A stretch of DNA of 64,000 nt, taken from Anaerolineales bacterium. Lineage in GTDB: Bacteria; Chloroflexota; Anaerolineae; Anaerolineales; UBA11579. The notes under the pieces were generated by a model. It searched no databases. It saw only the letters and a list, made by a program, of their open reading frames with translations, and had not been told where the DNA came from. Position 1 is the first letter of the stretch; every line of letters starts with the position of its first letter. Both the position numbers and the translations under genes were made by a program. Below, piece by piece: positions 1 through 64,000 of the stretch. The stretch covers positions 9,369 to 73,368 of the forward strand of contig DAOMSJ010000002.1 in the NCBI GenBank assembly GCA_035446285.1. The letters are read 5' to 3'.

Positions 1-807
1 ACTCCTAAGGCGCGAAAAAATCACCAAGCCTGCATCAAAGATGGGCACAGCAAGCAATGTAATCGGAACAAACCAGGATGCTTCCTGGGGCTGGACCACA
101 GGATTATATAGAATGCTGATGGCTCCTAAAAAAAAACCCATAGACTGCACTCCAGAATCGCCCATGAAAAGTTTGGCAGGAGGCAGGTTGTAGAGCAGCA
201 AGCCAAGAGTAATGCCAAGCAGGGAGGCTGCTAAAAAGACAAGATCGTCTTGCATTGAAATCAGGGAAGCAAAGATCAACAGCAGACATGTGATGGCCGC
301 CAAACTAAGCGACAAACCATCCGCACTGTCCACCAGGTTAAACGCATTCGTTAAACCAACCAGCCAAAAAACGGTGATAAAGAGGTTGATCACGCTATTG
401 ATATCCGCAGATAACCAGCTAAAAAAAGAAATCTGCACGCCCGAGGTGATTAGCAACAAAGAAGCTGCTATCTGTCCAAAAAACTTCCATTTTGCATTCA
501 AGCCGATAGCATCATCAACCACGCCGAACACAAATACAACGCCGGTGGCCATCAAGATGGCTGCGACCTCGCCGGTGAAATAGGCCGGGAAAAGTATGGA
601 AAGAATTATGAAAGTAAGGACAATCGAAATCCCTCCTGCCAACGGAGTAGATTGTGCGTGCTTCTTATGCGAGGAGCTGCCCGGCTCATCAACGAGGCCA
701 AAACGGATTGCCAGCCAGATAGAGACTCGCACTGAGCCAATGGCGATTATTGAGGCAACGATCAAACTCAATAAGGCTTGCGGGAAAGTAGTCTGCAAGA
801 TCTCCAC
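1..807 (-). CDS. polyprenyl-phosphate hexose/HexNAc-1-phosphate transferase (MraY/WecA-type, glycosyltransferase family 4); 3' end runs off the window
   Basis: Own minus-strand translation, open from GTG 807 to base 1. It is absent from the ORF track because no stop lies in the window. Motifs: RFGLVDEPGSSSHKKHAQSTPLAGGISIV, NAFNLVDSADGL, LFMGDSGVQSMGF, VPIFDAGLVIFSRL. Many hydrophobic spans. The GTG follows the TAG of the upstream GT gene directly. Confidence 0.75.
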   Translation of the reverse strand, partial: MEILQTTFPQALLSLIVASIIAIGSVRVSIWLAIRFGLVDEPGSSSHKKHAQSTPLAGGISIVLTFIILSILFPAYFTGEVAAILMATGVVFVFGVVDDAIGLNAKWKFFGQIAASLLLITSGVQISFFSWLSADINSVINLFITVFWLVGLTNAFNLVDSADGLSLSLAAITCLLLIFASLISMQDDLVFLAASLLGITLGLLLYNLPPAKLFMGDSGVQSMGFFLGAISILYNPVVQPQEASWFVPITLLAVPIFDAGLVIFSRLRS

Positions 808-1917
808 CTATGCCTCCAGATAGACGGCCAAGGTCTGCTTGTCAATCTTCGCTGATGAGAAACGATTTTCGGCAAGATTTCGGCCGAATATGCCCATTTG
901 TAGGCGAAGCTGCGGTGACACAATTAGCTTCTCAAGGGCATCTGCCAGCGCAACAACATTCTTGGCGGGAACCAAAAATCCATTTAGCCCGTCTTGAACA
1001 ATCTCTCGAGAGCCACTTATATCCGCTGCCACAAGGGGGCGCCCGCAGGCCGCCGCCTCAATAAGCGTTTTCGGCAATCCCTCTCCATAATAAGACGGCA
1101 AGCAAACAATGTGTGATTTAGCGTAAACTTCTGGCATATTTTCTATCCACCCGTCCCATTTTACTATTTTCTGTTGAACCCAATCATTGATCACATTGCG
1201 AGGTATTGCATTTGGGTTCCCATCATCAGTATCGCCTACCAGCACACATTCAATCTCATGGCCTCGGGACTTTAATGCCGCTGCCGCTTCGACAAATTCA
1301 CCGACGCCCTTCTCCCATAGCAGCCGAGAAACCAAAATAATGCGAGGAGTCCCCTGTGGCTCTGTAGTGGTGACAAATCTATCAACATCAACTCCAGAAC
1401 CTTCAATTAGTCTGACTTGTCCTTCATCAATAAGCCGCCTGGATACAAAAAACTGCATATCGTCTCTATTTTGAAAAATGACTTTAGTGCCTTGAAAGAA
1501 CAGCCTATACAAAATCATCACAAAAAAACGAACAACAGATATAAGGAAGGCCTTGCTGGTAAATATATGTCCAAGCCCGGTAATCGAGTTAACAATTTTA
1601 GGGATGTGAGCCAGCTTTGCCGCGATTGACCCATACAACACCCCCTTAATCGTAAAGTGATGCACCACATCAAAATTGGCTTGCTGATAAAACCGCATTA
1701 ACTGAAGGAGGCTTTTGAGCTCCGCTATCGGGTTGACCCCTTTGCGAGAGAGTGTTAAGGATTTCCATTCAAAGCCCAGCTCACTAAAACCAGGACTGTA
1801 TTTTCCTGGCGGAGAGATTAGCGTGACCTGGTGGCCACTTGCTTGCAGATAGCGAGCAAGGTCGATTCTATAGCCCAGCAAATACCGGTCTGTATTGGCC
1901 ACCAAGGCAATTTTCAT
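808..1917 (-). CDS. glycosyltransferase, GT-B fold (Glycos_transf_1 / CAZy GT4-like)
   Basis: 369-aa ORF. C-terminal signature LPSYYGEGLPKTLIEAAACGRPLVAADISGSREIVQDGLNGFLV. Confidence 0.8.
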   Translation of the reverse strand: MKIALVANTDRYLLGYRIDLARYLQASGHQVTLISPPGKYSPGFSELGFEWKSLTLSRKGVNPIAELKSLLQLMRFYQQANFDVVHHFTIKGVLYGSIAAKLAHIPKIVNSITGLGHIFTSKAFLISVVRFFVMILYRLFFQGTKVIFQNRDDMQFFVSRRLIDEGQVRLIEGSGVDVDRFVTTTEPQGTPRIILVSRLLWEKGVGEFVEAAAALKSRGHEIECVLVGDTDDGNPNAIPRNVINDWVQQKIVKWDGWIENMPEVYAKSHIVCLPSYYGEGLPKTLIEAAACGRPLVAADISGSREIVQDGLNGFLVPAKNVVALADALEKLIVSPQLRLQMGIFGRNLAENRFSSAKIDKQTLAVYLEA

Positions 1918-1926
1918 AGATTGAGC

Positions 1927-3849
1927 CTAGTCAGAGGAAGTGAACCAAGCTTGGAACATTAGCACATTCCACAGATGGTACTGCCAGTTACGTCCCCCGC
2001 TCACATGCTCTTGCCATCGCTGTCGAATAGGTGTTGGATTCAAACCAGACTGCCTCAGCTTGTCTTCGCCAAGCAAATCCTCTGCCCACTCATGCAGAGG
2101 ACCACGCAGCCATGAATCAATAGGTACGCCAAAGCCCATCTTCGGGCGTTCAACCAGTTGTGCAGGCACGTATTTGTATAGCAGCTTGCGCAGCAACCAT
2201 TTAGTCTTACCTTGACGATGTTTAAGGCTGTGAGGTAGCTTCGCCGCAAACTCCACGACGCGGTGATCGTCTAGTAGGGGTACGCGTCCTTCTAAACTTA
2301 CAGCCATGCTTGCGCGGTCTAGTTTGACCAAGATGTCATCAGGCAGGTATGTGTGGATATCTAGCCAACTCATCCATTCCGCAAATGATTGGTCCCCCGC
2401 ATAGTTCCATTTGCGGCGAGCATTATTCTCAAACCCACTTGTATCCATTAACTCCGTTGGATTTGGCCATAGAGTGACCAAGTGCTCATACACCGCTTCT
2501 GGCCCATCATGTGCGAGCACAGATCCCAGCTTCTGCAGCTTATCGCCAAGCTGAGGAACCATCGAGCGCAAACCAGCGCCCGCAACCAAGGCATCTACGC
2601 GAGCTGCAGGCAACAGCTTGGTAAGCTGCGCCAGCCCTGCGCGCGCAGGGCGCGGCAACCATTTGATGCTGCCCCAGATATTCCTGGCCCAAAGGTAGCG
2701 GTTGTACCCAAGAAAGAGTTCGTCTCCGCCGTCACCGGAGAGGCTGACAGTGACATCTCGGCGGGCAAGTTGCGAGACAAGATAGGTTGGAATTTGAGAC
2801 GAGTCTGAAAATGGCTCGTCATACATTTGAGGCAGCTTGGGAATCACCGCCATGGCCTCTTCTGGCGTTACATACAGCTCGGTGTGTTCAGTGCCCAGGT
2901 GATTGGCGATCTGCTTGGCATAAGGGGCTTCGTTATAGCGCTGCTCGTGAAATCCAATCGTGAATGTTTTGATCGGCCGAGAGCTTTGTGCCTGCATCAA
3001 CGCCACAATTACAGATGAATCCACTCCGCCAGAAAGAAATGCCCCCAGGGGTACATCGGCGATCATGCGCAGACGCACGGACTCGAGCAGCAACTCTTCC
3101 AGTTCAGCCAAGGCCTGGTTCTCATCCCTGGGATGGCCGTTTGTTGCCCCCACCCGATCAAGCTTCCAGTAGGTTTCAGGCGTGTTATCCCTGCTCTGCG
3201 CCCCCACTACAAGAATGGAACCCGGCTGCAGCTTGTGAATTCCCGTATAGATAGAGTCAGGAGCGGGCACATACCCAAAGCGTAAATACTGACCCATTGC
3301 AAAACGATTAATATCTGAGGCAAACTCTGGATGGGCTTTAAGTGCCTTTAGCTCCGAACCGAAGAAGAAGCGCCCCTGATTCCAACCGTAGTAAAGTGGT
3401 TTAACCCCCAGCCGATCTCGAATGAGATAGAGCAGGCGCTCATGGCTATCCCACAGGGCAATCGCAAACATGCCATTGAGCCGCTCTACTGCTGGGCGGA
3501 TTCCCCATTGCCCAAACGCAGCCAGCATTACTTCAGTATCAGAGTGCCCTTTGAAGGTGTGCCCAAGCTGTTGAAGCTCGGCGCGCAGCTCTTGATAGTT
3601 GTAGATCTCTCCATTAAAGGTAATTACGTACCGCTCATCCGCAGAAGCCATGGGCTGGTGGCCAAGTGGACTCAAATCCAAAATGGCCAAGCGGCGGAAG
3701 CCTAAACCTAGCCCATTTTGGGGGTCAACCCATACGCCGTCATCATCTGGCCCGCGGTGACGAATTGCATTCGCCATGCGAGAGATGTTTTGTTCGAGCT
3801 GAGCACTTGGCGCACCGCCAGGCTGGAGATAACCACAAATACCGCACAT
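1927..3849 (-). CDS. asnB: asparagine synthase (glutamine-hydrolysing)-type amidotransferase
   Basis: 640 aa. N-terminal MCGICGY (catalytic Cys2 of Ntn glutamine amidotransferases). PP-loop LSGGVDSSVIVALM. Sits inside a glycan cluster. Confidence 0.85.
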   Translation of the reverse strand: MCGICGYLQPGGAPSAQLEQNISRMANAIRHRGPDDDGVWVDPQNGLGLGFRRLAILDLSPLGHQPMASADERYVITFNGEIYNYQELRAELQQLGHTFKGHSDTEVMLAAFGQWGIRPAVERLNGMFAIALWDSHERLLYLIRDRLGVKPLYYGWNQGRFFFGSELKALKAHPEFASDINRFAMGQYLRFGYVPAPDSIYTGIHKLQPGSILVVGAQSRDNTPETYWKLDRVGATNGHPRDENQALAELEELLLESVRLRMIADVPLGAFLSGGVDSSVIVALMQAQSSRPIKTFTIGFHEQRYNEAPYAKQIANHLGTEHTELYVTPEEAMAVIPKLPQMYDEPFSDSSQIPTYLVSQLARRDVTVSLSGDGGDELFLGYNRYLWARNIWGSIKWLPRPARAGLAQLTKLLPAARVDALVAGAGLRSMVPQLGDKLQKLGSVLAHDGPEAVYEHLVTLWPNPTELMDTSGFENNARRKWNYAGDQSFAEWMSWLDIHTYLPDDILVKLDRASMAVSLEGRVPLLDDHRVVEFAAKLPHSLKHRQGKTKWLLRKLLYKYVPAQLVERPKMGFGVPIDSWLRGPLHEWAEDLLGEDKLRQSGLNPTPIRQRWQEHVSGGRNWQYHLWNVLMFQAWFTSSD

Positions 3850-4000
3850 GTTTTCCTTGTTTGCAAATTCTAGCCGATTCTATTTTGTTAGTGGCATCAA
3901 AATCAGACTACAGGTCAAAGCTACAAACACACATAGGCAGACCTCGATTCGGAAAGCTAGTAAGTTACAATCCCAAGCATATTGACGCGAGAGGTGCACA

Positions 4001-4765
4001 GTGAATGTAGTGATACTCGCCGGAGGTTTAGGCTCCCGGCTAGCAGAAGAAACCGAGGCTAGGCCTAAACCAATGGTTGAAATTGGCGGGAGACCTATCC
4101 TCTGGCACATAATGCGACATTACTGGCACCATGGATTTGACAACTTCTTTATCACTCTGGGCTACAAAGGGGAGAGCATAAAGAGGTACTTCTGGGACTA
4201 CTTTCACCTGAACGGCGATCTCTCCTTTAATTTTGCGGAGAAGAAGGTTGAAGGTGCGCTGAACCCTACAGAGGACTGGAAGCTTTCCCTGATTGATACC
4301 GGGCAAAGCACGATGACTGGCGGCAGGGTTAAGCGTCTGCAACCTTGGCTGGAGAAAGAACCCTTCATGCTCACCTATGGTGACGGTGTGAGCAATGTAG
4401 ACCTCTCAGAGCTGTACAAGTTTCATAGAAGTTGCGGCCGCCTGGCAACAATCACTGCGGTTCGTCCCCCCGCCCGTTTTGGTGGTCTAGAGTTCGAAAA
4501 CAACCTGGTGAGTAAGTTCATTGAAAAGCCACAAATTGGTGAAGGCTGGATCAATGGTGGCTTTATGGTTTTTGAGCCCCAAGTACTGGATTACATTGAA
4601 GGCGATGAGACTATTCTGGAAAGCGGTATCCTCGAAAAACTGGCGGATGAGGGTCAACTTGCCGCTTACCGGCACGATGGTTTCTGGCAATGCATGGATA
4701 CAATTCGCGATAAGCGTTACCTAGAGACACTTTGGCAATCTAATCAAATCCAATGGACAATCTAA
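4001..4765 (+). CDS. rfbF: glucose-1-phosphate cytidylyltransferase
   Basis: 254 aa from GTG 4001, preceded by GAGAGGTG. Nucleotidyltransferase loop [36 protein letters not shown]. Confidence 0.85.
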
Positions 4766-4769
4766 CCGA

Positions 4770-5759
4770 ATGAACACCAACGACACTTTTTGGGTTGACC
4801 GCCCCGTTCTGGTCACCGGCGCCACCGGACTACTGGGCTACTGGTTAGTAAAAGCGCTTCTGGAGAAGCAAGCTACTGTAATTTGCCTTATACGCGATTG
4901 GGTGCCAGACAGTGAACTGGTGCGCTCAAACTTGATCAATCAGGTTACGGTGGTACGCGGCGATGTCAAAGAGCAAGCCTTGTTAGAACGCACCCTGGGC
5001 GAGTACGAAATCGATACGGTTTTTCATCTTGCAGCTCAAACCATCGTTACCATCGCCAACCGAAATCCAGTTTCTACCTTCGAAACAAACATAGCCGGAA
5101 CCTGGGCTCTGCTGGAGGCATGCCGCAGAAGCCCGCGCGTTCGGCAAATTGTGATGGCGTCTTCTGACAAGGCGTATGGCGATCATACAAATCTCCCCTA
5201 CACGGAAGATGCGGCTCTCCAGGGCCGACATCCCTACGATGTGAGCAAATCCTGCGCTGACCTGATTGCCCAGGCTTATGCAACCAGCTATGGCAGCCCT
5301 GTAGCAATCACCCGCTGTGGCAATTTTTATGGTGGGGGAGATTTGAACTGGAACCGCATCGTGCCTGGAACCATCCGCTCGCTACTCAGGAGCCAGGTTC
5401 CCGTCATCCGTTCAGATGGGGAATACATTCGAGATTATTTTTACTGCGAAGACGGTGCCGCGGCCTATATGTTGCTGGCTGAACAGCTAGCTGAGCGGCC
5501 AGAGCTTTACGGGCAGGCCTTTAATTTTTCAAACGAGATCCAGCTGAGCGTTATAGAGCTGGTGACAAAGATCACCAAGGCAATGGGCGCCTCTATAACA
5601 CCGAAAGTACTCAATGAAGTTAGCAATGAGATACGGCACCAATACCTGTCTGCAGAAAAAGCGCGAACTGTGCTCAATTGGTCTCCCACATATTCGCTCG
5701 ATGAGGGAATAAGCCGCACCATCGGTTGGTACAAAGAGTATCTAGGAAACACGCAATGA
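4770..5759 (+). CDS. rfbG: CDP-glucose 4,6-dehydratase
   Basis: 329 aa extended SDR. Rossmann motif [15 protein letters not shown]. Catalytic [10 protein letters not shown] (YxxxK). Lies directly after rfbF. Confidence 0.8.
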
Positions 5760-6991
5760 CGACCTGCCGCTCTTGCTTCAACTCTGATTTGCAACCAATA
5801 CTTTCGTTGGGGAGCACACCTTTAGCCAATGCTCTCTTGCGCAGCGATCAACTGTCGGCACCCGAAGATGTATATCCTCTAGACTTTGTTCTCTGCCCAA
5901 ACTGCAGCCTGGTTCAAATCACAGAGACAGTTCCGCCGGAGAAGTTGTTCGCAGAGTACTTTTATTACTCCTCTTTCTCAGATACTGCCTTGCAAAGCGC
6001 TAAAGATCTGGCAGCAAAGATGATTGGCCTTTGCAATTTAAATGAAACAAGCCTTGTCGCAGAAGTGGCAAGCAATGATGGATATCTGCTTAAGTATTAT
6101 CAGCAAGAGAAGATTCCCGTCCTTGGCATTGAGCCTGCAACGAACATAGCTGCACAGGCACAGGAAATGGGCGTTCCCACCCTGAACAAGTTCTTTGGCA
6201 TAGAGGCAGCAGAGCAAGTGAAGGCTGAGCATGGCCAGGCGGACATCATTCACGCTAACAATGTGATTGCCCATGTTGCAGATTTACACGGCGTGATCGC
6301 CGGCATGGCTCTATTGCTAAAGAAAGATGGCGTGGCAATAGTTGAAAACCATTATGTAAAAGACCTCATTGACCATGTTGAATTTGACTCGATCTACCAT
6401 GAGCACTTGTGCTACTACTCACTCACCTCATTCAAGAACCTATTTCAACGTCATAATCTTGAAGTCGTTGATGTTGAACGAATTGGGGTGCACGGCGGTT
6501 CTTTACGTGTGTTCTTTCAACCAGCTGATGGCCCAAAATCCCTAAGCAAGCAAGGGGCACAGCGTGTTGAGGCTCTACTTCAAGAAGAGCAGGAGTGGGG
6601 TGTGGATAGCTATGATTTTTATCGCAATTTTGGCGAAAAAGTTCATGCCTTGCGCGAAAAACTAGTACAACTTCTCGGTCAGATCAAGGCTGATGGCAAG
6701 AGAGTAGCCATCTATGGAGCCTCAGCCAAGAGCACCACGTTGTTGAACTACTTTGGCATTAGCGCTGCCGATGTTGACTATGTAGTGGATCGGAGTACGG
6801 CAAAGCAAGGGCACTATACACCTGGCACGCATCTGCCGATCTTCTCGCCCAGCAAACTGGTTGAAGATAAGCCCGATTTCGTGCTGCTCCTTGCATGGAA
6901 CCTGGTTGAAGAAGTGCTGGCACAGCAAGAGGAGTACCGAGCGCGTGGCGGCAAGTTCATTGTTCCGATCCCATCTGTAAGAATTGTTTAG
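5756..6991 (+). CDS. sugar-nucleotide C-methyltransferase (TylCIII-like, class I SAM)
   Basis: Track start 5726 trimmed to ATG 5756, which forms an ATGA overlap with the rfbG stop. N-terminal zinc-ribbon cysteines CRSC...CPNC. SAM motif [13 protein letters not shown]. Long C-terminal domain as in NDP-hexose C-methyltransferases. Confidence 0.7.
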
Positions 6992-6996
6992 CTGCG

Positions 6997-7527
6997 ATGG
7001 AGATCATCGAAACCAAGTTGCAGGGTGCCTATCTTATTAAGCCACAAGAGCTTCGTGATGAGCGCGGCTTCTTTGCGCGCGTTTCTGACTCAGATGTCTT
7101 TGCCCAATACGGTATCAATTTTAAGATTGCGCAAAGCAGCATTTCATTCAATCATAAGCGCGGCACGCTGAGGGGCATGCATTACCAGGCCGAGCCTTAT
7201 AGCGAAGGAAAGCTGGTGCGCTGCACCATGGGCAGCCTTACTGATGTAATTGTGGACTTACGCCCGGCCTCAACCAGCTATATGAAGTGGATTGCAGTTA
7301 TGCTGACGGCAGATAACCGCTACACGTTGTGGGTTCCGCCGGGGTTCGCCCACGGATTTCAGACATTGGAGCATAATACGGAAGTGCTCTATCAGATTAC
7401 AGAGTTCTATCATCCCGAAGCAGCAAGGGGTTTACGCTGGAATGACCCGGCCTTTGGAATAGAGTGGCCGCTGTCTGACCCTATCCTCTCACAACGGGAC
7501 CGCGAATTTCCAGATTTTATTCCTTAG
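6997..7527 (+). CDS. sugar-nucleotide 3,5-epimerase (RmlC-like cupin)
   Basis: 176 aa. Blocks RGFFARV, MHYQAEPYSEGKLVRC, WVPPGFAHGFQTL. Confidence 0.75.
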   Translation: MEIIETKLQGAYLIKPQELRDERGFFARVSDSDVFAQYGINFKIAQSSISFNHKRGTLRGMHYQAEPYSEGKLVRCTMGSLTDVIVDLRPASTSYMKWIAVMLTADNRYTLWVPPGFAHGFQTLEHNTEVLYQITEFYHPEAARGLRWNDPAFGIEWPLSDPILSQRDREFPDFIP

Positions 7528-7530
7528 ACC

Positions 7531-8439
7531 ATGCGTATCTTTGTCACAGGCCTTTCAGGGTTCATAGGCTCCCACACAGCGCGGGTTTTGTTAGAAGCAG
7601 GCTGTGAGGTTCTGGGGCTAGTACGCCCAGGGAGTGACTTGTGGCGGCTGCGCGGGTTTGAAACCCGCTTGGAGATTGTGTACGGCGATCTCTCCCACCC
7701 TGAAACCTATCAGCCCGCAGTAGACGCGTGGCAACCGCAAGCCTGTATCCACCTGGCCTGGTATGCAAAGCCCGGTGAATATCTACATTCCAACGAGAAC
7801 CTGCGTTCACTCCAGGACAGCATAGACCTTATGCTTTTCTTGGCAAAGACTGGATGCAAAACCATCGTAATGGCCGGCACCTGCGCCGAATACGAAATGC
7901 AATCCAGCATGCTGAATGAAGACAGTAAGCTGAAGCCCTCAACGTTGTATGCCGCTTGCAAACTAGCAATCTCGCTTATTGGCAGTCAGTTGGCTGAAGC
8001 AAGCAACATCAATTTTTCGTGGGCGCGGTTCTTCTATGTGTATGGGCCTTATGAAGATAAACGCCGATTGGTGCCTGCAGCGATTAATTCTTTTCTAGAG
8101 GGTAAGCCATTCCTTTCTACCCCTGGTGAGCAGGTTCGGGATTATTTACATGTTGAGGATCTTGCCCGTGCTATGTGGCGAATGGCCGAGGTCAACGCAA
8201 ATGACACCTTTAATGTCTCATCTGGGGTGCCGCTTACCGTAGCCACCCTGCTGCAAAAGATTGCAGAGCTTACAGCGAAGGCGGAGTTGCTGCGTTTGGG
8301 TGAACTCAGCTATCGAGACTGGGAACCGATGTATATTTGCGGCGATAATAGCCGCCTGTTATCGCTGGGATGGAAGCCGCGCTTTTCTCTGGAAGACGGT
8401 TTGCGACAAACAATCGGATTTTGGAAATCAAATACATGA
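7531..8439 (+). CDS. NAD(P)-dependent sugar epimerase/reductase (extended SDR)
   Basis: 302 aa. MRIFVTGLSGFIGSH Rossmann motif. YAACKLA (YxxxK). By position it is the last enzyme of the CDP-sugar cassette. Confidence 0.7.
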   Translation: MRIFVTGLSGFIGSHTARVLLEAGCEVLGLVRPGSDLWRLRGFETRLEIVYGDLSHPETYQPAVDAWQPQACIHLAWYAKPGEYLHSNENLRSLQDSIDLMLFLAKTGCKTIVMAGTCAEYEMQSSMLNEDSKLKPSTLYAACKLAISLIGSQLAEASNINFSWARFFYVYGPYEDKRRLVPAAINSFLEGKPFLSTPGEQVRDYLHVEDLARAMWRMAEVNANDTFNVSSGVPLTVATLLQKIAELTAKAELLRLGELSYRDWEPMYICGDNSRLLSLGWKPRFSLEDGLRQTIGFWKSNT

Positions 8440-9992
8440 ATTCCCCAATTCGAATATCTTCTAACATTGCCGCAGGGTTTATTGGCAAAGCCGTGACACT
8501 AGTGATTAGCTTGGCTTTTCTGCCAATATATATTGATCTTTTAGGAATTGCCGCGTACGGCCTAATTGGCTTTTACACCACGCTGGTGGTACTACTATCT
8601 GTGCTAGACCTCGGCCTAAGTACTACTTTAAACAGGGAAATGGCGCGTCTTTCCACTCATCCAAACAGTGCCAGGGAAATCCGAGATACTCTGCGGACAT
8701 ACGAAATAATTTATTGGCTTCTGGGTGTTATTTTGGGAATCATTGTCTTGCTTGCATCACAATGGTTATCACAAAATTGGCTCACGGATGTGGAAATTTC
8801 AAAAGAGGTCATCCGTCAGTCTGTAACGTTAATGGGGTTTGTAATTGCCTTACAGTGGCCAATAGCATTATATTCCGGGGCTTTACTGGGCTTACAGCGA
8901 CAAGTTTGGTTGAACGTGATCTTGTCTGTATCTGCGGCAATAAAAGCAGTTGGAGCAGTAATTTTATTGACATATGTACAACAAGACATATTGACATTCT
9001 TCAGGTGGCAGGCCGCTAGTGCGGCAGTCACGAGTTTGTCTCTGGCCTACTTAGCGTGGAAGATACTGCCAGCTTCAGTCAAAGGTGTAAGACCAAGATT
9101 TAAGCGTGAAATTCTTACAACCAACTGGCGCTTTTCTGCCGGGATGTTTGGAATCAGTATTGTCGTAGCAGTACTTACACAGTTGGATAAAGTAATTCTG
9201 AGCCGCGGATTGAGCTTGCAGGAATTTGGCTTTTATTCGATCGCATCGACCGCTGGAGTTGGATTAAATTTTTTGGTCGGGCCTATTTTTACAAGCTTGT
9301 TTCCTCGATTTACTCAATTAGCTTCCCAAGGCCAGGAAGATAGTCTAAGGAAACTATATCATCAGGCCTGTCAGCTTGTATCGGCTTCGGTGTTACCCTT
9401 GTCAGCAACAGTCATCTTCTTTTCATCTGATATTTTGTATCTATGGTTCAAAGAACCAGAAACGGCAGAAAAAACTCATTTATTGCTCAGCCTGATAGCT
9501 TTTGGCACAACATTTAATTCCCTTGCCAATCTGCCTTATGCTTTACAGTTGGCATTTGGTTGGACAAAGTTGTCTTTGTACAAAAACATAATTGCAGTGC
9601 TTGTCTTGACACCGCTAATGAAAGTTTTCATTTTCTGGTGGGGCGCAGTCGGGGCTGCTGCGGCATGGATTTTGCTTAACGCGAGCTATGTGTTTGTTGA
9701 AGTTCCTGTCATGCATACACGGCTTTTACGGGGTAGCCTCAAACGTTGGTATCTTGTAGACATAGGAGGCCCAATGATTACATCACTGTCTCTAGCAAGT
9801 ATCTCTCGATGGCTTCTACCGCAAGGTCTGACTCTGCTAGGAACAGCGCTTTGGATTTTCTTAACATTTCTGTGCGCGTTCATCGCTTCAGTTCTTGTAA
9901 TGCCTGCAACTCGCGCATGGCTTCAAATAATATTCAGAAACCTTGGAAAAACCATTGGAGCATTATTGCGGCAAAACGTGTCAAAGACATAA
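8436..9992 (+). CDS. polysaccharide flippase/exporter (Wzx, MOP superfamily)
   Basis: Track start 8370 trimmed to ATG 8436 (ATGA overlap with the previous stop). 518 aa, hydrophobic throughout with more than 10 predicted spans. Cluster context supports the call. Confidence 0.65.
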   Translation: MNSPIRISSNIAAGFIGKAVTLVISLAFLPIYIDLLGIAAYGLIGFYTTLVVLLSVLDLGLSTTLNREMARLSTHPNSAREIRDTLRTYEIIYWLLGVILGIIVLLASQWLSQNWLTDVEISKEVIRQSVTLMGFVIALQWPIALYSGALLGLQRQVWLNVILSVSAAIKAVGAVILLTYVQQDILTFFRWQAASAAVTSLSLAYLAWKILPASVKGVRPRFKREILTTNWRFSAGMFGISIVVAVLTQLDKVILSRGLSLQEFGFYSIASTAGVGLNFLVGPIFTSLFPRFTQLASQGQEDSLRKLYHQACQLVSASVLPLSATVIFFSSDILYLWFKEPETAEKTHLLLSLIAFGTTFNSLANLPYALQLAFGWTKLSLYKNIIAVLVLTPLMKVFIFWWGAVGAAAAWILLNASYVFVEVPVMHTRLLRGSLKRWYLVDIGGPMITSLSLASISRWLLPQGLTLLGTALWIFLTFLCAFIASVLVMPATRAWLQIIFRNLGKTIGALLRQNVSKT

Positions 9993-10215
9993 CGCAACAG
10001 AATACGCGATATTTTCTTGTGCCTTAAAACGTCATTGCTAAGATAGATAGGTGGTCATAGCTAAGTAGCATGCTTTACTACTTATAGAAATGTGGCAGCT
10101 TTGATACAATAAAAGTAAGCATAGGCCATCTCTTTAGCCAAAATTTAATCTAATACTCCATCAGCAACATCTACTGAATTTCCTCCTAAACCCATAGAGG
10201 CTATGAAAAAATTTC

Positions 10216-11124
10216 ATGAACGCTCAAACTAAGCTTAGCCCAGCCTGCAAAGCCTGTGGGTCCCAAGCACGTTACATTTTTAGCTCTACCGATAAAAATC
10301 GCAGACTTTCCAAGCAGGTCTTCGACTACTTCTGCTGCAATTTTTGTGGAGTTATTTTCATTGACCCTATTCCACTAGATCTTTCAGTCTACTATGCCAA
10401 TGGTTACTACCTTCTACCTCAAAGTGTGGAGAAATTGGATGCGTTGGCGAATGGTCTAATTTATCAACTGGACATGGTGCGCCAGTTCAATCCAAAAGGT
10501 AAACTACTCGAGATAGGTCCTGCCTATGGGGCCTTCGCCAGATTAGCTAAACTATACGGATATGAAGTTGAAACAATCGAGATGGATGAAAAGTGCTGTG
10601 ACTACCTAGAAAATGTCGCGGGCGTAGGGGTTGTTCGCAGTGACAAGCCGGAGCAAGTACTGCCCAGCCTTGAAAAAAAAGATGTGATTGTTATGTGGCA
10701 TGTAATCGAGCATCTGCCAGATCCATGGGAAGTTCTGGTAAAAGCAGTTGAAACGCTTTTACCAGAAGGACTTTTGGCCATCGCCAGCCCTAATCCCAGT
10801 GCATTCCAGTTCAGGATACTAAGATCATACTGGCCGCATCTAGATGCTCCCAGACATTTGCAACTGATACCGGCAGATTTGCTAATTAGCAGACTAGAAC
10901 CTCTTGGTCTTGAGCCAATTCTCTTGACAAGTACAGATGCAGGAGGAAGAAGCTGGAATGTTTTCGGTTGGCGAAAGACTTTACAGAATTTCTTTCCTGC
11001 GCCGTCTCTCCAGCTGCCCATGCGCGCATTGGGTTCTTTAATCTCTCTTGCCATGTATCCTCTAGAAAATTTCCATTTAAATGGAAGTACCTACAGTATA
11101 GTTTTTCGGAAGAAGAAAGTATGA
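10216..11124 (+). CDS. class I SAM-dependent methyltransferase
   Basis: 302 aa. Cys pairs CKACG...CCNFCG. SAM motif I LLEIGPAYGAF. VIVMWHVIEHL block. Confidence 0.65.
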   Translation: MNAQTKLSPACKACGSQARYIFSSTDKNRRLSKQVFDYFCCNFCGVIFIDPIPLDLSVYYANGYYLLPQSVEKLDALANGLIYQLDMVRQFNPKGKLLEIGPAYGAFARLAKLYGYEVETIEMDEKCCDYLENVAGVGVVRSDKPEQVLPSLEKKDVIVMWHVIEHLPDPWEVLVKAVETLLPEGLLAIASPNPSAFQFRILRSYWPHLDAPRHLQLIPADLLISRLEPLGLEPILLTSTDAGGRSWNVFGWRKTLQNFFPAPSLQLPMRALGSLISLAMYPLENFHLNGSTYSIVFRKKKV

Positions 11125-12269
11125 AATTTTCTATACTTCTACCCACACGAAACGGTGGAGATTTCCTGCGCCATTGCATAGAGTCAATTCTAAGTCAGAA
11201 TTTTGTTGATTTTGAACTCGTGGTTTCTGACAATGCAAACACTGATGCCACACCCAAGATTCTTGAAGACTTTGCAACGGAACCGCGACTGAAAGTCATT
11301 CGCCAACCAAACGCTCTTTCCGTTGTAGAAAACTGGAATGCTGCACTTCTTGCTTCGAGCGGAGATTATTGTTTAGTCCTGGGTGATGATGATTACCTTC
11401 TTCCGGGTGCTCTTCAACGACTCGACAAGATTCTAAACGAACATCATCCTGACTGCATCTTGTACAACGGGTTTTCATATATAGCCCCAAACACACTGGA
11501 GGCTGATGGAAAGAGTTACTGGGCCGAATGGCATTATCACTATGAGGTCGATTTTAAGTCTGAAGAATTCCTGACGCTGCCTCACCGTATGAGTATCGTC
11601 AAGGACATGTTCAGGTTTGCCCAACGTATTCCATTGAACATGCAGACGGCTGTTTTCTCAAGAGCAGCCATGGAAAAGGCTTCTGGCCTCAAATTTGAGG
11701 CACCCTTTCCGGATCACTATCTTTTAAATGCATTGCTCATCTCTGCAGAAAAATGGCTATACGTAAATGAAAGGCTTGTAGTAATTGGCGCAAGCCCAAA
11801 ATCCTTCGGTCACCATTTCTATAAACGCAAGACCAGTGAGGGTCTAGACTATCTAGGGATTAGCACAAGATTTCCGGGAGCACTACCCGGCAATGAACTA
11901 CTCAATGGCATGTATTCATGGCTACTTAAGCTCAAGTCAAATTTTCCAGAAGAACTCGAGCATATTCACATCGACCGCGGAGGATATGTTTTACGGCAAG
12001 TATATTTTTGGATCTCCCAATGGCATCTTGACTTGCTTACCTTACGGCAACTTATAATTTTATTACTACAGCCGGACCTGCTGAGCTGGGGTAAAGCGCT
12101 CATAAAAGCACTTGAGCCGAGGAATATAATGCGTCTTTTTAGCGCGGTGCGCTTCATAACACAATCGCAGAGTCATTCTTGGCGAGGACTGAAGCCAGTG
12201 GAGGGGGTGAACAACATCCAAGACTTTGCTCATTTAGTTTCTTTAGATTTTTTGTCCAATAATGAGTAG
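11121..12269 (+). CDS. glycosyltransferase family 2 (GT-A fold)
   Basis: Track start 10968 trimmed to ATG 11121 (ATGA overlap). KFSILLPTRNGGDFLRHCIESILSQ, ELVVSDNANTD, and VLGDDDYL (DxD). Confidence 0.7.
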   Translation: MKFSILLPTRNGGDFLRHCIESILSQNFVDFELVVSDNANTDATPKILEDFATEPRLKVIRQPNALSVVENWNAALLASSGDYCLVLGDDDYLLPGALQRLDKILNEHHPDCILYNGFSYIAPNTLEADGKSYWAEWHYHYEVDFKSEEFLTLPHRMSIVKDMFRFAQRIPLNMQTAVFSRAAMEKASGLKFEAPFPDHYLLNALLISAEKWLYVNERLVVIGASPKSFGHHFYKRKTSEGLDYLGISTRFPGALPGNELLNGMYSWLLKLKSNFPEELEHIHIDRGGYVLRQVYFWISQWHLDLLTLRQLIILLLQPDLLSWGKALIKALEPRNIMRLFSAVRFITQSQSHSWRGLKPVEGVNNIQDFAHLVSLDFLSNNE

Positions 12270-13323
12270 TTATCACCCTCGTATTGGTTACGTTCCTTAC
12301 CGTCTTGACTTAATTAGTCCAGGGGACATTAGGCGTTTTGTAGCCTATGCGCGTGCGCGCGCGATTAAATTCGAAATTGCTGATTACAAGCAAAAGTACG
12401 ACTTTGTTGTTCTTAGCGAAGCTGCCGATATAACGCTGTGGCAGGATTACCCCCATGGCAAGATTGTGTACGATCTAATCGACTCATATCTGTCCATCCC
12501 GCGAACCAATATGCGCCACTGGTTGCAAGGCACCGTGGCTTTTGTGGCTGGCAGGCACCAGCGACTGCAACTGGACTACTGGGAATCTATAGCGAGGATG
12601 TGCCAACGCTCAAACGCTGTCGTGTGCGCAACCCCAGAGCAACAAGAGCTGATCCAGGCTTACTGTCAAAATTCTCACGTCATCTTGGATATCCATACAC
12701 CGCTGATAACCAAGGTAAAGGAGAATTACGATCTAAGCAGGCCGATCAATTTAGTATGGGAGGGATTACCGATCAATGTTGAGCAACTACTCCAAATCAG
12801 CGATGTCTTGCGTAAGGTGCAGACGCAACACCCTCAGAAACTAAATTTGGTCACTGACCTGAGCTACCCGCGATTCATGAATCGCTTTGGCCTAGTTGAG
12901 ACACTGAAAATAGCTAAGAGAATTTTTGATGCTGTTGAAGTGCACGCTTGGAATGCCACGAGTTTAGCTGAAACAATTTGCAACTTTGATATCGCCATTA
13001 TCCCTATCAACCTGGCAGACAGCTTTGTTGCAGGCAAGCCAGAGAACAAGCTGCTACTTCTCTGGCGCATGGGATTACCCGTTGTTACATCAGCCACGCC
13101 CTCCTACAAGCGAGCCATGAAGAACGTGGGAACGGAGTATCTGGCCTGCGAGACACAAGCCGAATGGGAAACCGCCCTTAATACGATGATCAAGGATAAA
13201 AGTGTTCGGAGCCAAGCTGCCTTAAGTGGCAAAGCGTATGCTGAACAGTATTTTAGTGAAGATATCTTGCTCAAGAAATGGGATGATGTTTTCTCTTCAG
13301 TAGGTTTCACTACTTCAGTATAG
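12262..13323 (+). CDS. hypothetical protein, possibly a GT-B-like glycosyltransferase
   Basis: 353-aa ORF with an 8-nt overlap on the upstream stop. Only a weak C-terminal resemblance (LLLLWRMGLPVVTSATPSYKRAM) to GT-B nucleotide-sugar domains. The call rests mainly on context. Confidence 0.35.
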   Translation: MSSYHPRIGYVPYRLDLISPGDIRRFVAYARARAIKFEIADYKQKYDFVVLSEAADITLWQDYPHGKIVYDLIDSYLSIPRTNMRHWLQGTVAFVAGRHQRLQLDYWESIARMCQRSNAVVCATPEQQELIQAYCQNSHVILDIHTPLITKVKENYDLSRPINLVWEGLPINVEQLLQISDVLRKVQTQHPQKLNLVTDLSYPRFMNRFGLVETLKIAKRIFDAVEVHAWNATSLAETICNFDIAIIPINLADSFVAGKPENKLLLLWRMGLPVVTSATPSYKRAMKNVGTEYLACETQAEWETALNTMIKDKSVRSQAALSGKAYAEQYFSEDILLKKWDDVFSSVGFTTSV

Positions 13324-13399
13324 GAGAGTACTGAGTGCCCCGAATCACCATGAACTATAGATTTATCTAGCATATTCAGCTGATATCAAGACCTGAAGA

Positions 13400-14551
13400 A
13401 TGAACCCGCTCCCCCACATCACTCACATCATTACTGGCCTTGGCTTGGGGGGCGCCGAGCAGGCTTTGCTGCGGCTTGTGAAAGCCAGCCAGGGCAAGCT
13501 CCTCAATAACTCTGTGATCTCATTGCAGGCTGGCGGCGCTCTGGTTGCCGCATTTGAGGAGGCCGGCGTGCCTGTCTATGAACTCGGCCTTAACCCGCGG
13601 CTTCCAAATCCATTCAAGCTGCTCCATCTGATCTCGGCAATCAGAGCCAGCAAGCCTGATCTTGTGCAGACCTGGATGTATCATGCAGACTTGCTAGGCG
13701 GCTTGGCGGCCAAGTTGGCACGTAGAGTTCCAATCGTATGGAACATTCGCAATCTTAGCTTCGACCAGCAATACCCTAACCGTCTCACTCAGGCTGTGGT
13801 ACGCTTGAACGCGATTGCCTCAGGCATTGTTCCGGATAAGATCATCTCTAACTCGGTTGCGGCCCGAGATGAGCACATACGCCTGGGCTATGCAAAAGAC
13901 AGGATGCTAGTCATCCCTAACGGGTTCGATCTGGCCGTGTATGCTCCAAACAACGCCAGCCGGCGGGAGTTGCGGGAAGAGCTAGGTGTGAGTCACGACT
14001 CTCTCTTGGTCGGGCTGATGGCCCGCTTTGATCCGCTCAAGGACCATGCCAGCTTTGTGCAGGCGGCCGCTCTGCTAGCGGTTGAGTTCAAGCACATCCA
14101 TTTTGTTTTGGCTGGGACCCATATCACTTGGGAAAATAAAACCCTGCGGCAAGTAATTGAAGACACTGGGCTCAGACATGCATTCAGCCTGCTTGGGCCA
14201 CGCGCAGACGTGCCCCGCATTATGCCGGCGCTCGACCTGCTGGTTTCCGCTTCGGTCAGCGAGAGCTTCCCCAACATTGTGGGCGAAGCCATGGCCTCTG
14301 GTGTTCCCTGTGTGGTTACTGACGTTGGTGATTCACGGATTCTGGTCGGGGATACCGGGTTAGTCGTTCCACCGAGAGATCCAAAACAATTGGCGCACGC
14401 GTGCGCCAAGGTTCTAAAGCAAAGCCAGACTCAGCGGCTTGAACTTGGCCAAGCCGCCCGTCAACGCATCCAATCCAACTTTTCACTTGAGTTGTCTTTG
14501 GAAAACTATTCGCGTCTATATACGGAGCTTATTCGACAAAAGCAATTGTAA
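13400..14551 (+). CDS. glycosyltransferase, GT-B fold (Glycos_transf_1 / GT4-like)
   Basis: 383 aa. ITGLGLGGAEQ N-terminal loop. C-terminal VSASVSESFPNIVGEAMASGVPCVVTDVGDSRILVGDTGLVV. Confidence 0.8.
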   Translation: MNPLPHITHIITGLGLGGAEQALLRLVKASQGKLLNNSVISLQAGGALVAAFEEAGVPVYELGLNPRLPNPFKLLHLISAIRASKPDLVQTWMYHADLLGGLAAKLARRVPIVWNIRNLSFDQQYPNRLTQAVVRLNAIASGIVPDKIISNSVAARDEHIRLGYAKDRMLVIPNGFDLAVYAPNNASRRELREELGVSHDSLLVGLMARFDPLKDHASFVQAAALLAVEFKHIHFVLAGTHITWENKTLRQVIEDTGLRHAFSLLGPRADVPRIMPALDLLVSASVSESFPNIVGEAMASGVPCVVTDVGDSRILVGDTGLVVPPRDPKQLAHACAKVLKQSQTQRLELGQAARQRIQSNFSLELSLENYSRLYTELIRQKQL

Positions 14552-14552
14552 G

Positions 14553-14636
14553 TAGCTCGGGTGGGAATCGAACCCACAAGAGGTTGCCCTCGGAGGATTT
14601 TAAGTCCCCTGCGTCTGCCAGTTCCGCCACCGAGCC
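14553..14636 (-). tRNA. tRNA-Leu (anticodon UAA), class II with long variable arm
   Basis: Hand-folded cloverleaf: GGCTCGG TG GCG GAACTGGCAGA CGC A GGGGA CTTAAAA TCCTC CGAGGGCAACCTCTT GTGGG TTCGATT CCCAC CCGAGCT A. 84 nt. CCA is not encoded. Confidence 0.85.
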
Positions 14637-14680
14637 GTGGATGCGTAAACGCGGAGTGATTTTATCGCAGTTAAGCGTGC

Positions 14681-14778
14681 CAGTAAGTAGTGATTAGTAA
14701 TCAGTAACCAGGGACACCTTGTTCACTGTTTCACTGTTCACTTCTCCCTGTTCACGCCTCACCGGCTCACTCGATTCA
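14681..14778. repeat. heptanucleotide-phased tract (CAGTAAG TAGTGAT TAGTAAT CAGTAAC ... TTCACTG TTCACTT CTCCCTG TTCACGC CTCACCG GCTCACT)
   Basis: Parsed by eye into 7-nt units. The right end runs into the last codons and stop of the PHP gene. It shares an exact 14-mer TCACTGTTCACTTC (14731-14744) with 54907-54920. Confidence 0.7.
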
Positions 14779-15424
14779 CAATCGCGGCATAGCGCGAGGC
14801 TAAACGAATAAGCGGCCCGCTGGCGCGCTTGGTGTACTGGGCCAGCGGCATGGCTGCCCGCAGGCTGGCCGCATCCGTAAACTCCGGCACCTGCATGGTG
14901 GCGCGACCCACCTCGATGAGGGTGTGCGCGTCGGAGCCAGCGGTGCCGCCCAGCTTGAAGCGGGTGGCGAAGCGCTCGGCGGCCTCGTTGTAGGCGGGGC
15001 GGATGTTGCGCGCATTGAATATCTCGACGGCGTCCACATGCGGCGCAATCGACTCCAGGGCGCGCAGCTCCCAGCCGCGGCGTGGGTCAAATGGGTGCGA
15101 GACGCTGATGTAGGCGCCCTGCTCGCGCAGGATATGGATAGCTTCCATCGGCGGCAGGTGGCGCGGCACTTCTTCGGTGACGAAGAAGGCCAGCAGCTCA
15201 CCCTGCTCGGTCATGATCTCCTCGCCAATTATGATGAGTTCGGGGTCAAGCTGTTTGGCGCGCACCGCCCCACTGATGGAGTTGTGGTCGGTAATCACCA
15301 GGCGGTCAATGCCGCGCTGGCGAGCCGTCTTGATGAGGTCCTCTACGCGCACGCGGCAATCGCCGCTGGCGTCCGTGTGGCAGTGGGTTTCTACGGTGAG
15401 CATGGGGGGATTGTAACGGCTCAT
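14759..15424 (-). CDS. PHP-domain metal-dependent phosphoesterase
   Basis: 221 aa. Ligand pattern CHTDASGDC, ITDHNSISG, SHPFD, GSDAHT. Confidence 0.7.
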   Translation of the reverse strand: MSRYNPPMLTVETHCHTDASGDCRVRVEDLIKTARQRGIDRLVITDHNSISGAVRAKQLDPELIIIGEEIMTEQGELLAFFVTEEVPRHLPPMEAIHILREQGAYISVSHPFDPRRGWELRALESIAPHVDAVEIFNARNIRPAYNEAAERFATRFKLGGTAGSDAHTLIEVGRATMQVPEFTDAASLRAAMPLAQYTKRASGPLIRLASRYAAIVNRVSR

Positions 15425-15698
15425 CTTCCATCATTGTAAGGAGGTGAAACCGCTTAGTTGTTTAACGACGAGATAATCAAGATCAAACCTTTTCTCTTTT
15501 AGGGGCTTCGCCCCTATGACCCCACTGGGGGAACCAAAGTTTGTTCCCCCAGACCCCCTCCACAAACGTTCGTGTATCTTTGCATTCACGAAGGATTTCT
15601 CTGCGATTCTGCTTGACTTTATTTTGTGACAGCAAGAAAGTCTTCTGGCTATTACCACTTTGTCAAATTGCGCTTAGAATCAGAACAGGTTAAAAAAT

Positions 15699-16622
15699 AT
15701 GAAACTACCCGGTATGTTCAAACTCTCCCCTGAAGTCAGCAAGGCCATCCTGCACGGCAAGCCGGTGGTGGCCTTGGAATCCACAGTGATTACGCACGGG
15801 CTGCCGCGCCCGCAGAATTTGGAGCTGGCCCAGTCGCTGGAAGCCATTGTGCGCGAGGGCGGCGCTACCCCGGCCACCATCGCCGTGATCGATGGCGAAC
15901 TGTGCGTTGGGTTGGAGCCGGCCCAGCTCGAGGCGCTGGCCAATAATCCCAGTGTGCGCAAGCTGAGCAGCCGTGACCTGGCGGCGGCGGTGGCCCAGAA
16001 GGCCAGTGGCGGCACCACGGTGGCGGCCACGCTGCGCATCGCCGCCAGCTCCCGCATTCGTGTCTTCGCTACCGGTGGGATCGGCGGTGTACACCGCGGC
16101 AGCCAATGGGACATTTCCGCAGACCTGCCCGAGCTGGCGCGCCAGCCGCTGGTACTGGTGTGCGCCGGGGCCAAAGCCATCCTCGATCTGCCGGCTACCC
16201 TGGAACAGTTCGAGACGCTGGGCGTGCCGGTGGTGGGCTATGGAAGCGACAACTACCCAGCGTTCTACTCCGTGGAGAGCGGGCTGAGCACCAGCAACCG
16301 TGTGGACAGCGCGGCTGAAGCCGCCATGCTGGCACGCACCCACTGGCAGCTGGGCGGCGGCGGCGTGCTGCTGGCCGCGCCCCCGCCCGTGGAGACGGCC
16401 ATCGAGCGCGAGGAAGTGGAGGCGTGGATCGTGCAGGCGCAGGCCGAAGCCGACGCGCAGGACATCCGCGGGCAGCGCGTATCCCCGTTCCTGCTGGCAC
16501 GTGTGGCCGAGCTCAGTAACGGGCGCAGCCTGCAGGCAAATCTGGCGCTGCTGAAGAATAATGCGCGCATCGCGGCGGAGATCGCCAAGGAATTGGCTTC
16601 GGCCAATACCCTAAATGCCTAG
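15699..16622 (+). CDS. psuG: pseudouridine-5'-phosphate glycosidase
   Basis: 307 aa. GKPVVALESTVITHGLPRPQNLE and TGGIGGVHRG blocks. Full-length IndA/PsuG architecture. Confidence 0.85.
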   Translation: MKLPGMFKLSPEVSKAILHGKPVVALESTVITHGLPRPQNLELAQSLEAIVREGGATPATIAVIDGELCVGLEPAQLEALANNPSVRKLSSRDLAAAVAQKASGGTTVAATLRIAASSRIRVFATGGIGGVHRGSQWDISADLPELARQPLVLVCAGAKAILDLPATLEQFETLGVPVVGYGSDNYPAFYSVESGLSTSNRVDSAAEAAMLARTHWQLGGGGVLLAAPPPVETAIEREEVEAWIVQAQAEADAQDIRGQRVSPFLLARVAELSNGRSLQANLALLKNNARIAAEIAKELASANTLNA

Positions 16623-16682
16623 CCACAAAGACACAAAGGGCTCAAAGGGAATTTTTAGAACTTTGTGTTTGTGTCCTTGTGG
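16623..16682. terminator. imperfect inverted repeat between convergent genes (possible bidirectional terminator)
   Basis: CCACAAAGACACAAAG ... CTTTGTGTTTGTGTCCTTGTGG with a T-run in the loop region. The pairing is imperfect. Confidence 0.35.
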
Positions 16683-16688
16683 TTCGAT

Positions 16689-17639
16689 TTAAGGTGTCGC
16701 CGTCGGTTGGCGTGTGTGCGTAGCCGATGGCACAGGGGTCGGCGTGCGCGTGGGGCTGGGGGTCGGCGTAGGCGTCTGCGAGGGCGTGGGCGTGCTGGTA
16801 GACGGCAGGCCGATCACCTCAAAATTCCCAACGAGCTTGACCTCGCCGCCCACGTACATCTCCACCTGATAGCGGCCGGGCAGCCACTCCTCGGCAGGGG
16901 CTAGCCACTCGGTGTAGCCGAAGCCGCCGGTGCCACCATCCCAAGGTTTCGTCTCGTAATGCACCAGCACGCCGTCTCGATACCATAGCGCAGTCCACTG
17001 CACGTCTGGCTGCATCTGGTCATAGCTGAACAACGCATAGATGCCCGCCACGGGGTGCTCAAACACGGCGCCCTCGCTGATCGGCAGATAGTTGCTTAAG
17101 TTGATGCCGCGGGCAAAGACGAAGGGGCTGAACACCGCCGCGCCACTGGGTGTAACCTGTGAGCTAAACTCGGCGGCGATCTCATCGGGCAGCACCGGCA
17201 CTGGCGTGATGCTGGGTGTGAGCGTAAACTGCAAAGTGGGTGTTTCGCTGGGGGTCAGGGTTAGCGAAGGGGTCAGCGAGGGCGTGAAGGTGAGCGAAGG
17301 CGTGGGGCTGAGCGTTGGGGTCAGCGTGACAGGGAAGATAGCGTAGGCGGTGCGCTCGCCGTAAAACATAGACCAGCCGCCCAGCGCAAACAGCAGGATG
17401 CCGATGAAGATGCTGCGCCAGCCGGAGAATTTGCGCTGCTGGCGCACGCGATAGAACGGCACCTCGGCCGCAGAGCGAAGTGAGGCTCGACCCGCAAACA
17501 CTGCGTACACCCCAAAAAAGAGCAGGATGTACGTAGCCGTGCGGATAAAACTTTGCAGGTCAACAGAGAACGAAGGCATCGGCGAGGCAATTATATGCGC
17601 AGCGGCTGTCGGCGCCGCATAGGCTCTCATACGGCTCAC
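16689..17639 (-). CDS. membrane-anchored protein with Thr/Pro/Ser-rich linkers, function unknown
   Basis: 316-aa ORF with N-terminal hydrophobic spans. Repeat TLTPTLSPTPSLTFTPSLTPSLTLTPSETPTLQFTLTPSITP, then a globular segment, then a second TP-rich tail. Start codon not resolved. Confidence 0.5.
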   Translation of the reverse strand: MSRMRAYAAPTAAAHIIASPMPSFSVDLQSFIRTATYILLFFGVYAVFAGRASLRSAAEVPFYRVRQQRKFSGWRSIFIGILLFALGGWSMFYGERTAYAIFPVTLTPTLSPTPSLTFTPSLTPSLTLTPSETPTLQFTLTPSITPVPVLPDEIAAEFSSQVTPSGAAVFSPFVFARGINLSNYLPISEGAVFEHPVAGIYALFSYDQMQPDVQWTALWYRDGVLVHYETKPWDGGTGGFGYTEWLAPAEEWLPGRYQVEMYVGGEVKLVGNFEVIGLPSTSTPTPSQTPTPTPSPTRTPTPVPSATHTRQPTATP

Positions 17640-17676
17640 ATTTCCAGCCGCACCTGCGTCTTGTTAGAATAGATAC

Positions 17677-18735
17677 ATGAGCACACCGCAGATCTCACGC
17701 AAGGAGTTCATGCAGCTGGGCGGGCTGGCCCTCGGCGGGCTAGCGCTGGGCGCCTCGCCCTTGCAGCCGCTGGTGCAACCGGCCAACAGCAAGCCCAACG
17801 AGGCCGCCGGCCTGGTGCGTGTGGCGGTCAAAGAGATGCGTCTCTACAGCGAGCCCTCCTACCAGAGCGACGTAGTAGCCACGCGCACCCGTGATCAGCT
17901 GCTGTATGTCTTCGAAGAATTCGAGTCAGACCTGGGGCCGGATTTCAATCCGCGCTGGTACAAGGTAGACGAGGGCTATGCCCACACCGCCTACTTGCAG
18001 CCGGTGCAAACCCATCTGCAAACCCCGCAAGTGCACATCAACCCGCAGGGTGAGCTGTTCGAAGTCAGCGTGCCGCTCACACAGTCGTATCGCTTCACGC
18101 GCGCCCGAGGCTGGGAGAAGCTGTACCGCCTGTACTATCTCTCCACACACTGGGTCACCGGCATCGCCGAAGGCCCGGACGGGGCGCTTTGGTATGAGAT
18201 CACCGATGAGCTGCTCAAGATCACCTACCACGTGCTTGCCGAGCACCTGCGCAAAGTGCCCGCCAGGGAGCTGACCCCGGTCAACGCCCATATTCCGCTG
18301 CATCAAAAATACGTTGAAGTCAGCATTCCTGAGCAGCGCATGTGGGTGTACGAAGAAGGCGCGTTGATCATGGATACCAAAGTATCCACGGGCATTCCCT
18401 ACCTGGTCAGCACCAATGGCATCCCCACCGCCACACCCAAGGGCGGCTTCACCGTGTTCTCGAAGATGCCCGTGCGCCACATGGGCGATGGCTACATCAC
18501 CGATGATGTTGAAGCCTATGAGTTGCCCGGTGTGCCGTGGGTCTCGTATTTTCACGAATGGGGCGTGGCTTTCCACGGCACCTACTGGCACGATAACTAC
18601 GGCAATGAGATGAGCCACGGTTGCGTCAACATGAAGCCGCACGAGGCGAAGTGGCTGTTTCGCTGGTTGATGCCGGAGAGCAAGTACGGTCAAATCCAGA
18701 CCGTGGGCAACGGCACACGTATCGTGGTGCGCTAG
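17677..18735 (+). CDS. L,D-transpeptidase (YkuD domain)
   Basis: 352 aa. Signal-like N-terminus SRKEFMQLGGLALGGLALGA. Catalytic block FHGTYWHDNYGNEMSHGCVNM. Confidence 0.75.
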   Translation: MSTPQISRKEFMQLGGLALGGLALGASPLQPLVQPANSKPNEAAGLVRVAVKEMRLYSEPSYQSDVVATRTRDQLLYVFEEFESDLGPDFNPRWYKVDEGYAHTAYLQPVQTHLQTPQVHINPQGELFEVSVPLTQSYRFTRARGWEKLYRLYYLSTHWVTGIAEGPDGALWYEITDELLKITYHVLAEHLRKVPARELTPVNAHIPLHQKYVEVSIPEQRMWVYEEGALIMDTKVSTGIPYLVSTNGIPTATPKGGFTVFSKMPVRHMGDGYITDDVEAYELPGVPWVSYFHEWGVAFHGTYWHDNYGNEMSHGCVNMKPHEAKWLFRWLMPESKYGQIQTVGNGTRIVVR

Positions 18736-18782
18736 CTGCCCTGTGCAGCGGCGTATAATCCAGTTTAACTATCCACCAGTAA

Positions 18783-19346
18783 GTGAGAGGACCTGTCTTG
18801 AAGAAGCGATTGCTTGTTGTATTTGTCTTGCTTGCCTTTGCCCTGGCTGCCTGCAGCAACGCTGACGGCCGCTGGCACACGCACGAAGCCTACAGCCGCC
18901 CCACCCCGGCTGGTGGTACGGGTGCCGCCTATTTCATGCTGCACAATGCCACCGAGACTGATGATGTGCTGATCGGCGCCTCTTCCCCAGTTGCCGAGGC
19001 CGTGGAAATTCACATGAGTAGCCTGATGGCCGAGAGCAGCGTGGACGCCGAAGGACAAGAAGCAAACCATGATCAGACTGACAACAGCGACGATGATGCC
19101 CAGGCTGGTATGGATCACAGCATGGGAGAAGCCGAGATGCAAGACATGTCCCATGTGGGCAGTATGGTGATGGTGGAGCGTGTGGAGCTGGCAGCCGGGG
19201 ATGAGATCCCCTTTGAGCCAGGCGGCTATCACATTATGCTGATCAACCTGCAGCAAGAATTGAAGGCAGGCGATGTATTTGAGCTCAGCCTGCATTTTGA
19301 ACATGCTGAAGACCTCACCATTGAAGTAACGGTGATGGCTCCGTAG
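18783..19346 (+). CDS. copper chaperone PCu(A)C (DUF461), lipoprotein-like
   Basis: 187 aa. LLAFALAAC lipobox-like N-terminus. Blocks AYFMLHN, VEIHMS, GGYHIMLINL. An acidic/His/Met-rich insertion lies between the blocks. Confidence 0.7.
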   Translation: MRGPVLKKRLLVVFVLLAFALAACSNADGRWHTHEAYSRPTPAGGTGAAYFMLHNATETDDVLIGASSPVAEAVEIHMSSLMAESSVDAEGQEANHDQTDNSDDDAQAGMDHSMGEAEMQDMSHVGSMVMVERVELAAGDEIPFEPGGYHIMLINLQQELKAGDVFELSLHFEHAEDLTIEVTVMAP

Positions 19347-19354
19347 GATTTTCA

Positions 19355-19452
19355 GTCATTGCGAGCGAAGCGAAGCAATCTGGTTTTATGCTTCAAGCTT
19401 AGAACCAGATTGCTTCGTCAGCACAACTTTGTTGCGCAATCCTCGCAATGAC
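19355..19452. repeat. nested palindromic (MITE/REP-like) element
   Basis: Outer arms GTCATTGCGAG (19355-19365) and CTCGCAATGAC (19442-19452). Inner arms GAAGCAATCTGGTT (19372-19385) and AACCAGATTGCTTC (19403-19416). Confidence 0.7.
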
Positions 19453-19457
19453 AGGGT

Positions 19458-19491
19458 AAAAAAAACAGGCGCACAATGTGCGCCTGTTTTT
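19458..19491. terminator. bidirectional intrinsic terminator
   Basis: A-run, then ACAGGCGCAC aat GTGCGCCTGT, then T-run. Lies between the convergent PCu(A)C and ctaA-ctaB genes. Confidence 0.8.
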
Positions 19492-19509
19492 ATATCCACT
19501 CAGAGCTAC

Positions 19510-21405
19510 TTAGACTAATGCGTCCACAACCAGAGCAAAGAACAAGAAGGCGAGATACATGCTGGAGTAACGGTACATGCTCCAGGCAATCTTGTTGCTG
19601 CCAACTTTCCATACCTTCCAGGCCCAGTAGATGAGCCAGGCACCCAGCAGTGCGGCGGCCACGGCGTAGAAGCCACCGGCCATGCCCAGTAGCGGCATGA
19701 GCAAGGTCAGCGCCACCAGCTCCAGCGTGTAGAGCCAGATCTGCCAGCGCGTAGTTTTCTCACCGCGCACCACGGGCAGCATCGGCACGCCGGCGCGGGC
19801 GTAATCATTCTGCTTGACCAGCGCCAATGCCCAGAAATGCGGCGGGGTCCACATGAACACGATGGCGAAAAGGAACAGCGCCGGAATGCTCAGGTCGCCC
19901 GTCACAGCGGCCCAGCCCACCAAAGGTGGGATGGCGCCGGCGCCGCCACCGATGACGATGTTCTGCACGGTGGCGTGCTTGAGCCACAGGCTGTAGAGCA
20001 CGATGTAGTAAAGCATGCCCGCCAGCGAGAGCAAAGCGGCCAGCAGGTTCACGAAGCCGGCCAAGAGATAGAACGAGACCACCAGCGCACCCAGGCCAAA
20101 GGCATAGCCTTCGGCGGGGGTCAGGCGGCCGGCGGCAATCGGGCGGCGCGCCGTGCGCGTCATGTGCTGGTCGATCTCGCGGTCAATGTATTGGTTGATG
20201 GCGCCGCTGCCGCCTGCTGCCAGCGCACCGCCCAGCAGGGTCCAAAAGGTGAGCGAGAGCGAAGGCAGCGCCTTGCCGGCCACGACCATGCCAGCATACG
20301 TGGTGACGAGCAGCAAGGCCACAATAATGGGCTTGGTGAGCAGAATGAAATCGGTAAAGCGCTGTTTACGGTTGACGGGCCTGGCCGCCTCGCGCTCTTC
20401 ATCCTTATTGCTGCGGCCAGCCAGCCCCACCAAAGCAGTAAGCACGACCATGAGCGCCCATACCGCCGCGGCGGTAGCCACATGCAAGCCGAGCAGGTAG
20501 ATGGGGAACTGGGTGCTCACCTTGAGCCCACCGACGAGGATCTGGGCAAAGTACAGCACCACGGTGAGCGTGGCGGCGGAGAGAATGCCGCGCTGCGTGC
20601 GCTGGGTGCGCCAGGCAGCGCGCAGCAGCAGAACCATGTGCACGGTCAGCAGGCCCACCATCAAGCGGTGGAACATGTGCAACCAGCCGAGATAATGACT
20701 GGGGATGAGCTCCCCATTGCACAGCGGCCAGCCGGAGCAGGCGTAGGTTGCGCCGCCGGCGGCAGTGAACGCGCCGGTGACCAGCACGATGAACAAGCCG
20801 ATGAAGCCGCCCAGGGTCAGGCGGGCAAAGCGGCTCTGGAAGACCAGCCTATCGGTCTGCGCGGGGTCACGATGCAGGCGGAAGGCAGTGACGGTAGCAA
20901 TAATGAGCAATGCAAACAACAGGAAGGCGGTGCCCAGGTGCACGGCCACGATGTAGGGCGGCAGCTCCTGCAGCACCACCACCGCACCCAGCGCACCCTG
21001 GATAGCCAGGATGGGCAGCCCCCAGAACAATGGCTGCCAGATCAGGCGCACGGAGCGGAAGCGGCGCCAGGCAATGAAGGCCGAGAGCAGGATCAGCGGC
21101 GAGGTGACGGCCGAGGCCCAGAAGCGATGGCTGAACTCGATCTGCGCTTCGATCTGTGGCGGGGGCAGAATGCGCCCGAAGCAGGTTGGCCAGTCTGGGC
21201 AGCCGAGACCAGAGCCGGTGACGCGCACAATGCCACCGATCACAATCAGCAAAAAGGTGGAGATGGTAGCGGCCAGCACCAGGTAGCGGAAATTGCCCAC
21301 TACAAACTTGGGGGCTGCTGCTTTACGAGTGATCTTCTTGGCTACTTTAGTAGCCGCTGCTTTGGTAGCCGCTTTCTTTGTTGCTTTTTTCTTGGTTGGG
21401 CTCAT
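19510..21405 (-). CDS. fused heme A synthase (CtaA/COX15) - heme O synthase (CtaB, protoheme IX farnesyltransferase)
   Basis: Track start 21480 trimmed to ATG 21405 (ATGA overlap with the SURF1 stop). N-half carries GGIVRVTGSGLGCPDWPTCFG. C-half carries NQYIDREIDQHMTRTARRPIAAG. One continuous frame. Lys-rich N-terminal tail. Confidence 0.75.
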   Translation of the reverse strand: MSPTKKKATKKAATKAAATKVAKKITRKAAAPKFVVGNFRYLVLAATISTFLLIVIGGIVRVTGSGLGCPDWPTCFGRILPPPQIEAQIEFSHRFWASAVTSPLILLSAFIAWRRFRSVRLIWQPLFWGLPILAIQGALGAVVVLQELPPYIVAVHLGTAFLLFALLIIATVTAFRLHRDPAQTDRLVFQSRFARLTLGGFIGLFIVLVTGAFTAAGGATYACSGWPLCNGELIPSHYLGWLHMFHRLMVGLLTVHMVLLLRAAWRTQRTQRGILSAATLTVVLYFAQILVGGLKVSTQFPIYLLGLHVATAAAVWALMVVLTALVGLAGRSNKDEEREAARPVNRKQRFTDFILLTKPIIVALLLVTTYAGMVVAGKALPSLSLTFWTLLGGALAAGGSGAINQYIDREIDQHMTRTARRPIAAGRLTPAEGYAFGLGALVVSFYLLAGFVNLLAALLSLAGMLYYIVLYSLWLKHATVQNIVIGGGAGAIPPLVGWAAVTGDLSIPALFLFAIVFMWTPPHFWALALVKQNDYARAGVPMLPVVRGEKTTRWQIWLYTLELVALTLLMPLLGMAGGFYAVAAALLGAWLIYWAWKVWKVGSNKIAWSMYRYSSMYLAFLFFALVVDALV

Positions 21406-22163
21406 TTCTCGTTTCTCAAATCCTGGCGACGGGCATAAAAGGGGTAGCCCACCAACAAAATAGTGGCAAAAGTAAACCATTGCACCGCGTAGCCAAAGTG
21501 TGAGCCCTCGCTCAGATCCAGCTCAGGCGGGTTGGCATACGGCGGCTCGGTCTGTTCACCCTGTGGCACCACCTGCACATAGGCGGCGGTGACCAACGCC
21601 GTGCTCATTTGCTCAGCCAGGCGGGGCAGCTCCAAATAATTCCATATCTCCAAGCGCGGCTGGCCGGGCTGCAGCGTGGGGTCTGCGTTGAAGGCCAGGC
21701 TGACATCCAACTCCGCACGGCGCAGTTGCCCGCTCACGGTGACTGTGCCGGCGGGCGCATACTGAGCCAGGTTCAGCGGCTGATCCGAGGGCACCCAGCC
21801 ACGGTCAATCAGAATGGCGGTGTTGCTGCCTTCCACCTGCAAAGGCATAAGCAGCTTGTAGCCCAGCAAGTTGCCGTAGAGCGTGGTCCACACCTGGTTG
21901 CGCAGCACCACCGCATCCTGCGGCAGATACTCGCCAGTCACCAGCACCTTACGGTATTCCATTGAGTATAAATCCAAATCCAGGGCCGCCGCGTCCAAAG
22001 CCATGGGCGGCTCATTGGCCTGGGCGATCACGCGGGCGTTAAAGCCGCGCCGCCACTCGAGGCGATCCAGCTGCCAGACACCCAGGCGCGCCATCACAGC
22101 CGCGGCCACCAGCACCAGCAGTGTCGTGAATAGCCAGCGACGGCTAAACAGGCGCGCCAGCAT
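21402..22163 (-). CDS. SURF1/Shy1-family cytochrome oxidase assembly protein
   Basis: 253 aa. N-terminal TM with GVWQLDRLEWR. C-terminal TM YAVQWFTFATILLVGY. Confidence 0.75.
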   Translation of the reverse strand: MLARLFSRRWLFTTLLVLVAAAVMARLGVWQLDRLEWRRGFNARVIAQANEPPMALDAAALDLDLYSMEYRKVLVTGEYLPQDAVVLRNQVWTTLYGNLLGYKLLMPLQVEGSNTAILIDRGWVPSDQPLNLAQYAPAGTVTVSGQLRRAELDVSLAFNADPTLQPGQPRLEIWNYLELPRLAEQMSTALVTAAYVQVVPQGEQTEPPYANPPELDLSEGSHFGYAVQWFTFATILLVGYPFYARRQDLRNEK

Positions 22164-22165
22164 GC

Positions 22166-22678
22166 TTAAGCCGTTTTGGGCTTCAAGGGGAAGATGAGCA
22201 GGCTGTAGACAAACAGCATACCCGCCGTGGGAACCGCGGCAAAGGAGATACCCACCAGGCGCGTGCGCAAGGTGGTGGGCGGGCGCACCGTGAGCCCCAT
22301 GTAGCTCGAAGAATTGAAGCTACACGTCATGGAGAAGTTATCTGCTTCATTCAGGGGCAGGCTGGCATTGGCGCCAGCGGGAATGAGCAGCGGGCCAAGG
22401 GTATGTGTCTCGCTGTCCTCATTGCGCACCACGAGCACATCGCCCAGCACGAAGGTCATCTCACCAGGGATGCCGGGCGCAGCTTCGCCAGCGGCCACTT
22501 TCTCCGCCGTGCCAGCCGGAATGACCAGCTCCACCTGCTGCGGGGGGCGGGCTGTGCTGCGGTCTTGCTGGAAGAGCAGGCCAAGTTCGCTGATCACCCA
22601 GGCTACGAATACAGAGACCAGCAGCACGAGCAAAAAGCGAGACAAGTATCGTTGTGCTTCCTTAGGTTGGACTTTCAT
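22166..22678 (-). CDS. hypothetical membrane protein inside the oxidase assembly cluster
   Basis: 170-aa ORF with N- and C-terminal hydrophobic spans. ATGA overlap with the SCO1 stop. No recognisable motif. Confidence 0.45.
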   Translation of the reverse strand: MKVQPKEAQRYLSRFLLVLLVSVFVAWVISELGLLFQQDRSTARPPQQVELVIPAGTAEKVAAGEAAPGIPGEMTFVLGDVLVVRNEDSETHTLGPLLIPAGANASLPLNEADNFSMTCSFNSSSYMGLTVRPPTTLRTRLVGISFAAVPTAGMLFVYSLLIFPLKPKTA

Positions 22679-23283
22679 TCTTCCGCCAATAATAGACGCA
22701 GGTCATGCACGATGTCGTTGGCCTGCATTTCAAACGGAAAAGTAAGGCGCAGATTCCCGTTCTTATCAATAACATAGGTGCGCGTGGAATGGTTCACCGT
22801 GTAGCCCAGCACACTGTTGGGCATGGGCATAATCTGGCGGCCTACAAAATAGTCACGCCAGATGGGGGTAAGCTCTTCCTCGCTACCGGAAAGCCCGATG
22901 AAGCTGGCATTAAAGTAGCGGGCATACTCGTCCACCAGTTCGGCGGTGTCTCGCTCGGGGTCAGTAGTAACGAGGACAACATCGATATTGTTCGCCTCAT
23001 CACCCAGCTTGTCAAACACCACCTGCAGTTTGGCCAGGGTGCCTGGGCAGTAATCCGGGCAATTGGTGTAGCCAAAATACACTACCACGATGCGGCCACG
23101 CTGCTGGGCAAGATCAAAGCGGCTGCCATCCACACGCTGCAGTTGGAGGGCAGCGGCGGGCATGGCCGGTTCAATCTCAGACCCTCTAAAGGCCTGTTGC
23201 TTCTCGCGAATCTCCAGTGCAGTAAGCACAATGGCAATCAGCGCCAGCGCCCCCACTACAAGCAAAATAAGTCGTTTATTCAT
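22675..23283 (-). CDS. SCO1/SenC copper chaperone (thioredoxin fold)
   Basis: Track start 23430 trimmed to ATG 23283 (MNKRLILLVVGALAL signal-anchor). CxxxC motif YFGYTNCPDYCPGTL. Confidence 0.75.
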   Translation of the reverse strand: MNKRLILLVVGALALIAIVLTALEIREKQQAFRGSEIEPAMPAAALQLQRVDGSRFDLAQQRGRIVVVYFGYTNCPDYCPGTLAKLQVVFDKLGDEANNIDVVLVTTDPERDTAELVDEYARYFNASFIGLSGSEEELTPIWRDYFVGRQIMPMPNSVLGYTVNHSTRTYVIDKNGNLRLTFPFEMQANDIVHDLRLLLAEE

Positions 23284-23398
23284 TTTCTTTCTCAGAAACA
23301 AAAGAGCGGGACGGCTGATTCTGCTCAACCGGCTTGCGGCTGCTGCAAGGCCAGCACGGCCCGCTCCTGTTATACCCGATACAAAGTGAATACGAAGT

Positions 23399-23959
23399 TT
23401 AGACTGGCGTTCCCAGCAGGTACAAGCCAACGTAGAAGAACATCCACACTACGTCAATGAAATGCCAGTAGATCGCACAGGCCTCAACAGCCCAGTGCTT
23501 TTCAGCGCTGTAGTGGCCGCGGCGGCCATTGTTCCACACGATGAACAGGAAGATCACACCCGTGAAGACGTGGAAGGCGTGGAAACCAGTCATGCTGTAG
23601 AACACGGCGCCTTGCTGCCCATCGGCGGGGCCGAAGGGCGCCAACTGCCATTCCACACCCACTACACCCAACAAGAAGATGATGCCAAGCACCATCGTGA
23701 TGAAGGTATTGCGCAGGAAGGCGGGGCGGTTGCCGTGGGCTATTTCCACTTCAGCGCGGTTCATCAGGAAACTGCTGAGAAGCAGCAAGATGGTAACGGC
23801 GAGGCCCAGGCCCTGCTCAAGGTGCGGGCGGGTGTCACCCAGCAGCACCATGCGAGCCACAAACAGGCCGATGAACACAAAGGCATCCGAGATGATAAAG
23901 AGCCATAGGCCCAGGCGGTTGCGGGCCAGTTTGGTGGCGTAGCTTTCTACGACGGACAT
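23399..23959 (-). CDS. ctaE: cytochrome c oxidase subunit III
   Basis: 186 aa, multi-TM. HAFHVFTGVIFL and AIYWHFIDVVWMFFYVGLY blocks. Confidence 0.8.
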   Translation of the reverse strand: MSVVESYATKLARNRLGLWLFIISDAFVFIGLFVARMVLLGDTRPHLEQGLGLAVTILLLLSSFLMNRAEVEIAHGNRPAFLRNTFITMVLGIIFLLGVVGVEWQLAPFGPADGQQGAVFYSMTGFHAFHVFTGVIFLFIVWNNGRRGHYSAEKHWAVEACAIYWHFIDVVWMFFYVGLYLLGTPV

Positions 23960-24175
23960 TTAGTGCTCCTCATCCGAGGAGAACAGGCGACCAACGTGCA
24001 TGAACTCCGTGATTACAAAAAAGGCTTTGAAGGCAGCCACCACCATAAGCAGCATGCCCCAGGGGGGCGCAATCACGCCCACCAGGTACTCACCAAAGGT
24101 GAGGACGGCCAGCATCAAGGCCACCCACTTGCCTCGGTTCAGTGCCGCTCGGCGGCTCTCGTTGTTGTCTGCCAT
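23960..24175 (-). CDS. cytochrome c oxidase subunit IV-like small membrane protein
   Basis: 71 aa with two hydrophobic spans, lying between the subunit I and III genes. Assigned from size and position only. Confidence 0.5.
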   Translation of the reverse strand: MADNNESRRAALNRGKWVALMLAVLTFGEYLVGVIAPPWGMLLMVVAAFKAFFVITEFMHVGRLFSSDEEH

Positions 24176-24194
24176 TCCAGTTACTCCTCAACCA

Positions 24195-26114
24195 TTAGTG
24201 CGCGGTCGGGTTGGTACCCGCCGGATTCATGTTGACGTAGGTAGAGTTGGGCATACCGTAGTCATACGGCTCACCCACCACCTCGAAGGGTTGGTCATAG
24301 TTGTGCAGCGGCATGGGGTTGGGGCGCTGCCACTCAGGCGAGCGCGAGTCCCACACGTTGCCTTCGGCCTTCTCGCCCTTGGTCCAGTTGCGGATGATGT
24401 TGTAGGCAAATAGCAGCATGCCGAAGAACACCATGAAGCCGCCGATGGTGAGCGCCAACTGCATACTGTCAAAACCGAGGGCCGCATCAAAGTCTGCCAC
24501 ACGGCGGCGCATACCCAGCAAGCCGAGCACCAACTGCAGGTTGCTCATCATCATGAAGCCGATGAACATGAACCAGAAGGTGACCACGCCCAGCTTCTCG
24601 TTGTACATACGGCCGGTCATCTTGGGGAACCAGTAGAGCACGGCCGCCACAATCGGGAAGATAAAACCGCCGAACATGGTGTCATGGAAGTGCCCCACCA
24701 CGAACCAGGTGTCATGCAAGTGCAAGTCAGTGGCGATAGTAGCCAGCGGGGGGCCAGTTACACCACCCAGCAGGAAGATGACCACCGCCCCCAGCGTGAA
24801 CAGCATGGGCGTCTTGAACTCAATCTTGCCCTGCCATAGCGTGGCCGCCCAACTGAAGAACTTGACGCCCGTGGGCACGGCCACCAGCAAGGTGGAGTAC
24901 ATGAAGGGAATACGCAGGAAGGGGCTCATACCGGAAACGAACATGTGGTGAGCCCAAACGAAGAAGCTGACGGCGGCAATACCCAGGGAGGAGAAAGCCA
25001 CCCACTTGTAGCCGTACAGCGGCTTGCGCACGTACACCGGCAACAGCTCGCTGATAATACCCAGGCCCGGCAGAATGAACACGTACACCGCGGGGTGAGA
25101 GTAGAACCAGAACAAGTGCTGATAGAGGATGGGATCACCACCCCGGAGAGAGTCAAAGAAGGGCATACCGAGCAAGCGCTCCAGCATGACCAACTGGAAG
25201 GACAGACCGATGAGCTGCGTAGCAGTGAACTGAATGAGCGCAGTCGCCAGGGCGGCCCAGCAGAAGATCGGCATCTTGAGCATGGACATGCCCTTGGCAC
25301 GCATGGTCAGGATGGAGACGATGACGTTGATGGAGCCAGCGATGGATGACACACCGATGAGGTACACGCCCATCAGGAACATCTGCATGCCCAAGGGGGC
25401 GCGCAGGCTCAGCGGCGGGTAGCCTACCCAGCCGGTGTCAAAGCCACCGAGGAACAAGCTGCTCAGCAGGATGATGGCGCCAGGCACGTTGACCCAGAAC
25501 GCAAATGCGTTCAGGCGGGGGAAGGCCATATCATTGGCGCCGATGAGCATGGGCACCAGATAATTCGACAGGGCGCCGATGCCGAGCAAGATGCCGCCGA
25601 TCATGACGATGCCGTGCAGCGACATGAGCGTGTTGTACAGGTGAGTGCCGTCGTAGCCCAACAGCACCTTAAAGATCTCACTGTTCAGGAAGGTGATGCC
25701 TGACTGCGCCAGCTCCACACGGAACAGCATGGCAAAGGTGCCACCGAACAGCAACAGCAGCATGGAGGTAACGCCATACTGCACACCGATGACCTTGTGG
25801 TCAAAATCTACGCTGAAGTAACGCAGCCAGTTGGGCTTGCTGGTGTCCACCGTGTGCTCGTCAGAGGTTTCTTCTCCGCGGGCCCACTTGAACCAGTCAC
25901 TAAATACGCCAACGCCAACCAGGAAGCTAAGCGCACCCACCAGCACACCGCCCACCACAATGACCTCGCGGATGTGGGCGTCATCGGCCTCGATGGGGCT
26001 GGAGAGCGGCAGACCAAAGATGACGCGCAGCGCCATCACCAGGCCCATGCCCAGCACCGTGCCGGCGATCTGGGCAATCAAGCCGCGGAAAAAATTAGTG
26101 GAAAAGAAACGCAT
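24195..26114 (-). CDS. ctaD: cytochrome c oxidase subunit I
   Basis: 639 aa. LFWFYSHPAVYVFILPGLG, WAHHMFVSG and VGHFHDTMFGG blocks. About 90-aa N-terminal extension with extra hydrophobic spans. Confidence 0.9.
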   Translation of the reverse strand: MRFFSTNFFRGLIAQIAGTVLGMGLVMALRVIFGLPLSSPIEADDAHIREVIVVGGVLVGALSFLVGVGVFSDWFKWARGEETSDEHTVDTSKPNWLRYFSVDFDHKVIGVQYGVTSMLLLLFGGTFAMLFRVELAQSGITFLNSEIFKVLLGYDGTHLYNTLMSLHGIVMIGGILLGIGALSNYLVPMLIGANDMAFPRLNAFAFWVNVPGAIILLSSLFLGGFDTGWVGYPPLSLRAPLGMQMFLMGVYLIGVSSIAGSINVIVSILTMRAKGMSMLKMPIFCWAALATALIQFTATQLIGLSFQLVMLERLLGMPFFDSLRGGDPILYQHLFWFYSHPAVYVFILPGLGIISELLPVYVRKPLYGYKWVAFSSLGIAAVSFFVWAHHMFVSGMSPFLRIPFMYSTLLVAVPTGVKFFSWAATLWQGKIEFKTPMLFTLGAVVIFLLGGVTGPPLATIATDLHLHDTWFVVGHFHDTMFGGFIFPIVAAVLYWFPKMTGRMYNEKLGVVTFWFMFIGFMMMSNLQLVLGLLGMRRRVADFDAALGFDSMQLALTIGGFMVFFGMLLFAYNIIRNWTKGEKAEGNVWDSRSPEWQRPNPMPLHNYDQPFEVVGEPYDYGMPNSTYVNMNPAGTNPTAH

Positions 26115-26125
26115 CCTGTTGCTCC

Positions 26126-27163
26126 TTAGTTACTCAAGCTCTCAATGAATGCCACAATCTGGTCAATCTGTTCAGCGCTAAGAATTTCATCGAAGTTTTG
26201 CGGCATGATGTCAGGGTTGTAGCCAGCGACGATCTGAGCGTTGGGGTCAATGATCGAGGTGCGCAAGTAATCGGTGTCGGCGATGACAGTGCTACCGTTG
26301 CTTAGCTCCACGTTGTGACCAAACAGGCCCAGCCAGGTGGGAGCGATCAATGCGGTGCCATCCGTGGTGTGGCATCCCAGGCAGCCGAAGGTCTGCGCCC
26401 AGCGCTGGCCGCATTCGGCATCGCTGAGGTTGCAGTCGGCAGCCTGCTCATTGAGCCAGCTCTCGAACTCGGAGCCGTCCACCACCTGCACAGCGGCCAC
26501 CATGGTGGTGTGACCCTGGCCACACAGCTCGGCGCACAGCAGCCCGAACTCGCCGTTGGTATTGGGGGTGACGCGCAATTCACGCACGTATTTTTCACCG
26601 CCCGGTAAGATGTCTTGCTTGACGCGGAATTCAGGAACAAAGAAGGAGTGGATGACATCCTGCGAGTGCAGGCGCAGCAGCACCTGCTGATTACGCGGCA
26701 ACACCAGCGTGTCAGACACCACCGTGCTGGTGATGCCCTCGGCAGTGGTGACTTCGTACTCGAAACGCCAGCTCCACTGAGCAGCCACCACATCTACGGT
26801 GATGGCATCCGGGTCACGGCGCTCAACATCCGAGAGGGTCTGGCCACCGATGATGGCCATCCACAGCACGATGGCAATCGGAGCCACTGTCCACATGATC
26901 TCCAGGCGTTGGTTGCCCTCCATGTACACACCATCACCCTTCTCGCCTTTCTTGCGGCGGAATACGATGATGCTGTAGAGGATGATCACGCAGATCAATG
27001 AAACGAAGAAGGCAATGAACCAGAAGTGGATATCAAACAGCCAGTCAATGGTGATGGCCTGCTGGCTTGCTTGCTGTGGCAGAATCCAACCGCTGGTCAG
27101 CAGCAGACCCATGCCCAGGGTCGAAATGACCACAAGCACGCCAACAATGAGGAGATGAATCAT
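26126..27163 (-). CDS. ctaC: cytochrome c oxidase subunit II with fused C-terminal cytochrome c domain (caa3 type)
   Basis: 345 aa. CuA site CAELCGQGHTTM. Heme-c motif CLGCHTTDG. Confidence 0.9.
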   Translation of the reverse strand: MIHLLIVGVLVVISTLGMGLLLTSGWILPQQASQQAITIDWLFDIHFWFIAFFVSLICVIILYSIIVFRRKKGEKGDGVYMEGNQRLEIMWTVAPIAIVLWMAIIGGQTLSDVERRDPDAITVDVVAAQWSWRFEYEVTTAEGITSTVVSDTLVLPRNQQVLLRLHSQDVIHSFFVPEFRVKQDILPGGEKYVRELRVTPNTNGEFGLLCAELCGQGHTTMVAAVQVVDGSEFESWLNEQAADCNLSDAECGQRWAQTFGCLGCHTTDGTALIAPTWLGLFGHNVELSNGSTVIADTDYLRTSIIDPNAQIVAGYNPDIMPQNFDEILSAEQIDQIVAFIESLSN

Positions 27164-27171
27164 CCGTTGTC

Positions 27172-27210
27172 CTCCAAAAAAGCCTTTCGTGTTGTTATTG
27201 TGCCGAAAGG
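27172..27210 (-). terminator. stem-loop plus U-run between bcp and the ctaC Shine-Dalgarno (terminator or leader structure)
   Basis: Minus strand reads CCTTTCG gcacaataacaacac CGAAAGG CTTTTTT, followed at once by GGAGGAcaacggATG. Confidence 0.45.
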
Positions 27211-27267
27211 TACGAAGTCGAGTATATCACCTTTTCAGTTCACAGCTTTAGTGCCAACTGTTTTGAA

Positions 27268-27741
27268 CTAGGAGGCTTGTAACTCTTCAACCGCTTTGAG
27301 CACTTTCTCACTGTGCTTGGGCACGCTCACCTTGTTGTAGACCTCGGCAATTGTGCCGTCCGGGCCGATAAGGAAGGTGGAGCGCACCACGCCGAAGTAC
27401 TTGTTGCCGAACATGGATTTCTCTGCCCACACGCCATACTTCTCACACACGGCATGGTCAGCATCAGCCAACAGCGGGAACGGCAGGCTGAACTTATCCT
27501 TGAACTTCTCGTGCGAGCACTCATCGTCAGGGCTGACGCCGAGGATGACAGCGCCGGCGGCCTTGTACTTGAGGTAGTCGTCACGGAAGTTGCAGGCCTG
27601 CAAGGTGCAGCCCGGGGTGTCGTCTTTGGGGTAGAAGTACAGCACCACGGTCTTGCCGCGGTAATCAGAGAGGGAGTGCAGCTTGCCGTTCTCGTCGGGC
27701 AACTTGAAATCAGGGGCCTTCTGGCCAACTTTGAGGGTCAT
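27268..27741 (-). CDS. bcp: thiol peroxidase Bcp (peroxiredoxin)
   Basis: 157 aa. [19 protein letters not shown] peroxidatic-Cys block. Confidence 0.85.
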
Positions 27742-27764
27742 ATCAATCTCCTTGTAGAAATTAT

Positions 27765-27848
27765 AGTGAATAGAGAGTAGAGATTGGAGAGGAGAGATTA
27801 GAGATTACTTGTCACCAACCTCCACTCTCTAGTCTCTATATTTTTCAT
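27765..27848. repeat. heptanucleotide-phased, partly palindromic tract (AGAGAGT AGAGATT GGAGAGG AGAGATT AGAGATT ... TCCACTC TCTAGTC TCTATAT)
   Basis: Parsed by eye. A purine-rich arm is followed by a complementary-type pyrimidine arm. It fills the gap between the UbiA-family gene stop and the bcp start. Confidence 0.7.
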
Positions 27849-28762
27849 CGCGTCCAAAACGCCTGAGCCAGCAAGTAGGCGGCCAGAAACGTGAACGATA
27901 GCCCATTAAAGGTCACGGCGAGCCAGTTGGGCTTGTGCCCCCCGGCAATGCGCTGCAGCTGCCACACCTGCAGCGCGGCCAGCGGCAGGCTGACCAGCGG
28001 CGGCAGCGCAATCGCAGCCGGCAGCCCAGCAGCCAGCGCACCCGCCATGAGCGCGTAGCCGGCCATCACCATAGCGTGGTGCAAACGCAGCCCTTGCTCC
28101 CAGCCAATGCGCACGAACAACGTGCGCTTCTGGGTGCGCACATCTTGAGCATAGTCAGCGAATTCCAACGAGAGCATGGACGCCAGCGTCAGCGCCACCA
28201 GCGGGAAGGTGCTCAACGCCAGCAGTCGGTGCATGCCGCCGCTCTGCAACACAAAGCCGAGGGCAGGCACCAACGCCGCCAGCACAATGGAGGCGGTGAG
28301 CTCACCGTAGCCGCTGACTGCCAGGCGCAATGGCGGCACAGAGTAAAAGAAGCTGCCGAAGAAGATCAGCGCCATAATGATGAGCGCAGGCGTACTCAAC
28401 ACGCCTGCACGGGCAAGGCCATTGGTGGCGGCAGCCAGCAAGGCCAGCGTGGTGCCGGCGGCCACCAAGGCCACCTGCGGGCGCAACTGGTCTTTGCCCT
28501 GCCCCAGCGCTCCGCTGCCGCCGCTAAACGGTGTGCGGCTGGCGTGGCCGGCATCTTGCGCGTGGTCAAAGTATTCGTTGAGATAGTGCACGCATAGTTG
28601 CATGGCACTCACCCATAGCTGGCCGTGGAGCACCACGCCCCACTCCAGCTCGGTGCCGAGATAGCGGGCCATGCCTACACCCAGCAGGTAGAACAAAACA
28701 CCGCCCAGTAGATACCACGGGCGTGAGAGGCGCAGGAACAAGATAAGCGGGTTGGTTGTCAC
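27845..28762 (-). CDS. UbiA-superfamily prenyltransferase
   Basis: 305 aa, 8-9 hydrophobic spans. Asp-rich motif HYLNEYFDHAQD. Confidence 0.7.
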   Translation of the reverse strand: MTTNPLILFLRLSRPWYLLGGVLFYLLGVGMARYLGTELEWGVVLHGQLWVSAMQLCVHYLNEYFDHAQDAGHASRTPFSGGSGALGQGKDQLRPQVALVAAGTTLALLAAATNGLARAGVLSTPALIIMALIFFGSFFYSVPPLRLAVSGYGELTASIVLAALVPALGFVLQSGGMHRLLALSTFPLVALTLASMLSLEFADYAQDVRTQKRTLFVRIGWEQGLRLHHAMVMAGYALMAGALAAGLPAAIALPPLVSLPLAALQVWQLQRIAGGHKPNWLAVTFNGLSFTFLAAYLLAQAFWTR

Positions 28763-28775
28763 AGCGAGCTCAGCG

Positions 28776-29207
28776 CTACGCAGCGGTCAGGAATTGTTGC
28801 AACTCTTCAGCGCTGGCTGCGCGGTCGGCGGCGTGTGCCTGGCTGTGCGTGCTCAGCCACAGCACGCGGGCGGGCGATGCTGCCGTGAGGCTGCAGGCTA
28901 CGCCGAAGGGCACCAGCACGCCTTGCGGCGCGGCGGCCTGCAGGCTGAAGACAGCGTGCACGCCGTAGCTGGGCGAGTGCTGGCGCAGGTCGAGCAGGCG
29001 CAGGCTGCACTCGCCGTCGAGTGGGAAAGCTACTCGGTCAGCCTCGGCGCGCAGCGCGTACGCCTCGGCAGCGCCAGCGGGCAGCGTGTGGATGGCCAAT
29101 TCGCCGAAGCGGCGCAGCACGTGATCGGTCTCGCGCAGCAACACCACGCCTTCCGGCGTGGTGTTCGGCGGAAAGATGTGCATATCAGGGATGGGCAGCG
29201 TGCTCAT
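28776..29207 (-). CDS. hypothetical protein
   Basis: 143-aa ORF co-directional with its neighbours. 4-nt overlap with the DinB gene stop. No motif recognised. Confidence 0.4.
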   Translation of the reverse strand: MSTLPIPDMHIFPPNTTPEGVVLLRETDHVLRRFGELAIHTLPAGAAEAYALRAEADRVAFPLDGECSLRLLDLRQHSPSYGVHAVFSLQAAAPQGVLVPFGVACSLTAASPARVLWLSTHSQAHAADRAASAEELQQFLTAA

Positions 29208-29686
29208 GGCAGTTGCAGCTTGCGTTTGATATCGCGCTGGTGGCCGAGCAAGTGAATGTACATGAGCTTGATCATGTGCTTTAGCTCGGTTTCGCCCAAG
29301 GCGGGGTGGCGGCCGCGGCGCTCCAGCGCCTCATCACTCAGCGAGCGCGCCCATTCCACATTGGCAGCGCGCCGCGCGGCGAATTCAGCCAGCAACGCAG
29401 CATCGTCATGCTGCTGGCTCATTTCTGTGGTGTTCTTCTCGTTCCAGCGGTTGATATTGAAATCAGCGGCCACACCTTCGCCGCCCTCGCTGACGCTGCG
29501 CATCACGCGGCCGATCGAGCCTTCCACTTCAACGAAGTGGGCCAGCAGGTCATGCGTGGTCCACGCCAGGCCGTCATCATAGATCTGCGCCTGCATCTGT
29601 GGCGGGGTTAGTTCTTTAAAGAAGGCCAGCGTTTTTTCACCTTCGCTGTGCAGTGCGTCGGCCAATTCATGAGCTAGTGCTGACAT
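29204..29686 (-). CDS. DinB-family protein
   Basis: 160 aa. His triad context HDLLAHFVEVE ... IHLLGHQRD, typical of DinB/YfiT four-helix proteins. Confidence 0.65.
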   Translation of the reverse strand: MSALAHELADALHSEGEKTLAFFKELTPPQMQAQIYDDGLAWTTHDLLAHFVEVEGSIGRVMRSVSEGGEGVAADFNINRWNEKNTTEMSQQHDDAALLAEFAARRAANVEWARSLSDEALERRGRHPALGETELKHMIKLMYIHLLGHQRDIKRKLQLP

Positions 29687-30643
29687 TTAGCGCCTCACCA
29701 AGTTGCTGAGCAAGAACCACAAGTTCGCCGGGCGCTCGGCCAGACGGCGCATGAAGTACGGATACCACTGGCGGCCATAGGGCACATAAATGCGCACCGG
29801 GTAGCCTTCATTGGCCAGGGTTTGCTGCAGATCACGGCGGATGCCGAACAGCATCTGGAACTCAACCTGGCTCTTGGGCAGCCCCAGCTCGCTGGCGTGC
29901 TGCTTGGCAAACTCAATGCGCTTGGCGTCCTGGCTGGCCACGGCCAGCATGGGCGGCCAGGCGCCGCCGGCGCCATCGCCCGCCGGCACGGCATGCCCGG
30001 CGTGCAGCAGCAAATCCGCCAGGCGGTCGTAGGCGGTATCGACATCGGCCTTGGCCGGGAAGGCACGGTCGGCCGGCTCCATGTAGGCGCCTTTGACGAC
30101 GCGGATGCGGGCGCCTTCGGCAATCAGAGCGAGCACATCTGCCTCGCTTCTATATAAGTAAGATTGAATGACTACGCCCACGTTATCAAATCCCTCGGCG
30201 CGCATCGTGCGGTAGAGGTTTAGGGTAGTGTCTACCCAGGGGCTGTCTTCCATATCAATGCGCACAAAGATCTGCTGCGCCTTGGCAGCCTGCAGGATCT
30301 GGCGCAGGTTGCTCTCCACCAGCGCCAGGTCGAGCTTGAGGCCAAGCTGTGTGAGCTTGATGGATACGCCGGAGCGCACGCCGCTTTCGGCGATCTGCTC
30401 CACTGCCTGGATGATCTTGGCGGTGCTGGCGCTGGCATCGGCAGCATCCGCGGTGTGCTCACCCAGCAGGTCGAGCGTAGCCAACAGGCCATCCGCATTG
30501 AGCTTGCGCACAGCGTGCAGCGCATCGGTGAGCGTGTCACCAGCGACGAAGCGGCGCGCCATGCGTCGCGATACACCGAGGCTCATGATGAAACGGCGTG
30601 CCCAATCAGCTTGAGAGAGGTAAATCAGGAAGCTACGCAGCAT
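29687..30643 (-). CDS. proline dehydrogenase
   Basis: 318 aa. C-terminal block RIYVPYGRQWYPYFMRRLAERPANLWF, typical of monofunctional PRODH. Confidence 0.8.
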   Translation of the reverse strand: MLRSFLIYLSQADWARRFIMSLGVSRRMARRFVAGDTLTDALHAVRKLNADGLLATLDLLGEHTADAADASASTAKIIQAVEQIAESGVRSGVSIKLTQLGLKLDLALVESNLRQILQAAKAQQIFVRIDMEDSPWVDTTLNLYRTMRAEGFDNVGVVIQSYLYRSEADVLALIAEGARIRVVKGAYMEPADRAFPAKADVDTAYDRLADLLLHAGHAVPAGDGAGGAWPPMLAVASQDAKRIEFAKQHASELGLPKSQVEFQMLFGIRRDLQQTLANEGYPVRIYVPYGRQWYPYFMRRLAERPANLWFLLSNLVRR

Positions 30644-30689
30644 AGAGGTATGGTTTCTGGGTAGTGGATGGAGTTAGGGGTGTTACATT

Positions 30690-32267
30690 GTGCATTCATA
30701 CAGCCCTAATGCGGGCGATTCTAACACGCACATGCGAATGATATACTCGCGCCCGTTCACCATGAGCTTCTACGTACGTCCGCGCTCTTCCTTTATGCGC
30801 CTGGCTGCCAGCGTCCTGCTGATCGGCACTCTCGTTCTCCTGATCGTGCAGCTTATCCTCTACAGCCGTGACCGCGCCAACTTCCCCGCTGGCCTGGTGG
30901 TGGCAGGCATCCCCATGGGCGGCGTCAGCCGCCAAGAGGCCGCCGAGCGCTTGCTGCGTATCTACAACCTGCCCGTGGAGCTGCGCTACGGCGACGCGCT
31001 GATCCATATGGATCCCGCCGTGGTGGAGTTCAGCCTTAATCTGGAAAGCATGATTGCCGCAGCAGACCAGCAGCGTACCAGTTCCCCGTTCTGGGGCGGC
31101 TTCTGGGATTATTTGTGGGGCAACGTCTCCAACCCGGTGGAGGTGCCGCTGGACGCCAGCTATTCTGAGGGCTTGCTGCTGCGCTACCTGGAAGGCGAAG
31201 TGTCTGCGCGCTACGACAAAGCGCCCAGCCCGGCCCAGCCGATCGCCGGCACGACTCAGTTCGAACTGGGCGAGCCCGGCACCACCATCAACGTCGATAG
31301 CGCCATCAATCAAATTGAAGCGGCGCTGTTCTCCCCCGCGCAGCGCACGGTCAATCTCACCATCCAGCAATCGGCCACGGCACGCCCCAATCTGCAGAAC
31401 CTGCAAGTGCAGCTGCAGCAGATCATGGAAGTGGCTGGGTACGACGGCATTGCCGATATCTATTTCCAAGACCTCTCCAGCGGGCAGGAGCTGCATTTCA
31501 TCTACCGTCTGGGCAGCAACCTGCCCACCCAGCCGGATATCTCTTTCACCGCGGCCAGCTTGATGAAGATCCCGGTGATGGTGTCCACCTTCAAGGTGCT
31601 GGATGCCGACCCGGATGCGCGCGTACAAGAGCTATTCCGCGAGATGATCGCCCAATCATTGAATGAAGCCACCGATGCGTTGATGAGTGAAGTCATCGGC
31701 GGGCCGCGTGCTCCCATCACCGTGACTGAGGATATGCGCCAATTGGGCTTGCAAAACACCTTCCTGGCTGGCTACTTCTATCTCGGTGCGCCGCTGCTGG
31801 AGCGCTACACCACCCCCGCCGGGCAGCGCGGCGACATCAACACCGACCCTGACCCCTATAACCAGACCACGCCCACAGACATGGGCATGCTGCTGTCTGA
31901 CATCTACCAGTGTGCGGAGGATGGCGGTGGCGCGCTGCGAGCGGTCTTCCCCGAGCAGATCACACAATCCGAGTGTCAGCAAATGCTGGATATTCTCAGC
32001 CAGAATCGTATCGGCATCCTGCTGGAAGCCGGCGTCCCCGAAGGCACCCGCGTAGCCCACAAGCATGGCTGGGTCACCAACCCCAACACGCAGGTAATCA
32101 ACGTGATGAGTGATGCGGGCATTGTGTTCAGCCCCACGGGTGACTATGTGTTGGCGATAACCTTCTACCAGCCGGTGCAGTTGGTGTTTGACCCCATCTC
32201 GGCCTTGTTCTCACGCTTGAGTGAGACGGTGTACAACTACTACACCCTCCCGGCTCGCCAAGAGTAA
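30690..32267 (+). CDS. membrane-anchored serine hydrolase (class A beta-lactamase-like fold)
   Basis: 525-aa ORF with an N-terminal TM. SxxK candidate AASLMK and KxG candidate HKHGW. Start codon uncertain. Confidence 0.55.
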   Translation: MHSYSPNAGDSNTHMRMIYSRPFTMSFYVRPRSSFMRLAASVLLIGTLVLLIVQLILYSRDRANFPAGLVVAGIPMGGVSRQEAAERLLRIYNLPVELRYGDALIHMDPAVVEFSLNLESMIAAADQQRTSSPFWGGFWDYLWGNVSNPVEVPLDASYSEGLLLRYLEGEVSARYDKAPSPAQPIAGTTQFELGEPGTTINVDSAINQIEAALFSPAQRTVNLTIQQSATARPNLQNLQVQLQQIMEVAGYDGIADIYFQDLSSGQELHFIYRLGSNLPTQPDISFTAASLMKIPVMVSTFKVLDADPDARVQELFREMIAQSLNEATDALMSEVIGGPRAPITVTEDMRQLGLQNTFLAGYFYLGAPLLERYTTPAGQRGDINTDPDPYNQTTPTDMGMLLSDIYQCAEDGGGALRAVFPEQITQSECQQMLDILSQNRIGILLEAGVPEGTRVAHKHGWVTNPNTQVINVMSDAGIVFSPTGDYVLAITFYQPVQLVFDPISALFSRLSETVYNYYTLPARQE

Positions 32268-32361
32268 TAAGAAAGAGCGCAGACATGCTGCGCTCCACTC
32301 ACTAGTTTCTTTGCACACGATCTGTGCACTTTCTGCCATATAGCAACCAGAATCAAAACAA

Positions 32362-32498
32362 GCCCTTTAACGGATCCCTCCTCGCCGCGCTCAAGCACAG
32401 GCCGAGTTCTGGGATGATAAACGATGCAGGGTTCATCTAGTTATGTAGCCGTCATTCCGAACCCGAGCGCAGCGAGTTGGGAGGAATCCTTTTAGGGC
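32362..32498. repeat. large imperfect inverted repeat (MITE/REP-like)
   Basis: Right arm: GTCATTCCGAACCCGAGCGCAGCGAGTTGGGAGGAATCCTTTTAGGGC. Reverse complement of left arm: ATCATCCCAGAACTCGGCCTGTGCTTGAGCGCGGCGAGGAGGGATCCGTTAAAGGGC. The terminal GTCATTSCGA resembles the 19355 element. Confidence 0.55.
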
Positions 32499-32527
32499 AT
32501 TGCAAAACACTGCTTACAGGTGAATAG

Positions 32528-33310
32528 TTACTGTGCCAAGCGCACTGGCAGGCACATCGGTTGGCCGTTGATGGGATTGCGCACGATCTGGCTTTCCACA
32601 CCGAAGACGCGTCGCACCACATCCTCCACAATCACCTCCTGCGGCTCACCCTCGGCGATCACCTGGCCGCGGTGCAGAGCCACGATGTGCTGCGCGCAGC
32701 GAGCGGCATGATTGAGGTCATGCAAAACCAGGATGATGGTCTTGCTTTGTTGATTGAGGTGCTGCACCAGATCAAGCACTTCCATCTGATGCGCCAGGTC
32801 CAAAAACGTAGTGGGCTCATCCAGCAGGATAGTGTTGGTCTCCTGTGCCAGGGTCATAGCGATCCAGGCGCGCTGCCGCTGGCCACCGGAGAGGGTATCC
32901 ACACCGCGCTCGGCCAGCGCGCCGAGCTTGGTGAGCTGCAGCGCGCTTTGCAGCGCCTGCTCGTCTTCGGCGCTCCACTGCTGGAACCATTGCTGGTGCG
33001 GGTAACGACCCTGGGCCACCAGCTCGCGCACGGTCAGCCCTTCGGGCGCCACGGGCGATTGCGGCAGAATGCCAATTTCGCGCGCCAGGTGCTTGGTGGG
33101 CAAGCTGTGGATGGCGGCGCCATCCAACAGCACCGCCCCACCCTGCGGCTTGAGCAGGCGCGCCAGCCCGCGCAACAGGGTGGACTTGCCGCAGCCGTTG
33201 GGGCCCACCAGCGCAGTCACCTTGCCGACCGGGATCTGCAGATCCAGCCCATCGATGATGTGTTCGGCAGTGTAGCCGAGGGTCAGTTGTTCAGCGTGAA
33301 ATGTTTGCAT
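32528..33310 (-). CDS. iron-siderophore ABC transporter ATP-binding protein (FepC/FecE-like)
   Basis: 260 aa. Walker [10 protein letters not shown], signature LSGGQRQR, Walker B ILLDEPT. Confidence 0.85.
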
Positions 33311-33312
33311 CG

Positions 33313-34359
33313 CTAAAACCTCTCGCGGTTTTTCCAGATCAAATAAAGGAAGAAAGGCGCACCCAACAAGGAGATGATGATGCCGCAGGGAATTTCGGCG
33401 GGTGCGATCACCGTGCGCCCGATGAGATCAGACACGATCACCAGCGCGCCACCCACCAAGGCAGCCACCACTTGCGAGCCCTCGTGCATAGGGCCAACCA
33501 GGCGGCGCGCCAGGTGCGGCGCTACCAGGCCCACAAAGCCAACCGTGCCGGCCACGGTGACGGTAACACCGGCCAGGGCCACGGCCACCAACAGCAAGAT
33601 GGCACGCTGGCGCGTAACCGGCGTGCCCAGGCCGCGGGCAACCTCCTCCCCCAGGTTGAGAGCGTTGAGGTGGCGCGCCAGCACTAAGGCCACCAGCAGG
33701 CCGATGCCGATCCACGGCAGCACGGCATTGACCTCGGCCCAGGTGGTGGCATACACAGTGCCCGCCAGCCACATCATCGCCTGAGTCACCAGGTCAATGC
33801 GGCCAAAGGTGAGCTGAAAGCCGATCACGGCGCTCAGCGTGGCCTGCAAGCCAATACCCACCAATATAAAGCGCATCGGCGAATCGCCTCTGCGCCAGGC
33901 AAGAATATAGAGCAGCACCGCTACGGCCAGCGCGCCGAGGAAGGCCATCAGCGGCAGCAGGGCACGCGGCAAGCCGGGTACTGCCACGATGAAGAACACG
34001 GCGGCCAGGCTGGCGCCGGCGGTGACGCCGGTGAGGTCTGGCGAGGCCAGCGGATTGCGCGTTACGCCCTGCACGATGTTTCCGGAGACGGCCAGCGCAG
34101 CCCCCACCAACCAGGCTAGCAACATGCGCGGCAAGCGCAAGTTCATCACCACGAAGACATGCTGCGGCACGCCAGTATCCACGCCGAACAAGGTGCGTAC
34201 TACATCCAGCGGAGCGATCTTGAACTCACCCACGCCCATGTTGACGATCATGGCGGCCAGCGTGACCAGCAAGAGGCTGATGAATACGACAGGCAGGCGC
34301 GCATCCAGGCGAAAGGACACCGGCAGCCGCGGCGTGCGCAGCACGATCCAGGGCGCCAT
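33313..34359 (-). CDS. iron-siderophore ABC permease (FecCD family)
   Basis: Track start 34656 trimmed to ATG 34359 (TAATG overlap with the upstream permease stop). 348 aa, hydrophobic throughout. Ends in [13 protein letters not shown], typical of FecCD. Confidence 0.8.
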
Positions 34360-35318
34360 TAGCGTTTCACCTTGGCGCGCACCAGATAAATGAAGATAGG
34401 GCCACCGATAGCAGCGGTCATGATGCCAACGGGCAGCTCCATAGGGCGCAGGATGACGCGGCCGACGACATCGGCCAGCACCATGAAAATAGCGCCCACG
34501 ATGGCCGCATACGGAATGATCCAGCGGTAATCCAGGCCCACAAAGAAGCGCACGGCGTGCGGCGCCACCAGGCCGACGAAGCCCACCGGCCCTGCCAGCG
34601 CCACCGAGGTGCCCGCCAGCATAACCACGGCCAGGGCAGCCAGCAGCTTGACCCATAAGACGTTGAGGCCGAGCCCACGCGCCAGATCCTCGCCGAGCGA
34701 GAGCGTGGTGATCTGGCGGCCCAGCAAGATAGCCAGTACCAGCCCGGCGATGATGTATACCGCGGCCTGGGCGATGAGCTCCATCTCACGCCCCGCCACG
34801 CTGCCTGCCATCCAGAAGCGCACCTGGTTGTAGCCCAGGGGGTGCAGGATGGCCAACAGGCCGGTGAGCGAAGCCAGCATAGTGCCGAGAGCGGCGCCGG
34901 CGATGGTGAGCTTGATGGGCGTGGGGCCGCCACGGCCCATCGAGCCGATGGCGTAGACCAGCGCACCGCTGACGCCTGCGCCCACAAAGGCAAAGATAGC
35001 GAAGCCAGATAATGAAATGATGTTGAGATAAAGCACCGCCACCATCACGGCCAGTGCCGCGCCGGCCTCAATGCCCAGCAAGCCGGAGTCGGCCAGCGGG
35101 TTGCGCGTCAGGCCCTGCATGATGGCGCCAGCGGCGGCCAGCGCCGCCCCCACCAGGGCGGCGGTGATGGCACGCGGCATGCGCAAGCTGCGAATGACGA
35201 GGTGCTCTGTATTGGTGTCATCAAAATGTGTGACTGATTCGGCCACCAAGCGCGGTTCGATCTGGGCGGCGCCGAAGGCGGTGCTGCCCACCAGCACCAG
35301 CAGCAGGAGCGCCGCCAT
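34359..35318 (-). CDS. iron-siderophore ABC permease (FecCD family); N-terminus unresolved
   Basis: 319 aa from ATG 35318. [14 protein letters not shown] and [12 protein letters not shown] blocks. The same frame stays open and permease-like upstream (..[20 protein letters not shown]) but has no ATG/GTG/TTG there. Confidence 0.7.
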
Positions 35319-36223
35319 AAGCGGGAAGCCCAGCAGGCGCAGGGTGTTGGCGCGCGAAGAGGTGAGTACAGCCGGTTTGGAGAGGTCTGCGCTGGTCTTT
35401 CGGATGCCGCCGCGGCGGCGCGTTCGCCCAGCCAGTTCTCGATCAGGGCGATGCGCTCCGCCATGGGGCGATGTGGGCAGTTGGAGCAGTAATGCCCCTC
35501 CTCTGTCTTGTAAAACAGGCAGCAGGACACACGGTCGATGAGCTGGTAGCTCAGCCCGGCGTGCTCCACGCAGACGAAATCACGCTGGCGTGCCAGCTGC
35601 GTGGGCAGCGCGGCGGCGGCGCGTGCTTCGTGCAGCCCCAGCTGCACATTGCCGAGGCGCTCGGCGACCCAGGTGAAGGCGGAGCCGTAATAGTCACGCG
35701 CCAGCAGCCACAAGCCAGACACACCCATGCGCGAATTTTGGCGCAGCGCCAGGACCAAGGGCTGGCAGTGGGATTCCAGCTGCTGGGTGAGATGCAGACG
35801 CAGCGCGTCAGCATCGGGCAGCGGCATGCAGTCGGGGTGCGCGGCGGCCGGGTCGCTGGCCAGGGCGGCGAAGGCACGGCCCTCCCAGGCGATGGCGACG
35901 GGCTCGCCGTCTTCGTCGAAGCGCAGGGCCACCGAGCCGGGGCGCAGGTCCGGCACGCGCTGCGTGACCAGATAGCAGGTGACCGCCACGGCCATGATGT
36001 AGAAGACGTAGTGGCCAAACCACAACGCCGCCGGAGACTGTGCATCGGTAGCCTTGTGATGGTCTCCGCTGGCTTTGAGCAGCGGCGCCAGATGGGCGGA
36101 CTCGTGCAGCTGGCTGGCGCTCAGCCAGCCAGGCTGCGCATCACGCGCGCTCAGCAGCTGGGCGCGGTATTCCTCGCTCGCCGCTGCCAAAGACGCCAGA
36201 GTTTGTTCGATGGGATGTTCCAA
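35108..36223 (-). CDS. FhuF-like ferric-siderophore reductase (2Fe-2S); true 3' end uncertain
   Basis: TTG start 4 nt after the substrate-binding-protein gene stop. C-terminal CC-x10-C-x2-C motif [17 protein letters not shown]. The frame has no stop until 35108, so it overlaps the permease gene by 211 nt out of frame. That tail is W/C/R-rich and looks non-coding. Confidence 0.6.
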
Positions 36224-36227
36224 TGTG

Positions 36228-37190
36228 CTACTCAGTAACGGCGCTGACCACGCGCTCTACCAACACGCCAGCCGACAGCGGCCCGCCGAACAGCCAGGTA
36301 TCCCCGCCGATGGGATGCGCTTTGCCCGATTGCACGAAGGGTAGCGTCTCCCACAGTTTTTGGAAGGAGCCGGAGGTGTTCAGCCCGTCGTCATCCTGGA
36401 TCACATAAAAGAAATGTACATCGCCAAGCTCGGTGAGCGCCTCAGTGCCTACTTCGGTGAAGCCATACTGGGCAAATTCCGGCTGCCAGGTATTTTGCAG
36501 GCTGAGCTGGTTAATGATGTCGGTAGCCATGCCGTTGTCCAGGAACAGGCGCGCCGTGGTCATATTGAGCCACGAGTACATCTGGGAGAGCACGAAGCCA
36601 TCACCAGCGTGGCCGCTGGCCTCGATGGCGGCGCGGCCATCGGCGATCTGGGCATCCAGCGCGGCCAGCACTTGCTCGGCCTGCTCGCTGCGGCCGGTGG
36701 CCTGGCCCAGCAGGCGGAAGCTGTCTTGCATCTCCTGGAAAGTGGAGATGGCCGGGTCATCCGGGTACGGGTTGAAGATCAGCGTGGGGGCAATCGCATC
36801 CAGCTGCTTGTAGTACTCGGTGGCGGTGGCCTGGGTATCGATAATGAGATCGGGCTGCAGGGCGGCCAGGGTCTCAAAATCTGGCTCACCGCGGGTACCG
36901 ACATCGACCACATCGGCGGAGAGCTCGGTGGGCACGTTGACCCAGGTGTTGAAGCCTTCGATATCGGCCACGCCGACGGGTTGGATGCCGAGCGCCAGCA
37001 AGTTCTCGACATAGGTCCATTCCAGCGCTACGACACGTAGCGCCGGGCCAGGCAGCACCGCCTCACCCATCGTATGGGGGATGGTGATGGCGCCAGCGGC
37101 GTTAGGGTCTACCGCTTCACGCGGTACGATGACGGGGGAACATGCTGCCAGCAGTGCGGCCAGCATGAGAGTGAGGGTAGGTTTACGCAC
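36228..37190 (-). CDS. iron-siderophore ABC substrate-binding lipoprotein (FhuD/FepB-like)
   Basis: 320 aa. GTG start preceded by AAAGGAG. Lipobox LAALLAACSP. Type III periplasmic-binding-protein layout. Confidence 0.75.
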   Translation of the reverse strand: MRKPTLTLMLAALLAACSPVIVPREAVDPNAAGAITIPHTMGEAVLPGPALRVVALEWTYVENLLALGIQPVGVADIEGFNTWVNVPTELSADVVDVGTRGEPDFETLAALQPDLIIDTQATATEYYKQLDAIAPTLIFNPYPDDPAISTFQEMQDSFRLLGQATGRSEQAEQVLAALDAQIADGRAAIEASGHAGDGFVLSQMYSWLNMTTARLFLDNGMATDIINQLSLQNTWQPEFAQYGFTEVGTEALTELGDVHFFYVIQDDDGLNTSGSFQKLWETLPFVQSGKAHPIGGDTWLFGGPLSAGVLVERVVSAVTE

Positions 37191-37298
37191 AGCTTGCTCC
37201 TTTAATACGGAGCGAGTGTATGCAGTGCGCCTTCAATAATCTAGGCGTGTGGCTTAACCCTCACTTTCGCTTTGGTGAGCGAGTTTAACACTCCGGGT

Positions 37299-37317
37299 GA
37301 TAATGCTATTCGCTTAT
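37299..37317. promoter_or_regulatory. Fur-box-like sequence in the divergent iron-uptake / hemH promoter region
   Basis: GATAATGCTATTCGCTTAT matches 12 of 19 positions of the classical GATAATGATAATCATTATC consensus by hand alignment. Confidence 0.25.
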
Positions 37318-37376
37318 GTAGTGGATTTTTGAGATTGGCAGTGGTCTATTTGTGAAATCTCGCCCAAGTAACGAGG

Positions 37377-38405
37377 TTGAAGGTAGTGACAGAAACAAAA
37401 GGCGTGTTATTGCTAAACTTGGGGTCTCCGGATGCGCCGGAGGAGGATGCGCTGCGCGTATACCTTGAAGAGTTTTTGATGGACGAACGCGTGCTGGATT
37501 ACCCGCGCCCCATTCGCAGCCTGGTAGTGAAACAATTCATTCTGCCCAAGCGGCCAGCAAGCTCGGCCGAGGCGTATGCCTCGATCTGGTGGCCGGAAGG
37601 TTCGCCGCTGGTGGTGATCAGCCAGCGCACGCAGCAGGCGCTGCACGCGCGCACCACCCTGCCGGTGGAGCTGGGCATGCGCTACGGCCAGCCCACGGCG
37701 CGCCACGCGCTGCAAGCGCTGCTTGCGGCGGGGGTGCGCGAGATATTTGCCATCCCGCTCTACCCGCATTACGCCATGTCCACCATCGAGAGCGCTGTGG
37801 TGAAAACGCAGGAAGAGTTGGCCGAGCTTGACCCGACGGCGCGCCTGATCGTGCAGCCGCCCTACTATGATGAAGAGGGCTATTTGCAAGCGCTGTACGC
37901 CAGCGCCCGCCCGCACTTGCAGGATTTTGAGCACCTGCTGTTCAGCTATCACGGGCTGCCAGAGCGCCATCTGCGCAAGACCGACCCCACCGGCGCGCAC
38001 TGCCTGCGCAGTGCCGATTGTTGCGATGTGCCCAGCGCGGCACACGGCACCTGCTACCGCCATCAACTGTTGCGCACTACAGATGCGTTTGTGCGTGAGT
38101 TCAACATTCCGGCCGAGAAGTACTCGCTGGCCTACCAATCACGCCTGGGGCGCGACAAGTGGCTGCAGCCTTCCACCGAGACAAAGCTAGCCGAGCTGGC
38201 ACAGCAAGGTGTGCGCAAGCTCACCGTGATCTGCCCGGCGTTTGTGGATGATTGCGTGGAGACGCTGGAGGAAGTCGGCATTCGCGGCAAGGAAGTGTTC
38301 CTGGCTGCGGGCGGCGAGGCGTTTGAGCTCATCCCGTGCATCAATGACCACCCCACCTGGATCGATACCCTGGCAGGCTGGGTGGAAGATTTCACCGGGC
38401 GTTAG
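37377..38405 (+). CDS. hemH: ferrochelatase
   Basis: 342 aa. GVLLLNLGSPDAP N-terminus, FSYHGLPERH block. TTG start, exact start uncertain. Confidence 0.85.
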   Translation: MKVVTETKGVLLLNLGSPDAPEEDALRVYLEEFLMDERVLDYPRPIRSLVVKQFILPKRPASSAEAYASIWWPEGSPLVVISQRTQQALHARTTLPVELGMRYGQPTARHALQALLAAGVREIFAIPLYPHYAMSTIESAVVKTQEELAELDPTARLIVQPPYYDEEGYLQALYASARPHLQDFEHLLFSYHGLPERHLRKTDPTGAHCLRSADCCDVPSAAHGTCYRHQLLRTTDAFVREFNIPAEKYSLAYQSRLGRDKWLQPSTETKLAELAQQGVRKLTVICPAFVDDCVETLEEVGIRGKEVFLAAGGEAFELIPCINDHPTWIDTLAGWVEDFTGR

Positions 38406-38519
38406 CTGGCTGCATATCCAGCCTAGATCAGCGATTCTTTTCTTGTCAAGGGATGGCGCACTTGGTGCATATTGACCATCGCCATTATAATTATTCGTTA
38501 TTCGCTTAGGAGAAAAGAG

Positions 38520-39380
38520 ATGAATATACGCTTGAAGTTATTGTTGACCACCTTGTTGGTGGCAGCCTTGGCTGCCTGTGGCGGCGGCAGTGCCGCAGCC
38601 ACCCCTGAAGTTATCTACATTGAAGTTACCTCCACCCCTGAGAGCGAAGCAACTCTGGCAGAGGGAGAAGATAGCGCGGCTGCCGAAATGCAGGCCGTGC
38701 GCGATGTCAATCTGCGCGCGGGTGACAGCACCGGGCACAACATCATCACCGTAGTTCCGGGTGGTGCTTCAGTTGAAGTCATTGGCCGCAACAATGACGG
38801 CAGCTGGCTACAGGTTGTGTACCGTGGCGCCACAGGATGGATCGCCGCCAGCTTCCTGGAGGGCAGTGTGCCCGCTGACCTGCCGGTAGCCCAGGCACCG
38901 CCAGCCACTGGTGGCGGTGGTGGTGGCGGCGGCGGCGGACAGCCCGCCAGCCCCACAGCCACTGCGGCAGCGGGCGGCAACAACCAAGCGGCCAATCCAA
39001 CGGCTACCACGGCACCAGCAGCCCAGATTGCTCCGGCGGATAGCGACATCTCCGTAGACGCCAACATCAAGAACCAGAGCAGCACCCACTCAGATGTGAT
39101 CTCATATCCTGATGGCGACACGCGGGACCGTGTGGCTGTGCGCGTGTCTGGCTTCGACAGCAACACCTCCTCAGGCGAGCTGCGTTTCACGCTGACCTGC
39201 ACGGGCACTGGCGTCGGCAACGTCAAAGTGACAGCAGTCTCCACCAATGGTGGTACCGTAGGCTGCAACAGCACCTGGACGGCGTTCTTCACCAACGTGA
39301 ACACCAACCACAACATCACCATCTTGCTGGACAATGGCCCTGCAGCGTATGTCAACTGGACGCTGCTAATCACCAAATAG
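38520..39380 (+). CDS. secreted lipoprotein with SH3b-like domain and Gly/Ala/Thr-rich linker
   Basis: Track start 38472 trimmed to ATG 38520, preceded by AGGAGAAAAGAG. Lipobox LVAALAACGG. SH3b-like VNLRAGDSTGHNIITVVPGGASVEVIGRNNDGSWLQVVYRGATGWIAASFL. Poly-Gly run. Confidence 0.6.
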   Translation: MNIRLKLLLTTLLVAALAACGGGSAAATPEVIYIEVTSTPESEATLAEGEDSAAAEMQAVRDVNLRAGDSTGHNIITVVPGGASVEVIGRNNDGSWLQVVYRGATGWIAASFLEGSVPADLPVAQAPPATGGGGGGGGGGQPASPTATAAAGGNNQAANPTATTAPAAQIAPADSDISVDANIKNQSSTHSDVISYPDGDTRDRVAVRVSGFDSNTSSGELRFTLTCTGTGVGNVKVTAVSTNGGTVGCNSTWTAFFTNVNTNHNITILLDNGPAAYVNWTLLITK

Positions 39381-39395
39381 CCTTGCTTTCTGCAA

Positions 39396-39431
39396 TAAAA
39401 AAAGCCTCTGCCGTTTGGCAGAGGCTTTTTT
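39396..39431. terminator. bidirectional intrinsic terminator
   Basis: A-run, then GCCTCTGCC gttt GGCAGAGGC, then T-run, between convergent genes. Confidence 0.8.
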
Positions 39432-39443
39432 GTTGGCGTTTGC

Positions 39444-40478
39444 TTATTCGCCCGGATAGCGCATGCCCCATTGGGCCCGCAACGTATCCAGTGTGCGCAA
39501 GATAGCCAGCGACTCGTCGAGCGGCATGGTTTCGCTCTCCTGCAGGCCGGCTTGCAGGCAACGGCGCACCTCGGCGGCCTGGTAGCCGTAGCCGTCGCCC
39601 TTGTAAGGCGCGGTGAGCGTGCGCGTGCCCCCGTGCGGACGCACGGTACCGCCCTGCTGCAGGTGCAAGCGGCGCATCTTCCAGCCGCCGCGGTCCATCT
39701 CGATGCGAATATTACCCTCGCTGCCCAGGATCATAATGTCGTGGCGCATGCGGCCCGCAAAGCTGGCCGCCAACTGCGCCATGCCGCCGCTGGCATAGTG
39801 GAAGATGGCCGAGAAGCGCGTATCCACGCCGGTGGGCGCCAGCTCGGCCTTGGAGACGATCTCCTGCGGCTGGTCGCCGAACACCAGGCTGGCGAAGGAA
39901 ACGGGGTAGATGCCCAAATCGAGCAGCGCCCCGCCGCCAAGGGCCGGGGAATAGAAGCGATTATCGGCGGCGATGGGTGGCAGCGAGTGGAAGGCGGCGT
40001 GCAGCTGCAACGCTTGGCCGATAGCGCCGCGCTGCAGCAGCTCGCGCAGGGCGGAGACCAAGGGCAGCCACCGTACCCACATCGCCTCCATCAGGAACAG
40101 CTTGCGGCTGCGCGCAATCTCGATCAGCTCGGCCAACTGCGGCGCGTTGAGGGTGAAGGTCTTCTCGCACAGTACCGGCTTGCCGGCCAGCAAGGCGGCT
40201 TTCGTTTGCTCATAGTGCAAGTTGTTGGGTGAGGCGACGTAGATAACATCGATGCCGGGGTCAGCCAGCATGGCGTCCAGCGAGCCGTGCGCCTGCCCAC
40301 CGAACTGGCGCACAAAGGCGGCGGCCGACTGCGGCGTGCGTGATACCACGCCGCCGATGCGGTTGCCGGGCGCATGGCGCAGATCGCGCGCCATGGCGGC
40401 GGCCATCTTGCCGGCGGCGACGAAGCCCCAGGTGGTGGGTTGTGGGCGGGATGCTGACATGGGGAAACGCAAGACCAA
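39444..40478 (-). CDS. Gfo/Idh/MocA-family NAD(P) oxidoreductase
   Basis: 344 aa. N-terminal Rossmann WGFVAAGKMAAAMARDL. EKTF (EKP-type) motif VLCEKTFTLN. Alternative start at ATG 40460. Confidence 0.75.
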   Translation of the reverse strand: MVLRFPMSASRPQPTTWGFVAAGKMAAAMARDLRHAPGNRIGGVVSRTPQSAAAFVRQFGGQAHGSLDAMLADPGIDVIYVASPNNLHYEQTKAALLAGKPVLCEKTFTLNAPQLAELIEIARSRKLFLMEAMWVRWLPLVSALRELLQRGAIGQALQLHAAFHSLPPIAADNRFYSPALGGGALLDLGIYPVSFASLVFGDQPQEIVSKAELAPTGVDTRFSAIFHYASGGMAQLAASFAGRMRHDIMILGSEGNIRIEMDRGGWKMRRLHLQQGGTVRPHGGTRTLTAPYKGDGYGYQAAEVRRCLQAGLQESETMPLDESLAILRTLDTLRAQWGMRYPGE

Positions 40479-40505
40479 TTTCCTTCGTACAATTACTCGT
40501 AAGGG

Positions 40506-40533
40506 TTGACAATAGGGACATTTGTTCTATACT
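40506..40533 (+). promoter_or_regulatory. sigma-70-type promoter candidate for the methyltransferase gene
   Basis: TTGACA (40506-40511), 16-nt spacer, TATACT (40528-40533). Lies 67 nt upstream of ATG 40600 in an AT-rich islet. Confidence 0.5.
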
Positions 40534-40599
40534 TAGCGATAACAAAGTAGAACTATTGATTATACTGTTCAGCCGCAACTTTCAGGATACAATGCATTT

Positions 40600-41535
40600 A
40601 TGATGACCCCAGTTATGCTAAGAGATAAGGCTTGGGAGAAGACAGACCGCATCCCAAACTGGGTAAGAGGCAGAGTAGTTAGTCTAGACCAATATAATAC
40701 TCTGCCTGAGATTGCTGAATATTGTTGGAATTCTTTTCAAAGAATTCTCAAACAAGAACAGGTTCTTCTAGGGAATTACAAAATTATTGAGCCGAGTGCT
40801 GGCACTGGGTCTTTTTACAATATTCTGCCAAGGAAAAATAGGATTGGTATTGATGTAGAGAAGTACAAAGAGGAGTACATTCAGCAAGATTTTCTAACTT
40901 GGCACCCAAATAATACTGATCAAAGACCTTGTATTGCCATTGGCAACCCCCCCTTTGGATATAGGGGCTGGCTTGCACTTGCTTTTCTCAATAAAGCAGC
41001 TGAATTCTGTGATTACGCGGGCTTCATTCTACCGATGTCTTTTCAAAGTGATGGCAAAGGCAGCCCCAAGAATCGAGTCAAAGGCATGTCTCTACTGCAC
41101 TCCGAGAATCTACCCAAAGACTTATTCATTCGCCCCAATGGCGAAGGGGTGCAGGTAAATACTCTATGGCAGGTATGGAAAAAAGGCGATGCACCCGCCT
41201 TGCCTGATTTTAGTAAAGCAGATGAATTTATTGACCTTTTTACTGTTGATATAAGAAAAGAACGCCTGTGCGGGATGGACAAGATCAACGAATGCAACAC
41301 TTTTTTGCAACGGACATATTTCGGCAATCCCCCTAAGCTAGTCAGTGACTTCTCTGAAGTGAGATATGGCTGCGGTTATGGAGTAATAATCAAGAAGAAT
41401 AAAAGGAAGGTCCTAGGTATTCTCAACAAGATTGATTGGAATCAATACAGCAATCTGGCAACACATAACTGCAGACACATATCTATGTACCACATCAAAA
41501 CAGCATTGCTAGAGAATTTACAGAAAAATGTCTGA
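40600..41535 (+). CDS. N6-adenine DNA methyltransferase (gamma-class motif order, Eco57I/TaqI-like)
   Basis: 311 aa. Motif I IIEPSAGTGSF comes before motif IV IAIGNPPFG. AT-rich codon usage, unlike the flanks. Confidence 0.75.
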   Translation: MMTPVMLRDKAWEKTDRIPNWVRGRVVSLDQYNTLPEIAEYCWNSFQRILKQEQVLLGNYKIIEPSAGTGSFYNILPRKNRIGIDVEKYKEEYIQQDFLTWHPNNTDQRPCIAIGNPPFGYRGWLALAFLNKAAEFCDYAGFILPMSFQSDGKGSPKNRVKGMSLLHSENLPKDLFIRPNGEGVQVNTLWQVWKKGDAPALPDFSKADEFIDLFTVDIRKERLCGMDKINECNTFLQRTYFGNPPKLVSDFSEVRYGCGYGVIIKKNKRKVLGILNKIDWNQYSNLATHNCRHISMYHIKTALLENLQKNV

Positions 41536-42054
41536 CCCCGACTATAAAACCTTGTTTCTGAGCGCTTTAGCAAAGAATGTTGACAACCCCAAATGGAAAG
41601 ATGGTGATTTTGTAGCTATTAAAACAGTCTCTAACACTAAGGTGGGCTCTGTTGGACTAGATTTTATTGAGGGTCTTGTGATCATCTTTCAATTCCGTGC
41701 AGTTTTCCCTTAAACAAAAAGGCTCTTAGAGCAAAGCAAAGTTCATGGGATATAGAGATTAATGGTGTGAAGTTTGAACTCAAAACTGCAACAGAAGATG
41801 TAAGCGGAAGTTTTCAGTTTAATCACATTCGCTATCATCGACCCTACGATGCGGTTTTGTGTTTAGGTGTGACTCCTAACAATTTGTACTTTGGAGTATG
41901 GTCTAAGGCAGAAATTACTACTGGCAAAGCGGGCAGATTGGTAAGTATGGAAAAAGGGGGGAACGCATCGCACAAGTTAACAAAAAAACTAAGTAGTCTT
42001 TTGCCTATTAGTAAATTTGAACAGATAATCAACGATTTTAGTGTAGAAGCGTAA
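41528..42054 (+). pseudogene. PD-(D/E)XK restriction endonuclease, frame broken by a 1-nt deficit near 41677 (or assembly error)
   Basis: ORF 41528..41713 (..GSVGLDFIEGL) continues sensibly in the -1 frame (CDHLSIPCSFPLNKKALRAKQSSWDIEINGVKFELKTA..) to 42054. D-x8-E-x-K motif present. 8-nt start overlap with the methyltransferase stop. The break sits at CTTGT, which would be restored by CTTTGT. Confidence 0.55.
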
Positions 42055-42128
42055 TCATGCTTTTCGTATGTCCAAACAATAGCCTTAAACTGAAGCGTGT
42101 AAGCAGTTCTGGCTGCATGAACTTCGAG

Positions 42129-42137
42129 TTGTATAAT
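42129..42137 (+). promoter_or_regulatory. -10 element candidate for tRNA-Arg
   Basis: TTGTATAAT, with TATAAT at 42132-42137, 8 nt before the mature tRNA 5' end. No good -35 element. Confidence 0.3.
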
Positions 42138-42145
42138 AGCTTCAT

Positions 42146-42218
42146 GCGCCCATAGCTCAATGGATAGAGCAACTGACTTCGGATCAGTGGGTTGTGGGTT
42201 CGACTCCTGCTGGGCGCG
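42146..42218 (+). tRNA. tRNA-Arg (anticodon UCG)
   Basis: Hand fold: GCGCCCA TA GCTC AATGGATA GAGC A ACTGA CTTCGGA TCAGT GGGTT GTGGG TTCGACT CCTGC TGGGCGC G. 73 nt. Confidence 0.8.
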
Positions 42219-42301
42219 CTACGTAGCGGCAAAGCCGCTACTTTAGGGAGTTGCTGCCGTGCTTTCGCACAGTTACGCAACTCCTTAGTTTTTACGCTAA
42301 A

Positions 42302-42330
42302 AGGCAAAAATGGCTTCACCATTTTTGCCT
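42302..42330 (-). terminator. intrinsic terminator of mgtE
   Basis: Minus strand reads AGGCAAAAATGG tgaag CCATTTTTGCCT followed by TTT. It overlaps the mgtE stop codon. Confidence 0.65.
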
Positions 42331-43717
42331 ACAACCCCATCACGGCCTTGGCAATATACAGATAAATAGCCAGCCCGGTCGCATCCACCAGGGTGGTGAT
42401 GAGCGGTGCGCTCACCGCGGCCGGGTCGATCTTGAAGCGCTGCGCCAGCAGCGGGATCAGCGAGCCGATGGTATTGGCCCAGGTGCAGATCACCAGCACG
42501 GAAAGCGAAACGGTGAGCGCCAGCGCATCGCTGGAGCCCCAGAACTTGGCGCGCATGTACGACACGCTGCCCAGCAGCAGGCCGATCAATAGGCCGCTGA
42601 GCAGCTCACGGCCGACGACCTTCCAACTGTCACGCAGGGTGACCTCGCCCAGGGCCAGGCCGCGGATGAGGGTGGAGACGGTTTGGGCGCCGGTGTTGCC
42701 ACCGGTACCAATCAGCAGCGGGATGAAGAACGAGAGCGCCACCACGGCGGCGAGCTCGCTTTCAAAGTGGCGCAGCACCATACCGGTCAGCGTCTCGGCC
42801 ACGAACAGCAACAGCAGCCAGCCGATGCGGCGTGAGATGGCCGTCTTGAGCGGGATGGTGAAATAGGGCTGGTCTACCGGGCCGCTTTCCACACCACCGA
42901 AGCGCAAAATATCCTCGGTGCTTTCAGCGGCGAGCACATCGATGACATCGTCAACGGGAATGATGCCAAGCATACGCCCGCCGGGGTCGAGCACCGGCAT
43001 GGCCAGATAATCGTAGTGTGAGAGCAGGCGCGCTACGTCTTCGCGGTCGGTTTCGGGAGTCACGCTGACCAGTTGCGTATTCATCAGCTTGCCCAGCTTC
43101 CTGCGCGCCGGGGCCACCACCACCTCACGCAGCGAGACCACGCCTTCCAGTCGTTCCTCGTCATCTACCACGTAGAGATCATTCAGGGTTTCCACATCGG
43201 CATTCATGCGGCGCAGGCGCACTAGCGTATCGGCGGCGCGCCAGTCTTTGTGCACGCGCACAAACTTCTCGGTCATCATGCGCCCGGCGCTGTGCACGGG
43301 GTATTGCAGCAGGCGCTGGATATCAAGGGCGTGCCTGGGCTCCAGCGCCTCGAGGATGGCGCTGCGGCGGCGCGGGAACATGGGGATGATGTAGGCCGCC
43401 TCATCCATGGGCATAGCATCCACGATGGCGGCGATCTGGCCCACCTTCAACGGGGCGGCCACGTCGCGCACCAGATTGGGGGCCAGCTCGGCCAGCACCT
43501 CGGCCTGGCGTGGCAGATCCAGCGCGTTGAAGACGCGGCGGCGCTGGGCTACGTTGAGCCGCTCCAGCACATCACCAATGTTGGCGGGGTGCTGGCCGTG
43601 CAGCGCCGCCTTGAGGGCGGCGCCTTGGCGGCGCTCCAGCGCGGCACGCAGGCTGTGCTCCAGCTCCTCAGTATTAACCAGCTCATTTTTCTTGCCATTA
43701 TTCATCTGATGTTTCAT
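42329..43717 (-). CDS. mgtE: magnesium transporter MgtE
   Basis: 462 aa with N-domain, CBS pair and 5-TM C-terminal domain. GTGGNTGAQT block. Confidence 0.85.
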   Translation of the reverse strand: MKHQMNNGKKNELVNTEELEHSLRAALERRQGAALKAALHGQHPANIGDVLERLNVAQRRRVFNALDLPRQAEVLAELAPNLVRDVAAPLKVGQIAAIVDAMPMDEAAYIIPMFPRRRSAILEALEPRHALDIQRLLQYPVHSAGRMMTEKFVRVHKDWRAADTLVRLRRMNADVETLNDLYVVDDEERLEGVVSLREVVVAPARRKLGKLMNTQLVSVTPETDREDVARLLSHYDYLAMPVLDPGGRMLGIIPVDDVIDVLAAESTEDILRFGGVESGPVDQPYFTIPLKTAISRRIGWLLLLFVAETLTGMVLRHFESELAAVVALSFFIPLLIGTGGNTGAQTVSTLIRGLALGEVTLRDSWKVVGRELLSGLLIGLLLGSVSYMRAKFWGSSDALALTVSLSVLVICTWANTIGSLIPLLAQRFKIDPAAVSAPLITTLVDATGLAIYLYIAKAVMGL

Positions 43718-43807
43718 TGCGCCCTCGCCGCAGCGATTCTAACCGCCTATGGATTGCTGATACAATTTTTAGGCTGTTTCCACAACCAAAAAGCTAGAGG
43801 AGCTTGA

Positions 43808-45493
43808 ATGCCGGCTAAGAAGAAGCTGCATAAATCCACCAGCAAGACCAAGACCACTCCAGTTAAGAAATCCAAACCTGTCAAAAAGGCAGTAGCTGTC
43901 AAAAAGACAGCCGCTCGCAAGCCTGCGGCCAAAGGCAGCACGGCGCTAAACCTCAAGAAAGCCTTCTACAACCTCAACACGGCGGAGAGCTACGAGCACG
44001 CCGTGCGCAATGGCGAAGTCGTGCTGACCGCAGCCGGCCCGCTGAACGCTGTCACCACCCCGCACACCGGCCGCTCGCCCAAGGACCGCTTCGTGGTGCG
44101 TGAGAGCTACAGCGAGAACGATGTGCATTGGGGCAACGTCAACGTTGAGGTCAGTGAAAAAGTATTCGACCGCCTGCACCAGAAGATGGTGGCCTACCTC
44201 AACAAGCAGCCCAAGCTGTACGTGCGTGAGGTGTATGCCTGCGCCGACCCGGCCTACGAAATGCCGGTGCGCTTCGTCTCCACCTCGGCCTGGCACATGC
44301 TCTTCGTCAAGAACATGTTCCGCCACAAGCTGGAAATGAGCACCTTCGATGCCGAGTTCACCGTGCTGCACGCCCCCGAGTTGCAAGCGAATCCCAAAAC
44401 AGATGGCGTGCGCTCGGGCACTTTCATTGTGCTCAACCTGGAAAAGAAGATGGTGCTGATCGGCGGCACGCGCTACGCTGGCGAGCTGAAGAAATCCATC
44501 TTCTCTTCGCTCAACTACTTGCTGCCCAAGCAGGGCGTGCTCTCAATGCACTGCTCGGCCAACGTGGGCAGTGACCGCCGCACGGCGCTGTTCTTTGGCC
44601 TGTCTGGCACTGGCAAGACCACCCTCTCGGCTGACCCGTCACGCGCCCTCATCGGTGACGATGAGCACGGCTGGAGCGAGAACGGCGTTTTCAATCTTGA
44701 GGGCGGCTGCTACGCCAAGGTCATCAAGCTCTCGCAGGACGCCGAGCCGGATATCTGGGCCGCCTCGCACCGCTATGGCACCGTGCTGGAGAATGTGGTG
44801 CTTAATCCGGACCGCACGCTCAATCTGGACAGCGACGAGATCACCGAGAACACCCGCTCTGCATACCCCCTCAACTTCAACTCCAATACAGACCCCGACG
44901 GCATCGCCGGCCACCCCAACCACATCGTGTTCCTGAGCGCGGATGCGTGGGGCGTGCTGCCGCCAATCTCCAGGCTGACGCCCGAGCAGGCCATGTACTA
45001 TTTCCTCTCCGGCTACACCGCCAAGCTGGCCGGCACCGAGCGCGGCGTCACCGAGCCGCAGGCCACCTTCTCGGCCTGCTTCGGCGAGGTGTTCATGGTG
45101 TGGGACCCCACGGTCTACGCCGAGATGCTCGCCAAGAAGATGGCCGAGCACAACACGCAGGCCTGGCTGGTCAACACCGGTTGGACCGGCGGCCCCTACG
45201 GTGTGGGCAAGCGCATGAAGATCGGCTACACGCGCGCCATGGTGCACGCCGCCGTCGAAGGCCGCTTGGATGGTGTCGTCACCCAGACCGACCCGATCTT
45301 TGGCCTGGCCATCCCCACCAGCGCGCCGGACGTCCCCAGCGAGGTGCTGAACCCGCGTGACACCTGGGCCGATAAGGCTGCCTACGACACGCAGGCCGCC
45401 AAGCTGGCGGCGGAGTTCCACAAGAACTTCAAGCGCTTCGAGGGCTCAGCGAGCGCGGCCATCAAGGGCGCAGGACCGATTTCAAAAGGATGA
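43808..45493 (+). CDS. pckA: phosphoenolpyruvate carboxykinase (ATP) with Lys-rich N-terminal extension
   Basis: 561 aa. GAGGAG Shine-Dalgarno 6 nt before the ATG. TGRSPKDRFVV and kinase loop GLSGTGKTTLS. The first ~45 residues (PAKKKLHKSTSKTKTTPVKKSKPVKKAVAVKKTAARKPAAKG) precede the conserved core. Confidence 0.9.
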   Translation: MPAKKKLHKSTSKTKTTPVKKSKPVKKAVAVKKTAARKPAAKGSTALNLKKAFYNLNTAESYEHAVRNGEVVLTAAGPLNAVTTPHTGRSPKDRFVVRESYSENDVHWGNVNVEVSEKVFDRLHQKMVAYLNKQPKLYVREVYACADPAYEMPVRFVSTSAWHMLFVKNMFRHKLEMSTFDAEFTVLHAPELQANPKTDGVRSGTFIVLNLEKKMVLIGGTRYAGELKKSIFSSLNYLLPKQGVLSMHCSANVGSDRRTALFFGLSGTGKTTLSADPSRALIGDDEHGWSENGVFNLEGGCYAKVIKLSQDAEPDIWAASHRYGTVLENVVLNPDRTLNLDSDEITENTRSAYPLNFNSNTDPDGIAGHPNHIVFLSADAWGVLPPISRLTPEQAMYYFLSGYTAKLAGTERGVTEPQATFSACFGEVFMVWDPTVYAEMLAKKMAEHNTQAWLVNTGWTGGPYGVGKRMKIGYTRAMVHAAVEGRLDGVVTQTDPIFGLAIPTSAPDVPSEVLNPRDTWADKAAYDTQAAKLAAEFHKNFKRFEGSASAAIKGAGPISKG

Positions 45494-45520
45494 AGGATAA
45501 AGGCGGAAGGATGAAAATCC
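45486..45520. repeat. heptanucleotide-phased tract AAGGATG AAGGATA AAGGCGG AAGGATG AAAATCC
   Basis: Parsed by eye. It begins inside the last two codons and stop of pckA. An inverted copy of the same motif set lies at 45941-46038. Confidence 0.7.
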
Positions 45521-45537
45521 TTGCGTCCTCACACTAA

Positions 45538-45571
45538 CCAGAGACGGAAGGAGTACTCCTTCCGTCTCTGG
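45538..45571. terminator. perfect 15-bp hairpin shared by convergent pckA and the four-helix-bundle gene
   Basis: CCAGAGACGGAAGGA gta CTCCTTCCGTCTCTGG, with weak T-runs on both sides. Confidence 0.55.
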
Positions 45572-45577
45572 TTTAAG

Positions 45578-45940
45578 CTAGCGAGACTTAACTCGTTTCA
45601 CGATGGTAACGAAGATGGCCAACAGCTCATTCGTTTCCTTTTGGATAGCCGCAAGTGTTTCTGAGCTGCTTGGATTAATCTCGATTAGCAGATCAAGCCA
45701 ATACAAAACTTCTTCCAGCTCTTGAAGTGAACCTTCAATTTTTGTTACAAAATCTTTGTTCGATTTTGCGCGTTGGGCCTCCGCATACTGTGCACCAACA
45801 GAGGTTCCCGCTCTGAGCAGTTGCTTGCCGAGCACTTGTGCTTCCGTGCTCTTAGGAAGACTGGAATAAAGACGAACAATTTGAATCGCAAAGACTCTCG
45901 TCCGTTTTCTTAAATCCTGTCTGGGTTTATCTGTATTCAT
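45578..45940 (-). CDS. four-helix-bundle protein (23S rRNA intervening-sequence protein / Avd-like family)
   Basis: Track start 45982 trimmed to ATG 45940. RTRVFAIQIVRLYSSLPKSTEAQVLGKQLLRAGTSVGAQYAEAQRAKSNKDFVTKIEGSLQELEEVLYWLDLL is the family pattern. AT-richer than the flanks. Confidence 0.8.
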   Translation of the reverse strand: MNTDKPRQDLRKRTRVFAIQIVRLYSSLPKSTEAQVLGKQLLRAGTSVGAQYAEAQRAKSNKDFVTKIEGSLQELEEVLYWLDLLIEINPSSSETLAAIQKETNELLAIFVTIVKRVKSR

Positions 45941-46038
45941 CCCTCCTCCCACATCATTGTTTCTCCTCCCTCCGCCCCCCATCCTTGCCTTTCATCCTTC
46001 ATGCTTCCGCCCTCATCCTTTGCATCACCTCCTCCGCG
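45941..46038. repeat. heptanucleotide-phased tract (minus-strand reading AAGGATG AGGGCGG AAGCATG AAGGATG AAAGGCA AGGATGG GGGGCGG AGGGAGG)
   Basis: Parsed by eye. It is inverted relative to 45486-45520 and overlaps the last ~13 codons of the oxidase gene (..EVMQRMRAEA*). Confidence 0.7.
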
Positions 46039-46955
46039 CAGCCCCAGCTCAGCGTAAAGCCTGCCCCGCCGTGGCCGTAGTTGTGCACGACGATCGCCTC
46101 GCCGATGCGCTCCGCCTCTAGGCGCACCTCATGCCGCACGGGGCGCAAGCCCACACCGGTGGAGACGATCTCAACCTCCGTGAAAGCAGGGTGCAGGCTG
46201 GCAGCTTTGCGCAAGATCTCTGCCTGGTCTGCGGCGCGCACACTGGTATCCCAGTCACCCGCCTGGGCCGTGCCGCCCAGCACCACATCGGCGCTGCGCG
46301 GGATGATGTAACCGAGCCCGTTCGGCCCTTCGTCATCCAGGATGCTGTGCACCACCCCGTTCGGACGCACTTTCACCACCTGGCCGCGCACGGGGTGCAA
46401 GCTCTCATCGCCAAGCAAGTCGCGCGAGCCCAGGCCGGTGCAATTGACGATGAGGCTGCTTTCGGTGGCGGCTTCCTCGATGCTGCTCACCTCGCGCTGT
46501 ACGATCTGCCCACCCAAGCGCACGAACCAGGCCACCAGGTAATCCATGTACACGCTGGTATCGATGACGATCGACTCGGTCTCGAAGCCATCCACATATC
46601 CCACGGGCAGCTCGGCCGCCGCCAATCGCCGGTAGCTCGCCACCGCTCCCGCCCACCAGGGCGTCTCCACTGACTCTGCGTACAGGTCTTGCACCCGGGT
46701 CGGGCGGCAGCCGCTGGCCGGGTCTGGCAGCAGGTGCTGCTTGAAGTAGGCCAGCGTGCGGCTGGCCCACGGGCCAACCCGCTCCATGGGCTGCGCCAGG
46801 TACGGAAACCACAGCGCGGCGGCCTGGTTGGAGGTGGTGTGCGGCGGCAGCTCACGCGCCCAGATGGTCACGGCATGCCCGGCCTGCAGCAACAGGATGC
46901 CGCTGCTCAGGCCAGACACACCACAGCCTAAGACAAGCACAGGTTTTTGCGTCAT
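45999..46955 (-). CDS. FAD-dependent D-amino-acid oxidase-like oxidoreductase
   Basis: 318 aa. VLVLGCGVSGLSSG dinucleotide fold. HNYGHGGAGFTLSWGCA C-terminal signature. Confidence 0.8.
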   Translation of the reverse strand: MTQKPVLVLGCGVSGLSSGILLLQAGHAVTIWARELPPHTTSNQAAALWFPYLAQPMERVGPWASRTLAYFKQHLLPDPASGCRPTRVQDLYAESVETPWWAGAVASYRRLAAAELPVGYVDGFETESIVIDTSVYMDYLVAWFVRLGGQIVQREVSSIEEAATESSLIVNCTGLGSRDLLGDESLHPVRGQVVKVRPNGVVHSILDDEGPNGLGYIIPRSADVVLGGTAQAGDWDTSVRAADQAEILRKAASLHPAFTEVEIVSTGVGLRPVRHEVRLEAERIGEAIVVHNYGHGGAGFTLSWGCAEEVMQRMRAEA

Positions 46956-46986
46956 GCGCCCATTTTCCTAGTACAAAAGTGCCCGG

Positions 46987-47874
46987 TTAGGCACTCGCTG
47001 TGCGCTGGCGCCTATTGACCACAATGACGTTGCCCAGCAGCACCAATGCCACCCCGGCAAATTCAAACCAGCCCAGTTGCAAGCCCTCGAAAAGTACCGA
47101 GAGTGCCAAAGCAATCATCGGCACAAGCACGTTGACGTAGGCGGCACGGTCTGCGCCAATGCGGCCGAGCAGGGTCAGGTAACTGCCGAAAGCGATGACT
47201 GAGCCGAACAAGGCCAGATACAGCAGCGAGCCAACATAACTCAAAGAGGGGTCAAAGGTGAATTCGGTGCCGCGTAGCACGGCAAAGGCCAGCGTAGCCA
47301 ACGAGCCATACAGCATGCCATAGGCGTTGGTCTGCATCACCGGCAGTTGGGCGCGCTGGTTGCGCGCCGAGACGATGTTGCCCAGCGAGGCGGAGAGTGC
47401 TGCCAGCATGCCCAGCGTAATCCCCAGCAGGCGCGTGCCTTGCATTTGCAGGCCGGCCACCTCGGGCCAGAAGATGAGCGCCACACCGAACACGCCCACA
47501 AAGGCGCCCAGCAAAATGCGGCCGCTGACGGCGGTGCGCAGGAACAGCGCGCCGAAGAGCACATTGAAAACGATGAGGGCCGAGAACAGCACCGCTACCA
47601 GGCCGCTGGTGACATACACTTCAGAGAAGTACACCATGACATAGTTGAGCGAGAAGAGCAGCAGACCCTGCAACGCCATGAAGGCGTGCTGGCTGCGGCT
47701 GAAGCGCAAGTTCAGCCCGCGCCACTTGCTGTAGGCGAACAGGATCAGCGCGCCCAGCAGGAAGCGATACGCTACCGAGAGCTCTGGCGCCACTACGCCC
47801 AACTGAAACTTGATTGCCAGCCAGGTAGAGCCCCAGATCAAAACAGGAATGATGTACAGCAGCGTGTTACCCAC
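46987..47874 (-). CDS. EamA/DMT-family transporter
   Basis: 295 aa, 10 hydrophobic spans in two EamA-like halves. Confidence 0.7.
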   Translation of the reverse strand: MGNTLLYIIPVLIWGSTWLAIKFQLGVVAPELSVAYRFLLGALILFAYSKWRGLNLRFSRSQHAFMALQGLLLFSLNYVMVYFSEVYVTSGLVAVLFSALIVFNVLFGALFLRTAVSGRILLGAFVGVFGVALIFWPEVAGLQMQGTRLLGITLGMLAALSASLGNIVSARNQRAQLPVMQTNAYGMLYGSLATLAFAVLRGTEFTFDPSLSYVGSLLYLALFGSVIAFGSYLTLLGRIGADRAAYVNVLVPMIALALSVLFEGLQLGWFEFAGVALVLLGNVIVVNRRQRTASA

Positions 47875-47913
47875 GGTGACTCCGGATCGGTATATGAAAA
47901 AGAGAAATAGAGG

Positions 47914-48162
47914 TTAGCTAGCTTCGGCAGCGCAGCCTGCGGGCTTGTAGACGCGCTGTGTGGACGCAGGATTGTTTGCCAGCTTGTTGGCTGGCCGCAC
48001 CGGGCGCGTCACCAAACCGCCGCCGCAGTTGGGGCACACCAACTTCAGCTTGTCATGCGCGCAGGCCGCACAGAAGGTGCATTCAAAGGAGCAAATATAC
48101 GCCTGCGCGTCGGGCGGCAGGTCGGTATTGCAGCATTCGCAATTGGGGCGTAGTTCTAGCAT
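47914..48162 (-). CDS. DUF1272 Cys-rich zinc-ribbon protein
   Basis: 82 aa. MLELRPNCECCNTDLPPDAQAYICSFECTFCAACA...CPNCGG. Confidence 0.7.
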   Translation of the reverse strand: MLELRPNCECCNTDLPPDAQAYICSFECTFCAACAHDKLKLVCPNCGGGLVTRPVRPANKLANNPASTQRVYKPAGCAAEAS

Positions 48163-48182
48163 CGTTGACCGGAAGGCCGAAG

Positions 48183-48866
48183 CTACGCTTCGGGCGAGAA
48201 TTCCATTGTGCCGCCATCGCCGCCCAGGTGCAGCTCCAGCACGCCGTCAGCGGTGAGGCTGTAGCTCTCCACCAAGCCAAGCTGGGCGTAGAAGTCGCCG
48301 TCGCTGGAGCCTTCACAGAACATCATCGTGGTGATCAGCATGGGGAAGCTGAGCTGGCGTTGCGGGCCAACCACAAAGCCGCCACCGCCCCCATTGCAAT
48401 CAGTTTCCACGCTGACATTGCCAGAGCGGTCAAAAGTGAGCACGAATGCATCCGCCGTGCTGGGCTGCGTGGTCTGGCCGTTGGCTACGGTCTGCAGCCA
48501 CACCCAGCGCGTGCCCAGCAGCTGGCTGATAGGCTGCAGCGCCAGGCCGGCCGGGCTATCGCCGCCACGGTCATCCACCAGCACCAGCGAGTCATCCTCT
48601 TCACGGGCAAAGTTGAGAATGCGGTTGTCCAGCTTCACTTCCAGCGTGTCATCGCTGCCGATCCAGGTGCCTTGCAGCGCGCCATTTGGCTGGGCATTCT
48701 CAGCCACCTGTGACCAGTTGGCGTTGCCATTGCCATCCAGACTCAGGCTAAAGATCTGCGCGTCCTGATTGGCCTGATACTGACCAGGGTACCCGCCGTC
48801 GGGGGCGGCGCCACAACCAGCCACTATGAGGGCCGCCAGGGCGAAAACAGCAATGCGCTTGTACAT
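48183..48866 (-). CDS. lipoprotein with META (HslJ-like) domain
   Basis: Track start trimmed to ATG 48866, preceded by AAGGAG. Lipobox ALIVAGCG. LTFDRSGNVSVETDCNGGGGGF and MMFCEGS blocks. Confidence 0.6.
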   Translation of the reverse strand: MYKRIAVFALAALIVAGCGAAPDGGYPGQYQANQDAQIFSLSLDGNGNANWSQVAENAQPNGALQGTWIGSDDTLEVKLDNRILNFAREEDDSLVLVDDRGGDSPAGLALQPISQLLGTRWVWLQTVANGQTTQPSTADAFVLTFDRSGNVSVETDCNGGGGGFVVGPQRQLSFPMLITTMMFCEGSSDGDFYAQLGLVESYSLTADGVLELHLGGDGGTMEFSPEA

Positions 48867-48935
48867 AGCTCTCCTTGCTTTAGTGCAAATCATGTGCCCC
48901 AGATGATACTGCGCGGGGCGGCAGATGGTAAAGAT

Positions 48936-48963
48936 ACAAAAAGCGACCCCTCACAGGGTCGCT
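48936..48963 (-). terminator. intrinsic terminator of rpsU
   Basis: Minus strand reads AGCGACCC tgtgag GGGTCGCT followed by TTTTT. Confidence 0.7.
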
Positions 48964-48976
48964 TTTATGGTTAAGT

Positions 48977-49204
48977 CTAGGCAGAACCGGAAGAGGTAGG
49001 CCTTGGCTTGGGCTTCCAGCCAGAGAGCCGGCGCTGCGCTTTGCGGATTGCTTTTTGCTTTTCCATGCGGCGCTGCTCATTGGGTGAAATGAACCAGCGC
49101 TTGCGGCGCACCGTGCTCAGCACCTTGCTGCGGGCCACTTTCTTACGAAAGCGCTTCAGCAGGGAACCTTGCGACTCGCCGGGCCTTAGAACGACCTTGG
49201 GCAA
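48977..49204 (-). CDS. rpsU: 30S ribosomal protein S21
   Basis: Track start 49273 trimmed to TTG 49204 (MPKVVLRPGESQ.., with AAGGTGG upstream). SLLKRFRKKVARSKVLSTVRRKRWFISPNEQRRMEKQKAIRKAQR. Basic C-terminal tail. Confidence 0.75.
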   Translation of the reverse strand: MPKVVLRPGESQGSLLKRFRKKVARSKVLSTVRRKRWFISPNEQRRMEKQKAIRKAQRRLSGWKPKPRPTSSGSA

Positions 49205-49338
49205 ACTTAACACCACCTTTCCATTGTGGACTGCCGCCTGCTCACATAAACACGGCGTTCTTGCGAACGCCATACAAATACAGCCGGAAGCGCAGAGATT
49301 ATAACACGGCGCATACCGCCTGGGCGTATAATGCCTGA

Positions 49339-51063
49339 ATGACCAATAAAGAGCTGGCCGATACCTTTTTACTGATTGCCCATCTGCTCGAGATCAAGGG
49401 CGAGGTGGTCTACAAGACCCTCGCCTACCGCAAAGCCTCTGAAAACCTCACCAATTTAGGCCGGGATGTCAATGTGATCTGGCAGGAAGGCGGCCAGAAG
49501 GGACTTTTGGAGATTCCCGGGGTTGGCAAGGCCATCGCCGAGAAGATTGATGAGCTGCTCAGCACCGGCCAGATGAGCTTCCTCGAGAAACTCAAGAAGG
49601 AAGTGCCCGAAGAGCTAGCCAGCCTGCTGAGCATTCCTGACCTTGGCCCTAAGAAAATTGCCATGTTCTACAAAGAGCTGGGCATCAAGAGCATCGACGA
49701 GCTCAAGGCTGCGGCGCTAGAGGGCAAACTGCGTGACCTGCCCGGCATGGGTGCCAAGTCTGAGGCCAAGATCCTCACCGGCATCGAGGCGCTGGGTCGC
49801 CGCAGCGGCCGCCTGCCGCTGGGCACGGTGTGGCCCTTCGCCCAGGAGCTGCTCGAGAGCCTGCGCAAGGTCAAGGGCGTGAAGCGCGCCGAGGTGGCCG
49901 GCAGCCTGCGCCGCATGCGCGCCAGCATTGGCGATATTGATATTCTGGTCTCCTCTACCGACCCCGAGCAGGTCATCAAAGCTTTTACTGAGGCGCCCAA
50001 TGTAGCGCGCGTCACTGGCAGCGGCACGGTCAAATCCGGGGTGGAGTTCCATAACGGGATGCGTGGCCAAATTTGGGTGCATGCGCCAGCACGCTTCGGC
50101 ACGGCGCTGCAATACGCCACCGGCTCCAAGGAGCACAACGTGCGCCTGCGCGAGATGGCGCTCGACCTCGGCCTCTCGCTGTCTGACCAATCCTTCCTCA
50201 AAGAAGACGAGAGCGAGATCCTGTGCGCCACCGAGGAAGAGGTCTACCAGTTGCTGGGCATGGACTGGGTGCCGCCCGAAATTCGTGAAGACCGCGGCGA
50301 GATCCAACTGGCGCTGCAAAAGAAGCTGCCCAAGCTGATCGAGGTCAAGCAGATCAAAGCCGAGCTGCACAGCCACACCACTTGGAGCGACGGCCAGCTC
50401 AGCATTCGTGAGATGGCGGAAGCCGCCATCGCCCACGGCTACAAGGTGCTGGCCGTTACCGATCATTCGGCCGCCATCGGCATCCTCAACGGGCTCACAC
50501 CAGAGAAGGTGCTGGAGCAGCGCAAAGAGATCGAACAGGTGCGCAAGGCGCTGGGCGACCAGTTGACCCTGCTGCATGGCGTGGAAGTTGAAGTGCGCGC
50601 CGACGGCACGCTGGACCTGCCCGATGAGGTGCTCGCCTCGCTGGATATTGTGGTGGCCTCGATCCACCAGAGCATGCGCCAGCCACGCGCCCAGATCACC
50701 GAGCGTATGCTGGCCGCCATCCACCATCCGCACGTGGACATCATCGGCCACCCCACCAATCGCAAGCTGCCCGACCGCGAGGGTGCTGACCTGGATATGG
50801 ACGCGGTGCTCAAAGCCGCCGCCGAAACCGACACGGCGTTGGAGATCAACGCCAACCCGGCCCGCCTGGACCTGGACGATGTGCAAGCGCGCCGCGCCAT
50901 CGAGATGGGCATCAAGCTGTCCATCAACACGGACGCGCACCACTCAGACCATATGGATTTCCTGTTTTACGGTGTGGCCACGGCGCGCCGCGGCTGGGTG
51001 ACCCCCAAAGATGTCATCAACACCTGGACAGCCAAGCAGCTCAAAGATTGGCTGGCGAGTTAG
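49339..51063 (+). CDS. polX: DNA polymerase X family protein with C-terminal PHP domain
   Basis: 574 aa. HhH N-terminus NKELADTFLLIAHLLEIKGE. Pol beta-like core GSLRRMRASIGDIDILV. PHP block ELHSHTTWSDG...VTDHS. Confidence 0.85.
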   Translation: MTNKELADTFLLIAHLLEIKGEVVYKTLAYRKASENLTNLGRDVNVIWQEGGQKGLLEIPGVGKAIAEKIDELLSTGQMSFLEKLKKEVPEELASLLSIPDLGPKKIAMFYKELGIKSIDELKAAALEGKLRDLPGMGAKSEAKILTGIEALGRRSGRLPLGTVWPFAQELLESLRKVKGVKRAEVAGSLRRMRASIGDIDILVSSTDPEQVIKAFTEAPNVARVTGSGTVKSGVEFHNGMRGQIWVHAPARFGTALQYATGSKEHNVRLREMALDLGLSLSDQSFLKEDESEILCATEEEVYQLLGMDWVPPEIREDRGEIQLALQKKLPKLIEVKQIKAELHSHTTWSDGQLSIREMAEAAIAHGYKVLAVTDHSAAIGILNGLTPEKVLEQRKEIEQVRKALGDQLTLLHGVEVEVRADGTLDLPDEVLASLDIVVASIHQSMRQPRAQITERMLAAIHHPHVDIIGHPTNRKLPDREGADLDMDAVLKAAAETDTALEINANPARLDLDDVQARRAIEMGIKLSINTDAHHSDHMDFLFYGVATARRGWVTPKDVINTWTAKQLKDWLAS

Positions 51064-51075
51064 CTTGCCAGCAGG

Positions 51076-51516
51076 TTAAGGTCCTGCTAGCAGCCAGCGA
51101 TCCAGCTGGCGCAAGAACGGGCTGACCTCTGCAGGTGGCAGCCAGCGGCTGGCGTGCTGCGGGTGACCCAGTAGCAGCAGGCCAATGCCTGCATCCTCAA
51201 ACACTACGGAGCTGCGATACTTGCTGAGGGCGCGCCGATACGAGGGCATATCAGGTTGCGCCGCGCCATACATATCCAGCACTAGCGCCAGCAGGCCGCT
51301 GGGCTGCTGCTGGCGGGCGGCCAGCAGGCGGTGCATGCCGTCTTCGAAGGCGCGCAAGTGCGCAAAGGCATCCGGCTGGGCTGCGAGCAACACCACAGCG
51401 AGTGCGCCAGCATCACCTTGATATTCAACGTCCAACTCTGTCGCTGTTTGGCTGGGCTGGTAACCGTGAGCGGCCAGAGCAACCTGGGCAGAGGCATACA
51501 ACTCCTCGCGCGTCAT
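51076..51516 (-). CDS. hypothetical protein
   Basis: 146-aa ORF. Its start forms an ATGA overlap with the GNAT stop. No motif recognised. Confidence 0.4.
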   Translation of the reverse strand: MTREELYASAQVALAAHGYQPSQTATELDVEYQGDAGALAVVLLAAQPDAFAHLRAFEDGMHRLLAARQQQPSGLLALVLDMYGAAQPDMPSYRRALSKYRSSVVFEDAGIGLLLLGHPQHASRWLPPAEVSPFLRQLDRWLLAGP

Positions 51517-52067
51517 GGCGCCAGCCGCTTGGCCATCAAGATGTCTGGCTTGCCGGGGCCATTCGCATCCGGCACTACGCCGATGAGGCTGTAGCCGAGT
51601 TTGCGGTAGAAGACGAACGGGTGGCCGCCACGGTCCTCGATGGCAGCCAGCTTGCTGAGTGGGTCAGGAAACAGGTCTTGCCCGCCGAGCGAAGTGATGT
51701 AGCTCTCATCATCTGAGCCCAGCATCATCACCAGGCCGCCGCGGGCGCGCACCTGCGCCTCAATGTCGGCTACCAGCGCACGGCCAATGCCCTGGCGCTG
51801 GTGCGCCGGCGCAATCGCCAGCGGATGCAGCTCCCACACGTTGCCATCGTATTCTGGGATGGCGCCCACCCAACCCAGCACCTGCTCGCCACGCACAGCT
51901 ACGCGGCACAGAGTCTCCTCGTTGAAATCGGCCAGCTCAGCTTCGGCCTCTGCCAGGCTTGGCCAGGCGCTGGGCCAATCTTTGGCGAACGCATCCACCA
52001 GGATCTGGGCCACCTGCTGGCGAGCAGCGGCAGGCAAGGTTGAGAGATCAATGATGGCAAAGTCCAT
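51513..52067 (-). CDS. GNAT-family N-acetyltransferase
   Basis: 184 aa. Acetyl-CoA pocket HQRQGIGRALV. Confidence 0.7.
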   Translation of the reverse strand: MDFAIIDLSTLPAAARQQVAQILVDAFAKDWPSAWPSLAEAEAELADFNEETLCRVAVRGEQVLGWVGAIPEYDGNVWELHPLAIAPAHQRQGIGRALVADIEAQVRARGGLVMMLGSDDESYITSLGGQDLFPDPLSKLAAIEDRGGHPFVFYRKLGYSLIGVVPDANGPGKPDILMAKRLAP

Positions 52068-52096
52068 ACAGAGATTATTGCATAAAGCGCGCCGCT

Positions 52097-52126
52097 GGGA
52101 GCAGGCGTCTGCAGCCGCCTGCTCCC
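52097..52126. terminator. 11-bp GC hairpin at the boundary between the phage-like module and GNAT (no U-run)
   Basis: GGGAGCAGGCG tctgcagc CGCCTGCTCCC. Confidence 0.3.
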
Positions 52127-52136
52127 ATAGTGTGTT

Positions 52137-52388
52137 TCAGTCAGTGAGCAGCTTGTACGCCAAGGTAGCCGCGGCCAGCACCTGGCCGAAGGCGGCCAGC
52201 AACTCTTGCGGCTCCAGGCTGCCAGCGCCAATCTGCTGGCTGAGCAGGCTGGCGGCCACGCCCAATACGGCGGCCACGGCCGTGGTCAGCCACATAGCGG
52301 CGCGGCCTTGGGTGCCCCAACGCTGCTTGAGCCAGTTCACCAAGGGCACGCCCAGCGCACCCACCAACCAATACAAAGTCTGTTCCAT
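52137..52388 (-). CDS. small two-TM membrane protein (holin-like by size and context only)
   Basis: Track start trimmed to ATG 52388, preceded by a GGGGGGA purine run. MEQTLYWLVGALGVPLVNWL and AAMWLTTAVAAVLGVAASLL spans. Confidence 0.4.
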   Translation of the reverse strand: MEQTLYWLVGALGVPLVNWLKQRWGTQGRAAMWLTTAVAAVLGVAASLLSQQIGAGSLEPQELLAAFGQVLAAATLAYKLLTD

Positions 52389-52430
52389 TTCATTCCCCCC
52401 TTTTAGATAGAAGACCACATCAGGCACTCT

Positions 52431-52631
52431 TTATCCCCTCCTTATCACCTCCTCGAGGCGCGCCAGGATACGTTCGCTCAACTCGCCCATTTGCTGCTCG
52501 TACAGGTTTAGAATGCGGTCAAGCACACTGCGCGCCACAACATCCCCTCGATAAAAAGCCATCACCATAAAGGCCAGCAAACCAATCACCCCAAGGGCGT
52601 TGATGGCCTCGAACAAGATTGCCAAGTCCAT
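52431..52631 (-). CDS. small one-TM membrane protein with coiled-coil tail
   Basis: ATG 52631 preceded by GGAGGTG at 7 nt. MDLAILFEAINALGVIGLLAFMVMAFY, then a charged helix. Confidence 0.4.
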   Translation of the reverse strand: MDLAILFEAINALGVIGLLAFMVMAFYRGDVVARSVLDRILNLYEQQMGELSERILARLEEVIRRG

Positions 52632-52683
52632 GCGTAACACCTCCACAAAATCTGCACTACAATCCCGCTAAGGAGATTGAGAA

Positions 52684-52956
52684 ATGGCTACCAAGAAAAC
52701 CGCAAAGAAGACTGCAGCAAAGAAGACCGTAGCAAAGAAACCCGCCACCAAGGCGGCTTCCAAGAGCACCAAGCCCGCCAGCAGCAAACCCGCCAAGCAG
52801 GAGGCCAGCGGCCGCTCCTTGGGCATTGGCATGGGTGTTGGCATTGCCCTCGGCGTAGCCCTGGGTCTGGCGCTCGACAACCTGGCGCTGGGTATCGCGC
52901 TTGGCGTAGCGATCGGCGCTGGCTCCGGCGCAGCCATGTCTGGCAGCAACAAGTAA
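52684..52956 (+). CDS. small protein with Lys/Ala/Thr-rich N-tail plus glycine-zipper membrane segment
   Basis: 90 aa. AAGGAGA Shine-Dalgarno 7 nt upstream. MATKKTAKKTAAKKTVAKKPATKAASKSTKPASSKPAK, then GIGMGVGIALGVALGLALDNLALGIALGVAIGAGSG. Confidence 0.6.
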   Translation: MATKKTAKKTAAKKTVAKKPATKAASKSTKPASSKPAKQEASGRSLGIGMGVGIALGVALGLALDNLALGIALGVAIGAGSGAAMSGSNK

Positions 52957-52959
52957 GCC

Positions 52960-53127
52960 ATGGCAGACACTCCTTCATCTCGCATCAACCCAGTGTGGTT
53001 TGGCTTAGGCATTGGCGTCACCCTGGGCCTGTTGCGCGGCGACATTGTGCCGGGCGTGATGGCCGGGCTAATCGCCTGGGCGCTCGCTATGGCCTACCTG
53101 CGCTACAAGCAGGTGAAGGACAGCTAA
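52960..53127 (+). CDS. small membrane protein (55 aa)
   Basis: Own translation, below the track's 60-aa cutoff: MADTPSSRINPVWFGLGIGVTLGLLRGDIVPGVMAGLIAWALAMAYLRYKQVKDS. It starts 4 nt after the previous stop. Its stop overlaps the stop of the convergent 53124 gene. Confidence 0.4.
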   Translation: MADTPSSRINPVWFGLGIGVTLGLLRGDIVPGVMAGLIAWALAMAYLRYKQVKDS

Positions 53128-53453
53128 CTTTCCGCACTCGGCGAAACCACCTGCACCCGCAGCTTACGCCGCTCGTGGTTGCCATCCACCACCGCAGCAA
53201 TCATCACTACATAGCTCGCGCCCCCATCTACATCGAGGGCGCGCAGCTTTTTAAGCGTCAGCACGCTGCCGGTGATGATGTGCGCATCGCCCGCATCCAT
53301 CGCCTCACTGGTGATATCCGCGCCGTTGCGATACACCGTGGCTTGCGCGGTGCTCACGCTGGTGGCGCCCTGCCAATCCACGCTGTAGGCAATCTGCTCG
53401 CCGGCCACCATGCTGACCGGGCTATCGATCAGCCACACACTTTTGTCTGCCAT
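53124..53453 (-). CDS. phage-module hypothetical protein
   Basis: 109-aa ORF starting 2 nt after the upstream gene stop. No motif recognised. Confidence 0.45.
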   Translation of the reverse strand: MADKSVWLIDSPVSMVAGEQIAYSVDWQGATSVSTAQATVYRNGADITSEAMDAGDAHIITGSVLTLKKLRALDVDGGASYVVMIAAVVDGNHERRKLRVQVVSPSAES

Positions 53454-53454
53454 C

Positions 53455-54825
53455 TCACCCTCCTGTGATCCGTTCAGCGGCCAACAGCGTCTTGCGGCGG
53501 CGGGCGCGCAGCTTGATGCGCGCGTCCTGCAAACGCACGCGCGGGCTGGGCTGCACCAGCGTGCCGGTGGCGCTGGGCACGGCGAAGTAATCCACTACCA
53601 GCGCCGGGCGCATGGCCAGCGTGCCATGCAGCCCTGAGGCCAGGCGCACATACTCATTGCCATTAGCGGGCGGCAGGTTGCCCGCGGCATCACGGCTGCT
53701 GCGCAGGCTGTAGTACGCTGTGGCGCCGGGCGCCAGCCAACTGATATCCAGCGGAGGGCTGGGCAACAGCACGCCAGTGCTCAGGCCACTGGTGTTGCGC
53801 CACACAGCATCCGCCGCGCCAGCCAGACACCCGTCATAGGCCGCCTCGCGGTTGCCATTGCTCAATGGATCCTGCGGCGCCCAGTTTTGTTTGACAATCT
53901 GCAGATCGAAATCGGCCAGTGCTGAAGAATCCCCCATGCAGGCCAGATGCAAATTGGCAGCGTATATCTCAGCCAGCAGATTCAATGAAGCCAGCGAGAA
54001 CTTGAGCAATGAGCGAAAAGCGTAGTAGCGCGGAATGGCAGACTCGTACGCCTGGCCAATGTACATATCCGCCGTGCCGACATCATACGAAACCGAGGTG
54101 CTGCGCGCCACATAGTAGTTGGTGGCATAGCCGGCAATGTTGCCATCACTGACCGCGCCAAAGAAGACGGAAGGGTCGATCACCAGCGGGAAGCTGGCGC
54201 GCGCTACATCCTCCATCGCCAGCCCGGTGAACTCTGTACCCTCTACAGAGAAGTGGTGCACGGCAAAAAACCGCCCTTCGGCATCCACAGCGCTGCCGGG
54301 CGAGAACAGCAAGCCCTGAGCATTGCCGCGGTGCACCGTTTCGTACACCAGATAGCCGCTTCTCTCCACACCATCTGGCGCAGCGGAGAGTATCAAAGAC
54401 TCTTTCACCCCGTGCTCGGTCAGGGTGAGCTCATGGCAAAAGACGCCAGTCTCACGGCGCAGGCTGCTGCCCACGGCACGGCCATCGGGCAGCTGTGCCA
54501 GCGGGGTGTATTCGCCATCGGCCAGCACGCCGACACTGCGCGTGCGCTGCTGGTAGGCGCTGCCTTCACTGAAACTCAGCGTGCCGTCCGGCGCCAGGCG
54601 CACCGCGGCGCCGGGCGCGCCCCAGCGCGCCGCGGCATCCTGGCGCAAGCCGAGGTCATAGGCCTGCCAGCCCTGCGCGCTGCGGAAGTGCTGCGGCGCG
54701 GCGGTGATGACTGCGCGGCGCACACCGCCGCCCAGCTCAAAGTGAGTGGCGTGCGTGCTGCGTGCCACCTCGCGCCCGGCCAGCTCTTCATTCTGTTCCA
54801 AAAATCCATCGATCCACGTTGTCAT
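53455..54825 (-). CDS. phage-module structural protein (tail-fibre/receptor-binding-like, speculative)
   Basis: Track start trimmed to ATG 54825, preceded by GAGGGAGGGAT. 456 aa. Size and position after the large protein suggest a distal tail component. No diagnostic motif. Confidence 0.45.
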   Translation of the reverse strand: MTTWIDGFLEQNEELAGREVARSTHATHFELGGGVRRAVITAAPQHFRSAQGWQAYDLGLRQDAAARWGAPGAAVRLAPDGTLSFSEGSAYQQRTRSVGVLADGEYTPLAQLPDGRAVGSSLRRETGVFCHELTLTEHGVKESLILSAAPDGVERSGYLVYETVHRGNAQGLLFSPGSAVDAEGRFFAVHHFSVEGTEFTGLAMEDVARASFPLVIDPSVFFGAVSDGNIAGYATNYYVARSTSVSYDVGTADMYIGQAYESAIPRYYAFRSLLKFSLASLNLLAEIYAANLHLACMGDSSALADFDLQIVKQNWAPQDPLSNGNREAAYDGCLAGAADAVWRNTSGLSTGVLLPSPPLDISWLAPGATAYYSLRSSRDAAGNLPPANGNEYVRLASGLHGTLAMRPALVVDYFAVPSATGTLVQPSPRVRLQDARIKLRARRRKTLLAAERITGG

Positions 54826-54842
54826 ATCCCTCCCTCGAAAAA

Positions 54843-54947
54843 AGTGATGAGCAAATAGTGGAGAGTGAGCAGGAGATTGTCCTAGACTTACTACCGCCAT
54901 ACCCGTTCACTGTTCACTTCCTCACGGCTCACTTTTACTACTCCCCC
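54843..54947. repeat. heptanucleotide-phased tract with partly complementary arms (AGTGATG AGCAAAT AGTGGAG AGTGAGC AGGAGAT ... TTCACTG TTCACTT CCTCACG GCTCACT TTTACTA)
   Basis: Parsed by eye. AGTGAGC and GCTCACT are exact complements. It shares TCACTGTTCACTTC and CCTCAC(C)GGCTCACT with the 14681 tract. Confidence 0.75.
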
Positions 54948-55363
54948 AGATAGATCACGCCCTCTGGGCTCCATTCCAGGTTGAAGTCTTCGCCGCTCAC
55001 GGTGTGATCACCGCCAAAGTTCATGTAGGCCAGCAGCGGGCTTGTGGACGGGCTGCCGCTGTCTTTGTAGAGCACGGCAGCGCGGGCAGTAAACGCCCCC
55101 ACCGGCCACACCACGTTATCGGCAAGCAAGGCGGCACGGTCATTGGCGTTGTCTTGCGTTAGCGAGACCGTGGTGAGCGCCTTGCCGCCAGCGGTGTAGC
55201 CAGTGCCAGTCACCTCATGGCTGATGTCTGCATAGAACTGGTGCGCGTCTTTATCAGCCACATAGGCATCCGTCACCAGTGCGGCACGCAGTGTATCGGC
55301 CAGCGGCTGCACTTGCCCTTTGAGCAGCGCCAGCTTGCCAGCGTTGTAAATGAAGCTGTACAT
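54938..55363 (-). CDS. phage-module hypothetical protein (141 aa)
   Basis: ORF bracketed by two heptad tracts. Composition matches the neighbouring module genes. No motif I can name. Confidence 0.5.
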   Translation of the reverse strand: MYSFIYNAGKLALLKGQVQPLADTLRAALVTDAYVADKDAHQFYADISHEVTGTGYTAGGKALTTVSLTQDNANDRAALLADNVVWPVGAFTARAAVLYKDSGSPSTSPLLAYMNFGGDHTVSGEDFNLEWSPEGVIYLGE

Positions 55364-55373
55364 ACAAGACCTC

Positions 55374-55470
55374 CTAAGCTATTAGCCATTAGCGTTCAGC
55401 GAAACCCAACAGCTACTAACGAATCTCCAATTACCAATCTCTAATTACTATTCCCCATCCTTTACTCGGT
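55374..55470. repeat. heptanucleotide-phased tract (TAAGCTA TTAGCCA TTAGCGT TCAGCGA ... TCTCCAA TTACCAA TCTCTAA TTACTAT)
   Basis: Parsed by eye. It shares TTAGCCATTAGC, TCAGC, TAACGA and TCTCCA-TT blocks, in the same order, with 60249-60339. Confidence 0.75.
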
Positions 55471-58020
55471 TCACCCTTCCCGCACCTTGATCACGGCCAC
55501 GCCGCCTTCGCTTTCCAGCTCACGCTGCAGGCTCGGCGCCTCGACGATGACGTAGGTGTCATCCAGCGCAGCCCACACCGAGCGCATATGAATGCGCGCG
55601 GCGCTGCGGGCTGCGCCGCGCAGCCAGGCCAGGAAAGCCGCTGGCTTAGGGGCCAGGTTGCCGCTGCCATCCAACTGCAACTCGCCCAGGCGTATACGCA
55701 GCTCCCATTGGTATTTTTGCGGCGTGCGCGCAAAGCCTTCCAGCAGGGTTGATTCGACGGTGGCTGGGGTATCGGCACGTTGGCTGAGCAAACGCAGCCG
55801 TGGGCGAAAGGCGAAGATCTGGCCGGTGTTCAACGCCAGGGTGTCCACCGGCGAGGAGTAGAAACCACCTGCCTGGCGCCAGCGCGGGCCGCCGATCTCA
55901 CCATCCACTTGATAGTCCAACTCCACCTGGGCGCCCTCGCCCAGATTGCGGCTGACCAGGCTGAGCTGCGTGAGGAACTTGGGCAGCAGCGTCGCCTCCA
56001 TATCTATCGTGCTGCCAACGATTACGCCTTCATGCTGATAGCGCAGGCTGGCATCGCCCAGCGGATTGTCGCCGCTGGCAGGCAGGTCAAGATAGGCCAG
56101 CTCGCCGCCCATGGCGATCCAAAGCCGCGGTGCCGTGCCCGGGCAGGCCTGCCAATGCAGGCCGCTGATGCGTAGGCCGGGCTGCGGGGCGCGCAGCAAC
56201 TCATGCCAGGCATCGCCGTCGGAGACCAGCACGCTGGAGTGTCCCGGCCCGGCATCGATGGCGGCGGCCATGCGGCCCACACCCAGCGGCGCGAGGGCGG
56301 CCACGCGGCCGCCGCGGCCGGCGGGCAAGCCCTCGCCGCGGCCCGGGCCAACATCGGCCAGGCCGCTGGCGCCAGTGACCAGCACTCGGCTGCCCCAGCC
56401 GAGCCACAGCTTGTCCTCCCAGACTCGCGCGGCGATACCACTCATCCCCTGCGGAACAGCTTCCAGCCCCAGGTTGTGGCGCGAGACATGCTCGCTGCGC
56501 TCGAGCACCCATACGCTGTTGGCTTTGAGCGCCCACAGCTGGCCGTTGTAGTCCAGCAGCTTGTGCAGCGGCTGGCCATCCGCCCCCAGCTTGATGGCCG
56601 AGCCAAAAGCGAGCGCGGTGAGCCACGCCGTGGGCGCGGCGCGTGAGATCTCGGCGCTGGCGCTGAAGCCGCGCCACACCTGCGGGCCGAGCTCAGCGTG
56701 CTGGAAGACATGCAGCAGGTCTGCCGTGTTGCTGCCATCATCATCAAACTCATGCTTGGGCGGCGAGGCGGCCGGGTTGAAGCGCACGCGCAAGATCGGC
56801 ACGCTGTTGCCCTGCGCCAGCAGCGCCTGCCCGTTGAGTACGGCCACATCGCTGACGATGCCGTCAATGAGATCGCCAGAGCTTGGCGAAATATCACGCC
56901 AGTGCGGCGTAGCGCAAATGGCGTATTCAGAGGTGGCGTCTGGCGCGACATCCCAATCGGCCACGTTGAGCGTACTGACGCTGTTGGCGGTGATGTGGCG
57001 CGATTGCCCCGCGCCTTTGCCCGCCAAAATGCGTACCCACGCGCCGGCCCAGTGATCGACGGGCCAGTTCTTGTTGGTGTCCGTGAGCGCGGCAGCCGCG
57101 CCGCTGGTGGCCACACCGCGCTCACCGTTGAGGTAGAGATGCGATGGTGTGGCATCGGCGCGTTGGTCAGCGGCGTAGAGCACACCCTGCAGCTCAAAGA
57201 ACACGAAGTTACGCGCCTGCTCAGCATCCTGCACGCGGTAGTAGGCGCAGAACTCGGTAGCGCTCCACGTGCTGCCATCCACTGAGCTATGGCCGCCACT
57301 GGCGCGGCGTTGCACGCCAATCTCCCAGTGATTGCTGGCATTGTCTGCCGCTGCGCCGCGCAGCGAAAGGTGATAGCTGCCCGCGCTGAGCGGCGTGCTG
57401 TAGCCAGAGACATCAAAGCTGCGCAACTGGCTGACCACATCGCCCACATCCGCCTGCGTGATGGCATGCGTTGCTCCTGGCAGCACCGCGCCCGACTGCC
57501 CGGCCGCATCGGCGTGCAGTTGCAGGGTCAGCTCGCCCGGCGACCCAACCCGGCGCAGCCACACGCGCGCCTGCTTGGCGGCCAGCCCCTCAGCGCCCAG
57601 CGTAAAAGCAGCCGCCAGGCTGCGTTGCGCCCCGATGAGCGACTGCCAGCGCACATCGCCCGGCAGGCGCTGGGCGGCGTTGCGCAGCCCGCTGGCATAG
57701 CGCCACTGCGGCGTGGCGTGTACGCGGCCCGGCGTCAGCGTCCACGCCTCCTGGCTGTCATAGAAGCGGCGGGCGGCCTGCGTGCTGAAGCGCGCCGCGC
57801 CGCGGCCGCCGCTCCAGTCACGCTGCTCGATCTGCGCCAGGCCAGGCTCCCAGGCGCCAAAGCCGCTGACCCAATTCAGGCGCAAGCCGGAGGGCGTGAG
57901 CACACTTTCCTTGATGCCCGCCGCCCCACCCTCCAGACGTAAGCCCCAGGTGAGCACACCATCACTCAGGCTGAGCTCATGGCTTGCAGCACTGGCGCCA
58001 GCATACACGCGCACACTCAC
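55471..58020 (-). CDS. large phage-type structural protein (possibly nozzle/tail-tubular-B-like, speculative)
   Basis: Track start 58119 trimmed to GTG 58020 (GTGA overlap with the upstream stop). 849 aa. Repeated beta-strand-like blocks (LWALKANSVWVLE, KLWLGWGSRVLV, RLWIAMGGELAYL) suggest a propeller-like region. Confidence 0.5.
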   Translation of the reverse strand: MSVRVYAGASAASHELSLSDGVLTWGLRLEGGAAGIKESVLTPSGLRLNWVSGFGAWEPGLAQIEQRDWSGGRGAARFSTQAARRFYDSQEAWTLTPGRVHATPQWRYASGLRNAAQRLPGDVRWQSLIGAQRSLAAAFTLGAEGLAAKQARVWLRRVGSPGELTLQLHADAAGQSGAVLPGATHAITQADVGDVVSQLRSFDVSGYSTPLSAGSYHLSLRGAAADNASNHWEIGVQRRASGGHSSVDGSTWSATEFCAYYRVQDAEQARNFVFFELQGVLYAADQRADATPSHLYLNGERGVATSGAAAALTDTNKNWPVDHWAGAWVRILAGKGAGQSRHITANSVSTLNVADWDVAPDATSEYAICATPHWRDISPSSGDLIDGIVSDVAVLNGQALLAQGNSVPILRVRFNPAASPPKHEFDDDGSNTADLLHVFQHAELGPQVWRGFSASAEISRAAPTAWLTALAFGSAIKLGADGQPLHKLLDYNGQLWALKANSVWVLERSEHVSRHNLGLEAVPQGMSGIAARVWEDKLWLGWGSRVLVTGASGLADVGPGRGEGLPAGRGGRVAALAPLGVGRMAAAIDAGPGHSSVLVSDGDAWHELLRAPQPGLRISGLHWQACPGTAPRLWIAMGGELAYLDLPASGDNPLGDASLRYQHEGVIVGSTIDMEATLLPKFLTQLSLVSRNLGEGAQVELDYQVDGEIGGPRWRQAGGFYSSPVDTLALNTGQIFAFRPRLRLLSQRADTPATVESTLLEGFARTPQKYQWELRIRLGELQLDGSGNLAPKPAAFLAWLRGAARSAARIHMRSVWAALDDTYVIVEAPSLQRELESEGGVAVIKVREG

Positions 58021-58840
58021 GCCTGCCCCCGCAGATGCAGCAGGCGAGCGGCGCGTTGCGGCCTCCAGATGGGGAAGCGACGGCGAGCGGCCTGCAACTC
58101 CTCGGCGGCCTCTTGCCAAAGAAGGCCCAACTTGCTATCACCGCCACGGCGGGCACACTGCCAGCGCAAGGCGCGCTCGGCCACGGCCGCCACGGCCAAC
58201 TCGGGCGCAATGGCTTCGGCCAGCACATCATCGTGCGTCGCCAGGCGCGGGTGGGCCGCCAGGTACCACACGCGCAGCGGCCGCCCCGCAGGTAGCGGGT
58301 CGGCAAACAGCACCATGCCGGGCGAGCCAGGCGCAGCCGGGACAAAATCCCAATCGTGCAGGGTACGCCACGGGTCGCCTGCGCTGACCCCGGCACGGCA
58401 AGATAATCGATGCGCAGTGGGCGGCGGCGCGCCCAGGCCAGCGTATTGTTGCTGGAGGGCAGCACGTCTTCATCCACCTGGGGCACCGCACCCAGGCCGC
58501 GCAGGGCGCTGTTGGCCAGCTCGATCATCGTCGCCAGCGGGTATTGCGCCGAGGCCAGCGCGTAGGCCATGCCCGCCTCCATGGGCTCGCTGAAGCTGGC
58601 CGCCAGCGTCAGCGTGCCGCTGCTGGCGGCGAAGCCCGCCACGCGGGCGAATTCACCCGCCGGCGGCGCCCCGCCCGCCGCCAGGAAGACGGTGCCGCCC
58701 TTCCAGTCATCCTCGCGCTGGCCAGCCAGTTCGGCCGCATCCACCAGCGTGCCAGCGCTGCCGCCGCTGGCCTGGCCGCGGCGCAACTGGCCCAATTCCA
58801 TATAGGCGTCTTGAAGCAACTCACTCAACGTGTACGACAT
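58017..58840 (-). pseudogene. phage-module protein whose frame shifts by -1 at the CCGGGGTC run (about 58388-58395); disrupted or mis-assembled
   Basis: Frame 1 (from ATG 58840) is protein-like up to ..RIDYLAVPG, then turns W/C/R-rich. The -1 frame continues VSAGDPWRTLHDWDFVPAAPGSPGMVLFADPLPAGRPLRVWYLAAHPRL... to the TGA at 58017. Confidence 0.5.
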
Positions 58841-58970
58841 ACACCCCCCTTGATAATGCTGCGCCGTTAAACAACGCAGCCTGCGGCATTCATAGCACGC
58901 AGGCTGCAGGTTGTGCGGATTTTGGGGCGGATGTCAAGCAAACACATAAACAAAGTAGCCACAAGCTAAT

Positions 58971-59001
58971 GAAAAGGCCCAGGCTCCCCCTCGCCTGGGC
59001 C
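58971..59001 (-). terminator. intrinsic terminator downstream of the capsid gene
   Basis: Minus strand reads GGCCCAGGC gagggggA GCCTGGGCC followed by TTTT. A second hairpin, GCAGCCTGCG/CGCAGGCTGC, lies at 58876-58907. Confidence 0.55.
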
Positions 59002-59074
59002 AGTCGCAAGAAGCATGCGCAATGCTGTTTATCAGACGCACGCGGGTGTGCCAAATCCCTGTGCCGCTAAACGC

Positions 59075-59110
59075 ATCACTGCTCGCTTCTCACCGCTCAC
59101 TCTTCACTAT
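59075..59110. repeat. short heptanucleotide-phased tract ATCACTG CTCGCTT CTCACCG CTCACTC TTCACTA
   Basis: Parsed by eye. It abuts and overlaps the capsid gene stop and has the same CTCAC/TTCAC unit type as 14681 and 54843. Confidence 0.6.
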
Positions 59111-60237
59111 GTCGTGATGCCCGTGATCTTGCCATGCGCTTTGTTGTTGGCTACCAGCAGGCTGAGCTCGCCCACCACCTCGCCCTTCAAGCTGTCGCCC
59201 GAGCGCGCCAGCTCCTTGGCCTCGAAACCGCGCAGCGTGTAGAAGCCCACCTTGCCGCTCTCCAGAACGTAGGCGGTGTGCACCGGGCACCAGCGGTCCA
59301 TCACCAGCTCCAGCTCGCCATACTGCGTCACCACGCGCTCCACCGCATCCAGGCCCAGCTTGTTCTCGCCCTGGCCCACGCGCACAAAGGTGCTGTTGTC
59401 CAGCAGGCTGCGCAAGTCGTTGGCTACGCGCGGGTTCATCACCAGCAGATCCGGGTTGCCGCCATCCATCACAATCTCTTCCATCAGCCCGTCCACGTCG
59501 GCTTTGGCGATAGCACCGCCGGCATCCACGCTGTTGTTGGTGATGAAGCTGCCCAGCCCGCCCATTGAGCGCGGCGTGCTGGCCGAACCAGCCGCACGTA
59601 CGCCGTGGAAGGCGGCGCCTTCCACCAGGCGCAGCAAGTGCGGCACGGCCTTGTTGGCCTGGTACTGGAACTCATCCTCGATGCCGTGCTGGCTGATCGC
59701 CTGCTGCGTACCGCTCACCTGCACCGCCTTCTGAAAGATGCTGGTGTAGTTGAACGGCACGTTGAGCGCCATCAGCGGGCCGTAATCGGCATCATCGCCT
59801 TCGAGGCGAGCCATTGCCGTGATCTGGATCGGCGCGGTAGCGGCATGAGTGGCATTCGTGCCGCCGTAGGCGCGGCTGTACACGGTGACGGTGTTGGTGC
59901 CCAGGTCCACACTCTTGACCACCATGTACTCCTCATCGATCAGGAGGACATGCCCATCTTGAAACACCGAGGCATCCGCCACCACAAAGCTGGTGTCAGA
60001 TGCGTCAATCGTCTCGCCGTTGTTGGCGGCGGTCACCAGCGGGTCAAGCTCATCTTCAAGCAGCTCAACCTTGTGGCCGTTCATGCGAATTTTGAACTTC
60101 TCGCGGGCGCTATCCAAACCCAAGCGCGCCAACAGCGGCGTGTCACGTGGGTCGATCATCTGTACCACATCACTGATCACGCGTGCCTGCGCCGCGCTGT
60201 CTGCATAGGTTGTTTTCATGCCATCGTAAATTGCCAT
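59107..60237 (-). CDS. phage major capsid protein (HK97 fold, DUF5309/SU10-type pattern)
   Basis: 376 aa. ISDVVQMIDPRDTPLLARLG, VELLEDELD, NYTSIFQKAVQVSGTQQA, YQANKAVPHLLRLVE and RSMGGLGSFITNN blocks follow the pattern of this capsid family. An inserted domain is present (FVVADASVFQDGHVLLIDEEYMVVKSV...VYSRAYGGT). AGGGAGGAT Shine-Dalgarno. Confidence 0.75.
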   Translation of the reverse strand: MAIYDGMKTTYADSAAQARVISDVVQMIDPRDTPLLARLGLDSAREKFKIRMNGHKVELLEDELDPLVTAANNGETIDASDTSFVVADASVFQDGHVLLIDEEYMVVKSVDLGTNTVTVYSRAYGGTNATHAATAPIQITAMARLEGDDADYGPLMALNVPFNYTSIFQKAVQVSGTQQAISQHGIEDEFQYQANKAVPHLLRLVEGAAFHGVRAAGSASTPRSMGGLGSFITNNSVDAGGAIAKADVDGLMEEIVMDGGNPDLLVMNPRVANDLRSLLDNSTFVRVGQGENKLGLDAVERVVTQYGELELVMDRWCPVHTAYVLESGKVGFYTLRGFEAKELARSGDSLKGEVVGELSLLVANNKAHGKITGITT

Positions 60238-60248
60238 TCAATCCTCCC

Positions 60249-60339
60249 TAGTTAGCTGTAAGCCATAGCTGATAGCGGTTAGCCATTAGCAGTCAGCTAC
60301 GCCGAGTAACGAGCAAATCTCCATTCTCTACTCATTTAG
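60249..60339. repeat. heptanucleotide-phased tract (CCATAGC TGATAGC GGTTAGC CATTAGC AGTCAGC ... AGTAACG AGCAAAT CTCCATT CTCTACT)
   Basis: Parsed by eye. It forms the leader of the capsid gene and is homologous to 55374-55470. Confidence 0.75.
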
Positions 60340-60860
60340 TAAACTTCCAGCCCCCTTTTCCTAAACTCCCGCTTGAGCTCCAGCAGCGCGCCCAGGTCCC
60401 CTGGGCGCAGCGCTGCCAGCCGCCGCGCATACTCGCGGCGCGCATCGGGCGCAGCCGCACCTGCCCCGCCCGGCGGGATGGCGCGGCTGGCACGCGGCGC
60501 CGGCCGGCCCACCTGTGCCATGCGCGCCAGGGCCAGGCTGGCCAGGTCTGCCAGGGCGCTGAGCTCGGCTTGCGGCTCACCGCCCTGGGCCTGCTGCAAC
60601 AACTGCTGCACACCGGGCGCGCGCTCCAGGCCCGCGTGCTGCAAGGCCTCCAGCACTTGCAGCTGGGCTGGTGCGTCAGCTTCGCTGGCGCTGCCGCGCT
60701 CAGCCGCCAACTGCTCCAGGCGCGTTTCCAGCACCTCCACCAGTTCCTCTCGCAATTGGGCTTTCACAATATCGGCAATGCGTTGCTGCTTCTTACTCGT
60801 CCCCACACCTGCTGACGCCGGCTCTTGTGCTGGCAAGGAGACTTCTGCCTCTGTGTCCAT
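60336..60860 (-). CDS. scaffolding-like protein (acidic, Ala/Leu/Gln-rich, helical)
   Basis: Track start trimmed to ATG 60860, preceded by AAAGGGGGAAAC. 174 aa. Coiled-coil-type composition. It lies immediately upstream of the capsid gene. Confidence 0.45.
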   Translation of the reverse strand: MDTEAEVSLPAQEPASAGVGTSKKQQRIADIVKAQLREELVEVLETRLEQLAAERGSASEADAPAQLQVLEALQHAGLERAPGVQQLLQQAQGGEPQAELSALADLASLALARMAQVGRPAPRASRAIPPGGAGAAAPDARREYARRLAALRPGDLGALLELKREFRKRGLEVY

Positions 60861-61159
60861 GTTTCCCCCTTTCGCCGCTGGGTATAGCACAGCGCCCCAT
60901 TGCCAAGCTATATTGCCACGCACTATCAAGCCGTTGGACAACAACCTAACAATTATGCAAGGTCATTGGAGGGAGTTTGAATTTCAACTATCATCCCTGA
61001 TAGGGTGAGAAGATGGGAAACCAAGCGCTAGCGCATCCAAGAAAGCCAAACGCCCGATTTGCCCATCGGGCAGAACGAGTTTAAGGCCAAGTCTGCCGCC
61101 GCTAACGCAAATCACGAGAGAGCAAGCAATACGCTAGCCGCACGCACCGCCCGACACAT

Positions 61160-61930
61160 ATGACCTCACCCACAATCGCCATTCTGGTGCACCTGTTCAC
61201 CAGTGTACTGTTCCTCTTTATTGGTTTGCGCCTCAGAGCGAAGCGATACGATAGCGCCAAAGATCAACGCGCCTGGGATGCGTTCCTCGTCTGGTGGTAT
61301 GGCATGGCGCTCAATTCCGCGCTGATGGCGTTCTCCATGCTGCTCAGCCTGTGGGGCGTCAGCAGCCTGTATCTGTTTGTCATCCTCAGCGTGCTGGGCA
61401 CCTTTGCCGTAGGCGGCGCCATGTGGGGCTTATTGAGTTATCTGCTGTATGTCTACACCGGCAATTGGCGCCCATCTCGCTGGGTGGCCGGGTTCTATAT
61501 CGTTTTCTGCCTGTACCTGGTCTACACCGTGGTGGCCTTCGTCCCCGTGCGTGCCAGCCTCTCCACATGGCAAGTCTTCATAGAATACGCGCACACACCT
61601 GGCCCCTTGTATCCGGTTGGCCTGTTATTGCTCTTCGCCCTGCCGCCCATTCTGGCCAGTGCTGCTTTCTTCCGCCTGTATTTCAGTCTCACCGAGCGCA
61701 GCGCGCGCTATCGTTCCCTGGTGATCACGACGGGCATCTTCCTATTCTTTGGTTTCCCTTACATCATGCCCATCGTGCTGTACCTATTTAACATTCTCAC
61801 CACCCAGTTGCCCTGGTGGCAGCTCACCCAGCGCATGGTCGGCATTGTGGCCCTTGCGCTGATCTACTCCGCCTATTATCCGCCCGCGCTGGTACGCAAA
61901 CATCTGCGTGTTAGCGCAGTGACGGGTTAA
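61160..61930 (+). CDS. hypothetical polytopic membrane protein
   Basis: 256 aa, about 7 hydrophobic spans. Its C-terminal ~110 aa are paralogous to the next ORF. Confidence 0.55.
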   Translation: MTSPTIAILVHLFTSVLFLFIGLRLRAKRYDSAKDQRAWDAFLVWWYGMALNSALMAFSMLLSLWGVSSLYLFVILSVLGTFAVGGAMWGLLSYLLYVYTGNWRPSRWVAGFYIVFCLYLVYTVVAFVPVRASLSTWQVFIEYAHTPGPLYPVGLLLLFALPPILASAAFFRLYFSLTERSARYRSLVITTGIFLFFGFPYIMPIVLYLFNILTTQLPWWQLTQRMVGIVALALIYSAYYPPALVRKHLRVSAVTG

Positions 61931-62048
61931 CCAACACTCCCCCTCATCCGACATCAACACCGCACCGCTGGGCGGCTTCTGTAGCTTCGGCCTGCCCCCG
62001 CTAAATTCACTCTATGTCTTCCGCCCGATTCGAGGTGTCGCTCGGCAA

Positions 62049-62411
62049 GTGAGAAGCCATCATTCAGTATCAAAACGCACCAAAGGTTTCTTTGGCCTCG
62101 TTTACGGCGTGCCGCTGTTCCTCCTGCTCAGCGTTCCACCCATCCTGGCTTCCTTCGGCATGTTGTACTTCAAAGTAACCGAGCGCAACGCCAAGTTTCG
62201 TGCGCTGCTGGTGCCGCTGAGTTTCTTCTGCCTGTTCGGCATGGCCTCTTTCATCCCCGCTGCGTATCTGGCTGGTATCAACGTGAATGCCACTGCGTGG
62301 TGGCCCACCACCCTCCACGTCATCGGTGTCGCCGCATTGATGCTCATCTACATCGCTTACTTTCCGCCCAAATGCATACAACGCTGGCTCAAGGTCAAAG
62401 CCATCATCTAA
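62049..62411 (+). CDS. hypothetical membrane protein, partial paralogue of the preceding gene
   Basis: 120 aa. VPPILASFGMLYFKVTERNAKFRALLV here versus LPPILASAAFFRLYFSLTERSARYRSLVI in the previous gene. LMLIYIAYFPP here versus LALIYSAYYPP. Confidence 0.5.
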   Translation: MRSHHSVSKRTKGFFGLVYGVPLFLLLSVPPILASFGMLYFKVTERNAKFRALLVPLSFFCLFGMASFIPAAYLAGINVNATAWWPTTLHVIGVAALMLIYIAYFPPKCIQRWLKVKAII

Positions 62412-62412
62412 C

Positions 62413-62444
62413 AAAAAAGCCGCCCATGTAGGGCGGCTTTTTTA
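62413..62444. terminator. bidirectional intrinsic terminator
   Basis: A-run, then AGCCGCCC atgta GGGCGGCT, then T-run, between convergent genes. Confidence 0.8.
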
Positions 62445-62457
62445 TTCTGCATCGTGT

Positions 62458-63711
62458 CTATTTTGCGGCCGGGGTTGGCGTGCCGCTGGCCGGTTCCCCG
62501 GTGCCAATATAGGTTTCTTCGGTCGTGCCCAGTTGCGCCGCCGGCAGCAAGCGCGAGTCTGACGCATCATACGTCACCACAACCTTGTCGCCTTTCTTGA
62601 ATTCATCGTCATCGTCCATATTGCGCACCAGCACGGTGAGTTCCGTGCCGCCCTTGAGCGAGACCTCTACGCGTGTGTCCGTACCCAGGAACACGGAGTC
62701 GAGCACGCGGGCGTTCATCACCGCGTTGACGCGCGGCGGCTGCGGTCTGGCCGGATTTGTTGGCGCAGGCGGCGGCATTTCAGCGCCCGGCGCCAAGGCC
62801 GGCGCCAGCTCGCGTGCCACAGCCAGCTTCTCCGGGCGGATCACCATGGTGACCTTGTCACCAGGCATCAGCGGGAAGTTGGCCCGCGCCGCAGTAACAT
62901 CCTCACGCCCCACTTTCAGCACAGTACGATCCTCATGCAGCGATACCACCTTGCCTTCCAGGAAGTTGGTGTCGCCAATAAAATCAGCCACAAAGTGATT
63001 GGCCGGGAAGTTGTAGATCTGCTCAGGCGTCCCCACCTGCTGCACGCGGCCTTCGCTCATCACGGCGATACGGTCGCTCATGGTGAGCGCTTCTTCCTGG
63101 TCATGCGTTACATAAATAAAGGTGATGCCCACGCGCTTCTGCAAATCCTTGAGCTCGTGCTGCATCGTCTCACGCAGCTTGAGGTCCAGCGCACCCAGCG
63201 GCTCATCCAACAGCAGCACCGCCGGGCGGTTCACCAGCGCGCGCGCCAACGCCACACGTTGCTGCTGCCCGCCGGAAAGCTGATTGGGCTTGCGCTCCCC
63301 CAGCTGCCCCAGCTTCACTAGCTCCAGCGCCTCGCGCACGCGCACTTCGCGCTCACCCTTGGGTACACGCTTGACCGCCAAGCCAAAGCCCACGTTCTGC
63401 GCCACCGTGAGATGGGGGAACAGCGCATAGCTTTGGAACACGGTATTGACCGGGCGTTTGTACGGCGGCACATCATTGGAGAGCTGGCCGTTGAGGAAAA
63501 TATCACCACTGGTGGGGAACTCAAAGCCGGCAATCATACGCAAAGTAGTGGTCTTGCCGCAACCACTGGGGCCAAGCATGGTGAAGAATTCACCTTGCTT
63601 GATCTCCAAATCCACGCCCTTAACGGCATGCATCAGCCCTTCTCCGCGCCCCGCGCCGGAGAAGACTTTGCTTACGTTTTTGAGTTCTACTGCCAATGGT
63701 TTCGCGTTCAT
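62458..63711 (-). CDS. ABC importer ATP-binding protein (PotA-like, with C-terminal regulatory domain)
   Basis: 417 aa. Walker A GPSGCGKTT, signature LSGGQQQRVALARAL, Walker B LLLDEPLGALD, H-loop YVTHDQ. Pro/Ala-rich insertion and tail. Confidence 0.8.
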   Translation of the reverse strand: MNAKPLAVELKNVSKVFSGAGRGEGLMHAVKGVDLEIKQGEFFTMLGPSGCGKTTTLRMIAGFEFPTSGDIFLNGQLSNDVPPYKRPVNTVFQSYALFPHLTVAQNVGFGLAVKRVPKGEREVRVREALELVKLGQLGERKPNQLSGGQQQRVALARALVNRPAVLLLDEPLGALDLKLRETMQHELKDLQKRVGITFIYVTHDQEEALTMSDRIAVMSEGRVQQVGTPEQIYNFPANHFVADFIGDTNFLEGKVVSLHEDRTVLKVGREDVTAARANFPLMPGDKVTMVIRPEKLAVARELAPALAPGAEMPPPAPTNPARPQPPRVNAVMNARVLDSVFLGTDTRVEVSLKGGTELTVLVRNMDDDDEFKKGDKVVVTYDASDSRLLPAAQLGTTEETYIGTGEPASGTPTPAAK

Positions 63712-63759
63712 TCTTATTCCTTCAGAAACATGGGCTCACAGGCCCGATTCTGTATCTCA

Positions 63760-63910
63760 CTCAATCCTTGCGGCGCACTACTCCCGGGACGGCTTGCCCG
63801 TCCTCAATGCTACGCGGCGCATATCAATCCCTAGACGGCTTTCCCGTCCTCAATGCTACGCGGCGCACACTAATCTCTGGACGGCTTGCCCGTCCCGATG
63901 CGCCGCAACC
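63760..63910. repeat. three tandem 43-46-bp units plus a partial fourth, each holding the hairpin GGACGG-n5-CCGTCC
   Basis: Units at 63760-63802, 63803-63848 and 63849-63894 (CTCAATGCTACGCGGCGCA..GACGGCTTKCCCGTC). The third unit and the partial fourth cover the stop and last ~12 codons of the upstream permease gene. Confidence 0.8.
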
Positions 63911-64000
63911 ATTCACTGAACAGCAAAATCACCACAGACACCATGATAACCACCGCGGCCGTAGTTACCGCCAGCGGCAGGCGGCTGGGGAAGCGTAACT
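63870..64000 (-). CDS. ABC importer permease, C-terminal fragment (5' part outside the window)
   Basis: Own translation: ..LRFPSRLPLAVTTAAVVIMVSVVILLFSEWLRRIGTGKPSRD*, with TAG at 63870-63872. Identity comes from context (upstream of the PotA-like gene) and the final TM. Confidence 0.45.
   Translation of the reverse strand, partial: LRFPSRLPLAVTTAAVVIMVSVVILLFSEWLRRIGTGKPSRD

Follow-up and report, generated by a model that had tools for sequence, protein, structure and literature searches.

Scattered SU10-lineage virion genes in a family of Anaerolineales: a probable host-retained particle system

The locus described here raises the question of why a bacterial chromosome should carry the capsid and tail genes of a phage, with neither portal nor terminase beside them, between ordinary host genes. 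A sequence-only reading of the window (the whole stretch of 64,000 nt that was analysed, from an Anaerolineales bacterium) offered two answers, a decayed podovirus-like prophage tail end or a domesticated module with its partners elsewhere; our results favour the latter and speak against the former as a case of neutral decay. The phage-type structural module and its minus-strand order, described in that reading together with ordinary host flanks, were verified at 52137-60944 within the window, and the features are these:

61160-61930: 256-aa membrane protein (polytopic), host flank; an ABC ATPase gene comes next
60952..60981, minus strand: promoter-like site upstream of the scaffold gene, TTCAAA-18-CATAAT, 9/12 consensus match
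60336..60860, minus strand: scaffold-like gene, 174 aa from the ATG at 60860
59107..60237, minus strand: major capsid protein, SU10/DUF5309 type, 376 aa (PF17236)
58976..59001, minus strand: terminator-like hairpin between capsid and adaptor genes (pattern match only)
58017..58840, minus strand: head-to-tail adaptor gene, SU10 adaptor type, split by a 1-nt deletion
55471..58020, minus strand: tail nozzle protein, 849 aa, T7 gp12 / SU10 gp17 type (fold match)
54938..55363, minus strand: 141-aa tail accessory protein (phrog_644, E 4.2e-35)
53455..54900, minus strand: variable 456/481-aa protein, putative receptor-binding/fibre slot (position and variability)
53124..53453, minus strand: 109-aa conserved module protein (dN/dS 0.15-0.40)
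52960..53127, plus strand: 55-aa glycine-zipper membrane protein (ORF, convergent with the module)
52684..52956, plus strand: 90-aa Lys-rich protein with membrane tail (ORF, convergent with the module)
52431..52646, minus strand: 71-aa single-pass membrane protein, holin-like by position (ORF)
52137..52427, minus strand: ~83-96-aa membrane protein, holin-like, last module gene (conservation)
51513-52067: GNAT, host flank
48977..49273, minus strand: rpsU (ribosomal protein S21; PF01165, E 3.9e-12), host gene linked to the element across the family

The module is best read as the capsid-and-tail half of an old short-tailed virion gene set, of the SU10 lineage of podoviruses. Within the window, Pfam and PHROG profile searches revealed neither a portal nor a terminase or integrase. 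The module's composition is roughly host-like, as had been suggested, with a GC3 of 0.69-0.86 in its genes and 0.718 +/- 0.078 over 764 long ORFs of the genome; total G+C in the adaptor, nozzle and scaffold genes is 0.68-0.70, above the genome's 0.59. The host-wide heptad tracts said to be interspersed among the genes were not seen, Tandem Repeats Finder returning just two weak 7-nt rows in 48000-64000.

The assignment of the capsid to its family survives profile search, with matches to PF17236 (SU10_MCP; E 4.9e-62, 210.5 bits against a cut-off of 24.1) and to phrog_1328 (E 1.8e-53); the gene is single copy in this genome and its product is 67-99% identical across 20 related loci. Directly upstream, the scaffold-like gene, whose open frame extends up to a TTG at 60944, encodes an Ala/Gln/Glu-rich product that has no match in Pfam or PHROG and shows good conservation among relatives over its C-terminal ~50 residues only; position and composition suggest a scaffold function. 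The promoter-like site ahead of it is a pattern match only, a consensus scan having found 2 such sites where 1.4 are expected. The hairpin that had been noted after the capsid gene, at 59001-58976 (-), does have a terminator-like pattern, with a stem of 9 pairs (8 of them G-C) plus a T-run.

Beyond the hairpin, the predicted protein of ~275 aa has its gene in the expected place, but in this assembly it is not one frame: 1 nt is deleted in a C-run near 58394 relative to locus L005 and the gene falls into two frames, whereas a single open frame of 270-290 aa is found in L005, L006, L007, L012 and L015. The profile of this adaptor family (A4) matches L106:12899-13690 with 97.7% probability (E 2.4e-12, 237 columns), which itself matches PF24175 SU10_adaptor (E 1.5e-7, 32.5 bits, cut-off 27). 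Structure prediction, which the sequence-only reading had recommended for the 849-aa protein, revealed a podovirus nozzle fold: the best Foldseek PDB matches of the AlphaFold2 model (pLDDT 80.7) are SU10 virion/tail chains, then the nozzle proteins of T7, Kp9, E1004 and HRP29, and in VIA-align 420-431 residues align along entire nozzle chains (Z ~16), compared with ~280 for plain beta-propellers. The profile of the 141-aa protein (A5) matches PDB 9d93 chain Ra, 'Tail wing arm, gp31' (E 7.6e-7). No family match in Pfam or PHROG was obtained for the 456/481-aa protein, whose identity is 60-69% in close species (94-95% for the capsid there) and only 25% in L015; in L010, L012 and L024 its slot is taken by Laminin_G_3 proteins, and a receptor-binding or fibre role is suggested by position and variability. 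The 109-aa protein, also without a family match, is present in 14/20 related loci at 34-96% identity.

As for the four small membrane proteins said to complete the module, two are indeed on its minus strand, and the plus strand carries the two that are better conserved. The 55-aa protein is kept in 5/5 close genomes tested, as is the C-terminal part of the 90-aa protein; the 125-aa minus-strand ORF that overlaps these genes has a match in only 3/5 and is probably spurious. The 71-aa protein is conserved in L005-L009, and the last gene of the module in 11/20 related loci (51-96% identity). A GH25 lysozyme gene precedes the latter in L011, L012 and L017-L019, and was not found in this genome (95.8% complete).

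The lack of portal and terminase holds for the window and not for its contig. A search of the genome for both, as the earlier reading had proposed, located them on the same contig past the window end:

G000:C2:80815-82530 (contig C2 of this genome), minus strand: portal, SU10-like (AlphaFold2 and Foldseek)
G000:C2:92495-93961, plus strand: large terminase, 488 aa, intact (phrog_38, E 3.1e-55)

They lie 10.5 kb (portal) and 22 kb (terminase) beyond the scaffold gene, and all main virion genes fall within 32.5 kb of this contig. The portal model (pLDDT 77.4) has as its best Foldseek PDB match the SU10 portal 7z44 (E 1.6e-10), the matches listed at ranks 1-50 are all phage or satellite portals or portal-tail complexes, and a structure search of the ESM Atlas gave TM 0.64-0.70 to the portal clusters of SPP1, P22 and SU10. 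Together with the nozzle fold and the adaptor profile match, this supports the podovirus-like nature that had been claimed. Between the parts are an ABC transporter operon and genes for a multicopper oxidase, a GNAT, a rhomboid, typA/bipA and an MBL-fold protein. Profile searches recognised no replication genes near the element and no small terminase or regulator was identified for it; the genome has 4 PF00589 integrase matches, with 0 on contig C2, which extends the claimed lack of an integrase from the window to the contig. The rpsU gene, which has a single match here and in most genomes of the family, sits in the interval from portal to scaffold in L015 and immediately upstream of the scaffold in L009, L012, L016 and L018; in genomes of this genus where both are placed it is within 3-15 kb of the nozzle.

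Comparative genomics indicates that this arrangement is old. Across the family (47 genomes) the capsid was found in 31, the terminase in 34, the portal in 33 and the nozzle in 27, the last without internal stops in any; in the class sample (301 genomes including this one) the sole match outside the family was 1/300, weak and at 31% identity. Among 22 high-quality family genomes, capsid, terminase and portal occur together in 17, none of the three in 5, and a partial set in 0. Since the set was not found in these 5/22 genomes, nor in 3/12 genera, it is dispensable; its presence and absence need 7 changes on the BipA tree. Gene order breaks up progressively along the host tree, into 2-4 loci. 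In the genus of this genome bipA lies between terminase and portal wherever both share a contig, a split common to different species, and in other genera bipA is on other contigs or megabases from them; the parts are 168 kb apart in G344 and on different contigs in several other genomes. In the capsid tree, genera g1 and g186 come out as clades; it has 8/23 bipartitions in common with the BipA tree, where 1000 label shuffles gave 0.2 on average and 3 at most. The fragmentation is older than the radiation of this genome's genus, and the genes have remained intact since.

The genes are also under purifying selection. By NG86 against up to 9 same-genus genomes, with dS mostly 0.4-1.0 and precision lowered where dS is near 1, dN/dS is 0.03-0.06 for the capsid (within the closest species group, equal to bipA), 0.13-0.36 for the scaffold-like gene, 0.14-0.27 for the N-terminal part of the adaptor, 0.11-0.23 for the nozzle, 0.03-0.11 for the 141-aa protein, 0.14-0.17 for the portal and 0.20-0.22 for the terminase; it is 0.08-0.15 for the 71-aa protein, where measurable, and 0.23-0.28 for the last module gene. 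Host values are 0.05-0.07 for bipA, 0.04-0.07 for the ABC ATPase and 0.02-0.33 for neighbouring genes. The capsid evolves slowly even in viral relatives, where capsids are 59-61% identical and portals 27%, so its very low ratio is partly intrinsic.

Because the partners lie 10.5 and 22 kb away amid host genes, conservation is all-or-none and selection is purifying (0.03-0.4), we consider it probable, if well short of certain, that this is a vertically inherited, selection-maintained and fragmented SU10-lineage virion set, which may form gene-transfer-agent-like or killer particles. The proposal that it is an ancient prophage relic without present function, decaying slowly and lost piecemeal, can draw on single-gene frameshifts (the adaptor here, the portal in G310 and G329, the terminase in G305 and G327, each a lesion or an assembly indel error), on G340 and G345, which hold fragments only, on the high-quality genomes without the set, on the lysozyme not found here, and on the giant internal gene of viral relatives, absent from the bacterial copies: on IMG/VR contig L107 terminase, portal, a 351-aa gene, a 1867-aa gene, scaffold and capsid are contiguous. 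Yet every element gene has a dN/dS within the neighbouring host range, frames stay open across 9/12 genera and through the radiation that followed fragmentation, and 17 complete, 5 empty and 0 partial genomes are unlike piecemeal neutral loss; we regard a relic as unlikely. A reading as an ordinary prophage that can still be induced, its other genes having been overlooked, would suit the main genes lying within 32.5 kb and an HTH_3 (Cro/C1-type) gene between terminase and portal, but it is contradicted by the non-adjacent portal and terminase, the absence of integrase from the contig and of recognised replication genes, the genome's only bipA/typA match, the ABC transporter operon and other host genes between the parts, and the wider or shared splits in other species, and it deserves hardly any credence.

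The same evidence of retention applies to a domesticated particle with a purpose other than gene transfer, whether a PBSX-type killer, interference with superinfection or capsids lent to a mobile element. A fast-evolving fibre-slot protein swapped between lineages would suit the targeting of changing neighbours, and the ancestral phage has viral relatives to this day. The data fit gene transfer equally, however; no partner mobile element or toxin was found in the 100 kb examined, and the all-or-none retention of terminase and portal alongside the capsid suggests that packaging of DNA is important. We hold such a purpose to be fairly unlikely.

Returning to the vertically inherited set, we propose that it was fixed in the chromosome of an ancestor of most of one Anaerolineales family, then inherited vertically, split into 2-4 loci by host rearrangements and kept intact by selection. 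A few cells would express it under host control; scaffold and capsid would assemble on the portal, the terminase would fill the heads with DNA, and adaptor, nozzle and fibre proteins would complete a short tail. Membrane proteins would release the particles, together with the GH25 lysozyme in most other genera. The packaged DNA could not hold the whole set where its parts are 168 kb apart or on different contigs, and the particles might carry host DNA to kin as a gene transfer agent does, or act as defective killers. With its scattered particle genes retained under selection, the set is a candidate new particle that carries DNA and belongs to the host.

Domesticated defective prophages, of which PBSX of Bacillus subtilis is an example, are generally contiguous gene clusters. 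Like them, the set is chromosomal, derives from a phage, encodes a particle without propagating and is conserved among related species; it differs in being split by housekeeping genes and podovirus-derived. Among podoviruses (SU10, a Kuravirus, and its relatives T7, P22 and Bruynoghevirus were compared) it shares with SU10 the SU10_MCP capsid, the portal match and an adaptor linked to PF24175, and with both SU10 and T7 a nozzle that is built on a beta-propeller core and has its best matches in their nozzle proteins. Its order of portal, capsid, adaptor and nozzle is also that of SU10, given as gp6, gp9, gp11 and gp17 in PMC9509320. Known phages are distant in sequence, with 31.8% identity for the capsid's best match among 50,697 phage records, and unlike in SU10-type phages the genes are scattered among host genes with no phage genome; homologues of the tail needle, long or short fibres or ejection proteins were not recognised, nor were genes for replication or transcription.

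The nearest functional analogues may be the gene transfer agents, RcGTA of Rhodobacterales, BaGTA of Bartonella and BhGTA/VSH-1 of Brachyspira. No prior report of such an element in Anaerolineae or Chloroflexi is among the literature matches listed, judged by title and abstract opening. Like the GTAs, the set comprises genes of caudovirus origin for head, portal, terminase, tail and lysis in the chromosome, with vertical descent, purifying selection, several loci and no integrase or recognisable replication genes nearby. According to PMC9662315, GTAs are transmitted vertically and the RcGTA 'genome', likely also that of BhGTA, is dispersed across loci. The source here differs from that of RcGTA, BaGTA and BhGTA in being an SU10-lineage podovirus with adaptor and nozzle and with neither tail tube nor tape measure. 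The host phylum, Chloroflexota, also differs, and the spread is narrower, being confined to one family and not universal within it (not found in 5/22 high-quality genomes). GTAs package random host DNA, are induced in a subpopulation of cells and transfer that DNA; for the set, a role like theirs is inferred.

The phage particle genes of the window lie on the minus strand in the order that the sequence-only reading had assigned them, and the open frames from 60944 down to 52137 bear this order out. The features, with rpsU beyond them, are as follows (window positions):

5' of the scaffold-like gene, minus strand: promoter-like site (pattern match)
60336-60944, minus strand: open frame of the scaffold-like gene, 174 aa from the ATG at 60860
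59107-60237, minus strand: capsid gene, 376 aa (open frame and PF17236)
59001-58976, minus strand: terminator-like hairpin 3' of the capsid gene (pattern match)
57977-58840, minus strand: open frame of the putative adaptor; gene at 58017-58840, split in this assembly
55471-58119, minus strand: open frame of the predicted nozzle gene, 849 aa from the GTG at 58020
54938-55363, minus strand: open frame of the 141-aa tail gene
53455-54900, minus strand: open frame of the fibre-slot gene, 481 aa (456 aa from an inner ATG)
53124-53453, minus strand: open frame of the 109-aa gene, with several small open frames after it
48977-49273, minus strand: rpsU

Host genes flank this module directly, as had been described: GNAT, DNA polymerase X and rpsU on one side, a 256-aa membrane protein and an ABC ATPase on the other, with MgtE, PEP carboxykinase and ferrochelatase genes deeper in the window. 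The small membrane proteins reported between the 109-aa gene and GNAT are present, but the two best-conserved frames there (52684-52956 and 52960-53127) run on the plus strand; both encode small proteins with glycine-zipper membrane segments and are found in five of five close genomes. A 125-aa minus-strand frame at 52668-53045 is probably spurious, having matches in three of the five against all five for the plus-strand frames. A 15-nt tandem repeat underlies the plus-strand pair and encodes a lysine-rich 'KKTA' stretch. Heptad tracts had been described as interspersed with the module; none of note was found. Elsewhere in the window, a 46-nt tandem repeat (63788-63895, 2.3 copies, 88% matches) lies just past the ABC ATPase gene, and the stretch 40500-42300 is low in G+C (0.41 vs 0.59), carries a 311-aa open frame (40600-41535) with no Pfam match and is adjoined by a tRNA-Arg(TCG) at 42146-42219; it could be a short insertion of foreign DNA that has nothing to do with the module.

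The assignment of the capsid to the SU10/DUF5309 family stands under profile search. The protein matches PF17236 (SU10_MCP/DUF5309) at 210.5 bits, above the Pfam gathering cut-off of 24.1 (E 4.9e-62), over profile positions 2-292 of 292, that is, at full length, and phrog_1328 at E 1.8e-53. The scaffold, adaptor, nozzle, 456/481-aa and 109-aa proteins have no match in Pfam or PHROGs, and neither database recognised a tail needle, long or short fibres or ejection proteins among the module proteins. Sequence profiles of the portal, nozzle and adaptor families were likewise uninformative against the PDB (nozzle, no match; adaptor, best E 0.57; portal, best E 0.017 to an unrelated chain), and folds were needed. 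The AlphaFold2 model of the 849-aa protein (pLDDT 80.7) finds its best Foldseek matches in the nozzle chains of SU10, T7, Kp9, E1004 and HRP29, and VIA-align superposes 420-431 residues over the length of whole nozzle chains at Z of 15.7-16.5. Plain beta-propellers equal that Z over about 280 residues, and the propeller core alone is therefore not diagnostic of a nozzle. It is by the match to whole nozzle chains, with their platform, seven-bladed propeller and nozzle domains, that the structure prediction that had been called for points to a nozzle fold.

The gene of about 275 aa that had been read after the capsid is present, but it is split between two frames in this assembly, a C being missing from a C-run near 58394: residues to about 150 lie in one frame and the conserved C-terminal part in another. 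At L005, a nearly identical locus (capsid 99%), the gene is a single open frame of 277 codons (274 aa from the ATG), and it is also intact at four other related loci (L006, L007, L012 and L015). To judge from the sequence, the deletion, seen in this assembly only, may stem from the assembly process, or it may be a lesion of very recent date. The intact L005 copy has no direct Pfam match; the family profile matches a protein of L106, an IMG/VR viral contig (97.7% probability, E 2.4e-12), and this protein itself scores above the PF24175 cut-off, an indirect link through which the split gene would belong to the SU10-type adaptors. The 141-aa protein is phrog_644, and its family profile matches the 'tail wing arm' chain of PDB 9d93 (E 7.6e-7). 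The fibre slot is variable, being filled by Laminin_G_3 proteins in other genera; in most of the genera other than the window's a GH25 lysozyme and small membrane proteins end the module, and no GH25 lysozyme was found in the window's genome (2.27 Mb in 17 contigs, 95.8% complete). The gap between capsid and adaptor is an insertion slot, with methyltransferase genes at two bacterial loci (L009:12498-13831 and L024:9586-10122) and in the viral contig L107 (12145-12684), and a 2-kb insert of unassigned genes at about 11130-13150 of L008.

The window itself contains no portal, terminase or integrase. At two related loci (L015, in genome G305, and L020) a gene of 599-628 aa lies directly 5' of the scaffold gene, preceded at L015 by a terminase, and when these upstream proteins were used as queries against the window's own genome (G000) they returned two genes of the same contig, C2, on which the window covers 9369-73368:

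G000:C2:80815-82608, minus strand: predicted portal, open frame of 597 aa (571 aa from the likely start, 80815-82530), 10.5 kb beyond the scaffold gene
G000:C2:92495-93961, plus strand: large terminase, 488 aa (phrog_38, E 3.1e-55), 22 kb beyond the scaffold gene

The absence of portal and terminase is accordingly true of the window, but both lie on its contig, where the genome search that had been proposed recovers them. The 571-aa protein has no Pfam or PHROG match, and no Pfam domain occurs in the 120 homologues listed of 215. Its AlphaFold2 model (pLDDT 77.4) has the SU10 portal 7z44 as best Foldseek match in the PDB (E 1.6e-10), all others among the matches listed being phage or satellite portals or portal-tail complexes, and a structure search of the ESM Atlas gives TM 0.64-0.70 to portal clusters; the predicted fold is that of an SU10/P22-type portal. 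Neither the 254-aa gene after the terminase nor a 141-aa gene with a homologue just before the terminase of genome G344 has a Pfam or PHROG match, and searches of both databases identified no small terminase.

Between terminase, portal and scaffold gene stand an ABC transporter operon and genes for a multicopper oxidase, a GNAT protein, a rhomboid protease, a beta-helix protein, an SH3 protein, an HTH regulator, BipA/TypA and an MBL-fold protein. A 154-aa open frame beside the rhomboid gene is unlikely to be a real gene, with dN/dS of 1.0-1.9 and stops in relatives. The stretch from portal to bipA (G000:C2:83903-87858) holds the genes for the 867-aa beta-helix protein, the 256-aa SH3-domain protein and the Cro/C1-type HTH protein, all matched in G309 and G312 and the last also in G311; they may be phage remnants (tailspike, lysin, repressor). 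A search for a shared promoter motif turned up three copies of the 11-mer TTTGCTTGACA in the 2.27-Mb genome:

G000:C2:68300 (window 58932), minus strand: just 5' of the adaptor gene, after a terminator-like hairpin
G000:C2:82587, minus strand: just 5' of the portal gene, after a terminator-like hairpin
G000:C1:45467: third copy

Its 9-mer core is comparably placed in only two of 26 related loci, L005 (5' of the adaptor) and L037 (5' of the open frame preceding the terminase).

The arrangement of these parts differs among genomes of the family. In G305 the order is terminase, portal, rpsU (L015:8795-9025), scaffold, capsid, adaptor and nozzle. In G312, G318 and G327 the portal adjoins the capsid module, the terminase is separated from it by bipA and other genes, and the nozzle module lies 21 kb off or on another contig. 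The group closest to the window has, in addition, the ABC-transporter/oxidase block between portal and scaffold gene, the parts spanning 32.5 kb in the window's genome. In G344 the capsid is 168 kb from terminase and portal, and several genomes have the parts distributed over different contigs. In all genomes of the window's own genus with terminase and portal on one contig, bipA lies between the two, and in other genera it is on other contigs or far off; since this position is shared within the genus, the split predates the radiation of the genus. The same arrangement in G309 and G316, both single-contig genomes, argues against an assembly artefact. The fragmentation is progressive and its history can be read step by step, from contiguous viral relatives, through genera that keep terminase, portal, rpsU, scaffold and capsid together, to others in which the set is split into two to four loci. 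Most family genomes have one rpsU match, in most within a few kb of the capsid or nozzle module: directly 5' of the scaffold gene at L009, L012, L016 and L018, and 3-15 kb beyond the nozzle gene in own-genus genomes with both placed, even where the module has left the capsid. This linkage goes back either to integration of the ancestral phage next to rpsU or to a phage-borne S21 gene that took the place of the host's.

The capsid query recovered 20 related loci, all but one titled as Chloroflexota MAGs and mostly Anaerolineales. The remaining locus, L021, is titled Gemmatimonadota; its contig is only 3.4 kb long, and mis-binning is for that reason more likely than transfer. A class-wide sample of 301 genomes, the window's included, gave one other capsid match, at 31% identity. 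Within the family, among 47 genomes, capsid was found in 31, terminase in 34, portal in 33 and nozzle in 27, each in the same nine of 12 genera, and the capsid gives a single match in most genomes; the conservation across relatives that was to be checked is therefore present. Among the 22 high-quality genomes (completeness of 90% or more, contamination of 5% or less; G326 counts in the family tallies and falls outside these) 17 have capsid, terminase and portal, five have none of the three and none has a partial set; the nozzle is found in 16. That three genes are kept or lost together after they have been separated is direct evidence of a jointly retained function. Most frames are open across the family. 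Stops first seen in the portals of G313, G317 and G346 fall in the N-terminal extension of the query, and these frames are open for 578-590 aa; real frameshifts affect two portals (G310 and G329) and two terminases (G305 and G327), G340 has fragments only of both genes, and in G345 each of the two is present a second time in broken form.

The identity of capsids to that of the window declines together with the identity of BipA: 93-99% where BipA is 90-100%, 73-79% where it is 76-81%, and, in other genera, 68-80% where it is 72-77%. The capsid tree recovers genera g1 and g186 and shares eight of 23 bipartitions with the BipA tree (mean 0.2, maximum 3 in 1000 label shuffles), both being single-gene trees with weak deep nodes. 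By split synteny within the genus and by tree congruence, the virion genes are cellular and vertically transmitted. Selection was estimated between the window's genome and up to nine genomes of its genus that share the split arrangement.

dN/dS (NG86) in own-genus comparisons; dS is mostly 0.4-1.0, so values are rough
Capsid: 0.03-0.06
141-aa protein: 0.03-0.11
Nozzle: 0.11-0.23
Adaptor, N-terminal part: 0.14-0.27
Portal: 0.14-0.17; 0.31-0.35 to a more distant subgroup
Terminase: 0.20-0.22; 0.31-0.33 to a more distant subgroup
Scaffold: 0.13-0.36
109-aa protein: 0.15-0.40
Fibre-slot protein: 0.10-0.32
bipA: 0.05-0.07
ABC ATPase: 0.04-0.07
GNAT: 0.18-0.25

No gene tabulated approaches 1, and all module genes stay well below it. 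The argument from the very low value of the capsid is tempered by the conservatism of this protein even among viruses. Its best match among 50,697 phage records is 31.8% identical; the closest named phage, Clostridium phage CB452P1 (at that identity), looks too distant to serve as a guide, and has sheath- and baseplate-type genes (XkdK, Mu gp47) annotated. IMG/VR holds two contigs, L106 and L107, with capsids 59-61% identical. L107 is contiguous, running terminase, portal (27% identical), a 351-aa gene, a 1867-aa gene, scaffold, capsid, methyltransferase and adaptor. Both contigs carry a giant gene that is absent from all bacterial copies examined:

L106:18-9128: giant gene, 3036 aa, with a ddrB-ParB domain, before the scaffold gene
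L107:3652-9255: giant gene, 1867 aa, between portal and scaffold gene

In proposing what this set of genes is, we need to account both for its phage-like content and for its dispersal among host genes. An ordinary prophage, with portal, terminase and integrase adjacent to the module, is excluded: there is no contiguous genome with an integrase and a lysogeny or replication module, bipA/typA and transporter operons stand between the parts, contig C2 has no tyrosine recombinase match (PF00589), the four in the genome all being on other contigs, and no replication or recombinase family of Pfam appears among the open frames over about 60 kb (window 37-64 kb and G000:C2:73-110 kb), a search that families outside Pfam would escape. 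The sequence-only reading had offered a decayed prophage tail end as one possibility. Three results fit poorly with neutral decay: capsid, portal and terminase are retained all-or-none, frames are open across genera, and dN/dS is well below 1 after fragmentation. A nanocompartment of the encapsulin type, an HK97-fold shell with cargo and without portal, terminase or tail, is rejected in view of the portal, terminase, adaptor and nozzle that co-occur with the capsid. What explains the set best is a domesticated system that forms particles, is inherited vertically and derives from a podovirus, and the second possibility of the sequence-only reading, a domesticated module with partners elsewhere, gains from the portal and terminase on the same contig, the low dN/dS and the joint retention.

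As to what such particles would do, the retained terminase and portal and a genomic organisation like that of gene transfer agents (GTAs) suggest that the domesticated system may package host DNA and transfer it to kin; a killer-particle or anti-phage role is a hypothetical alternative. Our fuller proposal, that this is an independent GTA of Chloroflexota, the first known from a short-tailed phage (SU10 lineage), with its parts scattered and tied to rpsU, is put forward tentatively, and we think it somewhat more probable that it fails in one respect or another than that it holds in full. Activated sludge and sediments hold Anaerolineales in abundance, and members of the order are seldom brought into culture. 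If real, a DNA-carrying particle of their own would bear on gene exchange among them, and filamentous members in sludge and sediments would swap chromosomal DNA by means of host-made podovirus-like particles. Each new origin of a GTA also tests which features of domestication are general, and our searches of open-access full texts and bioRxiv turned up no description of an element of this kind from Anaerolineae or Chloroflexi.

The likeness to known systems is of two kinds. With GTAs as characterised in PMC9662315, the candidate shares virion genes in a cellular genome, vertical transmission and dispersed loci; no integrase or replication families were found beside the set in the roughly 60 kb scanned with Pfam. 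With phage SU10 it would share the order of portal, (scaffold), capsid, adaptor and nozzle, which resembles gp6, gp9, gp11 and gp17 as given in PMC9509320. According to PMC9662315, the genetic basis of GTAs is established for three independently exapted groups only, and from the known GTAs the candidate differs in belonging to another phylum and in deriving from another phage morphotype.
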